Positions 1 to 64,000 of a stretch of DNA of 64,000 bases are shown here, one piece after another. The DNA is from Bacillota bacterium (GTDB lineage: Bacteria > Bacillota > Clostridia > Saccharofermentanales > Saccharofermentanaceae), in NCBI GenBank assembly GCA_036782995.1, contig DAIPXZ010000001.1, forward strand, positions 1 to 64,000. Reading direction: 5' to 3'. The position numbers and the translations under genes were made by a program. Positions within the stretch are counted from its first letter, which is position 1. Every line of letters begins with the position of its first letter. The notes beneath the pieces were generated by a model. The model made no database searches. It was not told where the DNA came from and saw only the letters and a list, made by a program, of their open reading frames with translations.

Positions 1-899
1 TCGAGATCAACATAGATATGCTCGTTGACATTGAGTTTGGACAATAAGCATACTGTTTCGACATGTGTCTCTAAAGGTAGGGAATTTTTATCAACGCTAT
101 CTTTAGGGTTAATATCAACTGTATCATAGCGTTTACCCTCAATATTAAGTGGTATCTTGAACTGGATTCTACGAACCCAGCGACCATCTTTTTGCTTCTC
201 TGGGAACAAATCAACTCTTTCTATTATGCTATTCATAATCTCTTTTTCGACTTCATCCGACATATCATCAGCACCAATACTATCAAGGATACAATCCAAA
301 ATATCACTATAACTAGCAATAGATGCTTGCTTATTTTTCGCATTGTCAATCAGTATGGAGTTTTGTACAAGATTCTCATTTACAGCTTTAATATCAGCAT
401 ACTGTGTTTTCAAAACACTCTGCAAATCATCGTACAAATCGTCATATGCTTCATCATCAGCGTCCAATGCATTAATTTTTGATAATAATTTTTTCTTCTT
501 TGTTTCTAATTTTCGTAAATCATTTGTTAATCTGTCTTCTGTTTCCAGCAAGCCCGATAAATCAACACCTGAACCAACGCTCTTTAATACGTTTGCTCTA
601 AAGTCCGAATCCTTTAGAACCCACTTCACAATGGCTTCTACTTCTCTATCGACAATATCCTGTCTAATATGCTTTGAAAAGTTACACTCTGTACCTGTCT
701 GATTCTTACTATTCTTGCATAAATAATACCACATATCTGTGTAAAACTCACCACTACCATCTTTCTTCTCTTTGCGATTGACTACACCATACATACTACC
801 GCCACACCGCGGGCATTTCGTCAATCCAGATAAGATAGGGGGCACTAAATGCTCCTTGTGCTTTTTTCTTACATAAATTGTATTGGCATTAGGCTTCAT
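1..899 (-). pseudogene. 5'-truncated large serine recombinase remnant (zinc beta-ribbon + coiled-coil C-terminal part), runs off the window start
   Basis: Minus-strand translation from the ATG at 897-899 reads MKPNANTIYVRKKHKEHLVPPILSGLTKCPRCGGSMYG...YYLCKNS...TGTECNFSKHIRQDIV. A coiled-coil-rich region follows and stays open through position 1. This matches the recombinase zinc-ribbon and C-terminal modules of large serine recombinases. The N-terminal resolvase catalytic and recombinase domains are absent; an in-frame stop at 945-947 and the hydrolase gene lie immediately upstream. Confidence 0.5.
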
Positions 900-936
900 A
901 CATACGTTTGGAATCGCGGCAGTAGCAAATCTTTTC

Positions 937-1719
937 TTATTCGCCTACCAGCCAAGCTTTCACAATCTCGCCATCGCCGTCACCCATGAATGGGTGCTCG
1001 CTTGCCTCCGAAATCGTAAGCTGGCAACCGAATCGATTCGCAAATTCTGTAATCACCTCGCGAGACTGGAACGTATCTTTTCCACCATAAAGGATGGTAG
1101 TCGGGTGCGGCCATTTCGTGATGGGATGGGCAAGAACATACTGAAAATAGTCCCAGCGAAGCGCATCAATCGGCGTGTCAATTTCTTTTTCTTGACGGAG
1201 ACGCTCCTCGGTAACATCATTCCACATAAACATTTGCCGAATCATATACTCCATATCCACAATCGGCGACTGGAAAAAGCATTGCTCAAAAGCTCTGTCC
1301 GCATATGTATTCAGGCTGAAATAGGCACCAAGGCTACAAGCGTATAAGGACACATGCGTCCAACGCGCGAAGGCGAAATTGGCAATCACATCGAGATCTG
1401 TAATGCCATTCCACACGTCACAACGCCGCTCGTGGTCATCAGCGCGTTCGCCATGCTCCGGCAGGTCAAAGCTCAGCGTTTGATAACCCTTCTCTTCCAT
1501 TATCTCTGCGAAAAAAGCAGCATATTCTTTGCGTGACATTTTGCCATGCACATGGATAAATACCTTGTCGGACGGTGCGCCCCAGATTATGGCTGGAATT
1601 CCGGCAATCGCAATTTTTTCTTGTTTCATAAAAACACCATCTCTATTTTGATTGTTCAGCTGACACTCTGTCCCGGGGCTGTGATTCTTGATTTCAGCGT
1701 AGGGCAATGCTTTTTTCAT
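937..1719 (-). CDS. alpha/beta-fold hydrolase (esterase-like)
   Basis: 260-aa ORF with alpha/beta hydrolase architecture. It has a Ser nucleophile pentapeptide A-C-S-L-G and HG-type features, and an acidic/His C-terminal half. Its stop abuts the recombinase remnant. Confidence 0.7.
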   Translation of the reverse strand: MKKALPYAEIKNHSPGTECQLNNQNRDGVFMKQEKIAIAGIPAIIWGAPSDKVFIHVHGKMSRKEYAAFFAEIMEEKGYQTLSFDLPEHGERADDHERRCDVWNGITDLDVIANFAFARWTHVSLYACSLGAYFSLNTYADRAFEQCFFQSPIVDMEYMIRQMFMWNDVTEERLRQEKEIDTPIDALRWDYFQYVLAHPITKWPHPTTILYGGKDTFQSREVITEFANRFGCQLTISEASEHPFMGDGDGEIVKAWLVGE

Positions 1720-1889
1720 TATAGCACCATGCCGCCTCGACGCGATTATTCACACGAATCACAGTATAACAGCCGCACTTCTTCCCTGTTCTTTATTGCT
1801 TTTTCTTTGCAAAGCACCGCTTCGACTGATGCTATCTCTCAATTTCTGGGGTAAAATAGTAGCGTATTGATTTTGGGAGGTACTTAACT

Positions 1890-2327
1890 ATGAAAATGGA
1901 AGCATTAAAAAGTGAAATGATTACCGCAATGAAGGCTCATGATAAAGAACGAAAAGAATCGATTTCTTGCTTGATTGCTGCGATTAAGAAGGTCGCCATC
2001 GACGAAGGTCTTCGCGACGATATTCCGGAAGAAATGGTAGATACTGTCCTTCTTAAGGAAGTAAAACGCATGAAGGAGCAAGTAGATAGCTGCCCGGATG
2101 CGAGAACAGATTTGAAAGCGGAATATGAGGCGCGATACAAGATTTTCCTCGAGTTCGTTCCAAAGATGATGTCGCAAGATGAAATCGAGGCCTATTTAAA
2201 GGAAAACTTTGCCGAGGTAGTTGCTTCTAAAAACAAGGGTAACATCATGAAAAGTGTCATGGGCGCTTTGAAGGGCAAGGCGGACGGTAAGGACATTAAT
2301 GCTGTCGTTGCGAAGCTTTGCCAATAA
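1890..2327 (+). CDS. GatB/YqeY domain protein
   Basis: 145-aa ORF preceded by a GGGAGG RBS at 1874-1879. The whole sequence (MKMEALKSEMITAMKAHDKERKESISCLIAAIKK...KGNIMKSVMGALKGKADGKDINAVVAKLCQ) is typical of YqeY-like proteins. Confidence 0.8.
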   Translation: MKMEALKSEMITAMKAHDKERKESISCLIAAIKKVAIDEGLRDDIPEEMVDTVLLKEVKRMKEQVDSCPDARTDLKAEYEARYKIFLEFVPKMMSQDEIEAYLKENFAEVVASKNKGNIMKSVMGALKGKADGKDINAVVAKLCQ

Positions 2328-2422
2328 AAACAGTCTTTTTAAGGCGGTAAAATAGTCGAGCTCTCGCATATTTTGCCAATAAGGTCGGATACTTCGATTT
2401 CGATGGAGAGAAAGTAAATGAT

Positions 2423-3241
2423 ATGAAAAACATCATTGCCATGAATTGCATTTGCGCCGATATCTTTGTCGCGAGCGGAGAAATCCGTCCAGGCGGCGAA
2501 GCCTTGAATTTCGCGGCAAATGCCTGCCATTACCCGCATCTACATGTCGGTGTCATCAGCGCCATCGGCGACGATGACTGTGGCAAGACCATTCTCGAAT
2601 CGATGGAACACCTGCCCATTGACCGCGCAGGATTACATGTTTTCGAAGGCAAAACCACTGCGAGCAACCGCACCTATCTTACAAAAACCGGCGACCGCTA
2701 TTATCTTCCCGACTCTTGGAATGGCGGTGTTTATCAGTCCTACGCACTCTCTGACGAGGATTACGCACTTATGGCAAATGCCCATATTGTCCACGTCAAC
2801 CACCGTTCTCCGGTGCTTGAGGATATTCTTCGCGAAAAATCCCGTAGTCACTTTGGCTTATCTATCGATTGCAATACGGATCGTAATGTAACCAAGCTCT
2901 CTCGACTCGCCTCGATGGCAGATTATTTCTTCATCAGTGCCGATGACGAGTTTTTGCAAACCTTACGTAGCTGGTCTCTTCAGTATTCGGGTATTTTTGT
3001 CGGAACGCTTGCCGAGCGCGGCAGTATTGCATATAAAAATGGGCTCGTATACCGAGCCGCGGCGATTCCGGCAGAAACGATAGTGGATACAACCGGTTGC
3101 GGTGACTCCTATCAAGCAGGCTTCATCGGCGCCTACACTCGCCCGTCGTCAGAAGGCGGCGGAGATATCCTTGAGGCGATGAAAGAAGGTTCGCGAGTTG
3201 CATCGCAAACCCTGACACACTTTGGTGGTTTCAGCTGGTAA
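2423..3241 (+). CDS. PfkB-family carbohydrate kinase (ribokinase superfamily)
   Basis: 272 aa with the PfkB C-terminal signature DTTGCGDSYQAGF, an N-terminal GG-type sugar-binding region, and an upstream GGAGAG RBS. Confidence 0.8.
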   Translation: MKNIIAMNCICADIFVASGEIRPGGEALNFAANACHYPHLHVGVISAIGDDDCGKTILESMEHLPIDRAGLHVFEGKTTASNRTYLTKTGDRYYLPDSWNGGVYQSYALSDEDYALMANAHIVHVNHRSPVLEDILREKSRSHFGLSIDCNTDRNVTKLSRLASMADYFFISADDEFLQTLRSWSLQYSGIFVGTLAERGSIAYKNGLVYRAAAIPAETIVDTTGCGDSYQAGFIGAYTRPSSEGGGDILEAMKEGSRVASQTLTHFGGFSW

Positions 3242-3284
3242 TGTTTGGCAGATCAAGAACTGCAATCTGCAATCCATATGTATA

Positions 3285-3479
3285 TTAGATTTCCTGTGCC
3301 TCAAACCCTATATCTGCGAGTTCTTCAATGGCGGCCGACGCTTGTGCGGCACTTCCATTAATCGTGACCGTCGATTGCTCCAATGAGACAACATAATCCA
3401 GCCCCATGTCTGACAGACAATTCGACACTCTTTCCACGCATTTTTCACAAGTCATATTGGCTATCTTTAAATGTTTCAT
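3285..3479 (-). CDS. copZ: heavy-metal-associated (HMA) domain copper chaperone, CopZ-like
   Basis: 64 aa with an MTCEKC (MxCxxC) metal-binding motif and a ferredoxin-like fold pattern. Confidence 0.8.
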   Translation of the reverse strand: MKHLKIANMTCEKCVERVSNCLSDMGLDYVVSLEQSTVTINGSAAQASAAIEELADIGFEAQEI

Positions 3480-3552
3480 ATTGCCACCCCTTTAACAAAA
3501 TACCGCGAATTCGCAAATTATTCAATGCGATTGCGTTACTTATCAAACAGCA

Positions 3553-3596
3553 AACGGCGAGTAAGGTCTTCTCACCCGCCGTTTCTGCTGTTCTTC
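3553..3596. terminator. bidirectional intrinsic terminator candidate between the surface-protein fragment and copZ
   Basis: Hairpin with left arm aacggcgag and right arm ctcacccgccgtt (one bulge). T-rich tracts follow on both strands: tctgctgttctt on plus, tgctgtttga on minus. Confidence 0.4.
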
Positions 3597-3597
3597 G

Positions 3598-4182
3598 TTA
3601 ATTGTTTGTATACTTACTTTTTCTGCTCACTACAAGCAAAACAGCAGCACAGGTCAGCACCGAAATTGCAAGCCATGGGATGATGTTACTACTATCGCCC
3701 GTGGCAGGAATGTCCGCAGCAGCTGCTGTAACTTCAGCTGCCGTTATTGTAAATGGTGTATCAACGAAACCATCCGTGTAAAGAATGCGCAAAGTATGCG
3801 TCCCTACTGCGAGTGTATTAAGATAATCTGCATGAAGTGTAATGCTCGTGCTTCCCTCTACCTCTGTTTTGTCGAATTTATCTGCAGCAACAGCGACACC
3901 ATCAAGCATTATGCCCGTGAACTTGCTAAGCTCACCATTTACTTTAATAACCCAAGTGGTGTCTGTGTTCATCTGATGTTTGCCGTATGCACCTGCGAGA
4001 AGTAAGTAGCAATAATCCGAAAGTGTAACATCAGCATCTGTAATGTTGCTAGATGCCAAAGTGACTAAGCCGATTCCCGTATTATAGGACTCAGAGGAAA
4101 CATAGATGGTGTATTCGCCGGATTCTGTATCAAATGATGCAGGGAAGGAATAAACACCATTTGCATTCGTTTTTGTAGTCAT
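3598..4182 (-). CDS. C-terminal fragment of a sortase-anchored surface protein (IPATG sorting signal + TM + RKSK tail), no signal peptide
   Basis: The 194-aa ORF ends ...IPATGDSSNIIPWLAISVLTCAAVLLVVSRKSKYTNN. This is an LPXTG-like motif (IPATG) followed by a hydrophobic helix and a basic tail. The N-terminus (MTTKTNANGVYSF...) looks like the interior of a Cna-B/CarboxypepD_reg-type beta-sandwich. It has no secretion signal, and there is no RBS near the ATG. Confidence 0.5.
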   Translation of the reverse strand: MTTKTNANGVYSFPASFDTESGEYTIYVSSESYNTGIGLVTLASSNITDADVTLSDYCYLLLAGAYGKHQMNTDTTWVIKVNGELSKFTGIMLDGVAVAADKFDKTEVEGSTSITLHADYLNTLAVGTHTLRILYTDGFVDTPFTITAAEVTAAAADIPATGDSSNIIPWLAISVLTCAAVLLVVSRKSKYTNN

Positions 4183-4343
4183 CGCATCAATATCGATTAC
4201 ATCCAGGGCTTCCTTTACGCACGACCCATGCCGATTGAAGCTTTTGTGCTTTTCTTGAAGGAGAAGATGTAGTCCCTGGCATGAACGGCATCGCGTAAAG
4301 TGCAGTAACAGATACTCATATTGTTAATGCTATTATGACCATG

Positions 4344-4383
4344 AAAAACCCTATTCGACGCCAAATCGAATAGGGCTTTTGTT
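4344..4383 (-). terminator. Rho-independent terminator (bidirectional-capable) downstream of the eutH/small-ORF transcript
   Basis: Perfect 10-bp stem ccctattcga/tcgaataggg (4349-4358 and 4366-4375) with a 7-nt loop. It is flanked by aaaaa on the upstream side and cttttgtt on the downstream side. Confidence 0.55.
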
Positions 4384-4440
4384 ACTATGTGATGTAATAA
4401 AATTGCACTTCGCGATAGTTTTGCTGTCCACTGATGGTTA

Positions 4441-4608
4441 TCAAGATTTCTCCGGTTTCTGTTCCGCACTCTTGGCTTTCGTTTCAGATTCATCCGACTT
4501 TTTTTGAATGGCTTTGATTTTAGGTAAGATTTTCGGCGCGATAATCATCGCAGCAGCCACAGCAAAGATTCCAGCGACCAATTTTGCCACGATTACCGGA
4601 AAGACCAT
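4441..4608 (-). CDS. small (55 aa) single-pass membrane protein, hypothetical
   Basis: Unlisted ORF MVFPVIVAKLVAGIFAVAAAMIIAPKILPKIKAIQKKSDESETKAKSAEQKPEKS. It starts 4 nt after the eutH-like stop (..TAGgaaATG) and has one TM helix plus a charged tail. Codon usage is consistent with its neighbours. Confidence 0.3.
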   Translation of the reverse strand: MVFPVIVAKLVAGIFAVAAAMIIAPKILPKIKAIQKKSDESETKAKSAEQKPEKS

Positions 4609-4611
4609 TTC

Positions 4612-5721
4612 CTAACTGGTTCTGGCGACAAAGCCAAGGTGGTCTCCGAAAACAAAAGCTGCGGATACACCAAATGCGATACTGAGCAATTTACCTTTGT
4701 CAGACATTGATTTCACCATACTGAACATCGGAACGGAATTGGCTAAATTGGCTATCATTCCCGAGCAAGCGACATCGTCTACGCCAAGCTTTTTACCGGC
4801 TTTATTCAGAGGCTTCTTGAATGCCTTTGTTATCCATTTTGCCATTGGATAAGCACCCATCAAGATAATACCGATTTGACCACAAACCAATAAAGCCTCA
4901 TCCAAATTCGTCATTCCTGTACTCTCGTTGACGGTAGACATAACACCAAAAACAGGCAAGAATATTCCGGTTATCTGCTGAACCACCGCAATTGCGGTCA
5001 ACATTGTGCCGACAATGCAGACGCCGGTACCAAAAATGTTGAAGCCTTTTATCATTGCTGTTGGTATGAACCATAACCCAAGACAGAGCAAGGCAGCAAA
5101 GATTATTACCGGGATAAGATTAATCAATATTGTGACAAAACTAATCGTATACAAAGTGATATTCATGAGTAAGCCGCCTGCGATACAGCCGAAAGGAACA
5201 CCTACCAGGCCTGCCAAAACACCGGCTGCCAGATATGGCCTGTCCTTTTTCTCGAGAATGCCCAATGCGACAGGAATTGTAAAAGTGATTGTTTGCCCCA
5301 TAACCGTTCCGAGAATCAAGCCCGAAAACATGGTCATCGTTTCATTTTTCGCCATACTTTGCGCCAAAGCATATCCACCCATATCACTGGATAAAAGAGT
5401 CGTCGCAAACATGGAGGGATCGGCACCAACAAGTGTGAAAATCGGAGTAATTATTGGCCCTAACAGCATGGAAAAAATAGGTGCGGCGGCGTATATACCA
5501 ATAAGTGCAAGACCAATCGGCCCAATGGCATTAAATCCATTATCAAATTCTTGACCGTAGCCTCTCTTGTTTCCTCGTATTTTATCGATTGCACCGATAA
5601 GCAAGAAAACCATCATTATCAGCATAATAATGGAGTTGATTGAGATGTTTTCACCAAACAGCTTCAGAGAATCAATAAAATTGTTGTTTTTTATCGTGCC
5701 AACCAGTTCACTAAAATCCAT
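4612..5721 (-). CDS. EutH-family permease (ethanolamine-utilisation-protein-H-like transporter)
   Basis: Polytopic membrane protein matching EutH throughout: ...GPIGLALIGIYAAAPIFSMLLGPIITPIF...GADPSMFATTLLSSDMGGYALA... The likely start is MDFSELVG at 5721, preceded by an AGGAGTG RBS; the ORF track's longer N-terminal extension lacks an RBS. No other eut genes are nearby. Confidence 0.7.
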   Translation of the reverse strand: MDFSELVGTIKNNNFIDSLKLFGENISINSIIMLIMMVFLLIGAIDKIRGNKRGYGQEFDNGFNAIGPIGLALIGIYAAAPIFSMLLGPIITPIFTLVGADPSMFATTLLSSDMGGYALAQSMAKNETMTMFSGLILGTVMGQTITFTIPVALGILEKKDRPYLAAGVLAGLVGVPFGCIAGGLLMNITLYTISFVTILINLIPVIIFAALLCLGLWFIPTAMIKGFNIFGTGVCIVGTMLTAIAVVQQITGIFLPVFGVMSTVNESTGMTNLDEALLVCGQIGIILMGAYPMAKWITKAFKKPLNKAGKKLGVDDVACSGMIANLANSVPMFSMVKSMSDKGKLLSIAFGVSAAFVFGDHLGFVARTS

Positions 5722-6051
5722 CTTGTCACTCCTATAATGCATATATTGTGCTGTAAATCTGTTATACAGATATTTATTCATTGAATAGTGAGTTTATGTA
5801 ATGAATGATTCTGATTGTTGCAGGAGTTGCACCGAGTTTGCACACAGACAGCTTTCGTCTGTTGATGCATGTAGAAAAATACGACCTTCAATGGTTAATG
5901 AATACGGAAAATATCGCGAGCTACTTTTCGTGCTCGGCATTGAATTTGTTAAGTACTTTTAATATATCATAATATAAATTATTCTACAAGGAATTTACTT
6001 TTGCGTTCTTCGCATTACTTCTCATTTGCTAAAAGAATTCTTCAACGCAAA

Positions 6052-8217
6052 TTAACTGTGCGACACATAGCCACCATACACATCATCCATGCTCACGGGC
6101 TCTCCCGTTTTGAGCAAATCCAGTAGCCATTGGCCGTCATCGCCTTCACTTAGAAGGAATCCGTAATAGGCAATATAGGGTGCGCGATAAATCAGATATT
6201 GTCCACAAGTGCCGACAAGCTCAAATGGCTCGGCAATGTAGGTCGGAATCGTTGCGTATGCGTCTTCGGTCGTAATCATTACGACTTCGCCTTGATAATC
6301 TGATGCATTGTAGTATCGTAAGGTGTCGCCCCATAGGGGAGCACCGGCAAAGCCATCATTTACCGTCCGATATGTACGAGTTTCGTCAATCACGCGCAAG
6401 TTGCGAGCAAGCACGAGGTTTTCATCACCGACCACATAGACCATCGGGGTATCATATTGGTCAACGATGTCAGCAAGAATCTCCAGCTCCTCTACGTTGG
6501 TGTGATTGCGGCAGAGAGAATAATAGGAAATGCCGTTCGAACAAATGATACCGAGTATGACGCACAATATGATGGTTTTAGAGAAGAGGCGGTCTTTCGG
6601 CAAGTCTTCGATGTATTGTCCGACAAGCAGGAGCATGCCCATGAAGATAAAAATCACGTAACGCGTCTCGAACACTTCCGACCCATATGTTGTATACGAA
6701 AAAAGTAAGATCGCTATATTGGAGAGAATGAGAATAATCATGGAAAAGAGTGGCGTATCGACATCTTCTGCTTTAAGGTGTTTCTTTGTCGCGATGATGC
6801 TTGCAACGAGAATGAATAGACCGACGGCAAAGAAAACACAATATGCGATTCCTTTCAGTGAAATAATCGATATGTCCGTAGTACTTGGGAACATGGATGT
6901 GATGTCAAAGTATCCGAATAGCAGACCTTTAGCATTGCTTACGACTTCGGTTTTGGCTATCCATGCGATACTGGTATCGCGACTTTCGACGTGAAAAAAG
7001 CGAGCGGCTATGACTTTGCCTACTACTATCATGATACCCGTAATGGCAATGAACCATGTTTCGCGACAGAATACGGATTTGATATCATTTTTAACGAATG
7101 CACGTATTACGATATAGAGTGCAAATGGCGCGACAGTCATGATGAGCATAAATAATCCCGTGGAAAGGCCTGTCAGAAACGAAAGAACAAGACAAATAGC
7201 TGCCCATGGGAGTATTTCACGCATTTTTGCTTTGCGCGCCAGACGGGTCACGACTAAGGCGAATGCCAAAAGGAGTATGACACGATAGCTGTACGAGGCC
7301 ATGAATCCATATACCATGGCAAAATAATTCAATGCATTGTTGGTGTCGAAGGTCGTAAAATAAGGCGTTATGATGAGCGCGATTGTAAGAAGACGTGAAG
7401 ATAGCTGCCACTTCATTTCGCGTGTGAGTCCGGCAACGGCGGCAACAATAATTCCGGTCGTTAAAATGTTGCATAGACCATATGCCGTGAATACGTCACC
7501 AATCGCTCCATAGACGAGCCATGCCATAACGACAGAAGAATCCATTCCGAGGCCGGTCTGATAGGACCAATCATTCGGGAAAAGAGTCTTTTGGTTCCAT
7601 AATTCCTTAACAAAGAGATAGCATGACGATGCATCGAAGCCCAAATGGTTTCGAAGCATGGTGAGATTTACGAATACAATGAGAGCGAGTTCGATTCCGA
7701 CGACGCATAGGAGTACGATGTCGATTGGTTTTAGCTTTTGACGCAGGGTTTGTTCTGCGGCTGTCGTCGCGTTTTCTTTGCGCTTAAATGCCCAGAATTT
7801 ATTGAGCAAGAAGTTCATCGGGATGGTAATCACGAGGTTAATCAACGGCGCAATAAGGTCGGAGATATGGAGACATTCGACCCACACGAACAAAAGCACT
7901 GTGCTGAGAATGAATGTGAAGCCATAGGACGTAAATGATTTGGCATACGCCGTGATGTGTTCTTTGAAGGTTTTCTTTTGGCCGTCTGAAAAGATGAATC
8001 GGCTGTTCCAAATATAGGCATTGGTGACGCTAATCACAAAGCCTAAGATATTGCCGATTTGGTAATGCCAGCCGAATGCGAGGACGCATAAATAGTAGAT
8101 GCCTTGTGAAATCAACGTATTCGAAACACCAACCAAACCGAACTTGATGAATTGCATCAAGGGCTTGATCTTTGGGTGGTTCATAATTTGCGATAACCAG
8201 TTTGTCATTTTACTCAT
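6052..8217 (-). CDS. GtrA-like flippase module fused to a large multi-TM (GT-C-like) glycosyltransferase with a C-terminal extracytoplasmic domain
   Basis: The N-terminal ~150 aa is a GtrA-family 4-TM module (FIKFGLVGVSNTLISQGIYYLCV...NKFWAFKR). About 12 further TM helices and a ~170-aa soluble C-terminal domain follow. The start overlaps the ddhC stop (ATGA), indicating translational coupling. Confidence 0.7.
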   Translation of the reverse strand: MSKMTNWLSQIMNHPKIKPLMQFIKFGLVGVSNTLISQGIYYLCVLAFGWHYQIGNILGFVISVTNAYIWNSRFIFSDGQKKTFKEHITAYAKSFTSYGFTFILSTVLLFVWVECLHISDLIAPLINLVITIPMNFLLNKFWAFKRKENATTAAEQTLRQKLKPIDIVLLCVVGIELALIVFVNLTMLRNHLGFDASSCYLFVKELWNQKTLFPNDWSYQTGLGMDSSVVMAWLVYGAIGDVFTAYGLCNILTTGIIVAAVAGLTREMKWQLSSRLLTIALIITPYFTTFDTNNALNYFAMVYGFMASYSYRVILLLAFALVVTRLARKAKMREILPWAAICLVLSFLTGLSTGLFMLIMTVAPFALYIVIRAFVKNDIKSVFCRETWFIAITGIMIVVGKVIAARFFHVESRDTSIAWIAKTEVVSNAKGLLFGYFDITSMFPSTTDISIISLKGIAYCVFFAVGLFILVASIIATKKHLKAEDVDTPLFSMIILILSNIAILLFSYTTYGSEVFETRYVIFIFMGMLLLVGQYIEDLPKDRLFSKTIILCVILGIICSNGISYYSLCRNHTNVEELEILADIVDQYDTPMVYVVGDENLVLARNLRVIDETRTYRTVNDGFAGAPLWGDTLRYYNASDYQGEVVMITTEDAYATIPTYIAEPFELVGTCGQYLIYRAPYIAYYGFLLSEGDDGQWLLDLLKTGEPVSMDDVYGGYVSHS

Positions 8218-9551
8218 GAAATGGCCTCAATAATGGTTTGCGCCATGTAATCAATCATGGCGTCCGTCATGCCCGGATAGACTCCGACCCAGAAGGTGTC
8301 ATTCATGATTTGGTCAGTGACAGAAAGGTCGCCGACGACGCGATAGCCTTCGCCGCTCTTTCTCATCTCGTCAAAGCAAGGGTGACGGGTGAGGTTGCCG
8401 GCAAACAGCATTCTTGTCTGTACGCCCTTCTTTTCTACGTATTGGACGACTTCATTTCTCGAAACGCCCGGTTTGCAAGTAATCAGGAATCCGAACCAGC
8501 TCGGGTCGGCGTTTTCAGCAGCAACCGGCAGAATGAGCTTATCTTCGTAAGGAAGGAGCGCCGCCTTTAGGCGTTTGAAGTTCTCTTTTCTCTTCTCGAC
8601 AAAGGTCGGGAATTTCTGAAGCTGTGCGCATCCGATTGCCGCCTGCATATCAGTGGCTTTGAGGTTATATCCAAAATGAGAATAGACATACTTGTGGTCG
8701 TAACCAAGCGGCAGCTCACCGTATTGCTTGTCAAAGCGATGGCCGCAAAGATTATCCATACCAGACGGGCATACGCAATCACGGCCCCAGTCACGCATGG
8801 AGCGGGCAATCTTATTGAGAAGCGGATCATTAGTGTATACGGCACCGCCCTCACCCATAGTCATGTGATGCGGCGGGTAGAAGCTCGATGTGCCGATATC
8901 ACCGATGGTTCCTGTGAAATATTCTTTTCCGTCGAGCGTGTACTTAGAGCCTAAGGCGTCGCAGTTGTCTTCGACGAGGAAGAGGTTATGCTTTACACAG
9001 AAAGCCTTGACGGAAGCAAGGTCAAACGGATTGCCGAGTGTGTGAGCAATCATGACGGCCTTTGTTTTCGGAGAAAGGGCCTTCTCGAGCATTTCAACAT
9101 CGATATTATATTGCGGAATGGTAAGGTCAACGAATACCGGAATTGCACCATATTGAATCATTGGTGTAACGGTTGTCGGGAAGCCGGCAGCCACTGTGAT
9201 TACTTCGTCACCGCGCTTTACAGCACGTTCGCCGAGAAGCGGCGAGGTCAAGGTCATGAATGCAATAAGGTTCGCAGAGGAACCGGAATTTACCAGCGAG
9301 CAGTACTTGATGCCAAGATAGTTGGCGAGTTTCTTTTCAAATTCATCGGTATAGCGACCGGATGTGAGCCAGAATTCGAGCGAAGAATCGACAAGATTGA
9401 GCATTTCGTCGCTGTTATATACTCGGGAAGCATACGGAATGCGGTTCCCCGGAGTAAAGGGCGGTTTTTGATTGTGATAAGTATCACAGTACTCCTTCAC
9501 CATCTCGAGAATGGATTCTTTTGCTTGTTGTTCTGACATGTTTTCAAACAT
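8214..9551 (-). CDS. ddhC: CDP-6-deoxy-D-xylo-4-hexulose-3-dehydrase (E1; RfbH/DdhC), PMP-dependent with Fe-S motif
   Basis: 445-aa DegT-fold protein in which the aminotransferase Lys is replaced by His (SFYPPHHMTMGEGG). This substitution is diagnostic of E1 dehydrases. It also has the Cys cluster DWGRDCVCPSGMDNLCGH. A GGAGGAG RBS lies 7 nt upstream of the ATG. Confidence 0.9.
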   Translation of the reverse strand: MFENMSEQQAKESILEMVKEYCDTYHNQKPPFTPGNRIPYASRVYNSDEMLNLVDSSLEFWLTSGRYTDEFEKKLANYLGIKYCSLVNSGSSANLIAFMTLTSPLLGERAVKRGDEVITVAAGFPTTVTPMIQYGAIPVFVDLTIPQYNIDVEMLEKALSPKTKAVMIAHTLGNPFDLASVKAFCVKHNLFLVEDNCDALGSKYTLDGKEYFTGTIGDIGTSSFYPPHHMTMGEGGAVYTNDPLLNKIARSMRDWGRDCVCPSGMDNLCGHRFDKQYGELPLGYDHKYVYSHFGYNLKATDMQAAIGCAQLQKFPTFVEKRKENFKRLKAALLPYEDKLILPVAAENADPSWFGFLITCKPGVSRNEVVQYVEKKGVQTRMLFAGNLTRHPCFDEMRKSGEGYRVVGDLSVTDQIMNDTFWVGVYPGMTDAMIDYMAQTIIEAIS

Positions 9552-10647
9552 GGTTATTCTCCTCCCAATCGGCGGTAAATGCCGAAATTTGTTGATTCAT
9601 TATTTCATTGACGGATTGACCGTCACGATAGACCTTTGCCCATTCGACAGAAGCCGATACAGCCTCGTTAATATGCCATGTTGGCTTCCAGCCGAAAGTC
9701 TTCTTAATCTTTGAGCAATCGAGCTTCAGGAAGTTCGCCTCATGCGGGCCGCCCACAAATTGGTTCTCCCATGTCATGCCCTCGCCCCACGCGTCGCAGA
9801 ACAGATTGACCAAATCGCCGGTTGTGACACAATCGCAATCGTCTGGTCCTACATTATAGTAGTCGGCAAAAGACTTATCTTCATACTGTTTCTTTGCAAT
9901 GAGCAAATAGGTAAAAAGCGGCTCGAGGACATGCTGATATGGCCTTGTCGAATGTGGATTACGCACGACGATGGCATGCTTTGCCAAGGCAGCGCGGATA
10001 GAGTCCGGGATGATGCGGTCGACGGCAAAATCACCGCCGCCAATGACATTACCTGCACGTGCCGTCGAAATCGCAACGTCACGATCGGCAAAAAAAGACA
10101 ATTTGTAGCTATGTGTGACGAGCTCCGAACAGGATTTACTGTTCGAATACGGATCAAATCCGTCGAGCGGGTCAATTTCACGATAGCCCCATTCCCATTC
10201 GTTGTTATGGTAGACCTTATCCGTCGTAACATTCAAAAAGGACTGCACCGTATCGCTCATACGAACACATTCCAAAATATTGACCGTGCCCATGACGTTC
10301 ACTTCGTATGTATATGCGGGGCGAACGTAAGAGTCACGAACAATCGGCTGTGCCGCCATGTGAATGACGATTTCCGGTTTTGCCGCCTGAAAAGCCTTTG
10401 AAAGAGCATCTGTATCGCGGATATCTCCGATGACAGAAGTCATTTTTTCATCAAGCTCGAGCATGCTAAATAAAGACGGCTCCGTCGGCGGATTCAGTGA
10501 ATATCCGGTCAATTCGGCGCCTGCGTCGACCAATATCTTCGAGAGCCACGCGCCCTTAAATCCGGTGTGTCCAGTCAGGAACACTCTTTTCCCTCTGTAA
10601 AAATCCAGCATTACCATGTTTTCCATGGGGCATTTCCGGATGCCCAC
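9544..10647 (-). CDS. ddhB: CDP-glucose 4,6-dehydratase (RfbG/DdhB)
   Basis: The N-terminal sequence carries the GKRVFLTGHTGFKGAWL Rossmann motif, and the YxxxK SDR region is present. The true start is probably an internal ATG at ~10611-10617, where TAATG overlaps the ddhA stop; the track's N-terminal extension has no RBS. Confidence 0.9.
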   Translation of the reverse strand: MGIRKCPMENMVMLDFYRGKRVFLTGHTGFKGAWLSKILVDAGAELTGYSLNPPTEPSLFSMLELDEKMTSVIGDIRDTDALSKAFQAAKPEIVIHMAAQPIVRDSYVRPAYTYEVNVMGTVNILECVRMSDTVQSFLNVTTDKVYHNNEWEWGYREIDPLDGFDPYSNSKSCSELVTHSYKLSFFADRDVAISTARAGNVIGGGDFAVDRIIPDSIRAALAKHAIVVRNPHSTRPYQHVLEPLFTYLLIAKKQYEDKSFADYYNVGPDDCDCVTTGDLVNLFCDAWGEGMTWENQFVGGPHEANFLKLDCSKIKKTFGWKPTWHINEAVSASVEWAKVYRDGQSVNEIMNQQISAFTADWEENNHV

Positions 10648-11384
10648 ATTTCCTCCAGTTCCATTTTATCGCGCTGTGTATCCATGCACTTCCAGAAGCC
10701 TTTATGCTTAAAGGCGTCCAATTGACCTTCCTTGGCCAGCTTTTCGAGCGGAGCTTTCTCGAAAACCGTCTTGTCGCCTTCGATATAATCGAAAACCTTC
10801 GGCTCGAGAATCATGTAGCCGCCGTTGATTAAGCTGCCATCCGCTTCGGATTTCTCACGGAATGATTGAATACATGCATTGCTCGCGATATCCAAAACAC
10901 CAAAACGCTGGCCGACGCTAACCGCCGTCAACGTAGCAATATGATTGTTTTTCTTATGAAATGCGATTAATTTTTCGATATTTACATCGGAAACACCGTC
11001 ACCATATGTCAAAAGAAACGGCTCTTCGCCGATATAGCGAGAGATTCTCTTGATTCGACCGCCGGTCATAGTATTGAGGCCGGTGTCCACGACGGTTACG
11101 CGCCACGGTTCGGCAAAGTTCGAATGGATTTCCATTTTATTCTCTGCGGTAAAATCGAAAGTGATATCCGAACGGTGGAGATAATAGTCAGCGAAAAACT
11201 CCTTAATCACGTGCTGTTTGTATCCACAGCAAATGATAAATTCATTAATGCCGTAATTCGATATGGTCTTCATGACATGCCATAACATCGGCATGCCTCC
11301 GATTTCGATCATAGGCTTCGGCTTCAAGTGGCTTTCTTCGGAGATACGTGTTCCGAACCCGCCTGCTAATATGACTGCCTTCAT
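10611..11384 (-). CDS. ddhA: glucose-1-phosphate cytidylyltransferase (RfbF/DdhA)
   Basis: MKAVILAGGFGTRISEESHLKPKPMIEIGGMPMLWHVM... is the canonical G1P-cytidylyltransferase N-terminus. The start was moved to the ATG at 11384 (RBS GAGGTGAAGGA); the upstream extension in the track is non-coding-like. Confidence 0.9.
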   Translation of the reverse strand: MKAVILAGGFGTRISEESHLKPKPMIEIGGMPMLWHVMKTISNYGINEFIICCGYKQHVIKEFFADYYLHRSDITFDFTAENKMEIHSNFAEPWRVTVVDTGLNTMTGGRIKRISRYIGEEPFLLTYGDGVSDVNIEKLIAFHKKNNHIATLTAVSVGQRFGVLDIASNACIQSFREKSEADGSLINGGYMILEPKVFDYIEGDKTVFEKAPLEKLAKEGQLDAFKHKGFWKCMDTQRDKMELEEMWASGNAPWKTW

Positions 11385-11518
11385 GTCCTTCACCTCGTTC
11401 TTTTCGCACTTCACAGCTATGAAAATGCAAGTGCTTCTATTCGTAAAATCCCGAAAATCGGGCATTTACCACCAGTGTGAACCATCTCACGTATTATACG
11501 AGCATATGGTTTCGATTG

Positions 11519-12691
11519 TCAATTTTCCCCGACAGAATCTTTACTTTCCTTGCTGTCCTTGTCTTTCTTGTCGGCAGATTTTTTCGTTGTTTTCTTTGTG
11601 CTCTTTGGCTTCTCGGGTTTGGATTGCTCCTCTTCTTTATCCGTCTTCACGGCCTTGGTTTTTCTGACCTTGGTCGGTTCTTTTGCCAAAAGGTTGGTTT
11701 TCAATGGTGCCACGATTGCTTCTGCTTTCGCTTCAATCTCCGCAGACACGGTTTGCTTATCAAAGTTGATTCGTTCTTCTTCGATGACAAGCGGACGTTT
11801 CATCATACGGTTATTAATGGCAAGAATGTACTCGCCGAGGAAGCCGATGAAAAAGATTTGAACAGAGCCTAAGATAATAACGGCCAATAGAATCGGCAGG
11901 TTACCCGCCGGGAATGAATTCCACATACAAAGCTTCAAAATGAAGTATACAAGACCGGCTACGAGGCTCAAGGCGGCACATAGTGCACCGGCGATGGTCG
12001 CGATGCGAAGACCGACCTTGGTATACGATGTTATCGAGAGCATAGCCGCATCATAGAGTCGATAGAAGTTATTAGAGCTCTTTCCGCGTTCGCGTTTCGG
12101 CTGATCATAAGGAATGTCCTTGCGTTTCCAGCCCATCTCGGCAACAATACCGCGCAAGAACGGGGTTGGGTCATCGAGGCGACGCAGCACATCAATAAAC
12201 TCCTTATCGTAAAGGCCGGAGCCTGTGAAATGTTCAATTTGTTCGACGTCAGAAAGCTTCTTGATTAGCTTATAGTAGCAGGTGCGAAGGAAACGGAGAA
12301 TTTTGTTTTCGTGACTCGTCGTCTTAATTCCGATGACGATTTTATAGCCATTTTCCCACTCGCGCACGTATTTAACGATATTTTCAATCGGGTCTTGGAA
12401 ATCGCAAACCATAGTAACCGTGCAATCACCTGTCGTTTGCAAAAGGCCGTAGTATGGCGAATTGAATTGTCCGAAGTTGCGGACGTTAAAGATTGTCTTG
12501 ATATGTGGATTTTTATGGCAGATTTCACGAAGTAAAGTGCGTGAGCTATCTTTCGAATCGTTATCAATAAAGATGAGCTCCCAATCGTAGTTTGCCAGCT
12601 CGTTGGAAAAAAGATTCGTTATCGCTTCACTCATCGGAATGATATTTAATTCCTCGTTATAACACGGAATTAAAATGCTGATTTTCTTCAT
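11519..12691 (-). CDS. family-2 glycosyltransferase, GtrB/DPM1-like polyprenyl-phosphate sugar transferase with C-terminal 2 TM and Lys/Glu-rich tail
   Basis: The GT-A N-terminus ILIPCYNEE...FIDNDSKDSS carries DxD-type motifs. Two C-terminal TM helices (IAGALCAALSLVAGLVYFILKL / LPILLAVIILGSVQIFFIGFLG) are typical of GtrB/CsbB-type enzymes. It ends in a ~70-aa K/E/T-rich low-complexity tail. Confidence 0.8.
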   Translation of the reverse strand: MKKISILIPCYNEELNIIPMSEAITNLFSNELANYDWELIFIDNDSKDSSRTLLREICHKNPHIKTIFNVRNFGQFNSPYYGLLQTTGDCTVTMVCDFQDPIENIVKYVREWENGYKIVIGIKTTSHENKILRFLRTCYYKLIKKLSDVEQIEHFTGSGLYDKEFIDVLRRLDDPTPFLRGIVAEMGWKRKDIPYDQPKRERGKSSNNFYRLYDAAMLSITSYTKVGLRIATIAGALCAALSLVAGLVYFILKLCMWNSFPAGNLPILLAVIILGSVQIFFIGFLGEYILAINNRMMKRPLVIEEERINFDKQTVSAEIEAKAEAIVAPLKTNLLAKEPTKVRKTKAVKTDKEEEQSKPEKPKSTKKTTKKSADKKDKDSKESKDSVGEN

Positions 12692-12701
12692 AACTGTATC
12701 C

Positions 12702-13619
12702 TCACTTCTCTGTCTTAATCCACTCTAGCGTTTGTTTGATACCTTCTTCAAAGGATGTTTGCGGTGTGAAACCAGTATCGGCAGTCAGCGTATCAATATC
12801 GGCACACAGGTACATGACTTGTTTGTCATAATAGGGCACTTCGCCAAAACCAATGTCCGCTTGTGGTGCGGTCAAATCCCGTATTGTCGTGATATAGTCT
12901 CGAAGCGGCTGCACTCGCCCTCCACCCAATGCATAAACGGCGCCGTCCGGAGCCTTTTCGCAAGCAAGCATAAAGGCACGTGCCGCGTCATCGCAGTATA
13001 AATAGTCCCACATCTGCTCGCCCTTGGTGTATGTCGGGCGTTCCCCTGCGAGAAGCTGACGGATACCAGACATCACCATCGTATGCTCACCGTCATGTGG
13101 CCCGTATACGCTCAATATACGCATCCAGATATGACGAATATGCAAAGCATTACATTCCACTCGTGTCATCTGTCCTGCGCACAGTTTCGCAATACCATAT
13201 CCCGTCTCCGGAAAAGTCGGCGTGTCAGGGGCAAGCTTCGTGCCATCCGGTACTCGACCGTACTCCGCCTGACTTCCCGCGCCAATAAAAACTTCACATC
13301 CGATACGTGAAGCCAATCGAACCGCTTCGACTGCCGCACGCGCATTATCGAGCTGCAGGGGCATATCATTGCGTGCGTCACCATGTGTGCCGCCCCATGC
13401 CAAATGGAAGAAAGCATCGTATTTTTTGTCCGTATGAAAAGACGAAAATGCGCTCATTTCCACCGCCTCGGTGGTCACCAAGGGATGTTTCGGAATGCCG
13501 GCATTGCGGGTAGAAGATGGGTTCGTTAAAACCAATACCTCAACCTCATTTCGAATCAGTTCGCGAATAATCGCGAGCCCAATCATGCCTGTCGCTCCGG
13601 TAATAACCGCTCTTTTCAT
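12702..13619 (-). CDS. NAD(P)-dependent epimerase/dehydratase-family (SDR) sugar-nucleotide reductase, YerF/paratose-synthase-like
   Basis: It has a GATGMIGLAI Rossmann motif and YGIAK (YxxxK). Its position directly downstream of the ThDP enzyme within a CDP-dideoxyhexose cluster supports the reductase call. Confidence 0.75.
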   Translation of the reverse strand: MKRAVITGATGMIGLAIIRELIRNEVEVLVLTNPSSTRNAGIPKHPLVTTEAVEMSAFSSFHTDKKYDAFFHLAWGGTHGDARNDMPLQLDNARAAVEAVRLASRIGCEVFIGAGSQAEYGRVPDGTKLAPDTPTFPETGYGIAKLCAGQMTRVECNALHIRHIWMRILSVYGPHDGEHTMVMSGIRQLLAGERPTYTKGEQMWDYLYCDDAARAFMLACEKAPDGAVYALGGGRVQPLRDYITTIRDLTAPQADIGFGEVPYYDKQVMYLCADIDTLTADTGFTPQTSFEEGIKQTLEWIKTEK

Positions 13620-13622
13620 GAA

Positions 13623-15455
13623 TCAGTTTGTCTCCAATCGTTTTGCTGCTTCATATTCTTCTCGCTCGAGGAACGGGAACATGTCATCGAGTGATGGTGA
13701 TACGATTTTGCCGTCCGGAAGCACCTTCGAAGAGAGCTTCGGCGAGAAATTCTGCTTCGGGTCAACAACGACTTCACAGAAGATTGGGCCTTCTGTTGAC
13801 AAGAGCTTCTCGGTAATCTCCTTTACGTCGTCCAAATTGTCGAGACGGACAAACGGAATATCATAGGCCGCGGCGAGCTTTTCGGGTGACGGGAACGTAA
13901 GCCCCGAGCCCACACCAATGCCCAAAAGCGGCGGTTGGAAGAAGTTCGTCTGTGTTTGACGGATGGAATGATATCCCTCGTTATTTAAGTAGACGATTTT
14001 TATGTTCATTTTGTTGCATCCAACGGTCGCCAATTCCTGCAAATTCATTTGGAAGCTGCCGTCTCCATCGATGCAAATGACGCGCTTGCCTTTATTCGCC
14101 ACAGCGGCGCCAATGGCGGCCGGAAAACCGTAACCCATGGCGGCGCAGCCAGAGTTCGTGTAAAGGCGTTGATGTTCTTTTACTACGGCGGATTGGAAGG
14201 TCATGACGCAGGCGCTGCCATTACCGCAAATCACGGTCTCATCGTCGGACCAGAGCTTACTGAATTCCGTGACAAAAGCGTATGGATTCATCGGTTGTTT
14301 AACCGCATAGTATTCCGGCATGGTGGCAGGATATTGAAGGAAAACTTTTCTTGCGTGGTCGAGCCAAGCCTTATGATCAGCGTTCTTCGCCGCGCCGATT
14401 GCATAGGTATTCGTCGATTTTTCAAGCGCACGAAGCAGTGAAGGAATCACATCGCCGCAATTTGCATGAATCGGCATATCTGGTGTGACGGTCGGTTTCT
14501 TGAGCTCGTTCTCGTCGATATCAACGACAATTTTGAAGGCATCCTTCGCAAAATCACGATAGTTATAGCTGATGATTCGGATGTTCATACGGCATCCAAG
14601 AACAAGTAACAAATCGCAGCCCTGAACGACAAAGTTTCCACCACGAACACCAATGGTACCCGGACGGCCGCAAAAGCAAGGATTTGCATCTGCTATCAAA
14701 TCGTTGGAGTTCCATGCAGTGACAACCGGAATGCTAAGCTGCGAAACCAGTTTGCTTAATTCCTCGCGCATCCCGGAGAGGTGAACTCCCGTGCCAACGA
14801 GGATACACGGCTTCTTGGCCATAGCAATTTTGGAAAGAATCTCAGGTGTGAGGTTCTCATCATATGTTGGATTGAGTGGTGTATCCAGTTCGTCAGGAGA
14901 GAACCCTGCGAGCTCATCGGTTTCAACAATCGCCGCTTGGATATCGAGTGGGATATCCAGCCATACCGGACCCGGGCGGCCGTTTGTAGCAAGATAGAAT
15001 GCTTTTTCCAAATGATAACGAATGGACGTCGGTTCGGTAATCATAACCGCGTATTTCGTCATATTCTTTACGGAGTCGACAATATTGAATTCTTGGTCGC
15101 CGAGCTGACGAAGCGGAACCGGAGTCGACCATATTGTCGTTTCCCTTTTCACTTGGCCGGAAAGGACAAACATCGGGATAGAATCAAGCCATCCGCCCAT
15201 GACGCCCGTGATGGCGTTCGTCCCGCCGGGGCCGCTCGTTACGCAAAGCGAAGCCATTTTTCCAGTCATACGTGCATAGCTTTCCGCCGCAATGGCCGAT
15301 GCCTGCTCATGGTGGTTATAGATGGTATGAAGTCCGGGATGATGGCCAAGCGCATCGTTCAGGTGCATGGCACCGCCGCCTGTGACGGTGAAGTTGTCTT
15401 CGATTCCTTGCGCAACAAGAAAATCCGCAATGAGATGGGCAATTTTTTGTTTCAT
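13623..15455 (-). CDS. thiamine-diphosphate-dependent enzyme of the acetolactate-synthase/YerE family (putative sugar C-branching enzyme)
   Basis: 610 aa with the three ThDP-enzyme domains: N-terminal Pyr domain (...HHEQASAIAAESYARMTGKMASLCVTSGPGGTN...), a central domain, and a C-terminal PP domain (GDGSFQMNLQEL). It is embedded between the ddh genes and the SDR reductase, as YerE is in yersiniose clusters. Confidence 0.75.
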   Translation of the reverse strand: MKQKIAHLIADFLVAQGIEDNFTVTGGGAMHLNDALGHHPGLHTIYNHHEQASAIAAESYARMTGKMASLCVTSGPGGTNAITGVMGGWLDSIPMFVLSGQVKRETTIWSTPVPLRQLGDQEFNIVDSVKNMTKYAVMITEPTSIRYHLEKAFYLATNGRPGPVWLDIPLDIQAAIVETDELAGFSPDELDTPLNPTYDENLTPEILSKIAMAKKPCILVGTGVHLSGMREELSKLVSQLSIPVVTAWNSNDLIADANPCFCGRPGTIGVRGGNFVVQGCDLLLVLGCRMNIRIISYNYRDFAKDAFKIVVDIDENELKKPTVTPDMPIHANCGDVIPSLLRALEKSTNTYAIGAAKNADHKAWLDHARKVFLQYPATMPEYYAVKQPMNPYAFVTEFSKLWSDDETVICGNGSACVMTFQSAVVKEHQRLYTNSGCAAMGYGFPAAIGAAVANKGKRVICIDGDGSFQMNLQELATVGCNKMNIKIVYLNNEGYHSIRQTQTNFFQPPLLGIGVGSGLTFPSPEKLAAAYDIPFVRLDNLDDVKEITEKLLSTEGPIFCEVVVDPKQNFSPKLSSKVLPDGKIVSPSLDDMFPFLEREEYEAAKRLETN

Positions 15456-15492
15456 AAGTCTTCTCTCCAGTGTATGAAATGCGTATTGACGC

Positions 15493-17103
15493 TTATTCGA
15501 CGAGGTCTTTCTCGTAATATGATTCGGTCACAAAAGTAATGTCCAGACCGTTTCTTACTCGAGCGAGACTCTTCTTCGTATCTTCATTAATCTCGATGGC
15601 CTTCGTCTTACTGAAGCTGTGTGCCATGTTGGGATTGACATAATCTGGTGTTTCCGCCGTCGTATATCCATCAAAGCCCGCAAGTGCGATGCTGTTTACA
15701 CCGATTTTTGACGAAAGCTTCAAAAGCATAATCAGCGGATTATCTACAATCATGGCATCTTCGTCAAGAAGACTGCTGTAATTTAAGGTGTAATCGAAAT
15801 CACCAAGTGCACGTGTGACATTACTCGTCGCAATCGTGCGAATCGAATCCGGAATCATGGAGAGCTGTGATGACAATTGAACATAGCGTTTCGCATTGCT
15901 CATGACGATATAGTCGACACAATAGCTCTTCGGGAGAAAGTTCACGGCAATTACTACCGGGTGATTGGCCTCGATATAGGCATTAACCCGATCTTTATCA
16001 TCAATGACACGATTGCCCGGCCCCAAGAGCAGGATATTCTTTCCGGAAAGCTTGCGTGTCAGGCGTTCGATGGCCTTGCCGTCGTCGCATTCATTTTTTT
16101 GGTAATTAACATAAAGCTCCTCGGCGTATTTCTGATCGTAAAGAAGCTTCTTGTCAGGCGTAATGGAGTCCAGGATTGCATTGATGTCCTTCACGGATAG
16201 CTTCTTTTTGTTTGTTAAATAGGAAACGTAATTCGGGTGGCAGTCATTCGATGCCGAGAGGAAAAACTTAAAGCTGTATCCCCACGGTGTCTTCTTATAG
16301 AAATCAAGCATCGTTACGTCGATGGCCTCGAGTAACTGACTCTTCACGTATTTCTTGCCGCAATAATCATTCATGTAGGTAGCAAGGAGCTCAATTGGCG
16401 CATTGCCGGCGCTCTTGCCCATGCCATAGAGAGTGCCGTCAATTAACAGAGTACGGTCGACTTCATTTTGAAGAAGCTCAATGCAATTTGCAAAAGCGAG
16501 CTGAAAATTGTTGTGGGAGTGATATCCGATGGCTACCGACGGCTTCAATTTCGCATCTGCCATCTGGAAATAATGTTGGAGCTTCTCTTTATGGAGAAGG
16601 CCGTATGTGTCTACCAATGAAAAAGCAAATGGTTCGAGGTCATTTACGAGCCCCATCAGTTCATCAAAATCTTCATCACTATATGCCGTGATGGACACCG
16701 CTTGCGAAAAAACTTGGTATCCCAACGCCTTAAGCTGCTTACAGTATGCAATCGCATCGTGCATGATTTCTTTCTTAAAAATCACGCGAATACCATCAAG
16801 GAAGCAGTCTTTGCAAGGCATAATATTCGAAATATCACATGTGCCGTAGTCAATCATACCGACAACCATCGTGTTGCCCTTATTCAAATGACCATAGATT
16901 TTATTCACCGACAAGGTGTCCGGCATAATGCTACGGTTAATATCGAATTCACGACGGTCATCAAGGAAACCGACTTCGATGACCTCAAGATTGGCTCCAA
17001 TGATACGCTCGAAAATATTGACCATATTGTTGTTGCCAAATGCCCAATCGTTGACGTAACCGCCATCACGCAACGTGCAATCAAGAAGTATTTTATTGCC
17101 CAT
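15493..17103 (-). CDS. HMGL-like (DRE-TIM aldolase / pyruvate-carboxyltransferase-type) domain fused to a C-terminal Rossmann-like domain of unknown function
   Basis: The N-terminal LLDCTLRDGGY...GYHSHNNFQLAFAN matches the HMGL-like aldolase family (4-hydroxy-2-oxovalerate aldolase / isopropylmalate-synthase type). The C-terminal ~230 aa (KNILLLGPGNRVID...IALAGFDGY) is not recognised. This is the first gene of the sugar operon. Confidence 0.6.
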   Translation of the reverse strand: MGNKILLDCTLRDGGYVNDWAFGNNNMVNIFERIIGANLEVIEVGFLDDRREFDINRSIMPDTLSVNKIYGHLNKGNTMVVGMIDYGTCDISNIMPCKDCFLDGIRVIFKKEIMHDAIAYCKQLKALGYQVFSQAVSITAYSDEDFDELMGLVNDLEPFAFSLVDTYGLLHKEKLQHYFQMADAKLKPSVAIGYHSHNNFQLAFANCIELLQNEVDRTLLIDGTLYGMGKSAGNAPIELLATYMNDYCGKKYVKSQLLEAIDVTMLDFYKKTPWGYSFKFFLSASNDCHPNYVSYLTNKKKLSVKDINAILDSITPDKKLLYDQKYAEELYVNYQKNECDDGKAIERLTRKLSGKNILLLGPGNRVIDDKDRVNAYIEANHPVVIAVNFLPKSYCVDYIVMSNAKRYVQLSSQLSMIPDSIRTIATSNVTRALGDFDYTLNYSSLLDEDAMIVDNPLIMLLKLSSKIGVNSIALAGFDGYTTAETPDYVNPNMAHSFSKTKAIEINEDTKKSLARVRNGLDITFVTESYYEKDLVE

Positions 17104-17289
17104 ATCTACACCCCGTTATTCGGTAATTCATTCGTTACATACTGCTAAAATTGTACAACAGATTTGTATATTATCCAACACAAAAAACGAGGTGATACGT
17201 CGCATTTTGCCGTTGTATCTTTCAATAAATTTGGCACATTTCACATAGAGACACGGACAGGAAATGCTTTTCTCGCGCGGAGAATAATA

Positions 17290-18270
17290 TCACTTCTTCG
17301 TTTTCTCCTGCTTGGCTTCAGGGTTTCGTTCTCCTTGTAGGAGTTTTGTCGTTGAAAATACTCGAACCGCGTCCCAAAGCTCTCTTCGCCTTGTCGATTG
17401 TAAATGTGGGAATGCACGCAGGAAACGCTTCTGTTCTTTTCCGAGTGCGGCGTATAGTGTGCGCAACCGGCCCTCAAGGGATGCTCTCTGTTCTTCGTCG
17501 TCTGATTTATTCCGGATTTCATCAAGATACTCCTTGGCTTCTTCAATTCGAAGCTTCGCCCCATCGATTCGTTGCCTTGTTCCTTCGGAAAGAGCGTCTT
17601 TCTGATCCTTCATCGCCGCCACAAGAACATCTTGCTTCTCCTTCACGGTTTCCTTCGTCTTTTCCGCCTTGGCAAGTACGGTCAATGTGCGATCAGCAAC
17701 ACCCGCTCCGATTTTGTCGGAAACGTTGTGTAGTGCCGTCGCCACTTCCTGAATTTGCGCAATACGACGATTCATCTTGACGACTGCCAATACTGTCGCG
17801 ATGAGGTCTGCGAGGAAAACGGCACCAAAACCGCTGTTAATAATCCATAGCACGTATTCCGGAAGCGGGTTCACAGCTGCATTGATAATCGGATGTACGA
17901 CGTCGACAACGAGGACACATGCGAGACCCCAAAGAATGGAAAACGAAAGGCAAATATATCCGCCAAGATTGAACTTTTTATCGGAGTAATCCCACCATGT
18001 TTGGTGAAACAGCTTCTTCATTAGGAACCCCCCAACGAGCTCGACCGACGTGGTTAATAAACAAGATACGAGGAAAAGTAATGCCAGATTATCCTTGAAA
18101 GGATTAATTACAAGAAGAACAAGATTGACACCAAATCCGTAAATCGGGCAAACCGGTCCGAACAAGAATCCACGGTTCACGAATTTGCCTTCTTCCAAAG
18201 CCGCATAAGCAACCTCGGTGCACCAGCCGATAAAAGCGTAAACAAAAAAGAATAGTACAAACTTCGCCAT
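17290..18270 (-). CDS. DUF1113-type ('putative ABC-transporter type IV') membrane protein with long coiled-coil/charged C-terminal tail
   Basis: The N-terminal FFVYAFIGWCTEVAY motif and 4-5 TM helices are present. The C-terminal ~150 aa is K/E/R-rich and helical. Confidence 0.55.
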   Translation of the reverse strand: MAKFVLFFFVYAFIGWCTEVAYAALEEGKFVNRGFLFGPVCPIYGFGVNLVLLVINPFKDNLALLFLVSCLLTTSVELVGGFLMKKLFHQTWWDYSDKKFNLGGYICLSFSILWGLACVLVVDVVHPIINAAVNPLPEYVLWIINSGFGAVFLADLIATVLAVVKMNRRIAQIQEVATALHNVSDKIGAGVADRTLTVLAKAEKTKETVKEKQDVLVAAMKDQKDALSEGTRQRIDGAKLRIEEAKEYLDEIRNKSDDEEQRASLEGRLRTLYAALGKEQKRFLRAFPHLQSTRRRELWDAVRVFSTTKLLQGERNPEAKQEKTKK

Positions 18271-18289
18271 CGTTTCTCTCCCTAATCAT

Positions 18290-18345
18290 TATTTATTCAT
18301 TATATCGCATGATTCATGGTAAAATACACGCATGAATCAAGGAGG
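18290..18345 (+). promoter_or_regulatory. promoter with extended -10 (TGgTAAAAT) overlapped by inverted repeat CATGATTCATG...CATGAATCA, upstream of the RR/HK operon
   Basis: The sequence cgCATGATTCATGgtaaaatacacgCATGAATCAagg lies immediately upstream of RBS AAGGAGGGG and the ATG at 18354. Confidence 0.35.
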
Positions 18346-18353
18346 GGAAATTC

Positions 18354-19025
18354 ATGTATCGTATTTTTGTTGTAGAGGATGATGAAATCATCGCAAAATC
18401 ATTGGCATCTCATTTGGAGAAATGGAATTACGAAGTCATTTTAGTAAATGATTTTTCTAAAGTAGCTGAGGAATTCGTTGCCGCAGAGCCACATTTGGTG
18501 CTCCTTGATATCGTCCTTCCCTTTTTTAATGGTTTTCATTGGTGCACTCAGATACGCCAAATCTCAGATTTACCCATTCTTTTTCTCTCGTCGGCATCGG
18601 ACAACATGAACATGGTTATGTCGATGAATATGGGCGCTGACGATTTTGTTGCGAAGCCCTTTGATTTGAACGTCCTAACGGCAAAGATTCAGGCACTTTT
18701 ACGCCGCTCCTATTCGGTTACACAAACGATGAATGTCATCTCTCATGGTGGCCTTCTCCTGAATCTCTTAGACAATACGCTTGAGTCTAACGGGCAGAAA
18801 ACTGACCTTACCAAGAACGAATTTAAGATTTTGCAAACGCTTCTCGAACAAGCCGGTCGGATTGTATCTCGCGAAGTATTGATGGAGCGCCTCTGGGAAA
18901 GTGACAGCTTCGTCGACGACAATACGTTGACCGTCAATATGACACGCCTTCGCAAAAAACTACGTGAAATCGGGCTTCCCGATTTCGTCAGCACAAAGAA
19001 AGGACTCGGATATATCATTGACTGA
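18354..19025 (+). CDS. OmpR-family response regulator (BceR-like)
   Basis: A receiver domain (VVEDDEIIAKSL...LLDIVLP) is followed by a winged-helix trans_reg_C domain (...TVNMTRLRKKL...GLGYII). Confidence 0.9.
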   Translation: MYRIFVVEDDEIIAKSLASHLEKWNYEVILVNDFSKVAEEFVAAEPHLVLLDIVLPFFNGFHWCTQIRQISDLPILFLSSASDNMNMVMSMNMGADDFVAKPFDLNVLTAKIQALLRRSYSVTQTMNVISHGGLLLNLLDNTLESNGQKTDLTKNEFKILQTLLEQAGRIVSREVLMERLWESDSFVDDNTLTVNMTRLRKKLREIGLPDFVSTKKGLGYIID

Positions 19026-20058
19026 ACACGACACGAAAAAAGCAAAGAAAAGGACGATTCTCTCGTACCTTCTACGTCTGATATGGGCCGACAAGTATTC
19101 GTTGACCTGTGCTTTAATTTGTAGTGTCATCTGCATTTTCGTAATGCTCCTTTATGGTGTCTATTGGGAAGTCATCGCTTATACAATGCTCCTTTGCTTC
19201 ACTTCTGTCCTTGCATTCCTCATTCTTCGCTTTATTCGTCTATGGAATAAACATAATGATTTGCAAAGACTTCTTCTAAACATCGACGCCTTGCTCGGCG
19301 AATTACCGCGTTCTTTTTCTCCACTGGAAGATGATTATCAAGAACTACTTGTTGCGCTCAATCAAGCAAGAAGCCGTTCCGCGACTGATTTTCACACTGC
19401 ACAACAAGAGATGAGCGATTACTACTCCATGTGGGCGCATCAAATAAAGACCCCCATTGCCGCAATGTCATTGATGCTACAAGACATGGAAGACGGCACC
19501 GCCAACAAAAATGAGTTGGTAGCACAGCTCTTTTCCATCGAGCAATATGTAGATATGGTCATGCATTATGTGCGAATGGATTCGATTCATTCCGATTTAG
19601 CCTTTGCTTATTTCCCCATCGATAAAGTAATTAAAGCAGTGGTAAAGAAACATGCGAGGTCCTTTATCTATCGGAAAATCGCTCTTGATTACGAAAAGCC
19701 TGACGACCGCGTGTTATCCGACGAGAAATGGCTGGGATTCGTGATTGACCAGGTGCTTTCAAACGCGCTGAAATACACAAAAACGGGTAAAATCCGCATC
19801 TATATGAATGATTCAATGACTTTGGTGATTGAAGACACCGGCATCGGTATTCGCCCCGAAGATTTACCCCGCGTATTCGAACGTGGATATACTGGGTTTA
19901 ACGGTCGAGCGAATAGTAAATCCAGTGGCATCGGACTCTTCCTCTGCAAAGAAATCATGAAACGCTTGGGACACTCCATCACTATTGAATCAACGTTGAA
20001 CCAAGGAACAAAGGTTTTCTTGCACCTTTCCCGTAAAGAGCTAAATGTCAGTGACTAA
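19018..20058 (+). CDS. intramembrane-sensing histidine kinase (BceS-like; 2 TM, no extracellular domain)
   Basis: Features are an H-box HQIKTPIAAMSLMLQ and a HATPase_c with G-boxes (DTGIGI, GIGLFL). Two N-terminal TM helices have almost no loop between them. The start is probably TTG at 19018, overlapping the RR stop; the longest ORF in the track begins at 18964 inside the RR gene. Confidence 0.8.
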   Translation: MTEHDTKKAKKRTILSYLLRLIWADKYSLTCALICSVICIFVMLLYGVYWEVIAYTMLLCFTSVLAFLILRFIRLWNKHNDLQRLLLNIDALLGELPRSFSPLEDDYQELLVALNQARSRSATDFHTAQQEMSDYYSMWAHQIKTPIAAMSLMLQDMEDGTANKNELVAQLFSIEQYVDMVMHYVRMDSIHSDLAFAYFPIDKVIKAVVKKHARSFIYRKIALDYEKPDDRVLSDEKWLGFVIDQVLSNALKYTKTGKIRIYMNDSMTLVIEDTGIGIRPEDLPRVFERGYTGFNGRANSKSSGIGLFLCKEIMKRLGHSITIESTLNQGTKVFLHLSRKELNVSD

Positions 20059-20093
20059 ATAAAAAACACATTTGAAAAATAAGGATTGTTTTT

Positions 20094-21488
20094 ATGAAGA
20101 ACAAAGAACTATACAAAATTGCTTTGGCCCTCGCCGTGCCGATGATGATTCAAAATGCTATCACTAATATGGTTGGTATGGTCGACAGCATCATGGTCGG
20201 AAGCCTTGGCACCGAAGCCATCACCGCTGTCTCCATTATCGGACAGCTTATTTTCGTCTTTAATCTCGGCATCTTCGGTTGCCTCTCCGGCCCCGGTATT
20301 TTCGGCGCACAATACTTTGGCAAGGGCGACCTCGAAAATGTCCGCAACACTTTCCGATTGAAGCTTTGGCTCTCCACACTCGTGGTTTTACTCGGCACGC
20401 TCGTTTTTATTTTCGGTGGAGACTTTCTCATTGCCCGGTATTTGCGAGGAGAGGCCGCCGACGTCGATTTGTCACTAACCGTTTCCATGGCCAAGGATTA
20501 CCTCGCGATTATGCTCTTCTCATTTCTGCCCTTTGCGTACACACAAGTATACGCAGGTACTCTACGCGAAACAGGAAGCTCCATTCCCGCCATGGCAGCA
20601 GGAATCGTCTCTGTCGTGACAGATATTGTTCTCAATTATTTGTTCATCTTCGGAAAATTCGGATGCCCACAGCTTGGTGTCCGTGGTGCCGCACTCGCGA
20701 CGGTCATTGCTCGTGTCGTCGAGTTTGTCGTGCTCGTCTCTTGGGTGCATTGGAACAAACATCGCTATGAGGTCATTCGCGGTATCTATCGTACCGTCCT
20801 TTTGCCCATTAAGCTCGCTCTCACTATCGTAAAAAATGGCTTGCCAATATTTCTAAACGAATTTATGTGGGCGGCAGGAATCGCAGTCATGACGCAATGC
20901 TATTCCATCCGTGGCATGGATATCGTTCCGGGGCTCAATATTGCCAATGTTTTAATGAATTTGTTTAATGTCGTTTTTATCGCCATGGGAAATGCCGTCG
21001 GTATTCTTTCGGGGCAACGTCTCGGTGCCTCAGAATTCGATCGTGCGAAAAAAGATGCCTTTGCACTCGCCCGATTCACCGGCCTGCTTTGCCTCGGATT
21101 AACAGTCATCTTATTGGGTTTATCCCAGTTCTTCCCGAACCTATACCACACATCAGATCAGGTGCGTCATCACGCGACACTTTTTATCATGATTCAAGCT
21201 GCTTTTTTACCCGTTCAGGGCATACTCAACGCCCTCTATTTCACCATTCGTTCTGGCGGTAAAACCATGATTACATTCTTGTTCGACAGTGTTTATTCCT
21301 GGGTAATTACTGTGCCGATTGCATTTCTTCTTTCCAATTTTACCGGGATATCCATCTTCATCATCTTCACCATCATCCAATGCTGTGATGTGATAAAGCT
21401 CTTGGTCGGCTGGTACCTCGTAAAAAAAGGCGTTTGGATTGTAAACATCGCTAATGCAAAAGGAAGCTCGGAGTCTGCTTCTACTTAA
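20094..21488 (+). CDS. MATE-family efflux transporter
   Basis: 464 aa with 12 TM helices. The N-terminus is typical of MATE (ALAVPMMIQNAITNMVGMVDSIMVGSLG). Confidence 0.85.
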   Translation: MKNKELYKIALALAVPMMIQNAITNMVGMVDSIMVGSLGTEAITAVSIIGQLIFVFNLGIFGCLSGPGIFGAQYFGKGDLENVRNTFRLKLWLSTLVVLLGTLVFIFGGDFLIARYLRGEAADVDLSLTVSMAKDYLAIMLFSFLPFAYTQVYAGTLRETGSSIPAMAAGIVSVVTDIVLNYLFIFGKFGCPQLGVRGAALATVIARVVEFVVLVSWVHWNKHRYEVIRGIYRTVLLPIKLALTIVKNGLPIFLNEFMWAAGIAVMTQCYSIRGMDIVPGLNIANVLMNLFNVVFIAMGNAVGILSGQRLGASEFDRAKKDAFALARFTGLLCLGLTVILLGLSQFFPNLYHTSDQVRHHATLFIMIQAAFLPVQGILNALYFTIRSGGKTMITFLFDSVYSWVITVPIAFLLSNFTGISIFIIFTIIQCCDVIKLLVGWYLVKKGVWIVNIANAKGSSESAST

Positions 21489-22650
21489 CCTTCGGAGGCA
21501 ATTTCAAAGAGGGAATCTTTGGCAATGCCAGACCCTTTTTTCTGTGTTCCTTTAAATTCAGATAGACCAAAATACGAATCGTGTCGATGATGTTTTCCTT
21601 CGTTTTGGCGTCAATTGATTTTGTCGCTTCGAGGATAGAATTCGCCTTATCACGCCACGTATCAGAGATTTCAAACACATTCTCCGTTCTGCTCGCTTGG
21701 ACAATATGGTAAATCGTATCGGCCACCGCGCGGCGTTTTTCGTCAGAAAGCGTCGCCACCCATGCATTCACCGTATTTACACGAATCTCCGCCTGCGGCG
21801 ATACCTCAGACGCATAGATGAAATCCGTCGCACCAACATACCAGGTAAACGGATCGTGTTGCGAAAGCCACATCGAAGTGCTCTCTACGATTTTGTGATT
21901 CGTCGGTATCTCCAAAAGCTGGCCAACCAATGAGGCCTTCGGAATATAATGCTCCACCTTATCACGAATTGGCTCGTATTCGGGAAGCTCGTGTATCGGA
22001 ATCTTGTACCCCGGACCATCAAAAGAATAGACCTTTTCAATTCGTTTCTGCACATCAAGTGGTGCATATGTTGCTGCGTACATCGCGCAATTTCCGCCCT
22101 TTGAATGTCCACCAACGAGAAGCTTTATTTTTTTCGGAAGATGTTTTGCCGCGTCCAAAAGATATGACAGTGCGTCTGCCTGGCAACCGACAGGAAACAT
22201 CGCCGCCATGTTAAAGTCTTCCTTCCATCCAACGAAGGTTCCGTTCGTTCCGCGATACGAAATATATGCCATCTCGTCGTCGATATTGCATGTCACGGCC
22301 GCAAATTGCTCTTCTTTCCCCAGGTCTTCAATCTCATGAAACCGCGTTAATTCAATCAATGAAAACCGTTGGCTTACTCGAATCGCTTCATAAAGCAGAA
22401 AACACTCGTCCGGAGAGGCAATTCTTTCAATTAGCGGAATCGCCGCCTCTTTCGCGGGCAACTCCCTGATGAGAATCTTTGAAGGACAAGGAGACCCTTT
22501 CCTGAGATAGTCCCCAATCACGAGCTCCCAATGGAAATAGCTGATATGAGATAGAATTACAGCATCCACCGAATTAAACGGTAACTCTTCAAAGGTACGT
22601 TGTTCTTCTTCGGCATATTGGATAATACTTCGCATCGTGAATCCCTCCAC
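21481..22650 (-). CDS. DUF2974/Mbeg1-like alpha/beta-hydrolase-like protein (lipase class-3-like GHSKGG motif)
   Basis: 389 aa with a LVGGHSKGG nucleophile-elbow motif. It is convergent with, and overlaps by 8 nt, the MATE gene. Confidence 0.65.
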   Translation of the reverse strand: MEGFTMRSIIQYAEEEQRTFEELPFNSVDAVILSHISYFHWELVIGDYLRKGSPCPSKILIRELPAKEAAIPLIERIASPDECFLLYEAIRVSQRFSLIELTRFHEIEDLGKEEQFAAVTCNIDDEMAYISYRGTNGTFVGWKEDFNMAAMFPVGCQADALSYLLDAAKHLPKKIKLLVGGHSKGGNCAMYAATYAPLDVQKRIEKVYSFDGPGYKIPIHELPEYEPIRDKVEHYIPKASLVGQLLEIPTNHKIVESTSMWLSQHDPFTWYVGATDFIYASEVSPQAEIRVNTVNAWVATLSDEKRRAVADTIYHIVQASRTENVFEISDTWRDKANSILEATKSIDAKTKENIIDTIRILVYLNLKEHRKKGLALPKIPSLKLPPKVK

Positions 22651-22748
22651 ACATCATAAACACTAGAAGTGGTATTAATTTGCAAAATAATTTTACCATA
22701 TTCTCGCCATCATTTTTACGCATTCAATCATTTATCTTATGAATGGTA

Positions 22749-22794
22749 TCTCAAACAACAAATAAACAGACCCTGCCATTTCTGGCAAGGTCTG
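22749..22794 (-). terminator. Rho-independent terminator after the BceB-like permease gene
   Basis: 12-bp stem cagaccctgcca/tggcaaggtctg (one mismatch) with a tttc loop. On the minus strand it is followed by tttatttgttgttt. Confidence 0.6.
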
Positions 22795-22831
22795 TTCAGT
22801 AAAGAGAGAATCATTACGTAAATTGGTTTAG

Positions 22832-24814
22832 TTATTTTTCAACGATGCGATAGTATGTTCTCGATGTAATGGCATAAACCAAAGCATAGAGCATAGCAAA
22901 AACCACAATCGTTCCCAAAAGACAGCGAATAAATAGCGCAGTATCAGTCAGGTTTAATAAAGCCAAAAGCTTCACAATGACAGGGTAAGCAAAGGTGATA
23001 TGAACACATGCAGTTGCCAGCGGCAAGAAGAAAACAATCAAAACCTGATTAAGAATCGTCTTTTTGACTTCTCCCTTATCCATACCGACACTTTGTAAGA
23101 TGTGAAATCTTTCTTTATCTTCATAACCTTCTGACAATTGTTTATAGTAAATGATCATAACGGTTGCCATGAGGAATAAGAGTCCGAGGAAGATGCCGAT
23201 AAAGAAGAGGCTACCATATATGGCGAAAAATTCTGAACGGCTTCCCTCTCTTGAGTTAACCCAAGCTCCGGATTCTGTGACCAATAAAGCATCATCTAGC
23301 TCTTCACTGAATGCAAGCTGCTCTTCCTCTGTCAAATCCACATAATCAAAGCTAATCTCATACTGAAAAGGAGCTGTTTCTGTGGTATATGGTCCTCCCT
23401 CAAGGTCATCTAATTCGAGCATTTTGAGCAATTGCTCATCGTCTTTCACGACGCAAACATACGTATCCACCACTGTACGGTCGTCACGGAAAATGGTCAT
23501 ATAATCAACATCCCCAACAATATCGTACAGATAATCGGCGATATGTACATCGTCTTCCTTAAACGAGCCGGCAACCTGGGAAAAAAGCACTTCATCATCT
23601 GCCAATGACACATCATTGCCCGTGCAATGGTTATAGTCATCCTGCGTAAAAATGCATATGCTGCAGTAATTTGTGCTACTGTCGCCTACGGAATCCGTTG
23701 TGAATTGATTGCCGCCCATATAGCCGGTCAAAGAAACGGAAGCCAATTCGATTCTATTTTCAACAGCAACTTCCTTTTCCTCAATGAAGGAATCTACACA
23801 CTCTAGTATTCTATCTCTGGCCTCATGATCTGCCTGAAAAGTATATATCTCCATTTCATATGGATAGATTTGTTTGAGCATGCCATCCATACCGATAAAC
23901 ATAGAGACCGTCGTGGAAAGCGTAACAAGAACGGCAGTAGACAGAATGCAAATGTTGGCAAGTCCGACAGCATTTTGCTTCATACGATAAAGCATGCCGG
24001 AAACATTAGTAAAATGATTTGACTTATAGTAGAACGATTTCCAATTGCGAAGCATTTTGATAAAAGCGATTGACCCAGCGGTAAATGTCGCATAGGTACC
24101 GACCATAACAAAGAGTACAGCAACGAAGAACATCGGTAACGAATTGAGCGGCGTCTTTACGTTTAGTGAAATAAAGTAACCAATACCTAGCGAGACGACA
24201 CCGATAATGGCGAGAAGCCATTTGGTTTTCGGTTCTTTTTCACCCACATTTCCACCACGCAAAAGCTCGACCGGTGATGAGATGGAGACCGTGCGAACGG
24301 TAGTGAGGAAGCTTGCAAAGAAGATTGCTGCAAACATTGCCACGGTAATCAAAATTGATTTGAAATCGAGGGAGAAGCCAAAGTTGATTTTATACCTTAT
24401 CACTCGAAAAAGAATCAAATAAAGAAGCTTCGATAAAAGCACGCCCGCCAGAATACCGGCGCCAATATTAATTCCCGACACAATCAAAGACTCTTGGAAT
24501 ACAAGACGCAACAAATGGCGTTTCCCCATGCCCAAAATATTCAAAAGTCCGAATTCTTTCTTTCTGCGTTTCACAAGAAAACTATTTGTGTAAAACAGAA
24601 ATATGCTGCAAAATAATCCGATTACGATGGTTCCAAACATCAACATAAGCTTAACACTGCTGCCTGCTGGTGCATCCATTACATCCGGGTTCTGTGCGAG
24701 CGAAATCATGTTAAAGAACATGGCAATTGACCCAATAGATGTCAACATATAAGGAAGGTAGGTCTGACGATTGTTCTTGATATTCGTCAGTGCTAAACGC
24801 GTGTACAAGCTCAT
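22832..24814 (-). CDS. FtsX-domain ABC transporter permease, BceB-like (10 TM with large extracellular loop)
   Basis: 660 aa with the typical BceB topology: 4 TM, a ~220-aa extracellular domain, then 6 TM. It overlaps the ATPase gene by 4 nt. Confidence 0.85.
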   Translation of the reverse strand: MSLYTRLALTNIKNNRQTYLPYMLTSIGSIAMFFNMISLAQNPDVMDAPAGSSVKLMLMFGTIVIGLFCSIFLFYTNSFLVKRRKKEFGLLNILGMGKRHLLRLVFQESLIVSGINIGAGILAGVLLSKLLYLILFRVIRYKINFGFSLDFKSILITVAMFAAIFFASFLTTVRTVSISSPVELLRGGNVGEKEPKTKWLLAIIGVVSLGIGYFISLNVKTPLNSLPMFFVAVLFVMVGTYATFTAGSIAFIKMLRNWKSFYYKSNHFTNVSGMLYRMKQNAVGLANICILSTAVLVTLSTTVSMFIGMDGMLKQIYPYEMEIYTFQADHEARDRILECVDSFIEEKEVAVENRIELASVSLTGYMGGNQFTTDSVGDSSTNYCSICIFTQDDYNHCTGNDVSLADDEVLFSQVAGSFKEDDVHIADYLYDIVGDVDYMTIFRDDRTVVDTYVCVVKDDEQLLKMLELDDLEGGPYTTETAPFQYEISFDYVDLTEEEQLAFSEELDDALLVTESGAWVNSREGSRSEFFAIYGSLFFIGIFLGLLFLMATVMIIYYKQLSEGYEDKERFHILQSVGMDKGEVKKTILNQVLIVFFLPLATACVHITFAYPVIVKLLALLNLTDTALFIRCLLGTIVVFAMLYALVYAITSRTYYRIVEK

Positions 24815-25575
24815 GCTGTTTCACCCCCAGACATCATTGCCGTAAGTGTTTCAGAAATCTTAGCATAAAGCTCCGAATTGCTCATGTTACCGCGATACAA
24901 CTGATGGAAAACAGACCCGTCTTTGATGAAAAGCACGCGCTTTGCATGGCTGGCCGCCTTCGTTGAGTGTGTAACCATAAGAATGGTTTGTCCCTTGTCA
25001 TTGATTTCAGAAAATTGAGAAAGCAAGCTATCCGTCGACTTCGAGTCCAATGCACCCGTCGGCTCATCCGCCAAAATAATCCTCGGATTCGTAATCAAGG
25101 CTCTTGCCACAGCTGTTCTTTGCTTTTGACCGCCAGAAATTTCATATGGATATTTCTTTAACAGATTTTGTATTCCAAGAAGCTCCGCAATCGGCTCCAT
25201 CTTTTTCTTCATTTCAGTATGTTTTTCGCCCGAAAGTACTAAAGGCAAATAAATGTTATCGGCAATATTGAGCGTATCTAAAAGATTGAAATCCTGGAAC
25301 ACGAAGCCCAAGTTATTTCGACGGAAAGCGGCAAGTTCTTTTTCCTTAATGGAAGCAAAGCTCTTTCCCATCAACTTCACCTCACCGGTGGTCGGCTTAT
25401 CAAGAGAAGCCAGGATATTCAATAGAGTCGTTTTACCCGATCCGGATTCACCCATTATCGCTACGTATTCGCCTTCTTCTACAGAAAAAGTTACATCGCG
25501 AAGTGCCTGCACCTGGTTTGCACCAAAGCGCGTCGTATAAATTTTTGATAGTTGATTAACCTCTAAAAGTGCCAT
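24811..25575 (-). CDS. ABC transporter ATP-binding protein, BceA-like
   Basis: It has Walker A GESGSGKTT, signature LSGGQKQR and Walker B ILADEPT motifs. The start was set at MALLEVNQ (ATG ending at 25575) with an AAAGGAGGA RBS; the longer track ORF lacks an RBS. Confidence 0.9.
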   Translation of the reverse strand: MALLEVNQLSKIYTTRFGANQVQALRDVTFSVEEGEYVAIMGESGSGKTTLLNILASLDKPTTGEVKLMGKSFASIKEKELAAFRRNNLGFVFQDFNLLDTLNIADNIYLPLVLSGEKHTEMKKKMEPIAELLGIQNLLKKYPYEISGGQKQRTAVARALITNPRIILADEPTGALDSKSTDSLLSQFSEINDKGQTILMVTHSTKAASHAKRVLFIKDGSVFHQLYRGNMSNSELYAKISETLTAMMSGGETA

Positions 25576-25682
25576 GTAATGATTCCTCCTTTGGAATGTC
25601 GTATTTCTTTTCTTTACGCTACAAGAATACGATATGAGGGAGGTGGTAACCATCGCTTTACCTTACAAATCGCGCGACTAAT

Positions 25683-25698
25683 CTTACAATATTGTAAG
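25683..25698. promoter_or_regulatory. perfect 16-bp palindrome CTTACAATATTGTAAG flanked by two TCGCGCGA palindromes, ~110 bp upstream of the bceA-like start (candidate response-regulator operator)
   Basis: The palindrome is seen directly in the sequence. An additional direct copy of CTTACAA sits at 25662-25668, and TCGCGCGA occurs at ~25671 and ~25734. Confidence 0.3.
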
Positions 25699-25774
25699 GT
25701 TTCTCCTCTTACGTTTATCTACAATACGTTCGCGCGAGTTGTCTTCCTACGCATACATGGCATTCATCTAAACA

Positions 25775-25807
25775 CGCAAAAAAGCCGCACATTTCCCCTA
25801 ATGCGGC
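25775..25807 (-). terminator. Rho-independent terminator after lipoprotein gene
   Basis: Stem gccgca/tgcggc with a 12-nt loop. On the minus strand it is followed by ttttttgcg. Confidence 0.5.
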
Positions 25808-25851
25808 CTCTGCTCCATAAACACAAACTCTCCGGAGGAAGAGCGGATGGA

Positions 25852-26502
25852 CTATATTGTTCCAATGATATCTTGCATTCCCCCAACATCAATGGAAAAA
25901 GCAATAATCAAGATGTTTGTTTCGTAATCACACTCGAGAACCATGGGAAAAAGGGAATCATTCACAATTAGCTCCATGCCATTCTCATCACTATTATCCT
26001 CGATATCGCTTGCATCATAGCAGTCGAAGATAAATGACTGTGCGTGATATTCAGCGCCCACCTTGCGGTCCTCATCTGTCGGGAATCGGACAACGTAGTA
26101 GTACTGAGAAGAATCCGAGACACTGGTTGCAACAAAGCCTTCACTCATATCAAAACCTAATGTGTCAGCGGTAGTAGAATTTCCTAAATCTTCAACGATA
26201 AAGTCCTCACTTTCGAGTAAATCTTTTATCGATTCCATCTCCAATGAGTAAACCTTCTCATTCGGATCATTGGTCGGCTCTGTCTCGCTAGGATCAATCG
26301 TTTCTATCGTGAAACTCGGCTCCTCTGTTTCAGTAGCCCGTTGGCGTTTCGTCGTCTCCTCGACAGTAGTCTCTATCGTGGTTTCTCTTCTTTCTCTTCT
26401 ACTACTTGAACCTTCGTCTTCATCGTCGCGCCTTACATTACAGCCTGACAAAATCACTGACGTAATCAGTATTCCGGAAAGTAGTAGCATTTCTTTTTTC
26501 AT
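25852..26502 (-). CDS. lipoprotein with acidic low-complexity linker, unknown function
   Basis: The start was set at MKKEMLLLSGILITSVILSGC (lipobox LSGC) with an AGGGGGGA RBS. An E/T/D/R-rich linker precedes a ~130-aa C-terminal domain. Confidence 0.65.
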   Translation of the reverse strand: MKKEMLLLSGILITSVILSGCNVRRDDEDEGSSSRRERRETTIETTVEETTKRQRATETEEPSFTIETIDPSETEPTNDPNEKVYSLEMESIKDLLESEDFIVEDLGNSTTADTLGFDMSEGFVATSVSDSSQYYYVVRFPTDEDRKVGAEYHAQSFIFDCYDASDIEDNSDENGMELIVNDSLFPMVLECDYETNILIIAFSIDVGGMQDIIGTI

Positions 26503-26764
26503 TTCGTTTGTCCCCCCTGTTTCTGGATTCATGATACAAGATAGTAAATGTCAATTCTGTAAATACGAAAATAATTTCACCCGTGTCCGTTGCATTTTGT
26601 TCACAAATTCATTTCGAACATGCAAGGCCCGCTTTGACAGCTTCAATGAATCGTATCTACACACTGCAAAAAGAGGCCGCCACGATACTCGTGACAGCCC
26701 CTTAATGTTATTTATAGAAGAGTAAGGTAATGATGGTATTTGTAAGTTACATAGATGCGACGAT

Positions 26765-28240
26765 TTATGCTTTCGTAACGGTAGCTGCAGATGATGTTTC
26801 CGCAATCGCTTCGCCAGCTCCCGCCAAATCAGCGGCATCGGCAACATTTTTCGCATTTACAGCAGAAGTATCCATCTTCTTTCCTAAGTAATCAGGAAGC
26901 TGCATACCTGCCATCTCAAAGATTTCATTCATCGGAGGCACGCTCTTCATAAGTCCGGATACAAAGTTCGCTGTGGAGCTTTTGCCGTCGCCATTGCTTC
27001 CTGCGCCGCTGTCCCAAACAGTAACCTTGTCGATCTTCAAGTCGCGGATTGCTTCGACCTGAATCTTCATCAAGGCCTCCATCTTATCGGCGAGCATGAG
27101 CATCATAGCATCTTTCGCATTGCCACCAGCAGCATCGACAATTTTCTCGAAACCAGCAGCTTGCTTGGTCAAAATCTCTTGCATACCACGAGCTTCTGCT
27201 TCCATCTTTGCATAGATAGCACTTGCTTCACCAACGGCTTGACGGCGAATTCTTTCACCTTCTGCTTCAGCAGCAAGCTCGATTTCACGTTTCTGAATCT
27301 CTGCCTTTACGATAACATCAGCTTCGAGTGTTGCTTTCTCACGAGCAGAACGAGAAAGCTCAGCTTCTTTTTCTGCAAGATATGCTTCTTCGAGGGCTTT
27401 AGCGGCTTGTACCTTTTCTGCAGCGATTGCGATACGCATCGACTCAGCAGCCTTCTCACGACGAAGCGCTTCGGATTGTGCAACTTCAATCTTCGCAGTG
27501 TTTTCACCTTGGATTGCGAGAGAGTTCGCAGATGCAACCTCGATACGCTGATCCTTCTGAGCAATCGCTTCACCAATAGAACCGTCGCGCTCTTTTTCAG
27601 CAACGTTCTTCTTCGCATCGTTGATTGCTTTTGCGGCAGCTTCTTTACCAAGAGCGGAGATATATCCGGATTCATCACTGATATCAGTAACGTTAACGTT
27701 AATCAAGCGAAGACCGATTTTCTTCAATTCTGTTTCCACGTTGCGGGAAACTGCTTCGAGGAACTTATCACGGTCGGTGTTGATTTCTTCGATGTCCATC
27801 GTTGCAATAACCAAACGAAGCTGACCGAAAATAATATCCTTCGCAAGGTCCTGAATGTCAACTAAATGAAGTCCGAGAAGACGCTCAGCTGCGTTTTGCA
27901 TAACGCCTTGTTCTGTCGAAATACCGACGGTAAAAATCGAAGGTACGTCAATACGAATGTTCTGACGAGAAAGAGCGCTCTTTAAGTCAACCGAGATAGA
28001 AATTGGTGTCAAATCGAGATAAGCATAAGATTGTATAATCGGCCATACAAAAGATGCACCACCATGAATACAACGAGAAGATCTTGTCGATCCATCCGTA
28101 TTTTTACCGACTTTACCATAGATGACCATGATGCGGTCAGAAGGGCACTTTCTAAAACGAGAAAGGAAAATCAGTAAGCAGGTAAATGCCAACACAGCAA
28201 CAATGATAAGAACAACGAGTACTTCAAAATCAAATGGCAT
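26765..28240 (-). CDS. flotillin-family SPFH/band-7 protein (FloT/YuaG-like)
   Basis: It has an N-terminal TM, an SPFH domain, and long Ala/Glu-rich coiled-coil repeats (EAxxAxKxx) typical of flotillins. Confidence 0.9.
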   Translation of the reverse strand: MPFDFEVLVVLIIVAVLAFTCLLIFLSRFRKCPSDRIMVIYGKVGKNTDGSTRSSRCIHGGASFVWPIIQSYAYLDLTPISISVDLKSALSRQNIRIDVPSIFTVGISTEQGVMQNAAERLLGLHLVDIQDLAKDIIFGQLRLVIATMDIEEINTDRDKFLEAVSRNVETELKKIGLRLINVNVTDISDESGYISALGKEAAAKAINDAKKNVAEKERDGSIGEAIAQKDQRIEVASANSLAIQGENTAKIEVAQSEALRREKAAESMRIAIAAEKVQAAKALEEAYLAEKEAELSRSAREKATLEADVIVKAEIQKREIELAAEAEGERIRRQAVGEASAIYAKMEAEARGMQEILTKQAAGFEKIVDAAGGNAKDAMMLMLADKMEALMKIQVEAIRDLKIDKVTVWDSGAGSNGDGKSSTANFVSGLMKSVPPMNEIFEMAGMQLPDYLGKKMDTSAVNAKNVADAADLAGAGEAIAETSSAATVTKA

Positions 28241-28256
28241 AGTATAATCCTCCTAT

Positions 28257-29252
28257 TTATTGTTTGGTTACGATCAGAGTATTACCACGTGTAATTCCAA
28301 TTACAGTGACAGATGCTCCGGTCGGAATCAACTGTTTATCATCAGTAACCGCATCAAATTCAGTTATTTGTTCTTGAACGGTTACCATGATTTTTCCAGA
28401 ACGCTCACGTGAAGCGGGAATCGGCAGATATGTTTCTCCGCTCTTTCTGAGCGCATACCGTATGTCCATCGTTCCGTCGTCCTGAAGCTTCAGCATCCCC
28501 CACATTGCCAAAGCCATTAAAAACATTGCAGCAAATCCACATATGAAAGCGAGGAAGGATGCCACAATAATGGGCAGACCCGCATGAATAAATATTAACC
28601 CTGTCCATCCGAAGATGCAAGCAAAGGCGATAATCCCCTGCATGGTAAAAAGGCGAAGCCCTGTACCATGTGTCTTGTCTGCAAGGTCGTGATAGACATT
28701 GTCTTGCGGCAGATGCGAGTCATCGATTCCAGCATCCTGTGGAAGTGAATGTGTCATATGAATCGTATCTATATAGATATCGCCAGGTAATGCGCCGGGG
28801 TGTAAAACCTCGACTGGGATATGCCCCCCGAGATCCCCATGCAGGTCCCCTTGAATATCTCCGAAATGTCCGTCAATATTCCCTGCATGAGAATCACCGA
28901 AGTATGCGTCACCCAATTGGGTATTCCCCAAATGAGCGTCTCCCATGGGAGTGTCTCCCATGTGACTTCCGAAGTCCCCCAAATGGCCATCACTAAGGTT
29001 CGTATCCCCTAAGTGAGTCCCCCCCATATGACTCCCGAAATCACCGGAATGACCCCCACCAAAATGAGCATCACCGGCGTGACCGCCTAGGTCAACATCG
29101 TGTCCGCCAAAATCCGGACCCGAATGTGCCGCACCTAAAATGAGTAGAATAGTTTCAAAAAACAGTAGCACTGCACCGACTATACCGATGCACGCATAGA
29201 TTTGTTCTACCAGCTCCATGCTTTCGAACCAATTAATGAACCATGCAAACAT
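28257..29252 (-). CDS. NfeD-like membrane protein (flotillin partner) with inserted His/Gly/Asp-rich repeat region
   Basis: The C-terminal OB-fold-like sequence GKIMVTVQEQITEFDAVTDDKQLIPTGASVTVIGITRGNTLIV is typical of NfeD/YuaF. It has TM helices, plus ~100 aa of GHxGD-type degenerate repeats (GHDVDLGGHAGDAHFGGGHSGDFGSHMGGTHLGD...). Confidence 0.7.
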   Translation of the reverse strand: MFAWFINWFESMELVEQIYACIGIVGAVLLFFETILLILGAAHSGPDFGGHDVDLGGHAGDAHFGGGHSGDFGSHMGGTHLGDTNLSDGHLGDFGSHMGDTPMGDAHLGNTQLGDAYFGDSHAGNIDGHFGDIQGDLHGDLGGHIPVEVLHPGALPGDIYIDTIHMTHSLPQDAGIDDSHLPQDNVYHDLADKTHGTGLRLFTMQGIIAFACIFGWTGLIFIHAGLPIIVASFLAFICGFAAMFLMALAMWGMLKLQDDGTMDIRYALRKSGETYLPIPASRERSGKIMVTVQEQITEFDAVTDDKQLIPTGASVTVIGITRGNTLIVTKQ

Positions 29253-29275
29253 AACTTTATCCTCCCCTTGCGAGA

Positions 29276-29797
29276 TCAGCTTAATAATAGCTTCTCAGCT
29301 TCATGCTTTAAAACAATAGATAAGTGAGCGACATAAAGAATGGTGAGAAGCTTTTCTGCCTGCACTTTGCTGGTTCTTGTGTAATCCAACGGTACAAAAT
29401 CGATGGACTCTTCTACGAACTCCGCAAGCTTTGTCTCACTTCGAATTGGATCCGATGGTGTAAGAGAAAGCAAATGGCAAAAGGCTTTGTATACGAGATC
29501 ATCTTGTCCCACATACCTCAAAAGCTCGAGGATTTGTTCCAATGCAAACACATCCTTGAAGTAATTGAGGAGGGCGAGTCGCACAAACCGACTTCGGTCA
29601 TATAGCTTCTTGACCGGAGAAGGAATGAATCCGCGTTTTACCCAATTCTGTACGGTGTGTGGTTCAACACCGATGAGCTGTGTAATCTGTCTTAACTGCA
29701 TCCCCTCTGATAAAAACATCGGCCCATAGATTAAATCAACATCAGCTAAGTGCGACTGATTGACTTCTATCGTGGTACCGGGTAATCGAAAGGTCAT
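29276..29797 (-). CDS. MerR-like HTH / DUF1836-type protein, first gene of the nfeD-flotillin operon
   Basis: A candidate HTH is present (MQLRQITQLIGVEPHTVQNWVKRGFIP). The gene sits 23 nt upstream of the NfeD gene. Confidence 0.45.
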   Translation of the reverse strand: MTFRLPGTTIEVNQSHLADVDLIYGPMFLSEGMQLRQITQLIGVEPHTVQNWVKRGFIPSPVKKLYDRSRFVRLALLNYFKDVFALEQILELLRYVGQDDLVYKAFCHLLSLTPSDPIRSETKLAEFVEESIDFVPLDYTRTSKVQAEKLLTILYVAHLSIVLKHEAEKLLLS

Positions 29798-29997
29798 ATT
29801 GTGCGCCTCCTTTCCGTTCGATGGTTGAATTATATCAGACGGTCACTTGACTGTCAACAACGTTCGCGCGATTTTTTGGCATTGTTTTCTGTTCGGAATT
29901 GTGAATGCCTTTTCATCTATTTCCTGCCGCAAAAGAAAACAAATATGTATTAATGCATGGTAAAATGAATTCAACCTATGAATCGGAGGACACGATA

Positions 29998-30948
29998 ATG
30001 ACATGTACTTCATATTCATTTACTAGCGCTGATGGCGCTACTTCTATTCAATACTTTGTTTGGCCGCCAAAGTCTGCTGCGCGCGGTGTAATGCAAATCT
30101 CGCACGGTATGTGTGAATACATGGGACGATATGACGAGATGGCGGAATTTTTAAAACGAAAAGGTTTTGTTGTTTGCGGACTCGATCATTTGGGACATGG
30201 CGAATCGGTTGGTGAAAAGGATACATTCGGCTATTTTGGAAAGAAATATGGGCCGGATTTTCTCGTAGAGGATCAGGAAAAGCTACATCGTATTATGACT
30301 GACCTATACCCTGATGCGCCCTATATTATGTACGGACATTCGATGGGTTCATTTATCGCGCGACTTTGGTATGAAAAGTACGGTAACGATATTTCAGCCG
30401 TGATTTTCTCAGGCACAGCGACAGCTAATCCACTGGCAACGCCGCTTAAAGGCTTGGCACATCTTTCGATTCTTTTGCGTGGTGACAGAAAGCCAGCCGA
30501 CTTCATCGGGCGCACGATGTCGAAGGTATATACATCAAAGATTGAAAAGGTGCAAACCAACTCAGACTGGATTTCGCATGATTCGGACATAGTAAAGAAG
30601 TATGTGAATGATCCGTTTTGTAACTATACGTTTACGGATCGCGGGTATATTGACCTTTTCACAATGTTAGCGCGATGTAATCGCAAGAAGTGGTTTGCGA
30701 AGATTCCGAAGGATAAGCCGATGCTATTATTGTCGGGCACAGAAGATCCGGTCGGTGACTATGGCAAGGGCGTGATGATAGTAACGAAGAAGCTGCAAGA
30801 ATCAGGACAGAACCGCCTCATCATCGATCTTCGCTCGGGTATGCGTCACGAGCCACATAACGAGATAAATCGCAAGGTGATTTATCAACGACTTGAGGCT
30901 TTTCTGGTTGAAGTCGTGGAAAAGAACGGAAAAAAATCTGAAGTCTAA
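29998..30948 (+). CDS. alpha/beta hydrolase, lysophospholipase/monoacylglycerol-lipase-like
   Basis: It has an HGMCEY (HG) motif and a GHSMGS nucleophile elbow. The start was set at the ATG at 29998, 7 nt after a GGAGGA RBS. Confidence 0.8.
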   Translation: MTCTSYSFTSADGATSIQYFVWPPKSAARGVMQISHGMCEYMGRYDEMAEFLKRKGFVVCGLDHLGHGESVGEKDTFGYFGKKYGPDFLVEDQEKLHRIMTDLYPDAPYIMYGHSMGSFIARLWYEKYGNDISAVIFSGTATANPLATPLKGLAHLSILLRGDRKPADFIGRTMSKVYTSKIEKVQTNSDWISHDSDIVKKYVNDPFCNYTFTDRGYIDLFTMLARCNRKKWFAKIPKDKPMLLLSGTEDPVGDYGKGVMIVTKKLQESGQNRLIIDLRSGMRHEPHNEINRKVIYQRLEAFLVEVVEKNGKKSEV

Positions 30949-30980
30949 GTATAACGAAAAGCACCGCAGCGTCGGTGCTT

Positions 30981-32531
30981 TTACAGTATCGGAGCAAACA
31001 GGCGGAGAATTTGGCGTGCGACACTCCACGTTGGGTTATAACGTAATTCTTCAGGAAGAAGCTCATCAGAGACATCAAGGATTTGCATGAAATCTTCTTT
31101 GACGGACGCAATAGAGGGCGTATCGAGAAGCCAGACACCACATTCAAAATGAAGATAGAGGCTGCGATAATCGAGGTTGACTGTACCTACTGTTGCGCAA
31201 CGATCATCAACGATGAAGGCTTTGCTGTGGATGAAGCCAGGTGTGTAGGTGTATATTTTGACCCCTGCGGTAACGAGATCACGGAAAGAGGAGCGCGAGG
31301 CCTGGTATATTATCCATTTGTCCCATTTTCCCGGTGTAACAATACGCACGTCTATCCCGCTTTTGGCGGCGAGACAAAGGGCTGAAATCATGGAGTCGTC
31401 GATAATGAGATATGGCGTACTAATGTAGATGTATTTTTGAGCGGTTGTAATCATATGCATGTAGACGTGTTCAGATACATGCTCTGAATCAATCGGGGAA
31501 TCACAATAGGGTTGCACGTAGCCTTGAGTAGCTGAAAGTGTCGGCGGAGCTTCGTTCTTCCACGGATAAAAATCATAATAGTTATCTGGCGCTTTCTGCG
31601 CGATTTGCCATATTTCAAGGAAAAAGAGTGTGAGCGACCAAGCCGCCTCACCACGAACCATAATGGCAGAATCCTTCCAGTAGCCATGCTTTTGTATGAC
31701 GTTGATATATTCGTCAGAGAGATTGATACCGCCCGTGAACGCGCATTTCCCGTCGATTGCCGTGATTTTTCGGTGGTCACGGTTGTTTTGAATGGTCGTC
31801 ACAAAGGGCGAAAACGGGTTGAAGATGATACACTTTATTCCTTTGTCCTGCATATTCTGACGAAAGTGTTTTGGCAAGGTTAAAAAACAGCCAACATCGT
31901 CATATATGATACGAACTTCGATGCCCTGCGCGGCTTTGCGTTCGAGAATATCAATAATCGCATCCCACATAACGCCATTTTCGATGATAAAGTATTCCAT
32001 GAAAATGTATTTCTCCGCTTTTTCGAGTTCCTCCAAGAGGCGCGGAAAGAAGACTTCTCCCGGAGTAAGAAATTCGGTCTCTGTATTGGAATATACGGGA
32101 AAGCCCTCCTGCATGTCGAGATAGCGCATGTTGACCGTATAGGAAGGAGCATCATGTCGTGCACGAAGATGAGCGGTTTTTACCGATGGTGGCAATCGAA
32201 AGAGAGGGCGTACCTCTGCTTCGACACGTGCCGATGCGCGCACATATGATTTTGTCGTTCGTTGGTTGTTAAAGAAGATGTACATGACACCGCCGATTGT
32301 CGGCATAAGCAAAACAAGAAAAACCCAAATGAGCTTATACCCGCCCTTGTCTTTTTTACTGACAACATAGAGCGCGACGAGCAAGCTTAAGAGACGAAAC
32401 AGCAATGAGATGATACCGGAATAGCTGCCACCAATTAAAATGAGAACCACAAGAACCCCGATTTCCAATAGAATCAGAAAGCAGAAAAATATGCGACGTA
32501 AGATAAATGAAGGAAACAAGTGATTTCTCAT
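30981..32531 (-). CDS. cls: cardiolipin synthase (phospholipase D superfamily, two HKD motifs)
   Basis: It has 2 N-terminal TM helices and two HxKxxxxD motifs (one is IHSKAFIVDDRCATVGTVNLDYRS). Confidence 0.9.
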   Translation of the reverse strand: MRNHLFPSFILRRIFFCFLILLEIGVLVVLILIGGSYSGIISLLFRLLSLLVALYVVSKKDKGGYKLIWVFLVLLMPTIGGVMYIFFNNQRTTKSYVRASARVEAEVRPLFRLPPSVKTAHLRARHDAPSYTVNMRYLDMQEGFPVYSNTETEFLTPGEVFFPRLLEELEKAEKYIFMEYFIIENGVMWDAIIDILERKAAQGIEVRIIYDDVGCFLTLPKHFRQNMQDKGIKCIIFNPFSPFVTTIQNNRDHRKITAIDGKCAFTGGINLSDEYINVIQKHGYWKDSAIMVRGEAAWSLTLFFLEIWQIAQKAPDNYYDFYPWKNEAPPTLSATQGYVQPYCDSPIDSEHVSEHVYMHMITTAQKYIYISTPYLIIDDSMISALCLAAKSGIDVRIVTPGKWDKWIIYQASRSSFRDLVTAGVKIYTYTPGFIHSKAFIVDDRCATVGTVNLDYRSLYLHFECGVWLLDTPSIASVKEDFMQILDVSDELLPEELRYNPTWSVARQILRLFAPIL

Positions 32532-32539
32532 TTTAAATG

Positions 32540-34159
32540 CTATTCATTATCCTCCGAATCGTCGCCTTCATCCTCAAAGGTATCACAAAGGAGCGACGGC
32601 GTGCTGAAGTAGTATCCTTGGAGATAGTCCGCACCTAAGCTGGTGCAAATCTCGGCAAGCTTGCGATTCTCGATGCCTTCCGCAACGACTTCAATCGCGG
32701 AGCTCTTCGCAAAATCGATGATGCTCTTCACGAGAGCGAGACCGCTTTCTGTTGTGACTTTACTAATCAGCGAGCGATCAATCTTGATTATATCAATTGG
32801 GAGATCCGTTACTAATCCATAGTTTGCCATGCCAGCTCCGAAACCGTCGATAACAATGGAAACACCGTGGTTACGAAGAAATTGTAGGTTTTCACGGGTT
32901 TGGTGTAAATCCGAAGCGAAGTTGCCGCGCAATTCGACCAAGACCTTCGCCGGGTCAACATTAGCTTCTTTGAGCGTCCGAATAAACTCCATGATGTTTT
33001 TTTCGTTAATGTCTTCTGCCGTCAGATTGATTGAAATCGGAAGGTCTTTGTATTGTGGTAGCTTCGAATACTCGATAAGACGCTTGGTCATGAAAATAGT
33101 AAGGTCGTGAATAACGGCAGTTTGTTCGATGACAGGAACGAATTCATCTGCCATCATACGAGTACCGTCTTTTCGTACCCATTTCGCTAACAATTCGATG
33201 CCGCCAACTTCATATGTGCCGCCGCGATGAACGGTCTGGTAAGCAGCTTGAATCGAGTTATTGCTCAATGCGTTCGGAAATTCGGATGCGATGCTGACGA
33301 TACCGCGATAGTAATCTTCCATACCAGGAGAGAAGCGGCAAATTCTTAATTCCTTCATAAAGGAATATCGCATAGCGACGTTGGAACGACTCATCAGTCT
33401 TTCCATGGTCTCCCCTTTTTCATGTGTTGCGAAGCCGCCGCGGAATGCGATGAACACCGGTACATTTTCGACATTAAGTGTCGTTTCATTTAGCTTTGAA
33501 AGTGTCACAATCAGGTCTTCGAGATTGTCTTTCTCGTTCGGATGACGTACAAGAACAGAAAATTCGAGTCCCGAATCATGGAAAATTTGCGCATGTGGAT
33601 ATGCTGTTAATGCCTTTTGTATTTCATTTGAAAAAGAAGCGATGATCTTATTATAGAATGTATATCCGAAAAATCCCTGTAGATCATTACCATCAACAAC
33701 GGACAATGTCACAAGAGAGACGGAACGGTCATCAAAGAGGATTTCTTGTTGTAATGCCTCATAATTTTTCAATCCAGTGAAACGATCAGTAGTTGCAAGA
33801 TTCATCATTTCGGCACTTCTTTTCCGGTTGTCGGTCGAGAAGGCAGATACGAGTAATGCAATAGCAATATAGATAAATACTCGAACACCCCACGCAAGAG
33901 AAAAGCTCCAAGAGGTCTGTTCGAGAACAATGGCCTCAATCGGTCCGACACCAACGCCGCAAATCAATGCAAATATGATACTGTTCGGTACAGAATACAG
34001 GCAGGACACAATCGCGATTAGAAGATACATAATATTGGCATATGCATTCGGTGTTCCGCCCGTCCGATATACGAGATAAACGACGGCCGCAGCCCCGATA
34101 TATGAAATCAGTATTGGAATGACCTTCATTAAACCATTTGTTGACTCATTCTTGCTCAT
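32540..34159 (-). CDS. membrane-anchored degenerate-GGDEF / EAL domain protein (putative c-di-GMP phosphodiesterase)
   Basis: After an N-terminal 4-TM region comes a GGDEF-like fold in which the signature is degenerate (HDSGLEF). The EAL domain has ELLAKW, NLTAEDI, EGIEN, KIDRSL and QGYYFS motifs. Confidence 0.8.
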   Translation of the reverse strand: MSKNESTNGLMKVIPILISYIGAAAVVYLVYRTGGTPNAYANIMYLLIAIVSCLYSVPNSIIFALICGVGVGPIEAIVLEQTSWSFSLAWGVRVFIYIAIALLVSAFSTDNRKRSAEMMNLATTDRFTGLKNYEALQQEILFDDRSVSLVTLSVVDGNDLQGFFGYTFYNKIIASFSNEIQKALTAYPHAQIFHDSGLEFSVLVRHPNEKDNLEDLIVTLSKLNETTLNVENVPVFIAFRGGFATHEKGETMERLMSRSNVAMRYSFMKELRICRFSPGMEDYYRGIVSIASEFPNALSNNSIQAAYQTVHRGGTYEVGGIELLAKWVRKDGTRMMADEFVPVIEQTAVIHDLTIFMTKRLIEYSKLPQYKDLPISINLTAEDINEKNIMEFIRTLKEANVDPAKVLVELRGNFASDLHQTRENLQFLRNHGVSIVIDGFGAGMANYGLVTDLPIDIIKIDRSLISKVTTESGLALVKSIIDFAKSSAIEVVAEGIENRKLAEICTSLGADYLQGYYFSTPSLLCDTFEDEGDDSEDNE

Positions 34160-34537
34160 GTCCGCCTCTTTTCTGAATCAATTATCGATTCGTGAAATAA
34201 AGAACTGGTTTAATATGTGTAACCTTTTTGAAAAAAGAAAACTTACTTTAATGACCTCTCCATCTTATCAAAAATAATTTGTAAAGTCATCACGGTTTTG
34301 TGAACTGTCCATACTATTTTTGTTTCCTTGCCATGCGAATCAAGAGAATCATTACAACAAGTAGTCCGATTGCCGCCAAACAAACACCGACGATCATGGG
34401 TAGATTTGAACCACGATCGCCGGTTATTGGTAGAAAATGTAGATTTATCATAATATCACCTGCTTTGCATTCTGTGAATAATACTATCCTCATTTCTATT
34501 ATGCACTGAATTGCAGGTTTGTCACAGACACAATAGC

Positions 34538-35722
34538 TTATGCGTTAATGCGTTTCTGCTTTGTGATAACCAGAGATAATGTGAAGAGGACTACAGCGAA
34601 TCCAAGCTGAATGCCGATGCATAGGATAATTTTTGATAGAGCATCACCGGAGAGGCTCGTAGCTTCTTTTACTAGGTTAATGGCACGTACATACCAATAC
34701 ACAGGCATGAAACTCGCTATGGTTTTGACCGAAGTTGCTAAGTATGTCTGATCAACGAAAACACCACTTATAAAGCAGAGGCCGAGGGAAGCAGCGTTTG
34801 ACACAAAGGTCATAAGGTTCTCATTACGAATTAATGCACTGATAAGCAAACCGAGTGAGAGGCAAACAATATAGAATACCAATGCATTGATGATCAACAT
34901 CCAAATACGAGGATTACTCATGTCGTCAAACATTGAGCTGGCACATATCGCGATTAATCCGAGGAAGATAAGGCCCAAGAAGGTCAGGCTGCCGACGAAA
35001 ATAAGGAAAGTCATCTTCGCGTTCTTGATGGGAGCGCAACGGATACGAGCTGCAGTCATTTGCGAGCGGAAAGCTTTGAAGATGGTATAGGTTCCGAGGA
35101 TGCAAATGCCGAGTGCAGCATAGGCAAAGAACGTAAAATGTCGAGATGCGTTTTCAAACGAAACACTTACATCAGATCCCTTCCAACTCGTTTCTACCGA
35201 TGATGAGATATCATTCTTTACATTTTCGGCGATGGCGCGGATTTGTTCATCACTTTGTACGCCATCTTCGCCCGTCGTTCCAATATAGATTCGGCTGATT
35301 TCGAAATACTTGTTGAGCTGCATTTCGATTTGCTGTTCGATGGAAGCCTGTTTGCTGCAGACACGTTTGATGGTTAATTCATGAGTATTACTTACAAAGT
35401 CGTCACCGAAGCCTTCCGGAATCACCAAAAGTAGATACTGTTCCCCCGAGCTTACAGCGTCCTCGGCAATTTCTTCGTCAGCATAATCCGTATTCACATT
35501 ATGAATCGTTTTCAAGTAGTCCAGAAAAGAGTCAGAGAATGCGTTACCCTCATCTTGATTGATGACTATAATGTCTTGTCTAATACTCATGAACTCTTTC
35601 GTCATGGTTTGTGATTCCTTTTGCGCCATAGAAAAGAAGAAAAACATAAACACTCCGATATATATGGCAAGAACCGGCCAATTACGAGCAATGACTTTGC
35701 AGACGTTTTTTATGATATGCAT
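34538..35722 (-). CDS. ABC-2 family transporter permease
   Basis: Topology is an N-terminal TM, a large extracytoplasmic loop, then 5 C-terminal TM helices. It sits in an operon with the ATPase. Confidence 0.7.
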   Translation of the reverse strand: MHIIKNVCKVIARNWPVLAIYIGVFMFFFFSMAQKESQTMTKEFMSIRQDIIVINQDEGNAFSDSFLDYLKTIHNVNTDYADEEIAEDAVSSGEQYLLLVIPEGFGDDFVSNTHELTIKRVCSKQASIEQQIEMQLNKYFEISRIYIGTTGEDGVQSDEQIRAIAENVKNDISSSVETSWKGSDVSVSFENASRHFTFFAYAALGICILGTYTIFKAFRSQMTAARIRCAPIKNAKMTFLIFVGSLTFLGLIFLGLIAICASSMFDDMSNPRIWMLIINALVFYIVCLSLGLLISALIRNENLMTFVSNAASLGLCFISGVFVDQTYLATSVKTIASFMPVYWYVRAINLVKEATSLSGDALSKIILCIGIQLGFAVVLFTLSLVITKQKRINA

Positions 35723-35733
35723 AATTATCCTCC

Positions 35734-36885
35734 TTAAATCGCAAGCGAGCGGTAGCTTTGCTTACGAAGAATCAATGTGACAACGAGAAGCATGGCAATA
35801 ATACCGGCACTGAGAATCCCTATGTTCATCCAGTAACGAGTCATATCCCTCACGTAGTAGAGTGAATAGAAAGCATCTGCAATCAAATTGCCTGGGTTAA
35901 TGTATTGCATAATCGGGGCCTTTTGAATGACTTTGGTTTTCACTGCAGAATCCATAAGACCCGCCAAATAACTGCAAATCATAGAGAAGGCGAGAACCAC
36001 TGCAATTTTTCCGCTTAGATTTGTTTTCAAAATCACTCCGATAAAGGCGCCGAGCAGGACACCGAAAACAACCGACAAAAACGAGGCCAGAATTAATAGT
36101 GCGATGTTGCTTCCAAAGCTCACACCAAGCCCAAATTTTAAATATGCAATCAAGAGAAGAATCGTGATGAATTGTACAAGAACCGTAGAGGAAAGTGTCA
36201 CAACGACGAGCTTCCATTTGTTTACAGGAGCCATGGATTGGCGCGCTGCCAAAGTCGATTGATTTGCCTGCAATATGGCTATATCGCGCAAGCCGGCAAA
36301 GGAAGCATAGAGGCAGGACATCGCAAGAAGTGCATAATAGAAAACCACCACAATATCGGCAATAGGGCCATCAGGAGCCTTCGAATAAGTATACTCCTGC
36401 GAAGTTAATTCGCTGATTTTGGCCAAGCTTGCAGGATTTGTTGTTGCGATGTTTGTAATCGTCTTGTTCATTTGGTTATACCAATCAAAGAATTCACGAA
36501 TCATCGTTTGCGATACTCCGGCTTTGGTAAACTGCAATGTGATTTCACCCTTTTCATTGAGCATCATCAAACCTTCAATTTCTTCGTTGGCGAGTGCTTT
36601 TTCTGCATCTTCTTGCGCGTCAAAATATGTGGTTTCAAACATCGCGTCTTCGTTGTCCTCTTTCGATTGTTCTTCGATTTGCGATTTGAGGGTCGTGTTC
36701 TGTTCGTACTGCGCATTGTTCACCACACCGAGCTTCGCGCGCTCAAATCCATTCGAAACATTCGAAAGCGCAAGCGAAAAGAATGTCGCGAGCAAAAACG
36801 GGAAAGCTATAGTCCAGAAAATGACACCCTTGTCGCGTAATTGCCCTTTGAGTCGGTAACCAAAAATACGGATTGCGGTATTCAT
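35734..36885 (-). CDS. ABC-2 family transporter permease
   Basis: Same architecture as its neighbour (paralogous permease pair). Confidence 0.7.
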   Translation of the reverse strand: MNTAIRIFGYRLKGQLRDKGVIFWTIAFPFLLATFFSLALSNVSNGFERAKLGVVNNAQYEQNTTLKSQIEEQSKEDNEDAMFETTYFDAQEDAEKALANEEIEGLMMLNEKGEITLQFTKAGVSQTMIREFFDWYNQMNKTITNIATTNPASLAKISELTSQEYTYSKAPDGPIADIVVVFYYALLAMSCLYASFAGLRDIAILQANQSTLAARQSMAPVNKWKLVVVTLSSTVLVQFITILLLIAYLKFGLGVSFGSNIALLILASFLSVVFGVLLGAFIGVILKTNLSGKIAVVLAFSMICSYLAGLMDSAVKTKVIQKAPIMQYINPGNLIADAFYSLYYVRDMTRYWMNIGILSAGIIAMLLVVTLILRKQSYRSLAI

Positions 36886-36900
36886 ATTATTGTCCTCCTC

Positions 36901-37839
36901 TTATGCGTCACGAAGTTCTTTTCCGGTTATCTCTAGGAACACGTCATTTAACGAAGGGCGCTCACCGAAAATGCGGCCCGTCTTTATATCCCGTTTGCCC
37001 AGCTCATCCAAAAGTTTCGACATCGCATTGGTTTCTTGCTTCGCTTTTACTACGAGCATGCCCTCTTTGATTTTTGCCGAAGAAACAAATTCCATCTCCT
37101 TGACCCACGGAAGAACATCCTCCGGATTCGAGAGAAGAAGCTCTATCGATATTTTTTCTCCGATTCTTACCATATCGATTAGCTCTTGCTTGGTGCCCTG
37201 CGCGATGATCTGACCGTTATCCATGATGGCAATTCGATTACAAAGGTGTTCTACTTCTTCCATGTAATGCGAAGTATAGATAATCGTCGCTCCACTCTTA
37301 TTTAAATTCTTAATTCCTTCTAGAATGTTATTTCGACTCTGCGGGTCAACGGCCACAGTTGGCTCATCAAAGAAGATAAGCTTCGGCTTATGGGCAATGC
37401 CGCATGCGATATTCAATCTGCGAAGAAGTCCACCGGAGAGCTTCTTCGGATAGAATTTGCGAAAATCATTGAGACCAACCATCTCAATTGCCTCGTCAAC
37501 CAGTGCTTTGCGTTCCTTATTGTCTTTGATATACAGTCCGCAGAAGAAATCGACATTTTCAAGCACGGTCAATTCATCAATAACGGCAACATTTTGCATC
37601 ACGACACCGATATCTCGTTTCGATGCATAGCTCGATGGAGTCATCGGTTTCCCAAAAATCTCAATTTCACCTTTATCGTACGCAAGAAGAGAAAGCATAC
37701 AATTAATCGCTGTCGTTTTTCCGGAGCCGTTCGGTCCTAATAGTCCGAATACTTCGCCTTCCTGAATGTCGAGGCTTAAGTGGTCCAATGCGATTAAGTC
37801 GCCATATCTTTTTACTAAATCTTTTACATGAATAATCAT
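36901..37839 (-). CDS. ABC transporter ATP-binding protein (ABC-2/DrrA-like)
   Basis: It has Walker A GLLGPNGSGKTT, signature LSGGLLRRL and Walker B IFFDEPT motifs. Confidence 0.9.
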   Translation of the reverse strand: MIIHVKDLVKRYGDLIALDHLSLDIQEGEVFGLLGPNGSGKTTAINCMLSLLAYDKGEIEIFGKPMTPSSYASKRDIGVVMQNVAVIDELTVLENVDFFCGLYIKDNKERKALVDEAIEMVGLNDFRKFYPKKLSGGLLRRLNIACGIAHKPKLIFFDEPTVAVDPQSRNNILEGIKNLNKSGATIIYTSHYMEEVEHLCNRIAIMDNGQIIAQGTKQELIDMVRIGEKISIELLLSNPEDVLPWVKEMEFVSSAKIKEGMLVVKAKQETNAMSKLLDELGKRDIKTGRIFGERPSLNDVFLEITGKELRDA

Positions 37840-38093
37840 AATGTTGCCCTGCCCTTCCTTTTTCTATGGTGTCATTCTACCGAATGACCGAATACGACAA
37901 TAGTGATATTCTTCCTCTTCGATTGTGAGAAATGTCATGGTTTTCATTTTTTCCGTTGCATGACACTTTCCACATAACGTGGCTCTAAACGCATAAAACA
38001 AGTTAGGTGCGAAGGATGGGCTTTGCTTTTTGGGAGAAAGGCCAGTAAACTATGGCGTGGAAAGAAAATGCTCGTTGGTAAGGAGTTTCGGAA

Positions 38094-38828
38094 ATGAAAC
38101 ATGGGAAATCCAGTCTTATACGATTAGTAAGCATCGTGGTCGCCACGTTGGTGCTGGTTACCACTATTCTTGCTATTGGGAGACATTGCATTGAATCATA
38201 TGCAAATCGTGTACCCGCCCTCACCGATGAAGCATTAGCAACAATTGATTTTTTAAAAGCCAAGAACCTCATGATTGTCGCACATCCGGATGACGAAACG
38301 CTCTGGGGTGGCGCACATCTCTATTCTCATGATTATTTGGTCGTTTGCCTGACTGGCGGACGAAACTCCGAGCGCGCAAAAGAATTTGCTTCAGTGATGG
38401 AGGCCGCAGATTGCCAATTCTTGCAATTGTCTTACCCCGATAAAGTATGCGGCTTACGAAGTAATTGGAAAGCCGTTAGGGAGCAAATGGAAGCGGATAT
38501 CCAGAAAATCGTTGAAGCCAATGATTGGGCACTCATCGTGACGCATAATGCGAAGGGTGAATATGGCCACCAGCACCACATCATGACCCACGATTCTGTA
38601 TGCAAAGTGTATTACGCGTCCGATTCGATGGCAGATCTTTATGTTTTCGGTGATTATTATTCGGCAAAAAAACTGGAAACGGCCGATAATCTGCCACAAG
38701 AAATCGATGATAGTCGTCTGTGTTTTAAGGAAGACCTTCTTTCCCATTACAGCTCGCAGGACAATACCGTGAAAAAGCTTTCGCATATGAATGTGTATGA
38801 GGATTGGACACTCATCGAGGACAGATAG
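38094..38828 (+). CDS. PIG-L/LmbE-family N-acetylglucosaminyl deacetylase with N-terminal membrane anchor
   Basis: After a TM helix (LIRLVSIVVATLVLVTTILAI) come the AHPDDE zinc-binding motif and a downstream HxxH (GHQHH). An AAGGAG RBS is present. Confidence 0.8.
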   Translation: MKHGKSSLIRLVSIVVATLVLVTTILAIGRHCIESYANRVPALTDEALATIDFLKAKNLMIVAHPDDETLWGGAHLYSHDYLVVCLTGGRNSERAKEFASVMEAADCQFLQLSYPDKVCGLRSNWKAVREQMEADIQKIVEANDWALIVTHNAKGEYGHQHHIMTHDSVCKVYYASDSMADLYVFGDYYSAKKLETADNLPQEIDDSRLCFKEDLLSHYSSQDNTVKKLSHMNVYEDWTLIEDR

Positions 38829-38831
38829 TTT

Positions 38832-41426
38832 ATGATAAATAACCGTGTTTTACACAAGAAAGACTACTTCTATATACTCATCATCGAATTGATTTTATGT
38901 ATGTTCCTTTTGACGTTGGCATGTCTGGGATACAAATTTGGCTCAACCATAGATTGGAATAACCAGCATTGGGCTATCCCCGATTATTTCCGAATGCTTT
39001 TTTACGATACACACGACCTTTTTCCGGATTTCGCCGCAAATCTCGGCGCCGGGCAAAATATATACTATCTATCCTATTATGGACTTTTTAGTCCGATCAT
39101 TCTGGTATCGTTTCTGTTCCCCAATGTGCCGATGGTCTTGTATATAATCGTTGTTAGCATTCTCTCTCTTTACGTCGATGTTGCTTTATTCTACTATTGG
39201 GTCAAGCCAAAATTTGGAGCGGATAATGCGTTTCTAGTAACATTTCTCTTCATCTTTTCGACGTCCCTGATTTTTCACAGCCACCGACATATCATGTTCG
39301 TCAATTACATGCCGTTTTTGCTTCTCGCCCTCATCGGTGTAGAACGCTTTCGAGCAACAAAGAGTCGGGTGCTCCTGATTATTTCTTCCCTATGTATCAT
39401 TCTCTCGAGCTACTTTTTCTCTGTCGGCGCGCTTATCGCTATAGTGCTCTATTTTTGGTATCTCGAAATCCGGGAATCGGATCGTTTCATGACGAAAGAA
39501 ATGATAAAGAAGCTTCTTTCATTCCTGATTGCGCCGATTATTGCGATATTTATGGCTGGCATCCTATTGTTACCGACAGCGTTCGTCTTACTGAACGGTC
39601 GCGATCCGAGTGCCGGCGGCAGCACGACCGCATGGCTCCCCCTTCTTTTCAAACCAATTCTGGGAAATATCGTATATAACCCTTATTCAATCGGAACAAT
39701 GGGATTTGGCGTCATCGCTGTCATCATCGGTCTCCTTTCAAGGAAAAAGCACGTCTTTATGTTATCCGTATGCTTTTCACTCTTCTTCTGCTGTCCGATA
39801 TTCATTTACCTGTTGAACGGTACACTCTATCTCGATGCAAAAGTGTTGATTCCGTTTCTACCGATATTTATGTTGATTGTTGGTAACGCAATCGATAGCA
39901 TATTCCAAAAGAAAGTGTCACGTCTTTCTTTATTAATTGCCAGTCTCGCTTGCACTTGCTTATTCGGAACGTCCTGTCTTTTCGGCCAAGACATGAATTA
40001 TTACACCATCATCATGGTTTCTTTTCCAATCGATGTAATCATGATTCTCGCAGGTATTGCATTATATAACCGTATTGGAAAACGTCGGACACTCGTCATT
40101 CCATTGATTTCCTTTTGCTTGATTGCTTGTATATCCATCAATGCAAAAGAAAAATACGTACCAATGGTCTCGGAATATACTGATTATGATTCAACCATCA
40201 ATGATTATATCAATCAAACACTGAAAGACGATTCTTCTTTCTATCGCTTCGGCTCTATTATTAAGACACACGACACCGTAAATTTCGCCTATAACACCGA
40301 GATGTATCGTACGACCATCTATTCGTCGCTTCACAACCGTTATTTAAGCGACTTCTATTTCGATGAGCTCTATAACGAAAACCAATATCGGAATGCCGCC
40401 CTGATGACTGAATCACGTAATTATCTTTATAACATGTATATGGGGCAAAAATACTTGGTCGGGGTCGCAGGAAAGAAGATACCCGGGTACTCCGCCGTGA
40501 CAACTATTGGTTCGACAAGCCTTTTCATGACCAACTACGCCTTTCCTGTCGGATATGCCAGCGATAAAATCATGAGTGAAGCCGAGTTCAACACTCTAGA
40601 ATACCCTTATGACATCGAGGCATTGATGGAATACACCATTGTCGACACGCCCTATTTTGACAGCGGATTCTCATCGGAAATCACTGCAATGACACTGTCT
40701 TCGGTCCCGGAATTAGTCGAACAATTACCTGTTAAGAAGCTGTCAGAAGATGATTATGTTGTCTCATCTGAAACAAGTATCCGCTTTAATTATGACTTGC
40801 CGGAGCCGTTGACTCAAAGCGTCGTGCTCCTTCGTTTCAACGTAAACAACGTCATCAACGAAGGAAAATCACCGACCGTCAAGATTTCCATCAATGGCAC
40901 CACCAACAAATTAACAAACGCCGACGGAAAATATTTCAACGGAAACAACAGCTTCGAGTACGTCTTTATTGCCGGTAAAACACCTATGAAGAACTTCCGA
41001 ATTCGCGTATCCGAAGGTGCCTACCAAATTTCCGATATTCAAGTTTATGTCATGCCACTTGCAAATATTCGGGAAATATCAAACGACCTGGATGCCTATA
41101 ACATCGACCGCGAGACCACACAAGGCAACATTTATTCCGGCACGATTGATGTTACGAAGGATGGATATTTCGTCATGTCTGTCCCCTATGACGAGGGATT
41201 CGATATCATCATTGACGGTCAATCCGTCCCTGTCGAAAGAGTCGATAAAGATTTCATCGGCGCAAAAATCGAGGCAGGACACCACACCATACGTATCGAA
41301 TTCCATGCGCCTCTCAAACGGGAAGGCACCATCCTTTCCGCCATCGGGACGTCCATGTTTCTCGTAGTGATTGGATGTGAAATTGCTCGCTCCCTACGTC
41401 GGGAACGAGCAATCAAAAAGAAATAA
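38832..41426 (+). CDS. YfhO-family polytopic membrane glycosyltransferase (GT-C-like) with large C-terminal extracytoplasmic domain
   Basis: 864 aa. The N-terminal ~480 aa has >12 TM helices with YfhO-like features, followed by a ~380-aa soluble domain. The start is 4 nt after the PIG-L stop. Confidence 0.8.
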   Translation: MINNRVLHKKDYFYILIIELILCMFLLTLACLGYKFGSTIDWNNQHWAIPDYFRMLFYDTHDLFPDFAANLGAGQNIYYLSYYGLFSPIILVSFLFPNVPMVLYIIVVSILSLYVDVALFYYWVKPKFGADNAFLVTFLFIFSTSLIFHSHRHIMFVNYMPFLLLALIGVERFRATKSRVLLIISSLCIILSSYFFSVGALIAIVLYFWYLEIRESDRFMTKEMIKKLLSFLIAPIIAIFMAGILLLPTAFVLLNGRDPSAGGSTTAWLPLLFKPILGNIVYNPYSIGTMGFGVIAVIIGLLSRKKHVFMLSVCFSLFFCCPIFIYLLNGTLYLDAKVLIPFLPIFMLIVGNAIDSIFQKKVSRLSLLIASLACTCLFGTSCLFGQDMNYYTIIMVSFPIDVIMILAGIALYNRIGKRRTLVIPLISFCLIACISINAKEKYVPMVSEYTDYDSTINDYINQTLKDDSSFYRFGSIIKTHDTVNFAYNTEMYRTTIYSSLHNRYLSDFYFDELYNENQYRNAALMTESRNYLYNMYMGQKYLVGVAGKKIPGYSAVTTIGSTSLFMTNYAFPVGYASDKIMSEAEFNTLEYPYDIEALMEYTIVDTPYFDSGFSSEITAMTLSSVPELVEQLPVKKLSEDDYVVSSETSIRFNYDLPEPLTQSVVLLRFNVNNVINEGKSPTVKISINGTTNKLTNADGKYFNGNNSFEYVFIAGKTPMKNFRIRVSEGAYQISDIQVYVMPLANIREISNDLDAYNIDRETTQGNIYSGTIDVTKDGYFVMSVPYDEGFDIIIDGQSVPVERVDKDFIGAKIEAGHHTIRIEFHAPLKREGTILSAIGTSMFLVVIGCEIARSLRRERAIKKK

Positions 41427-41450
41427 AACCAAATTTTTGTTTTTTCAGAA

Positions 41451-42509
41451 TCAGGCAACCTGATGTACATATTCCTCACTGGTTGCGATGACCTCACAAT
41501 TGTTCACGTAATCCAATATCTCAATGCTAAAAGATATGGTTTCCAGATCTTCCTGTTCAATCCCGAGAGCTTCCAGACTGTCCGCCATGACAAACAAGTA
41601 CGTGTAGCCATTTGTACCACCCAAAATCGTTTGCGCGTAGACGCTAAAATCATCATTTCCGTTTATTTTGACACTGTCACAATATGTCATGAAAATATCA
41701 TCACTATCGTTCATGCAGTAAATTTCGATACAATATAGATCCTGACTCCATTCGCCTTCACCAACAATTACTGAGAATCCATTTTCATCGTAGATTGTAG
41801 TTCCAATGGCCGAAAAACTATAATCCTTATCATCATAACCATCTGTAATAACGGAAGCTGTCTCATTCCCAATCAAGCCGTATGAATACGCATCTAAGAC
41901 TTCGATATACAACAATACTTCTCCGACTGTATTAATACTTGTGATGTCATTATCCTCTATTGATAAGTAAACATAATCCTGTACGGTTTCACCCGCAGGA
42001 ACCGTAACGTTGGATTCGTTCGTCGTCATTATGCCGTTTGCTGCGACGCCTGCTATATCGAAGACGATATCAGTATCACTTTGATTCGTTACTTCATAAT
42101 CAAGAACATCCATCCCATATGCCGATTCTGCTGTTGTATAGGAAAGAGCCGTGGCTGTCACTCCATCTGCGTCATAAATCACTTGTTCTTCGATATTCAC
42201 AGGTGTGCGTGGTTCACGCATTACAAATTCATCATCTTCACGCGGAATCGATGTCGTCGGGTCATCCGTCTCTTCCGGTACTATTGATTTTTCCGGTGTT
42301 TCTGGTTCTGTTGGTTCTTGATTTCTGTTCTCTTCGGACTCTTCGTCCTCGTCGTCTTCGTCATCTTCCTCAGCGTTGTCACGATCACTGGTTTTCTCGT
42401 CAGAATCCTCATCCTTGGAATAACTATTCGATTTACAGGCAACACTCATTGCTGCAATCATGGATATGCAAATTACTACACATAATCCCTTTAAAAGATA
42501 CTTTTTCAT
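41451..42509 (-). CDS. lipoprotein with acidic linker, unknown function
   Basis: Signal peptide plus lipobox (MSVAC). A D/E-rich linker (EEDDEDDEDEESEE) precedes a ~250-aa beta-rich domain. Confidence 0.7.
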   Translation of the reverse strand: MKKYLLKGLCVVICISMIAAMSVACKSNSYSKDEDSDEKTSDRDNAEEDDEDDEDEESEENRNQEPTEPETPEKSIVPEETDDPTTSIPREDDEFVMREPRTPVNIEEQVIYDADGVTATALSYTTAESAYGMDVLDYEVTNQSDTDIVFDIAGVAANGIMTTNESNVTVPAGETVQDYVYLSIEDNDITSINTVGEVLLYIEVLDAYSYGLIGNETASVITDGYDDKDYSFSAIGTTIYDENGFSVIVGEGEWSQDLYCIEIYCMNDSDDIFMTYCDSVKINGNDDFSVYAQTILGGTNGYTYLFVMADSLEALGIEQEDLETISFSIEILDYVNNCEVIATSEEYVHQVA

Positions 42510-42684
42510 TTTTGTTTCCTCCGTTCAGGTATACATTTATTTCGTAACCCCATACGCATCATAGCAAAAGATTTATGAATGCTCTGTAAACGCCACATAT
42601 GCGAGGTATTTCATTTGTGAACAAATAATAAAGGCATCGGTACACTTCGTACCGATGCCCTTCACAACCAAGGAAAAAATATCA

Positions 42685-43665
42685 TTAATTTTTCACGGTC
42701 ATATATTCTGCGCAAAAATTAGCGATTTCAATAACCACAGATTCCATGTAGGTGCGGTTGAGAGGATAATCCTCAGGCAAATTACTCGCATAAGACAAAA
42801 TCACCAATGTCACTGTATAGATTCCGACTGAAGAAAAATGCGTTCCACCACGCCTAAAGTACGGGCTGGCCGAGAGAAGAGCTTCCGTCTCTGCGCACTT
42901 ATCGATAATCGCTTCCGGCGTATCTGGCAGTAATGTCATGAACGCAAGTAAGTAATTCATATAGCTAAAGGATTTCACGCAATTCTTCTTTTGCATTTCT
43001 GAAATGAGTGCGAGGTAGAAATCACAAGCCTCCTGCGGTGTGCGATTTGGTAAAAGCGACAGCATGCAGCATGTCTCCTTCAATGAAATAGAAGGCATGA
43101 ATCGCGTTTTCAAAATCTCATAGCACATATCCATACGGTCCGCACATTGATTTGTTATAGACATATCAGAAAAGTAAAGCATTGCTGCTAAAAACGGATC
43201 TTCAAGATAGGCTAGGAAGCGGTGGTTCTTATTTATGGTGGAAATCATCTTAATAATCTCTTTCGCCGTCGCTTCATATTGGTTCTGCTCAGTAAAAATT
43301 GTCATCAAACGTGCTGCTCTTGCATTACGCATTTTCTTTCCCAGTGCATCAGAAAGATATGTTTCCGCTAAAAACATCAACGCCAGCTGCTCAACTGGTT
43401 CCGACGATTGTGCCGCCAAAGCTATCGTCGACAGACCTGAATACTGTCTGAAAGGTGAGCCCCACGTAGAGCGACGCTTTAATTCCTTCTTTAACATCTT
43501 CAGACGTTCTGTATCGATATGACCACGTCCACCTAAAAACTGCAGAGCACACACTGGAATAGCGTAATCTTTCTTTTTAGCAATACCGTATAATTCCGGA
43601 ATGCGAGTGATGAATTCTTCGACCTTATTCTCAATTTCTGTTCTCATTTGAATGCCCTTTTTCAC
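42685..43665 (-). CDS. hypothetical cytoplasmic protein (DUF-type, helical)
   Basis: 326-aa ORF with no recognisable catalytic motifs. The start is ambiguous (GTG at 43665 or ATG MRTEIENK). Confidence 0.5.
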   Translation of the reverse strand: MKKGIQMRTEIENKVEEFITRIPELYGIAKKKDYAIPVCALQFLGGRGHIDTERLKMLKKELKRRSTWGSPFRQYSGLSTIALAAQSSEPVEQLALMFLAETYLSDALGKKMRNARAARLMTIFTEQNQYEATAKEIIKMISTINKNHRFLAYLEDPFLAAMLYFSDMSITNQCADRMDMCYEILKTRFMPSISLKETCCMLSLLPNRTPQEACDFYLALISEMQKKNCVKSFSYMNYLLAFMTLLPDTPEAIIDKCAETEALLSASPYFRRGGTHFSSVGIYTVTLVILSYASNLPEDYPLNRTYMESVVIEIANFCAEYMTVKN

Positions 43666-43912
43666 CTATATTCTGTATTACTATTCTTAATTCCGTGGTT
43701 TCTTTCGCCTTGGGTTTTGCGCAGGCTGTAAAAGCACAGTCAGCAATTATCACACCAAAAGCAAAGTTACTATTCTTTTCAAGATTGCACCTTCATAATT
43801 CGAAATGACTATACATGTTGTAAAAGATTTTTGCAAGATGATAGCCATATCCTATTTTGTGAATTTAGTTTACAATCTAACTTAAGCTATACCAAAGGAG
43901 GATTACGTCGTC

Positions 43913-45094
43913 ATGTCTGTTTTGATTGATAAGGGCATGCTCGTCATATGTTGCGTCGCGGTTCTTTTCTCCAGCGACATAAATCCTTACTGCGTGATTT
44001 ATTTATTGATCGCATTTGCGCTTTCTTTAGCAGTTACATATATATCCTCGCGGACATTCACAGTTGCCGTATCTATTGCTTACGGCATTCTCTCTCTCTT
44101 CTTTCCGCCGCTTTGCTGTTTTTTCCCTCTATTCCTATATGATTTGATTGTCGTGAAATCGCCGTGGCCGAGTTTGCTTTTTCTTTTTTCGCTGGTCAAT
44201 GCAACTTGGTTAATAGACGACTTGTCTTTACTTCATTTATTCCTCGTGTGCGGATTATGTGGTGTGGCTGGTCTTTTGTCCGTTCGCACTACGGAGGCTC
44301 GCCGAAAAACCACAGAATTGAATTCTTTGCGTGATGGCCTCACATCCGAGCAACGAACGCTAAAAAAAGCGAATCACGAACTTATGGATAAGCAAGATTA
44401 CGAAGTGCATGTCGCCATATTAGGCGAGCGCAATCGTATTTCCCGTGAGTTACATGACAGTATCGGTCACGTGCTTACTCGTTCAATTCTCCAAGCCGGA
44501 GCACTCTCTGCTGTGGCAAACCGTCTTTCTCACGAAGAGAGTTCAGAAAAAGAGACCGCAAACAATACCGAAGAGCTTTCCGAGAAAGCCCAGAATGTGC
44601 AAGCCTTGCAGGATGGCATCACCGCCTTACAAGCATCTCTTTCAGACGGTATGACACAGATTCGAGAGAGCATACACAATTTACATGAGGACTCCATGGA
44701 TATGAAAACCGAGCTTGAAGCCGTCCTTCGTGGATTTACGCAATGTCCGGTCGAGCTCACTGTCGCCACAACGACTTTGCCGCCGAAAAATATTCGTTTC
44801 GCCATGATATCCATTGTTAAAGAATGCATGTCCAATGTAACCAAACATGCCCCCGACGCGACACAGGTCACAGTCACTTTACGTGAGCATCCGGTTATGT
44901 GGCAATTGATTATTGAAGATAATGGAGAAGCCGTACGCGGTAAAGATCTCCAATCGTTACTAATTTCGCAATCTGCCGGTATCGGAATCACGAGTATTCG
45001 TGCGCGTGTGGAAGAATTACATGGTCGTTCTGCCATCTCGACAGAAGACGGCTTCTGTCTTCACATCACTTTCCCCAAGGAGGACAACAAATGA
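43913..45094 (+). CDS. sensor histidine kinase, HisKA_3 type (LiaS/DesK-like) with ~6-TM sensing domain
   Basis: It has an AAAGGAGGA RBS, N-terminal polytopic membrane region, the H-box LGERNRISRELHDSIGHVLT, and a HATPase_c domain (GIGITSI). Confidence 0.85.
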   Translation: MSVLIDKGMLVICCVAVLFSSDINPYCVIYLLIAFALSLAVTYISSRTFTVAVSIAYGILSLFFPPLCCFFPLFLYDLIVVKSPWPSLLFLFSLVNATWLIDDLSLLHLFLVCGLCGVAGLLSVRTTEARRKTTELNSLRDGLTSEQRTLKKANHELMDKQDYEVHVAILGERNRISRELHDSIGHVLTRSILQAGALSAVANRLSHEESSEKETANNTEELSEKAQNVQALQDGITALQASLSDGMTQIRESIHNLHEDSMDMKTELEAVLRGFTQCPVELTVATTTLPPKNIRFAMISIVKECMSNVTKHAPDATQVTVTLREHPVMWQLIIEDNGEAVRGKDLQSLLISQSAGIGITSIRARVEELHGRSAISTEDGFCLHITFPKEDNK

Positions 45095-45774
45095 AAACAC
45101 GCTTAATCATTATCGATGATGATCGTTTTATCGTATCCGCACTTACGACCATACTCTCCGCCGACACGGCCATCGAGGTCGTTGCAACCGGCAATGATGG
45201 AAGCGAGGCGTTAACGCTCTGGCGGGCTCATCAACCAGACGTATTACTCATGGATATCCGTATGCCGGGAACAGATGGATTACAAGGCGCAGCCGAGGTG
45301 ATTACAGCATTTCCGGAAGCGAAAATTCTTTTCCTCACGACCTTCTCAGACGATGAATATATCGTTAAAGCATTACGCATCGGTGCACGTGGCTATTTAC
45401 TCAAAGAGAAGTTCGAATCCATTGCCCCCGCGATTTCCGCGGTGCGTGCGGGACAAAGCGTTTTCGGCGAAGAGATTATCTCCCGTATCACCTTCCCTGT
45501 CACCTCACTTTACGATGATCAGCCGGAAAAAGGCGGTGACGTCGCCACAGTTGGATCAAAATCCATTCCGACTGATGACCCTCTTTATGCATGTCTCACG
45601 CCGAGAGAAGTGAACATTTTGGAAGCAATCAGCGCCGGATTAAGCAATAAAGAGATTGCCGAGCAACTGTTCTTAAGTGAAGGAACCGTACGTAACAGTA
45701 TCACATCCATGCTCGACAAACTCGAGCTCAAAAGCCGAACGCAGCTTGCCATTTACTATCTGAAACGACAATAA
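45091..45774 (+). CDS. NarL/LuxR-family response regulator
   Basis: The receiver domain is IIDDDRFIVSAL...LLMDIRMPGTDG. The C-terminal LuxR HTH is LTPREVNILEAISAGLSNKEIAEQLFLSEGTVRNSI. The start overlaps the HK stop (ATGA). Confidence 0.9.
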   Translation: MKTRLIIIDDDRFIVSALTTILSADTAIEVVATGNDGSEALTLWRAHQPDVLLMDIRMPGTDGLQGAAEVITAFPEAKILFLTTFSDDEYIVKALRIGARGYLLKEKFESIAPAISAVRAGQSVFGEEIISRITFPVTSLYDDQPEKGGDVATVGSKSIPTDDPLYACLTPREVNILEAISAGLSNKEIAEQLFLSEGTVRNSITSMLDKLELKSRTQLAIYYLKRQ

Positions 45775-45825
45775 GGCTTTCCAGATTAGTTGTGTTACGG
45801 CACACTGAACAAGCGAAAATATTCG

Positions 45826-47289
45826 TTAATCCATTACGGAATCAATGGCTTTTTTTATCTTCTTTATCTGTCTGCGGCCGAAAAACTTCATGTAATTGTA
45901 CGCTTTTCGTGTCCTGCCCTTCACATCGTTACGGAGCTCCGCCCCTTTAGAACGTAAATTAAGAACGTCGATGGCATCGAAAATATCTTCCGTCTCCGGT
46001 GAAATAAAGGCGTTATCCGATTCCGGACGACGCATGACCAATTTCGTGTAGCGTAATTTTCGTGGCTTAGGAATCTGACGCAAAGTGACTTTTCTCGATT
46101 CTTTTTCCAGAATATACCGGTCAATTGCACTCTTGTATGCATCTTCAACGCGCGATGCAAAGGTTTCCGACGAGAATGTTGCAACCGATTCCTTAGCATG
46201 TTCGCGATATCGCTTCAATGCATCTTCGTCGCTGAATAATTCTTCCATAATGGATGGAATGTCAGCTTCGTCGTCGAATAATCGCGAATTCTCTCCGTCA
46301 TGGAAAAGGACGTTTCCTGCGTCGTCGCGGCGAGCAACTACAGGTAGTCCCGCTGCCATTGCTTCATAATATGTGAGCCCCTGAGTCTCTGATGTGGAGC
46401 AAGAGATAAAAACATCTCCGAGCTGATAGTACTTACCTATCTCGGAATAAGGCGCCGAGCCCGCGAAAATGACATACGGAGTCGCATGCACGCTTGCAGC
46501 CAATTCTTTCAGTTCTTGAAGAGCCGGGCCATCACCAATGATGAGGAGGCGAGCTTCCGGAATCTTCTCCACAACAAACGGCATCTCTTCGACGATCATG
46601 TCTATGCTTTTCTCTTTCGCTATACGACCTAGGCTCAAGATGACCTTGTGCGAAGGTAACAGTCCATACTTACTTCGAAGAGTCGTAATCTCCGCATCTG
46701 CATACTTTTCACGTCGGAATGGCGAAAGATCTATTCCTGAAGGAATGACAAAAATCGGCTTCTGAACGCCATACGATTCGAGTGAATTCTTGACCTTTTC
46801 AGTCGGTACAATCAGCGCCGTAGGCAAATTACAGAATCGGCGGCTATACCACTCCGCCATTTCCGGTGTAATAATCTTCGTTACCTTGCCATTAAGAATG
46901 TAATGCGTATAATCAGCAAGCATCGTGTGATAGGTGTGAATAATCGGGAGATGCAATGTCGTCGCCGAAGAAAGTCCGACGAAGCCCATGGAAAACTCCG
47001 TCTGCGTGTGAATAATATCAATTCTCAATCGCTTTAATATCTGCATTAAACGTACCGAATATGGCATTGTCGTTCGATAAGGGCGAACCAATACCATCGG
47101 AATTGACGGAATGCGATAGACTGCCGGATTCTTGTTAACTTTCCGAATCGCGGTAGAAGATTTTTCCGATGTTGCAAAAATATAGACGCGGTGACCGCGT
47201 TTTTGCAAGGCCATCGCCAAAGTGTAAATCGATGATGTGACACCATTAATATCGGGGAAATAAGTATCTGTGATGATTGCGATATTCAT
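45826..47289 (-). CDS. GT4-family glycosyltransferase (glycolipid-synthase-like) with ~100-aa basic C-terminal extension
   Basis: The N-terminal sequence IAIITDTYFPDINGVTSSI and the EX7E-type C-terminal Rossmann domain are present. The extra C-terminal tail is rich in R/K. Confidence 0.8.
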   Translation of the reverse strand: MNIAIITDTYFPDINGVTSSIYTLAMALQKRGHRVYIFATSEKSSTAIRKVNKNPAVYRIPSIPMVLVRPYRTTMPYSVRLMQILKRLRIDIIHTQTEFSMGFVGLSSATTLHLPIIHTYHTMLADYTHYILNGKVTKIITPEMAEWYSRRFCNLPTALIVPTEKVKNSLESYGVQKPIFVIPSGIDLSPFRREKYADAEITTLRSKYGLLPSHKVILSLGRIAKEKSIDMIVEEMPFVVEKIPEARLLIIGDGPALQELKELAASVHATPYVIFAGSAPYSEIGKYYQLGDVFISCSTSETQGLTYYEAMAAGLPVVARRDDAGNVLFHDGENSRLFDDEADIPSIMEELFSDEDALKRYREHAKESVATFSSETFASRVEDAYKSAIDRYILEKESRKVTLRQIPKPRKLRYTKLVMRRPESDNAFISPETEDIFDAIDVLNLRSKGAELRNDVKGRTRKAYNYMKFFGRRQIKKIKKAIDSVMD

Positions 47290-47467
47290 TCGCTAAACCT
47301 CCTTCAATTCATCCCCTTTCCAAGCTTCCTGTATTATACCATGATGCTCCAATAAAAAGTGATTATCCTGTCACTTTGTTATTCTTGCCTATGATTGTAT
47401 GGCAAATAAAAGAACGACTTAAATCTGATAGAAAAGACAGTTTTCTGCTATTCGCTATTTTTATCAT

Positions 47468-47495
47468 TTGTTATACTGCTTGTATAAGATACAAT
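47468..47495 (+). promoter_or_regulatory. sigma-A-type promoter for GH1 gene (-35 TTGTTA, 16-nt spacer, -10 TACAAT)
   Basis: Seen at 47468-47473 and 47490-47495. An AGGAGGA RBS lies at 47511-47517 and the ATG at 47525. Confidence 0.4.
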
Positions 47496-47524
47496 CTATT
47501 TCTCATTGTTAGGAGGATAAGCGA

Positions 47525-48889
47525 ATGCCTTTTTCAAAGAATTTTATGTGGGGCGTTGCCTCTGCCGCATTTCAGCTCGAGGGAGCCTGGAATGAAGATG
47601 GTAAGGGGGCTTCGATCTGGGACACCTATCCACATGGCTATGACAACGTCGTAAAGTATAACGAGACAGCCGATGTCGCATGTGACCACTATCATCACAT
47701 GAAAGAAGATGTCGCCTTGTTGAAAGAAATGGGCGTGAAGAATTATCGATTCTCCATTTCCTGGCCGAGAATTTTGCCAAACGGCACAGGCGAGGTGAAT
47801 CCGAAGGGAATCGCATTCTACTCCGACTTAATTGACGAATTACTGAAAAACGACATTCAGCCGCTTGTTACGATTTTTCATTGGGATTTTCCACAAGCAC
47901 TTTACGATCGCGGTGGCTGGCTGAATCCCGATGTCGCAGAATGGTTTTCCGAATACACACGTGTTCTGGTTGATGCATTTTCCGATCGAGTCACTTATTG
48001 GATGACGATTAACGAACCGCAAATATTTGTCGGATCGGGTTACAAGATGGGGATGCATGCCCCATTCCTAAAGCTTCACGATCGAGATGTCGGAATCATT
48101 TCCAAAAACGTTTTGTTGGCACACGGTCGAGCTGTCCAAACGATTCGCGCATTTGCAAAGAAGAAACCGATGGTTTCTTTCGCGATAACCGGTCCGACAT
48201 TCGAACCGCTTTCCAATTCTCCCGAAGATATCGAGAGTGCACGCGAAATGTCTTTTGCGCTTCGTAAAGAGAATTACACTTTATCGAATTCATGGTGGGC
48301 CGATCCGATGATCCTCGGACATTTCCCACAGCAAGCATATGATGAGCTCGGCGATGCTATGCCGGTCATCTCCGCCGACGAATGGAAGATAATTACGGCT
48401 CCATTGGATTTTTACGGCACAAATATCTATAACCGCATCCCCCGTTTCGATAATGCCGGTTTTCATAACAAAGGCTTCGAGGGATTTGCGCGCACGGCAA
48501 ACCGTTGGGAAGTCACCCCGGATGTTCTCTATTGGTCGCCGAAGTTCCTTTATGAGCGCTATCACCTACCGATAATGATTACTGAGAACGGAATGGCAAA
48601 TTGCGATTGGGTACACTTGGACGGTACGGTCCCGGATGATGCAAGAATCGATTATACCACTCGTTATCTTCGTTCCTTTCATCGTGCTGAAGAAGAGGGA
48701 ATTCCACTTGTCGGATATATGCACTGGTCCTTTATGGATAATTTTGAATGGGCAGAGGGATACGATATGCGTTTCGGTCTTGTCCATGTTGATTATCAAA
48801 CACAAAAGCGCACGCTGAAAAAATCTGCCTATTGGTATAAGGATGTCATGGCGACGAACGGCGATCGTGCATTACTACATGATAACTAA
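47525..48889 (+). CDS. GH1 beta-glucosidase / 6-phospho-beta-glucosidase
   Basis: It has the GH1 N-terminal signature FMWGVASAAFQLEGAW, the acid/base motif TINEP, and the nucleophile motif ITENGMA. Confidence 0.9.
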   Translation: MPFSKNFMWGVASAAFQLEGAWNEDGKGASIWDTYPHGYDNVVKYNETADVACDHYHHMKEDVALLKEMGVKNYRFSISWPRILPNGTGEVNPKGIAFYSDLIDELLKNDIQPLVTIFHWDFPQALYDRGGWLNPDVAEWFSEYTRVLVDAFSDRVTYWMTINEPQIFVGSGYKMGMHAPFLKLHDRDVGIISKNVLLAHGRAVQTIRAFAKKKPMVSFAITGPTFEPLSNSPEDIESAREMSFALRKENYTLSNSWWADPMILGHFPQQAYDELGDAMPVISADEWKIITAPLDFYGTNIYNRIPRFDNAGFHNKGFEGFARTANRWEVTPDVLYWSPKFLYERYHLPIMITENGMANCDWVHLDGTVPDDARIDYTTRYLRSFHRAEEEGIPLVGYMHWSFMDNFEWAEGYDMRFGLVHVDYQTQKRTLKKSAYWYKDVMATNGDRALLHDN

Positions 48890-48965
48890 GTTCTTCCATT
48901 CATACTGGCTATCGTTTACGTGACATTCTAGGACGATTATGTTGCCTATAATGCAGTAAATAAAG

Positions 48966-49058
48966 AGCAAAAGCATGAGAACCTTAGGTTAGCTTCTCCT
49001 CCAAGAGAATCGCCTGCTTCCTGGGTTCACGTGCTTTTGCTTTATTCTTTGCTTTTTT
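48966..49058 (+). terminator. candidate terminator (long imperfect stem, T-rich tail) between convergent GH1 and PPK2 genes
   Basis: agcaaaagcatgagaacc pairs with ggttcacgtgcttttgct (16 of 18 positions) across a 39-nt loop, followed by ttattctttgctttttta. Confidence 0.3.
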
Positions 49059-49067
49059 ATGTAAATG

Positions 49068-50534
49068 TTACAACACCGGCTTTTCGAGTGCATTCTCCAA
49101 TGCATCGATGATGATCTCGATGGTTTTTACGCGGGCATAAAGCTTATCATTGCCTTCAATAATATGCCAGGGCGCATATTCCGTCGATGTTTTCTGTAGC
49201 ATATCATTGACGGCCTCTTCGTATGCATCCCATTTCTCGCGGTTACGCCAATCTTCGTCTGTGATCTTCCATTGCTTTTCAGGTGTTTCTTGGCGTTCGT
49301 TGAAACGAGCAAGCTGGACGTCTTTATCAATTTGAAGCCAAAATTTTATCACGATTGTGCCTTCCGATGCCAACTGATATTCAAATTCATTCATTTCACG
49401 GTAGGCGCGTTTCCATTCCTTTTGATCGCAAAAGCCTTCTATGCGTTCTACCATAACACGCCCGTACCACGTACGGTCAAAAAGTGCTATATGCCCGGTT
49501 TTCGGCATTTTCTCCCAGAAACGCCATAAATAATGGCGATTCTTTTCTGGTGGGGTCGGCGATGCAACAGGATTTACTTCATATCCGCGTGCATCGAGTG
49601 CTTGCGTCACGCGTTTTATGGCACCACCCTTCCCTGCTGCGTCCCATCCTTCAAAAAGCAAGACGACGGGGATGTGGCGGGCGTAGATGTGATTATGAAG
49701 CTCACGCAGACGTTTCTGATCCTTTTTCAGACGCTCCTCGTAGTCTTCGCGGGGTAGCGCAAGAGATAGGTCAACCTCGTGTAGAAGCGGCATAGATATC
49801 GGCTTCGGGAGTTTCGGTACATATTTTGCAACCGCTTTCTTGTCGATTCCGTTGTGCAAACGATCGGAGATGGCGTCGATTAAATAGCGAAGTGCGTAGA
49901 ATTCACTGATAAGTGGTTTTTTCGCTTCGATAACATGCCATGGAGCAAAAGGCGAATCCGTCTTTTCCATTATTTCTTGGTAAGCCGCCTTAACTTCGCA
50001 ATAGTTCTTCGCTTCCCATGCATCATGCTCTGAAACCCGCCATGCGGTTGCTTGGTCAGCGAGCAGGCGATTGAGTCTGCATTTCTGTTCATCTTCATCG
50101 ATATTCAGGAAGATTTTCACTAAAAGATATCCGTTTTCAGTCAATGACCGCTCAAATTGCTTAACAAATTCGATACGACGCTTATATGTATCTGACGTGA
50201 TGCTTCGTTCCAAATTTGAAGTAGCTAGAATTGACGGCCATCCGCTATCTAGGAACGTGAACTTTCCTTGTTCAGGAATGGTTCGAAAATAGCGATAAAG
50301 AAAGTGTCTTCTCGTTTCTTCCGGACTCGGACGATCCATAGAACAGACGCGATAAAAGCGCGGATCGATACAAGTAATTAAGCGATTAATCAATGAACCC
50401 TTGCCCGATGCGGCAAAGCCTTCCACGAGAACAAATACTGAAATCCCCGCCTTTTTGATTTCCTGTTGTAGAGTAAGGAGTTCTCCTTGCATTTCTGAAA
50501 TTTCTGCCTTCATCTGCTTTTTTTCTTCACGCAT
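49068..50534 (-). CDS. two-domain polyphosphate kinase 2 (class II PPK2 / polyphosphate:AMP phosphotransferase-like)
   Basis: It has two tandem PPK2 domains, each with a Walker-A-like motif (EGFAASGKGS and EGWDAAGKGG). The start was set at MREEKKQ (ATG at 50534; RBS AAGGAGGT 8 nt upstream), which overlaps the upstream gene's stop by 8 nt. Confidence 0.85.
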   Translation of the reverse strand: MREEKKQMKAEISEMQGELLTLQQEIKKAGISVFVLVEGFAASGKGSLINRLITCIDPRFYRVCSMDRPSPEETRRHFLYRYFRTIPEQGKFTFLDSGWPSILATSNLERSITSDTYKRRIEFVKQFERSLTENGYLLVKIFLNIDEDEQKCRLNRLLADQATAWRVSEHDAWEAKNYCEVKAAYQEIMEKTDSPFAPWHVIEAKKPLISEFYALRYLIDAISDRLHNGIDKKAVAKYVPKLPKPISMPLLHEVDLSLALPREDYEERLKKDQKRLRELHNHIYARHIPVVLLFEGWDAAGKGGAIKRVTQALDARGYEVNPVASPTPPEKNRHYLWRFWEKMPKTGHIALFDRTWYGRVMVERIEGFCDQKEWKRAYREMNEFEYQLASEGTIVIKFWLQIDKDVQLARFNERQETPEKQWKITDEDWRNREKWDAYEEAVNDMLQKTSTEYAPWHIIEGNDKLYARVKTIEIIIDALENALEKPVL

Positions 50535-51678
50535 ACGATTGTACCTCCTTGTACTTCTCATCGACTCGATTCATTAATTCGAGTTCATCAAGGATTTCCC
50601 CTTGATATGGGTACGTATTCCTCATGCTCTCGAATTGTTCACGTATGTTTTGGGCGTCATTCGTATTATTGTCCTCGAGTAACGCCTTCGCATATTGATA
50701 GCGCAAAACGGTAGGATTTTCCTTCATCTTCTGAATGAAGTCCATTGTTGTTTTTGATAAAAAAGAGTTCCGTTCATCTTTGGGCTGTTCGGTAAGCAAT
50801 GAAAGGTAGGTTAACTCCATATCGATAAAGGCACCTATTATTCCGCTTCTTGGTATCTCCGTATGATTATGAAGCCACTTTAGTTTTTCATAAGCTTCAT
50901 CTAATCGACCATTGATGATGTAATAGCAACAACTGTTTACGTATTGCGTGGTAATTATTGCTGTCGTCATCTCTTTTTCCGTAGGAAAAAAGTAATTGGC
51001 TTCGTCTATATCTTTCATGCGAGCATCTTCAGCGTATTCCGCAAGTGTAATCATCTGTGTGTAGAATACACGAATCATCAATGGGTTACGTTTACAGGCC
51101 AAGATATTCGCTCCGTCGTTATTCAACATTTTGCCGGAAAACGGAATGCCATTTATTACGGCAGGAATCAACGCCATTGCCGCAGCAGTGATAAAAAACG
51201 CACGGCTAATCGGTGCAATCGGCAAGAGACAGAGTCCGCCAAATATACCGGCACACAACATGTTCATGAGCACTCCGCCGAGTTGATAAAGATTAATCGG
51301 ATTTTTTCCGTTCTCTTGATATAGCGGTGGTTTCATTAAGCATTGACCCGCCGTTCCGGTAAGCTTATATTTCTTGATCGCGAGCTTTCCATTCTTCTTT
51401 ATCCAAACAGTATTGTATACTCGGAAGCTTATAAAAGAATATCCGGAAATCAAGCCCGCAAACAAGTGTCCTAGTTCATGGAGAACAAGTTGAATATTAT
51501 ACAAAACAATGCTGACCATACAAAAGACAAGCGTAACCAAGAAACCATGTGTTCCAATAGAATTCGGATATGCCCCCTTTATGATCGCATTGATTATCAT
51601 CATCGAGCCAAAGTAGATGATTACCAATATTGTGCATATAAGAAAACAATTCACTGCATTGATTTTCTTTGATTCCAT
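50527..51678 (-). CDS. membrane-embedded HExxH zincin-like protein (DUF3267/S2P-like N-terminal half) with cytoplasmic helical C-terminal domain
   Basis: HELGH lies inside a predicted TM helix (LVLHELGHLFAGLISGY). There are 4-5 TM helices in the first ~190 aa, then a ~190-aa soluble helical domain. An AAGGAG RBS is present. Confidence 0.55.
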   Translation of the reverse strand: MESKKINAVNCFLICTILVIIYFGSMMIINAIIKGAYPNSIGTHGFLVTLVFCMVSIVLYNIQLVLHELGHLFAGLISGYSFISFRVYNTVWIKKNGKLAIKKYKLTGTAGQCLMKPPLYQENGKNPINLYQLGGVLMNMLCAGIFGGLCLLPIAPISRAFFITAAAMALIPAVINGIPFSGKMLNNDGANILACKRNPLMIRVFYTQMITLAEYAEDARMKDIDEANYFFPTEKEMTTAIITTQYVNSCCYYIINGRLDEAYEKLKWLHNHTEIPRSGIIGAFIDMELTYLSLLTEQPKDERNSFLSKTTMDFIQKMKENPTVLRYQYAKALLEDNNTNDAQNIREQFESMRNTYPYQGEILDELELMNRVDEKYKEVQSYA

Positions 51679-51714
51679 AAATACTCCTTATTGCACAAGT
51701 CTCGAACTTGTAGC

Positions 51715-53187
51715 TTATTCGGAAGACGCATCGGAGGTCGTTTTTTTGAACGGGGAGGGTCCTTCACTGTCAAATTCGGGAATATCCTCCAATCCGATTT
51801 CCAACGCAACGTCCATCGCCGATTTTGCCGGAGCTTTAGGGATATTGCTTCCAAGACTACGATCCGTTGCCGGGAAGAAGCCGGAGCCTCTTCCGAGCTG
51901 TTGACTACGTGCTTGATCAATGGATAGATAGATTTCCGAATGCTTTTCGGGGAGAGGTACAGGGGCACTCGGAATGTTGACTTGCCTTTCCAAGGCAAAT
52001 TTATCACTGTCAACACCATGATACGCTTCTTCAACATTTTTTTGATTTACAACAACCTTGGCTGGCGCAACACGTACATTTCTTTCCATGCGAATCAGAA
52101 CCTTGTCCACAGCATTTTCATTCATCGCTATATCGATTAATGCAGACGAGTTCGGAATGTCGAGGTATGCACGGCATTCCGAAGGACGATAGATGGGGCG
52201 TGAAGACGCAATCCTTCCGTTAACCGCATTCATCAGCCAATGGAATGGCTTTCCCTTCACAGTAGTTTTTATCTGCCAATAAGGGAAGTAGGTTAAGATG
52301 CCAAGGCTTTCCTCGTATTTCGACTGGTCGACATAGGACACAACCGCCGATTCTTTTTCTTCCTCACTAACCCAGATGCCGCGCACCCACAGCTTGATAT
52401 GGGCAATTAAATCATCCATGATTTCCTGACCCGACCGGTTAGGCATGACGAAAATAGCGTTATTCTTATCGACCGAATCAAAGTCTTTGCTCATCGAAAA
52501 GGAATATGGGCCAATATCATCAAACGAATCGTTACTGATATAGTCCGAAGCAGGGATTGGGATGTCGTTAAAGCGGAATTGTCCTCCGACATTTCGATCG
52601 ACATAATAACCATCTGTCGAAGACATCGGACGCATAATAGCCGTGTTCTCGACTCTCTTTTGGTTATCATTTTTGTACGTTGTAGGTACTTTTTCAGCCA
52701 AATTCTTGGTGACAATCGCACTGGTAAATGCTTCATAATCAAAGATATAAACAGGCAAGTACGTTTTCACCATCATTTCAGCGAGCTTGGTGTATTTTCC
52801 GGAAAGAAAGAACTTTTCCTTCATGGATTTTTCAAAAGCTTCCTTCGCTTCGTTCGCATCGACGTAAAATGGTACGATTTGTTGAGCCTTGGGAAAAGGG
52901 TGTTGTTTATTGTCGACCTTCGGCACTCTTTCTTTTCCGCAAACAATACAGGTCGAACGGGCGGAAGATAAATCCGTTTCCGAAAACATTATCGTCTTAC
53001 ATTGAGGACACTCATAAGAATAATAATCTCGCAACGCGCTGTATTCCGGGAAATAAAAACCACCGTCTACCTTTTCCACTTGATTCTCTGGCAAAAGCGG
53101 CGTATGACAAAACACGCATTCGTATTTATCGTGCGTGTTTGTAATAACATTAGCATGACATTTGGGGCATGCAAACGCAATATCCAT
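51715..53187 (-). CDS. cytoplasmic tandem-zinc-ribbon protein, paralog A (unknown family)
   Basis: 490 aa. The N-terminal sequence MDIAFACPKCHANV...YECVFCHT...YECPQCKT...CIVCG has four CxxC pairs (two zinc ribbons). A ~350-aa domain follows that is conserved with the 1337-aa neighbour, then the C-terminal motif DIPEFDSEGPSPFKK. An AGGAGTG RBS is present. No TM helix or signal peptide. Confidence 0.7.
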   Translation of the reverse strand: MDIAFACPKCHANVITNTHDKYECVFCHTPLLPENQVEKVDGGFYFPEYSALRDYYSYECPQCKTIMFSETDLSSARSTCIVCGKERVPKVDNKQHPFPKAQQIVPFYVDANEAKEAFEKSMKEKFFLSGKYTKLAEMMVKTYLPVYIFDYEAFTSAIVTKNLAEKVPTTYKNDNQKRVENTAIMRPMSSTDGYYVDRNVGGQFRFNDIPIPASDYISNDSFDDIGPYSFSMSKDFDSVDKNNAIFVMPNRSGQEIMDDLIAHIKLWVRGIWVSEEEKESAVVSYVDQSKYEESLGILTYFPYWQIKTTVKGKPFHWLMNAVNGRIASSRPIYRPSECRAYLDIPNSSALIDIAMNENAVDKVLIRMERNVRVAPAKVVVNQKNVEEAYHGVDSDKFALERQVNIPSAPVPLPEKHSEIYLSIDQARSQQLGRGSGFFPATDRSLGSNIPKAPAKSAMDVALEIGLEDIPEFDSEGPSPFKKTTSDASSE

Positions 53188-53256
53188 AACAATTCACTCC
53201 TATCATTCAGACGGTAAGGATGAAAAGTCTTCGTTTGAGAATGCTCGAAAGAATGA

Positions 53257-56200
53257 TTATCTTTCCCGTCTTATCGGTTTCTTGGCAAATGGGCTTGGTC
53301 CATTCGGATCAAACTTCGGAATATCGCTTAACGAACGACGAGCCGCCGCTTCCTCTTCAACGATTCCTTTGCGAATTGGATCCATTCCGCCATATGCTAG
53401 CGATGGGATCGGTCGTTCGCCGCCGTATCTTGGTAATCCTTCATCCTCAGGCGGTCGTGTACCCGTGGCGACCGGTTGTGCTGTTTCTTGCAAAGTTGTT
53501 CCTGTCGGATGTTCTGTCAAATTGCTCTCTTCTACTGTTCTGCTACCAGGACGCAGCATCACCGCAGCCATGTTTGTATTCTCCACATTGATGGTCGATT
53601 CTTTTACCGAAAATGCCGGCAGAACTTCTTCGTCCTGTTCGCGATTGCTTTCTTCGACGTCAGCCGTATGAATGGTCATCGGTACCGAGCGTGTATACTC
53701 AACCGGTTCTTCAACGGGCTGTTCCGCCTTTGGAGCAAATACGGGCGCATCCTCACTTGATGCTTTGAAAGCCGCTTGGACATTGGCCTGACGTGCCGCT
53801 TCTTCTAATGCGCGTCTCTCGCGATATGTGCGTGGACGATCGCTCGAGAATGTAATTGGAGAAGATTCATCCTCGGTGCCACGAACAGAAGTATTTACTG
53901 TTTCATCGAGCGTCGTATTCGGACGTAATGCTGAACCCGGACGTGTTGCGGCCGGTTCATTTGCGGAGGACGAAGAAGTCGATGGCTGTTTATCTTCGTC
54001 AATCGTTAACTCTTCCTTCTGATGTAATGGCATTTCTCCACCGCGGCTTGTTGCTGAATGATCGGCAGCAGCAAGAACACTATTGTTTCTCGGTTTTTCA
54101 ACATTAATTACGATATCTTGTGGCTTTGCAAAACGAGGTTTCGTATCTTCTGGTTCAGGCAATCCCGTTGATGGTGATGCCCATGTCGGAATCGGTCGAT
54201 CACTACGAATTGAACGCTCCCAAATCGGTACGGACTTCGAAGAATTCTCTTCTTGGCTTCTATGTCCACGCATGGCAGGACCACTAGTTGCTTGTGCCGC
54301 CGTCGTTGACGCTTGCGTTTCTTCCTGTGATACGCTTCTGCGCGATGCAAAAGGAGAAATCGAATCTTCCGGTCTTCCCCATGTCGGAGGCGGCGTAATT
54401 GCAGATGAAAGAGGACTACGGCTTACGGAAGACGTATCCGTTTTTGGAGTCGAAGGTGCATTGGTTGCTACCGTCGGACGGCTCGTCGTGGAATCACTAC
54501 GCGTTGACGTTCCAGGACGAGAAGCTGCCCCCGGTCGCGTCGCAGCAACGGATTCACGTGATGTCGTCGGTTCTGATGCCGAAGTCGCTTGCACTGGAGC
54601 TTTATGTTGTAATGTCGAATCTTGTGATGCCGGCACAGACATATTCGGGCGTGGCGGACGCTTTATCTGTCCGTTTTGACCAACAGTTGTAGCGGACGCA
54701 CTTGTTTTTTTTGCCCAGTCGGGTGTCTCTCCCGCTGGCATTTCACCCCAAATTGGTTTGCGTGGCATATGAATTGAATCATCTTCTGATGGTGTTGAAA
54801 CAGAACGAGCCATTTGCGCAAGCGGAGATGGTTCACGCGGAGCAAGAGGCTTCGAAACAGGCTTCGGTGTTGGCAAGACATCTTCGTCTTTCTCAACCAT
54901 AGGAAGTGGCATGTGCTTTTCTTCTTCGATAATCGGAGCCTTCTTCTCCATGAAAGAAAGAGAAAGGTGTTGCTCTTCCTTTTCAAACGTATCAGCGCCG
55001 ACAGGTGTCACTTCTTCCTTCATCGGGAGTGGTTGTGATGTTGTTTTCGGTGTCGTGGCTTTCTTGGCCTGCAAAACGATATCATCCGCTTTCTCAACCG
55101 CCGATTTAGTCTTACGTGACTTATCGGGTACGATATCATCCGCAGATTCAACGATGCCCTTCTTGGTAGTCGACTTTAATGAATCATCGGTATCATTGTC
55201 TGCACGTGATACAGTAGTCGTCGCGTTTTTCTCTTCCGTACTCGGTTGTTCCATCGCGGCTTCACGACGCTTCAGCTCTCTAAGTGCGCTGAGTGGCAAG
55301 GAATTGATTGTCTCGGCATCCAAATCAGCAAGAGTCAAGCCATCCAGATTCATCAATGGAGATGCTATTTGCGTAGACTGTACATCCGACATATTCGAAA
55401 TATATGCGGACTCCCACGCTGGATGGTTTTGTTCCATAGTCTTCGACGAGGAAAGAGTCGATGCCGGAGCTTGAACGGCTTCGATTGGTTGCTCTTCTTC
55501 ACCATTCACCTTCGCCTTCATGCTGGATACTTTCTTTTCCGGAACATGTGCACCAAATGCGTTCACGCTTGCGTCTTGCGGGCGATCCCATACCGGTACC
55601 TGTGTTTCTTTTTTCTCGATGGCAGGCTTCTTTGTTCGAACGGTACGATTGCTGTTTGGAACAGCGACCTCCGTCGGCTTCGAGTTCTTCGCCCACGCCG
55701 GTGCTTCCACTGCAGCTTTCATCTCGCCCGGATTTTCCTTGGCTGCTGCTTTAATGGCAGCTGGTCGAGTAATCGGTTCCAGTTTCTTTTTCTGAGGCAT
55801 CTTCGTTAAATCGCTAATATTGGTCACAATCGGAATATCAAGAAGTGGCGCACCCTCTGGGCGATTTGCCGCTTCAGCACGACGTTTTTCCATTGCCTCA
55901 GCGCGTTTCTTCGCCTCTTCATCTGCCTTAATGTCTGCCTCCGTTGCGGTGTGAACCATCAACTGCGCATCAAAATCATCCGGCTTCTTTGGTTTTCTTG
56001 TTTTCGGCTTCTCAAAGAAGGAGTAATCAAGAATTTCGTGCGCTGGATTATATAGATCGAACTCAAAGTGTGTGTCCTTCAATGCCGTACAGCGGTCCAT
56101 ATTGGCATATTCGTGATATCCGGTCTTGTCATTTTGTGATGCGACCTTCGCCATCGGAATATTTGCCTCGACGACACCGTTTTGAGCATTCATGGCATAG

Positions 56201-57183
56201 TGGAACTCTCTTCCTAAGTATTCGCCTCGCATAGCCCAAATCGGTAAGAGGACAAGTTCTCCGATACCAAGTGGATAATCGGTCTTATCAGAATAGAAGG
56301 AAATATCGTATTGCACAGAATGTGCGTCATATATCATTTGACGGGTCCATTTCTTGATGCGCCCCATGAACTCTTGCATCATTGAAATCGCATCTTTATA
56401 TGTCGCTACGACCGGAACATCACCCAATGCCGTTGTCGTAACCGGGACCATCTTAGAAAAATCATATGGTTGAATGTTGCGAACCGTATTGTCAGGTAAA
56501 CATCCAGTCGCGTCAAAAGGTACGCCCATCCATGATAAAACACCACCTGTGATTCTTTCGGTCGGTAGTTCCTGCGTCTCTTTGACACCGCGAAGGCTAT
56601 TATTAATCTTTTTAAAAGAAGAACGAAGCGGCATCATCAGCTCTTTTAATTGTTCCGGAGCCGCCGTGTCCAAGATTGATTGCGTAGGAATATGCTTCAA
56701 CATTGCGGTGAGTCGCACGTTCGCTAATACTTCGTAGTTAAATATCCAACACGGAACATAGACCTTCTTTAGAAGGGCCTTGTTCTCATCAGTTACCAGT
56801 GCACGTCCGACAGCCGAGTTATTTCGACAGTATTCTTCAAAAACGCTTTCCGCTTTTTGTCGATTGTAGGAAAACAGAATCATTCGACGTGGCATCGCCC
56901 CTAGCGCCGGGCCCTTATCCGTAAGCTTCGAAACACCACAAAGTGGGCAATCCATCTTTTGACCATCTGCTACTCTTGCGAATACCTGACCACCGCATTC
57001 TTCACAGGTAAATGAATGATAAGCCTTTTCGTCCCATGCTTCACTAACGTAATATCCGCCTTCCAATTCAAGAACTTCATCTGCCGGTGTTAAATCGGTA
57101 TGGCAAAAACAGCAACGATATTTCTTCGACTCATCAAAAATCAAATCCGCCGAGCAATTCGGACAATGAAATGCTATATCCAT
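53257..57183 (-). CDS. cytoplasmic tandem-zinc-ribbon protein, paralog B, with ~820-aa intrinsically disordered P/S/T/A/E-rich region
   Basis: The start was set at MDIAFHCPNCSADL (ATG at 57183, AGGAGGG RBS). Two zinc ribbons (CPNC..CCFCHT..CEECGG..CPLCG) are followed by a domain homologous to paralog A (e.g. VYVPCWIFNYEV matching YLPVYIFDYEA). A long low-complexity region follows, with repeated hydrophobic-Pro-x-Trp and ATRPGxxxRP motifs. The C-terminus is DIPKFDPNGPSPFAKK. Confidence 0.7.
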   Translation of the reverse strand: MDIAFHCPNCSADLIFDESKKYRCCFCHTDLTPADEVLELEGGYYVSEAWDEKAYHSFTCEECGGQVFARVADGQKMDCPLCGVSKLTDKGPALGAMPRRMILFSYNRQKAESVFEEYCRNNSAVGRALVTDENKALLKKVYVPCWIFNYEVLANVRLTAMLKHIPTQSILDTAAPEQLKELMMPLRSSFKKINNSLRGVKETQELPTERITGGVLSWMGVPFDATGCLPDNTVRNIQPYDFSKMVPVTTTALGDVPVVATYKDAISMMQEFMGRIKKWTRQMIYDAHSVQYDISFYSDKTDYPLGIGELVLLPIWAMRGEYLGREFHYAMNAQNGVVEANIPMAKVASQNDKTGYHEYANMDRCTALKDTHFEFDLYNPAHEILDYSFFEKPKTRKPKKPDDFDAQLMVHTATEADIKADEEAKKRAEAMEKRRAEAANRPEGAPLLDIPIVTNISDLTKMPQKKKLEPITRPAAIKAAAKENPGEMKAAVEAPAWAKNSKPTEVAVPNSNRTVRTKKPAIEKKETQVPVWDRPQDASVNAFGAHVPEKKVSSMKAKVNGEEEQPIEAVQAPASTLSSSKTMEQNHPAWESAYISNMSDVQSTQIASPLMNLDGLTLADLDAETINSLPLSALRELKRREAAMEQPSTEEKNATTTVSRADNDTDDSLKSTTKKGIVESADDIVPDKSRKTKSAVEKADDIVLQAKKATTPKTTSQPLPMKEEVTPVGADTFEKEEQHLSLSFMEKKAPIIEEEKHMPLPMVEKDEDVLPTPKPVSKPLAPREPSPLAQMARSVSTPSEDDSIHMPRKPIWGEMPAGETPDWAKKTSASATTVGQNGQIKRPPRPNMSVPASQDSTLQHKAPVQATSASEPTTSRESVAATRPGAASRPGTSTRSDSTTSRPTVATNAPSTPKTDTSSVSRSPLSSAITPPPTWGRPEDSISPFASRRSVSQEETQASTTAAQATSGPAMRGHRSQEENSSKSVPIWERSIRSDRPIPTWASPSTGLPEPEDTKPRFAKPQDIVINVEKPRNNSVLAAADHSATSRGGEMPLHQKEELTIDEDKQPSTSSSSANEPAATRPGSALRPNTTLDETVNTSVRGTEDESSPITFSSDRPRTYRERRALEEAARQANVQAAFKASSEDAPVFAPKAEQPVEEPVEYTRSVPMTIHTADVEESNREQDEEVLPAFSVKESTINVENTNMAAVMLRPGSRTVEESNLTEHPTGTTLQETAQPVATGTRPPEDEGLPRYGGERPIPSLAYGGMDPIRKGIVEEEAAARRSLSDIPKFDPNGPSPFAKKPIRRER

Positions 57184-57340
57184 GTTGGGTTTATCCCTCC
57201 TGTCGCGAAAGCGTGATCGCCTTACTGAGGCCTTCGCTAACGATATCTCTACTAGAGCAATTATAGTCAAACTATAATATAAAGGGTGAACGGATTATTG
57301 TCAATTATTTTTTGTTATTTACGAGTGCTGTAAAGTGTCA

Positions 57341-58270
57341 TTAAACAAAAATAATCGAACAAAAGAATATCATTATTGGCAACGTTATCACCATCAAAAG
57401 CATGCTTTGCACGACCGAGCGCGCCGCGAATTTCGGTGCGCAATTGTATTTTTCGGAAAAGATAACGTTCATCGAGCCACATGGCAAAGCACACATCAAC
57501 ACAATGACAGCGGCTGTAGTTGGCATAATCGGAACAAGGCGATACAGAATAAACATGGCAAGAAGAGCTAGTCCCGGAATGATAACCAATCGCATTAACG
57601 AAGTCACGTATGCTTTCACGTCACTTATCACCTTGAGAAATGGCAAGGTCGCGATAGACGAGCCGATGATAATCATGGAAAGCGGAATTGTCATTGCCCC
57701 AATATCGGCAACTGGGTCGACAATGATTTCCGGCAAACGGAAAGGCGAGATGAATAGTGCAATCGCCGCGACCGATGCAATCGTCACCGGGTTTAGAATC
57801 AATTGACGAAGCTCGCCCTTCTTCCCACTGACAAGATGAATACCATAGGTGTACATAAATAAGTTATATACCATATTAAATATTACGGCGAGTAATAAGC
57901 CTCTTTCTCCGTAAAGTGCATACATCAAAGGAAATCCGACAAATCCTGTGTTCGCAAAAACCGTCATCGTCACAAAGATGCGCTTCTCGTCGTCTTCAAG
58001 CGGGAGCTTCTTGCTTAATTTCCGCATGAGTACCAATGTCACGGCGTAATAACACATTGCAGCCGCACCCGTCGCCAGCATAGCCTTGACGAGCTCAATA
58101 GAATAATCATAATTTGCAGAAGAAATAATGCTGAATGGCAAGATTGCCTTTAAAAGCAATTCGGAAAGACCTTTTTGAATTCTCTCGTCAATCACGCGAA
58201 ATTTGCGAAGACAAATACCAAGTGACACCATGATAGCAAGTTTAACAATCACATATAGCAAAGCGGTCAT
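57341..58270 (-). CDS. AEC-family (auxin efflux carrier / malate-permease-like) transporter
   Basis: 309 aa with 10 TM helices and a typical AEC N-terminus. Confidence 0.8.
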   Translation of the reverse strand: MTALLYVIVKLAIMVSLGICLRKFRVIDERIQKGLSELLLKAILPFSIISSANYDYSIELVKAMLATGAAAMCYYAVTLVLMRKLSKKLPLEDDEKRIFVTMTVFANTGFVGFPLMYALYGERGLLLAVIFNMVYNLFMYTYGIHLVSGKKGELRQLILNPVTIASVAAIALFISPFRLPEIIVDPVADIGAMTIPLSMIIIGSSIATLPFLKVISDVKAYVTSLMRLVIIPGLALLAMFILYRLVPIMPTTAAVIVLMCALPCGSMNVIFSEKYNCAPKFAARSVVQSMLLMVITLPIMIFFCSIIFV

Positions 58271-58345
58271 GAAAAAACTCCTTTTTCGGCTTCATTCGTC
58301 TCGGCACATACAGTCGATTATTTCGGTCGTTCCTGCCAATCGTTC

Positions 58346-59857
58346 TTATTGATCGGCCCACTTACCAGAACGTGCCACCGCGCGATTCCAAAGGTCGATG
58401 AGACGATTTTTCTCGGTCGCCTTCATATTCGGCACGAAAAGCTTATCACATGTCCTCAAGTGCCGCAATTCATCTGTCCCTTGCCAATATCCACAAGAAA
58501 TTCCGGCCATATAGGCAGCTCCTTGAGCAGTTGTTTCACGCTCACGAGGACGATCTACGGGCACATCTAGAATATCCGCCTGAAATTGCATCAAAAACGC
58601 ACTGACACTCGCGCCACCATCCACACGAAGTGAAGTAACGGCGAAGCCGGAATCTTTTTTCATAAGCTCGATGAGATCATACACTTGGTACGCAATCGCT
58701 TCAAGGCATGCACGTGCAATATGCGCTTTTCCTGTACCGCGTGTTAATCCGACAATCGTTCCGCGTGCATACATATCCCAATAAGGTGCACCAAGGCCGG
58801 AAAAGGCCGGTACCAGATACACACCAGCATTATCTTCGACCGATTCGGCAAGCGTATCACATTCCGAAGCACGCGAAATCATCTGCATTTCGTCTCTTAG
58901 CCATTGAATTGTGGAGCCACCATTAAAAACACTGCCTTCAAGAGCGTAGGTGGTTTTCCCGTTTAGTGTCCAAGCGGCTGACGTAAGAAGGCCGTTTTCG
59001 GAGGAAACGATATTCTCACCTGTATTCATGAGGCAAAAGCAACCCGTTCCATACGTGTTTTTCAGATCGCCGGGGTCAAGTGCCATTTGCCCGAAAAGCG
59101 CGGCAGGCTGATCGCCAATAACCGCACAAATACCAACACCGGCAAGACTTTCAATGCCAATAATGCCTTCCGTTACTGTGCCAAAATCAGAAGCCGACGG
59201 CTGCGCCTCCGGAAGCAGGTTCATCGGGATACCAAAAAGCGCACATAGCTCCGCATCCCACGATAATGTATGTATATTAAAGAGCATTGTACGAGAAGCA
59301 TTGGAATAATCGGTTGCATGTGATTTGCCACCGGTTAATCGATATATGAGCCAGGCGTCCACGTTACCGAACATTAACTCCCCTGCATCGGCCATGAGCC
59401 GTGCCCCTGGCACTTCATCGAGAATCCATTTTATCTTTGAAGCAGAAAAATAAGCGTCCATAACCAGGCCGGTCTTGGCCTTAACCTCTGCCTCTCGCCC
59501 TTCTTTTTTGAGCGTTTCGCATAGCGATGCCGTACGACGGCACTGCCAAACAATCGCGGGATAAATTGGTTTCCCGGTTTTCGCAGACCACACAATAGTC
59601 GTTTCTCTTTGGTTTGTTATGCCAATGCCAGCCACGTCGTGTCCCGTAATTCCGGCGGCGCCAAGTGCGCGATCGATAGCGGTGATGGTCGTGACCCACA
59701 AATCGTCGGGATCATGCTCGACCCAGCCCGGCTTCGGATAATGCTGGGCAAATGACTCCTGCCCGACACCGACAGCCTCGCCTTGGTGATTGAAAATGAT
59801 GCATCGTGAGCTTGTTGTTCCCTGATCAATGGCCAAAATAAACTTTTCCATGGTCAC
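58346..59857 (-). CDS. glpK: glycerol kinase
   Basis: The N-terminal FILAIDQGTTSSRCIIFNHQGE is the canonical FGGY/GlpK start. The precise start codon is GTG at 59857 or ATG at 59851. Confidence 0.9.
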   Translation of the reverse strand: MTMEKFILAIDQGTTSSRCIIFNHQGEAVGVGQESFAQHYPKPGWVEHDPDDLWVTTITAIDRALGAAGITGHDVAGIGITNQRETTIVWSAKTGKPIYPAIVWQCRRTASLCETLKKEGREAEVKAKTGLVMDAYFSASKIKWILDEVPGARLMADAGELMFGNVDAWLIYRLTGGKSHATDYSNASRTMLFNIHTLSWDAELCALFGIPMNLLPEAQPSASDFGTVTEGIIGIESLAGVGICAVIGDQPAALFGQMALDPGDLKNTYGTGCFCLMNTGENIVSSENGLLTSAAWTLNGKTTYALEGSVFNGGSTIQWLRDEMQMISRASECDTLAESVEDNAGVYLVPAFSGLGAPYWDMYARGTIVGLTRGTGKAHIARACLEAIAYQVYDLIELMKKDSGFAVTSLRVDGGASVSAFLMQFQADILDVPVDRPRERETTAQGAAYMAGISCGYWQGTDELRHLRTCDKLFVPNMKATEKNRLIDLWNRAVARSGKWADQ

Positions 59858-59895
59858 CTCGTCTCTGCTTCCGCGTCCGGATTCTTCGAGATTGT

Positions 59896-61404
59896 TTACT
59901 GCTGACAGCGCTTATAAATCGTATTCAATTCTTTTAACCATGCAATATTGATTTGTTTGAGTCCTTCCGTTCCAAAACGCACTCGCCAGTTACCTGTTGG
60001 TGTACCCGGTGTATTCATGCGCGTATCCGCACCGTACCCAAGTAAATCCTGCACCGGTACTACGGCAAGTGACGCGGCACTACTCCACACCGATGTAATC
60101 AACGCATGCAGGCTCAATCCTGAAGGTCCACCCTCGCCCCAATTTTTTCCGTCGAATCGGCAATATTTCAAAGCAAAGTTTCGGTCTGTTTCGGACGCTT
60201 CCCAAAGCCATCCCAGAATGGTGTTGTTATCGTGTGTCCCCGTGTAGGCCACGCAATTTTTCGGATAGTTATGTGGTAGATGTTTACTATCATCATATGG
60301 ATTGAATCCAAATTGCAAGACTCGCATGGTCGCAAATCCGGTCTCTTCGAGAAAGGCTTCCAGTTCCGGTGTCATTTCACCTAAGTCTTCGGCAAAAATC
60401 GGCGCGTCCTTGAAAACTTCACCAATTTTGTTGAAAAGCTTCATACCCGGGCCTTGCTTCCATTCGCCTTCTCGTGCTGTTTTTGCATCGGCAGGAATCG
60501 AATAGTAGGATGAAAATGCGCGGAAATGATCAATTCGGAGAAGGTCGTAATGTAGGAAGTTTTGTTTCAAACGTGCAATCCACCATGAATAGCCCGTTCT
60601 CTCATGTTCATCCCAGTCATAAATCGGATTGCCCCAGAGCTGACCATCTTTGGCAAAATAATCCGGCGGTACACCGGCAACTTGCGAGAAACGACCCTTT
60701 TCGTCCGTCAGGAAAAGGGAACGATTCGCCCATACATCGCTGCTGTCTGCCGACACATATATCGGGATGTCACCGATGATTTTGATACCTATATCGTTGA
60801 TTTCGCGTTTCAGCTCCGTCCATTGCGTATAAAAGACGTATTGAATGAAGCAATAGAACCAAAATAGGTCACGGTGGCGCTCTTCAAAAATTGCGAGAGC
60901 ATCTTCATCGTGTGCGGAAAGAAAAGAATCGGACCAATCCCACCATGCCTTGTCACCCTCTGTGGACTTTATGGCTTGATAGAGTGCGACATCCTTTAGC
61001 CATGGATTAGCTCCGGCAAATTCGTAAACACAGATGAATTTCTTTTCATCGAGTCGAGAGTATGCCTGACGTAGCATGGTCATTCGATTTTCGCGAACAA
61101 ATGCGTAATCGACCGCGTACGGCGAACCGGAATAGCGGCACGCATCCTTTTCCTCACAGGAAAGAAGACCCGCTTCGAAAAGCTGTCTCGGATCAATAAG
61201 TAAGGGGCTGCCTGCAAATGCCGAATCACTCTGATAAGGTGAATCTCCCGAGCCTGGGTTGGTGAAAGGCAATACCTGCCAGTATGTAAATCCCGCTTCT
61301 TTCAGTATTTTTGCAAATCCGACAGCTTCGTCTCCGAATCCGCCAATACCGTATTCACCAGGCAATGATGTAATGTGCATTAGGCATCCTGAACTTCTTT
61401 TCAT
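59896..61404 (-). CDS. malQ: 4-alpha-glucanotransferase (amylomaltase, GH77)
   Basis: The start was set at MKRSSGCLMHITSLPG (GGGAGGAA RBS); this is the typical MalQ N-terminus. GH77 motifs are present throughout. Confidence 0.9.
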   Translation of the reverse strand: MKRSSGCLMHITSLPGEYGIGGFGDEAVGFAKILKEAGFTYWQVLPFTNPGSGDSPYQSDSAFAGSPLLIDPRQLFEAGLLSCEEKDACRYSGSPYAVDYAFVRENRMTMLRQAYSRLDEKKFICVYEFAGANPWLKDVALYQAIKSTEGDKAWWDWSDSFLSAHDEDALAIFEERHRDLFWFYCFIQYVFYTQWTELKREINDIGIKIIGDIPIYVSADSSDVWANRSLFLTDEKGRFSQVAGVPPDYFAKDGQLWGNPIYDWDEHERTGYSWWIARLKQNFLHYDLLRIDHFRAFSSYYSIPADAKTAREGEWKQGPGMKLFNKIGEVFKDAPIFAEDLGEMTPELEAFLEETGFATMRVLQFGFNPYDDSKHLPHNYPKNCVAYTGTHDNNTILGWLWEASETDRNFALKYCRFDGKNWGEGGPSGLSLHALITSVWSSAASLAVVPVQDLLGYGADTRMNTPGTPTGNWRVRFGTEGLKQINIAWLKELNTIYKRCQQ

Positions 61405-61411
61405 GAAATTA

Positions 61412-62383
61412 TTATTCCTCCCGATTTCGAACATAGACTAGTTTGATTTGTGGATTTTTATCATTTGTACGGTGCTCATATTCGACCCAGTCGAGAGATT
61501 GTACCATTTTGGACATTTTTGCGAACCCGTAGTTTCTGGAATCAAATGACGGGCTCTTCTTATTGATGAGGTTACCGACATCTCCCAAGAAGGCCCAGCC
61601 CTCTTCATCTGCCAGATCAGCGATTGAAGAAGCAATCAATTCAATCGTCGCTTCGTCAATTTTGAGAATGGAACGTTCCTCATCTTTGACGATAAAGCCT
61701 GTCGAGGATTCTCTTTCGGCGATATCGGATGTATTCTCTTTATCGTCTTTGTCCTTTTTCGTCTTGCGTGACGTCTTTAATGAGCGTTTGGTCGCTTTTA
61801 CGGCATTCTTTCCCACTGTAGCTTCTGATTTAGCAGAAACAGAATCGTTCGTGGATTGCTTCACTTCAGTTTTATCAACGTCTTTGCTCTTCACGGTCTT
61901 CATCAACAGACCGAGACGTCCCGGCACAGGGCTTTTGCGCGTGTGCGTTTCCAGAATCTCAAGGAAAATGAAGCGATCACAAGCGGCAACGAAAGCCGTC
62001 GGCGTTTTCTTTTCACCAATACCATATACTATTTTTCCTGCTTCACGAAGGCGTGTCGCGAGTCGCGTGAAGTCGCTGTCGCTCGAAACAAGGCAGAAGC
62101 CATCGACCTTTTCCGTATACAATATATCCATTGCATCAATGATGAGTGTCGAGTCCGTCGCATTCTTTCCCGTCGTATAACCAAATTGCTGTACAGGCGA
62201 AATAGCGTGATCCAAAAGGACCGTTTTCCATGGGCCAAGCTGGGGTTTTGTCCAGTCTCCGTATATTCTTTTGATTGTAGGATTGCCATATCGAGCGATT
62301 TCAAGCATCATGGGTTTGATGTAATTCGCGGAGATATTGTCCGCGTCAATCAAAACTGCCAGACGCACGTCTTTTCCGGCCAT
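61412..62383 (-). CDS. NYN-domain (LabA/limkain-type) protein with C-terminal OST-HTH/LOTUS domain
   Basis: The start was set at MAGKDVRLAVLIDADN (RBS GAGGAAGGA). The NYN core is VLIDADNISANYI...GKNATDSTLIIDAMD...DSDFTRL. A K/D-rich linker leads to the C-terminal OST-HTH-like domain (...GFAKMSKMVQSLDWVEY). Confidence 0.8.
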   Translation of the reverse strand: MAGKDVRLAVLIDADNISANYIKPMMLEIARYGNPTIKRIYGDWTKPQLGPWKTVLLDHAISPVQQFGYTTGKNATDSTLIIDAMDILYTEKVDGFCLVSSDSDFTRLATRLREAGKIVYGIGEKKTPTAFVAACDRFIFLEILETHTRKSPVPGRLGLLMKTVKSKDVDKTEVKQSTNDSVSAKSEATVGKNAVKATKRSLKTSRKTKKDKDDKENTSDIAERESSTGFIVKDEERSILKIDEATIELIASSIADLADEEGWAFLGDVGNLINKKSPSFDSRNYGFAKMSKMVQSLDWVEYEHRTNDKNPQIKLVYVRNREE

Positions 62384-62521
62384 AATTCCTTCCTCTCTTC
62401 TTGCCATAATCAATACTAGGCTGATATAATAGGCAAGTTGCGCGAGTATTGTTTTGCGCCACATTTAATTATAACGTAATTTAGTTTTCTTGCCCACACC
62501 GATAACGAAAGAGGCCTGACT

Positions 62522-64000
62522 CATGAGTGAACAAATCCATTCCGAAATCAACCGTCGCCGCACCTTTGCCATTATTTCACACCCGGATGCCGGTAAAACA
62601 ACTATGACGGAGAAGCTTCTTCTCTACGGTGGTGCGATTCATATGGCCGGCTCAGTTAAGGCCCGTAAGGCCTCGAAACACGCCACATCAGACTGGATGG
62701 AGATTGAAAAGCAACGTGGTATTTCTGTGACCTCGTCGGTTATGCAATTTAACTATGACGGATATTGCATCAACATTTTGGATACACCCGGTCACCAAGA
62801 TTTCTCTGAGGATACGTATCGTACGCTTTGCGCCGCCGATGCGGCCGTCATGCTTCTCGATGGCGCGAAGGGTGTCGAAGCACAAACCATTAAGCTCTTT
62901 ACGGTATGCCGCAAGCGTGGCATCCCGATTTTCACCTTTATCAATAAGATGGACCGTGCTGCAAAGAATCCTTTCGATCTCATCGACGAACTCGAGAAGG
63001 TGTTAGGTATCCGTTCCACTCCGATTAACTGGCCGATTGGCACAGATGGTGATTTTCAAGGCGTCTACATGCGCGAGACTCAAGAAGTCGAACTTTTCGA
63101 CAGCGAGACAAAGGATCACGGCGCATCGATGGTTAAGGCAATCAACGCCGGTGTAAATGACGAGGCCGCACTCCGAAAGATTTTGAGTGCTTCTCATTAC
63201 GAAACACTGAAAAACGATATTGAATTGCTCGACATGGCAGGCGATCCTTTCGATCTGGAAAAGATTTTGCGAGGCGAATTAACCCCTGTGTTTTTTGGGT
63301 CCGCCATCACGAACTTCGGCGTGGAGCCTTTTCTCAAGAAATTCCTCGCCATTGCTCCTGCCCCACAGCCGCATAATACGACAATTGGAAATATTGAGCC
63401 GACGGAAAACTTTTTCTCCGGTTTTATCTTCAAGGTGCAAGCCAATATGGACCCGAATCATCGTGACCGTATGTCATTCCTTCGCATTTGCTCAGGCAAA
63501 TTCGAAAAAGGGATGACCGTGAAGCAGGTTCGTACCGGGAAAAAGGTCACTCTTGCTCAGCCACAGCAATTTATGGCACAGGATCGTACAATTGTCGACG
63601 ATGCATATGCCGGTGACATTATTGGTCTATTCGACCCAGGCATTTTCCGTCTTGGCGACACGCTTTCCGCTGGGCCGAAGGATTTCACCTTTGATCCAAT
63701 ACCAGTCTTCCCTCCGGAAAATTTTGCGCGTGTACAGCCGAAGGATTCCATGAAGCGCAAGCAGTTCCTGAAGGGCATTGAACAGCTCTCCGAAGAAGGT
63801 GCGGTACAGCTCTATAAGCAACCAGATATTGGTACAGAAACCTATATCATGGGTGTCGTCGGTGTTCTTCAATTTGAAGTATTGGAACACCGACTGAAAT
63901 CAGAATATGGTGTCGACATCATTCGCACCAATCTGAATTATCGTCATGCACGCTGGTGTAAGGCAGAAAGTCCCGACATTTCTATTGATTTTTCGAAGCT
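62522..64000 (+). CDS. prfC: peptide chain release factor 3 (partial; 3' end beyond window)
   Basis: MSEQIHSEINRRRTFAIISHPDAGKTTMTEKLL... is a GTPase matching RF3 across the G1-G4 motifs. The frame is open to the end of the window. Confidence 0.9.

Follow-up and report, generated by a model that had tools for sequence, protein, structure and literature searches.

The window, the whole stretch of 64,000 nucleotides that was analyzed, contains on its minus strand a gene (53257..57183, stop codon counted in) that encodes a YdjG/SamG-like head followed by a tail predicted to be disordered. According to the ORF listing and its translation, the protein has 1308 amino acid residues, starts at the ATG at 57183 and shows the N-terminal sequence MDIAFHCPNC. 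This ATG is preceded by a GGAGGG ribosome-binding site, and the TTG start given by the ORF lister (57270) falls within a near-consensus promoter, whose TTGACA-17-TATATT elements (57276..57304, minus strand; 11 of 12 matches, by consensus match only) lie upstream of the ribosome-binding site. The folded head comprises residues 1-393 and the tail approximately 915 residues. Tandem Repeats Finder detected no DNA tandem repeats in the gene. Full-length orthologs, of which 30 were found, range between 1294 and 1458 residues, and all members of the clade without a transmembrane (TM) segment come from uncultured, metagenome-assembled genomes. Several ORFs of 169-198 residues on the plus strand overlap the long gene.

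A paralog of 490 residues is located downstream, also on the minus strand (51715..53187), and shows a second TM-less YdjG-like head and a short tail devoid of Trp that ends in IPEFDSEGPSPFKK (51742..51792). It matches the long protein by BLASTP (E 3e-38) and B. subtilis YdjG by phmmer (E 7.5e-11), and a word-indexed search with the paralog as query recovered the paralog alone. The long gene and a paralog of about 500 residues are adjacent in every locus with enough DNA, in about 25 species-level genomes. The neighbours of this pair encode MalQ, GlpK, a Mem_trans protein, GH1 and GT4, and the lipid genes among the conserved neighbours are those of the MGlcDAG-synthase-like GT4, a PLD-family protein and the glycerol kinase. 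An HExxH membrane protein and PPK2 are missing from the orthologous loci; therefore, they lie outside the conserved unit and were excluded as partners. Searches with phmmer and a TPM profile, which covered the 64-kb window and 6-8 kb of flanking DNA at loci L001-L029, found no PspA, TPM/YdjH or SPFH/YdjI proteins, so that the link to a Psp-type pathway comes from the homology of the head and from nothing else at the locus.

The head begins with two zinc ribbons. Ribbon 1 (residues 1-30; 57094..57183, minus strand) contains C7, C10, C24 and C27, which show little or no variation in alignments A1, A2, and A4. Ribbon 2 (residues 56-86; 56926..57018, minus strand) contains C60, C63, C79 and C82, all four invariant across 111 family members, and gave weak Pfam and NCBIfam zinc-ribbon matches; its Cys are conserved likewise in A1, A2, and A4, and the protein thus has the two N-terminal Cys4 ribbons characteristic of YdjG/SamG. 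The ribbons are followed by a YdjG-type alpha+beta core (residues ~97-345; 56149..56895, minus strand) with two modules, each of them a helix on an antiparallel sheet. This core is the YpeB-related (NTF2/PepSY-like) domain found after the ribbons in YdjG/SamG, and its fold resembles that of the PepSY/YpeB C-terminal domain. Residues 350-393 (56005..56136, minus strand) form a conserved extension specific to the subfamily, RCTALxDTHFEF...ILDYSFFEKPK, with many invariant columns in A1; it is absent from the YdjG-family members of about 350 residues and stands where these end in a hydrophobic membrane helix. In the AF2 model of the head, which was built from the 111-sequence alignment, the extension shows a low pLDDT because the alignment lacks that segment. 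Foldseek found no match of the head model in PDB (best E 2.1), and neither did a sequence-profile search of PDB.

Comparison of the family profile A4 with B. subtilis YdjG by hhalign gave a probability of 100% and an E-value of 1.2e-84 over 337 columns. The head itself matches YdjG by BLASTP (E 6e-23) and phmmer (E 5e-20) with an identity of only 21%; the B. subtilis ydjG sequence was obtained from a metagenome contig via a published primer. The head of the long protein is therefore a YdjG/SamG homolog, previously unrecognized for this protein. An exhaustive profile search collected 3634 representative family proteins, mostly of about 350 residues and with a C-terminal hydrophobic helix, and some members are fused to, or adjoin, TPM (YdjH-type) domains. 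This helix has been lost in both genes of the pair: no TM segment was found in the long protein or in the paralog, whose top 19-residue Kyte-Doolittle means are 1.04 and 0.85, respectively, compared with 1.56 for the YdjG helix. In B. subtilis, YdjG is a zinc-ribbon membrane protein which acts jointly with YdjH to bring two proteins to the membrane, YdjI of the SPFH type and PspA, a homolog of ESCRT-III (PMC8581546; bioRxiv 10.64898/2026.02.06.704340); the operon pspA-ydjGHI is the same as pspA-samGHI, and YdjG is SamG. Since the head is a YdjG/SamG domain and the tail takes the place of the membrane anchor of the family, the functional frame of the protein is changed.

Pfam gave for the long protein a sub-threshold RNHCP zinc-ribbon match only, with its PepSY model not matched above threshold, and for the family members matched zinc-ribbon models alone; Pfam, NCBIfam, PADLOC and PHROGs together found nothing beyond weak zinc-ribbon matches. 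Literature searches on the family name and on the combination of zinc ribbon and PepSY returned nothing directly relevant. An origin in a defence system or a phage is unsupported, as PADLOC and PHROGs gave only those weak matches and the locus lies in conserved housekeeping synteny. A secreted or cell-wall linker protein was ruled out by the absence of signal peptide and TM segment, the Cys4 ribbons, and the homology to the zinc-ribbon-bearing N-terminal, non-membrane part of YdjG.

The tail (residues 394-1308; 53260..56004, minus strand) is predicted to be disordered according to FoldIndex and its low hydrophobic content. FoldIndex is below zero for 84% of the tail residues vs. 12% of the head residues, and hydrophobic residues make up 19% of the tail, which is rich in A/P/S/E/T, vs. 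38% of the head. The charge-hydropathy index of the tail, the simple index on which the disorder estimate rests, has a mean of -0.076 and lies near the order/disorder boundary. About 28% of the residues are charged, with a net charge of -0.015, and the aromatic content of the 915 residues is eight Trp, 12 Phe and five Tyr. Tail length ranges between 897 and 1065 residues across the 30 orthologs. The original prediction placed here a disordered region of about 820 residues; the disorder agrees with FoldIndex, and the length has to be extended to about 915 residues (~394-1308). It also pointed to RPG repeats and to ISPF/GPSPF elements, of which the C-terminal GPSPF alone is invariant, since RP(G/A) varies from five to 22 copies and SPF from zero to five among the orthologs. 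With the exception of that terminal element, both repeats are linker composition.

Within the tail, short conserved islands are separated by divergent linkers. All features that follow are on the minus strand. The W497 island (55669..55752; query EAPAWAKNS, ortholog consensus AAxxPSWAKAVTPPP) and the W532 island (55582..55602; query QVPVWDR, consensus NKP[LI]WE[KR]), which lies 35-41 residues after W497, show Trp and Pro at position -2 invariant in 30 of 30 orthologs. W590, in HPAWESA (55414..55416), has Trp in its alignment column in only nine of the 30 orthologs. Two copies of a Pro/Leu/Ala island (54811..54984; residues 734-751 and 773-791, column conservation 0.79-0.83) have the consensus N[DN]RPLAxRPxAPLA and are degraded in this genome to MEKKAPI and SKPLAPREPSPLAQ. 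The double-Trp island of W812 and W823 (54706..54753; query KPIWGEMPAGETPDWAKK, consensus RWGEMPEAKETPSWAKPQ) shows a spacing of 11-12 residues, both Trp invariant and a column conservation of 0.91, which is the maximum of the tail. A word-indexed search with the profile of this double-Trp island (A5) returned one ortholog fragment and missed known orthologs. W935, in PPTWGRPED (54379..54381), is unique to this genome and precedes a conserved SPF[AR] element (ISPFASRR). A second double-Trp island, W988 and W1001 (54175..54231; query VPIWERSIRSDRPIPTWAS, consensus VPIWERVPETDGPxPAWGS), has a spacing of 13-14 residues and again both Trp invariant.

Three further islands lie after W1001. The island RPRGSLxKPKDQIIDVEKPRE (54079..54138; query PRFAKPQDIVINVEKPRNNS) shows invariant P1016, K1020, P1021, I1026, V1028, E1029, K1030, P1031 and R1032. 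The charged island RPRT[FY]AQRRQMEEEERRRQIQ (53776..53835; query PRTYRERRALEEAARQANVQ) has a column conservation of 0.85 and, to judge by its sequence, is probably helical. The C-terminal motif, [DE][IL]P[DEK][FY]DPxGP[SN]PF (53284..53331; query LSDIPKFDPNGPSPFA), shows invariant D1292, P1293, G1295, P1296, P1298 and F1299; it is common to the long protein, to the downstream paralog, where it appears as D-F-D-P-x-G-P-S-P-F, and to P0036, a family member with TM segments. Certain islands, VANITFSF among them, may instead adopt a fold or contribute a strand to a partner, and would then not be classic linear motifs.

All eight Trp motifs quoted in the original prediction are present (W497, W532, W590, W812, W823, W935, W988 and W1001), and these are the Trp found after residue 393. 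Pro occupies position -2 in eight of eight, for which the chance is 1.5e-8 at 10.5% Pro, and none of 20,000 composition-preserving shuffles reached eight PxW. The residue before this Pro, at -3, was expected to be hydrophobic, and it is not consistently so, as the residues found there include V, K, T, P, and A. Of the eight Trp, six do not vary across the 30 orthologs, whereas invariant columns number 61 among all 915 of the tail (Fisher p 1.7e-6), and the orthologs that keep these six Trp have heads only 56-60% identical to that of this protein. Pairwise identity amounts to 0.76 in the islands, the same as in the head, and to 0.29 in the linkers, so that the islands are under purifying selection. 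The pattern is not periodic, as had been supposed: the invariant Trp form three pairs of fixed spacing (W497-W532, W812-W823 and W988-W1001), and the distance from one pair to the next varies between 280 and 419 and between 81 and 222 residues. Of 224 residues at position +2 from Trp, 139 are K or R, and the polar or charged flanks around Trp are conserved, for example E-M-P-E-A-K-E-T-P. The check originally suggested, whether the W motifs are kept while their surroundings drift, was thus run in the 30 orthologs and came out in favor of the motifs. Together with the conserved tail length, this supports the view that the cytoplasmic zinc-ribbon protein carries a functional array of short linear motifs.

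On balance, we lean towards the view that the long protein is a soluble multivalent docking hub, derived from a YdjG/SamG membrane-stress adaptor, whose tail islands would bind partner proteins. An ancestral gene of YdjG/SamG type would have been duplicated in tandem within a clade of uncultured ruminant-gut Clostridia, both copies would have lost the C-terminal membrane helix, and one would have gained a flexible extension of roughly 900 residues. In this tail, the linkers, variable and rich in proline and charge, would then act as spacers and the approximately one dozen short conserved islands as specific sites for partner proteins, among them the three Trp pairs of fixed spacing, with the motif types P-S-W-A-K, P-[LI]-W-E-[KR] and W-G, each of which occurs twice. 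The C-terminal DFDPxGPSPF, common to the co-operonic paralog, may dock both proteins on a common partner. The recurrence of motif classes suggests that they engage oligomeric partners, and the descent of the head suggests that the pathway is related to membrane or envelope stress, as it is for YdjG.

The loss of the membrane helix would also fit a re-anchoring of the protein, in which at least six Trp motifs (Trp, then Ala/Gly and Lys/Arg) act as weak lipid-interface anchors that replace the helix and keep the head at the cytoplasmic face. Trp residues tend to sit at membrane interfaces, a C-terminal TM helix is normal for the family but missing from this clade, K or R is frequent at +2, and lipid genes (the MGlcDAG-synthase-like GT4, the PLD-family protein and glycerol kinase) are conserved neighbours. 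However, the motifs are not amphipathic helices, each shows a single aromatic residue between helix-breaking Pro flanks, often with acidic residues (PIWERVPE, RWGEMPE), and the paralog is likewise TM-less yet has no Trp in its tail. Moreover, lipid binding would not need the residue-by-residue conservation that the flanks show, and their conserved polar and charged character speaks for the specific recognition of proteins more than for a generic partitioning into lipid; we regard re-anchoring as improbable, although it is the foremost of the alternatives, and the islands would bind proteins and not lipid. The strictly conserved gene pair with its common terminal motif raises a different possibility, that the Trp islands fold back on the head of the long protein or on that of the paralog, in their PepSY/NTF2-like grooves, for autoinhibition or assembly without outside clients. 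NTF2/PepSY-like folds often offer a groove for a ligand or peptide, and binding to the A domain of the paralog was already part of the original prediction; nevertheless, one or two heads could hardly accommodate about a dozen distinct islands, which makes such intra-pair regulation unlikely.

That prediction also contained the idea of a condensate, in which Trp and Arg would act as stickers that drive phase separation into a membraneless compartment instead of one-to-one partner binding. The eight Trp, 12 Phe and five Tyr are low numbers for condensation driven by aromatic residues, what selection preserves is the exact positions, the spacing and the flanks rather than composition, and RP(G/A) tracts are free to differ in number; in spite of the long, low-complexity P/S/T/E/R-rich chain with a net charge near zero and of the recurrence of aromatic motifs and RP(G/A) tracts, a condensate seems quite unlikely. 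Neutral low-complexity expansion, with a Trp pattern due to chance or to the history of codons or repeats, could account for the biased composition, the variable linkers and the changing number of RP(G/A) tracts. It is hardly credible in view of the shuffling result, the six invariant Trp and the islands, whose conservation equals that of the folded head; furthermore, the absence of tandem DNA repeats indicates that the tail is not a recent expansion, and its length is conserved. As the ortholog comparison contradicts it, this explanation was rejected.

The docking hub that we favor can be compared with known systems. The head is homologous to YdjG/SamG along its entire length, with two Cys4 ribbons and a YpeB/PepSY-like domain (PMC11237479); both proteins are cytoplasmic, and the wider family is tied to membrane-linked partners such as TPM domains. 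In contrast, the long protein lacks the C-terminal TM helix and carries a disordered, motif-bearing tail, and its gene is tandemly duplicated with no pspA, ydjH or ydjI nearby. The tail itself resembles the C-terminal scaffold of RNase E, whose "microdomains" or SLiMs are conserved islands in fast-evolving disordered linkers which recruit partners (PMC4435900, PMC11964227); the long tail shows both predicted disorder and this island/linker signature. However, sequence and folded domain are unrelated, the partners are known for RNase E, and RNase E has amphipathic membrane-targeting and RNA-binding Arg-rich segments, none of which were identified in the long protein.

Experimental work on the YdjG/SamG family, which has thousands of members, was found for B. 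subtilis only. The exchange of an anchor for a docking tether, as a natural variant, could show what the YdjG/SamG head does and what it must connect to. The immediate value of the locus, found in uncultured rumen Clostridia, is not a solved mechanism but a well-defined hypothesis and a set of candidate peptides. To our knowledge, bacteria have few long disordered regions that carry conserved linear motifs, and these have been little explored.

Eukaryotic hubs that use Trp motifs include the W-motifs (Ago hooks) of GW182, the W-acidic motifs bound by kinesin light chain and the DPW/WxxF motifs of adaptors. The long protein resembles them in having several Trp motifs with small or acidic flanks in a disordered chain, and the spacing of 11-14 residues within its pairs would suit tandem Trp pockets; this is a resemblance only, as the host is bacterial, the consensus has Pro at -2 and there is no homology. 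A bolder conjecture, which we consider doubtful, is that the locus represents the first bacterial system of Trp-based short linear motifs: a soluble YdjG-derived adaptor with paired Trp motifs on a tether of about 900 residues, similar to GW182 or endocytic adaptors, which would cluster an oligomeric machine that remodels or organizes membranes (PspA/ESCRT-III, an SPFH cage or a TPM complex) and would replace a fixed anchor by regulated multivalent docking. No residue promotes order more strongly than Trp; therefore, the presence of six invariant Trp over a tail of about 900 residues clearly points to function, and mutation offers a way to test this.

The long gene (53257..57183, minus strand) encodes a product of 1308 aa made up of a YdjG-like head (residues 1-393) and a long tail. 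The ORF listing puts its start at a TTG (57270); the ortholog starts all match the ATG at 57183 (MDIAFHCPNC or MEIAFHCPNC), which is preceded by GGAGGG, and a promoter-like TTGACA-17-TATATT (57304..57276, minus strand) spans the TTG. Four plus-strand ORFs of 169-198 aa lie across the long gene (53162..55809), in agreement with the original prediction of spurious ORFs on the opposite strand, and the frame kept in 30 orthologs is the minus-strand one.

The tail (53260..56004, minus strand, residues 394-1308) is rich in A, P, S, E and T and is predicted to be disordered. Hydrophobic residues account for 19% of it compared to 38% of the head, which is hydrophobic and conserved, and the charge-hydropathy index is below 0 at 84% of tail positions versus 12% in the head. 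Neither a transmembrane-like stretch in the tail nor tandem repeats at the DNA level in the long gene were found. The region first proposed as disordered (53310..55780) lies within this tail; its limits leave out about 75 residues at the tail's start and 17 at its end.

All eight tryptophan motifs listed in the original prediction are present in the translation, and each of the eight tail Trp has Pro at position -2, with a chance expectation for PxW of 1.5e-8 and none of 20,000 shuffles reaching eight. The motifs are not periodic, as had been suggested, and position -3 is not consistently hydrophobic. In the 30-sequence alignment, six conserved Trp form three pairs with within-pair spacings of 35-41 (W497/W532), 11-12 (W812/W823) and 13-14 residues (W988/W1001), while between-pair distances vary (280-419 and 81-222 residues). 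Their flanks sort them into three types, each occurring twice: [AVT]P[SA]WAK, [KV]P[LI]WE[KR] and W-G (RWGEMPE, PAWGSS). The two other Trp, W590 and W935, are lineage-specific.

A search of a large protein collection recovered the 30 orthologs, 29 of 1294-1458 aa and one N-terminally truncated (1319 aa), all from MAGs of ruminant-gut Clostridia. A scan of species representatives found the long gene in about 25 genomes from yak, buffalo, sheep and reindeer rumen, labeled as Clostridiales, Oscillospiraceae, Ruminococcaceae or 'Mageeibacillus sp.'. The protein of the window is the most divergent of the 30 aligned (56-60% identical in the head, 11% in the linkers between conserved tail segments); its divergence notwithstanding, the six paired Trp are invariant, and five of them keep Pro at -2 in all or almost all sequences. 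Trp is strongly over-represented among the 61 invariant columns of the 915 in the tail (Fisher p 1.7e-6). Head and short conserved segments (islands) share a mean pairwise identity of 0.76, against 0.29 for the linkers, and tail length ranges from 897 to 1065 residues. Neither loss of the motifs nor a variable region, which had been named as arguments against a functional array, was found among the orthologs, and this conservation supports the core of that idea. The Trp-motif array is real and statistically solid, it is by these alignments under purifying selection, and the tail very probably carries a selected array of short linear motifs.

Other islands are NxRPLAxRPxAPLA (two copies), RPRGSLxKPKDQIIDVEKPRE and the charged stretch RPRTFAQRRQMEEEERRRQIQ. 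The RP(G/A) tracts that had also been pointed out range from 5 to 22 copies across orthologs and behave as linker composition. When the 61-column island profile was used in a word-indexed homolog search, a single fragment came back and the 30 full-length orthologs were all missed; negatives from this kind of search on short, compositionally biased queries are unreliable.

Curated libraries gave only weak zinc-ribbon matches for the head. With a cutoff of E <= 0.001, an exhaustive profile search collected 3634 representatives, most of them about 350 aa long, in which a C-terminal hydrophobic helix comes directly after this head. Some members carry, as fusions, a second membrane segment and a TPM-like domain ending in a Gly-rich tail, and on a Frisingicoccus contig a TPM_phosphatase gene directly follows the YdjG-like member. 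With the ydjG forward primer from PMC8581546, a contig of B. subtilis was located in the metagenome collection, and the ydjG-ydjH-ydjI genes were read from it. B. subtilis YdjG matched the family profile (probability 100%, E 1.2e-84) and the head of the window's protein (E 6e-23 across 349 residues), and as a query it matched the long protein and its downstream neighbor in every related locus. These alignments therefore identify the head as a YdjG/SamG-family domain, and the long protein, by membership, as a divergent YdjG/SamG homolog. It differs from the family in two usual features, the transmembrane anchor and the psp/TPM/SPFH neighborhood.

No membrane helix was found in the long protein or any ortholog. 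The position of the helix is occupied by a conserved extension of 40 residues (RCTALxDTHFEF...ILDYSFFEKPK), after which comes the tail. Its aromatic-rich segment (HFEF...ILDYSFFEKPK; 56005..56136, minus strand, residues 350-393) is conserved between head and tail and specific to long proteins, and a related segment, CR[TA]Y...D, occurs in the paralog. The aromatic-rich segment might act as a small folded unit or a binding site for a partner in place of the lost helix; model confidence is low here solely because the alignment was made without the segment. Identification of the head and the exchange of anchor for tail go beyond the original prediction.

The paralog (51715..53187, minus strand, 490 aa; E 3e-38 to the long protein) is a second YdjG-like protein without transmembrane segments, adjacent to the long gene in every locus with enough DNA. 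Its short tail closes with IPEFDSEGPSPFKK, the same motif as the C-terminal LPDFDPDGPSPF of the long protein. The YdjG-like protein P0036 (529 aa) retains membrane segments and has DLPEFDPGGPNPFAKK, the terminal motif of this pair, at its end; the motif may therefore be older than the loss of the anchor, and P0036 looks like an evolutionary intermediate. Several YdjG-TPM fusions, TPM (YdjH-type) proteins and B. subtilis YdjG have a Gly-rich tail with a final Phe (GGGF, RGSF, GGRGF, GGGRKF), ends read in P0039, P0069, P0123, P0130, P0176 and loci L033 (477..2266) and L030 (7067..8383). In the YdjG/YdjH system this end may serve as a terminal docking motif, and the GPSPF end of the window's two proteins may correspond to it.

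In B. subtilis, recruitment of PspA and the SPFH protein YdjI to the membrane requires the membrane components YdjG and YdjH, for which a role in sensing or signaling envelope stress is proposed (PMC8581546; PMC9239133; bioRxiv 10.64898/2026.02.06.704340). As a mode of action, inferred throughout, the simplest reading of the long protein's anatomy would be a YdjG-type head that has come loose from the membrane and is now linked by a lengthy flexible spacer to several specific docking sites, with the common terminal motif bringing both paralogs to one partner. The tail might instead be a multivalent interfacial membrane anchor or a condensate scaffold. Protein docking is preferred over such generic lipid or sticker interaction because polar flanks are conserved at residue level, within-pair spacing is fixed and each motif type occurs twice, features that would also suit dimeric or oligomeric partners. 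A further rival is that the tail folds back onto the heads. Neutral expansion of the tail is effectively excluded. Taken as a whole, the reading of a docking array that serves as a hub linked to membrane stress is at best slightly favored.

In mode of action the long protein would be closest to disordered scaffolds that carry conserved microdomains, for example the C-terminal domain of RNase E (PMC4435900, PMC11964227); eukaryotic Trp-motif hubs appear alike in motif chemistry, as a resemblance only. Literature searches returned no description of a YdjG variant lacking transmembrane segments and bearing a disordered Trp-motif tail, nor of any bacterial protein with Trp-based linear motifs. Such a tail, found only in uncultured rumen Clostridia, is unusual for bacteria and open to direct tests with peptides.

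No PspA, TPM/YdjH or SPFH/YdjI homologs were found in the window or the flanks of related loci. Synteny around the pair is kept (NYN/OST-HTH, MalQ, GlpK, Mem_trans permease, the pair, GH1 and GT4; loci L001/L003, window 45826..62464). The conserved GT4 resembles monoglucosyl-diacylglycerol synthase, orthologous loci add EAL and PLD-family (cardiolipin-synthase-like) genes, and glycerol or membrane-lipid genes make up several of the syntenic neighbors. Immediately upstream of the long gene, orthologous loci carry a GNAT acetyltransferase that is missing from the window. A membrane protein with a HELGH motif (50527..51678, minus strand, 383 aa), showing a weak sub-threshold Peptidase_M50B-like match, lies 36 nt past the paralog and overlaps by 35 nt the start of a two-domain polyphosphate kinase 2 (PPK2; 49068..50561, minus strand, 497 aa; Pfam PPK2 E 2e-136 in two matched stretches), which closes the same-strand gene string holding the pair. 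Orthologous loci lack both, so the HELGH protein is a genome-specific insertion. Genes for a HisKA_3 histidine kinase and a NarL/LuxR-type response regulator (43913..45774, plus strand), absent at the equivalent position of orthologous loci, adjoin the GT4 glycolipid-synthase-like gene (45826..47289) and that of a YfhO membrane protein (38832..41426); this kinase/regulator class includes the envelope-stress system LiaSR.
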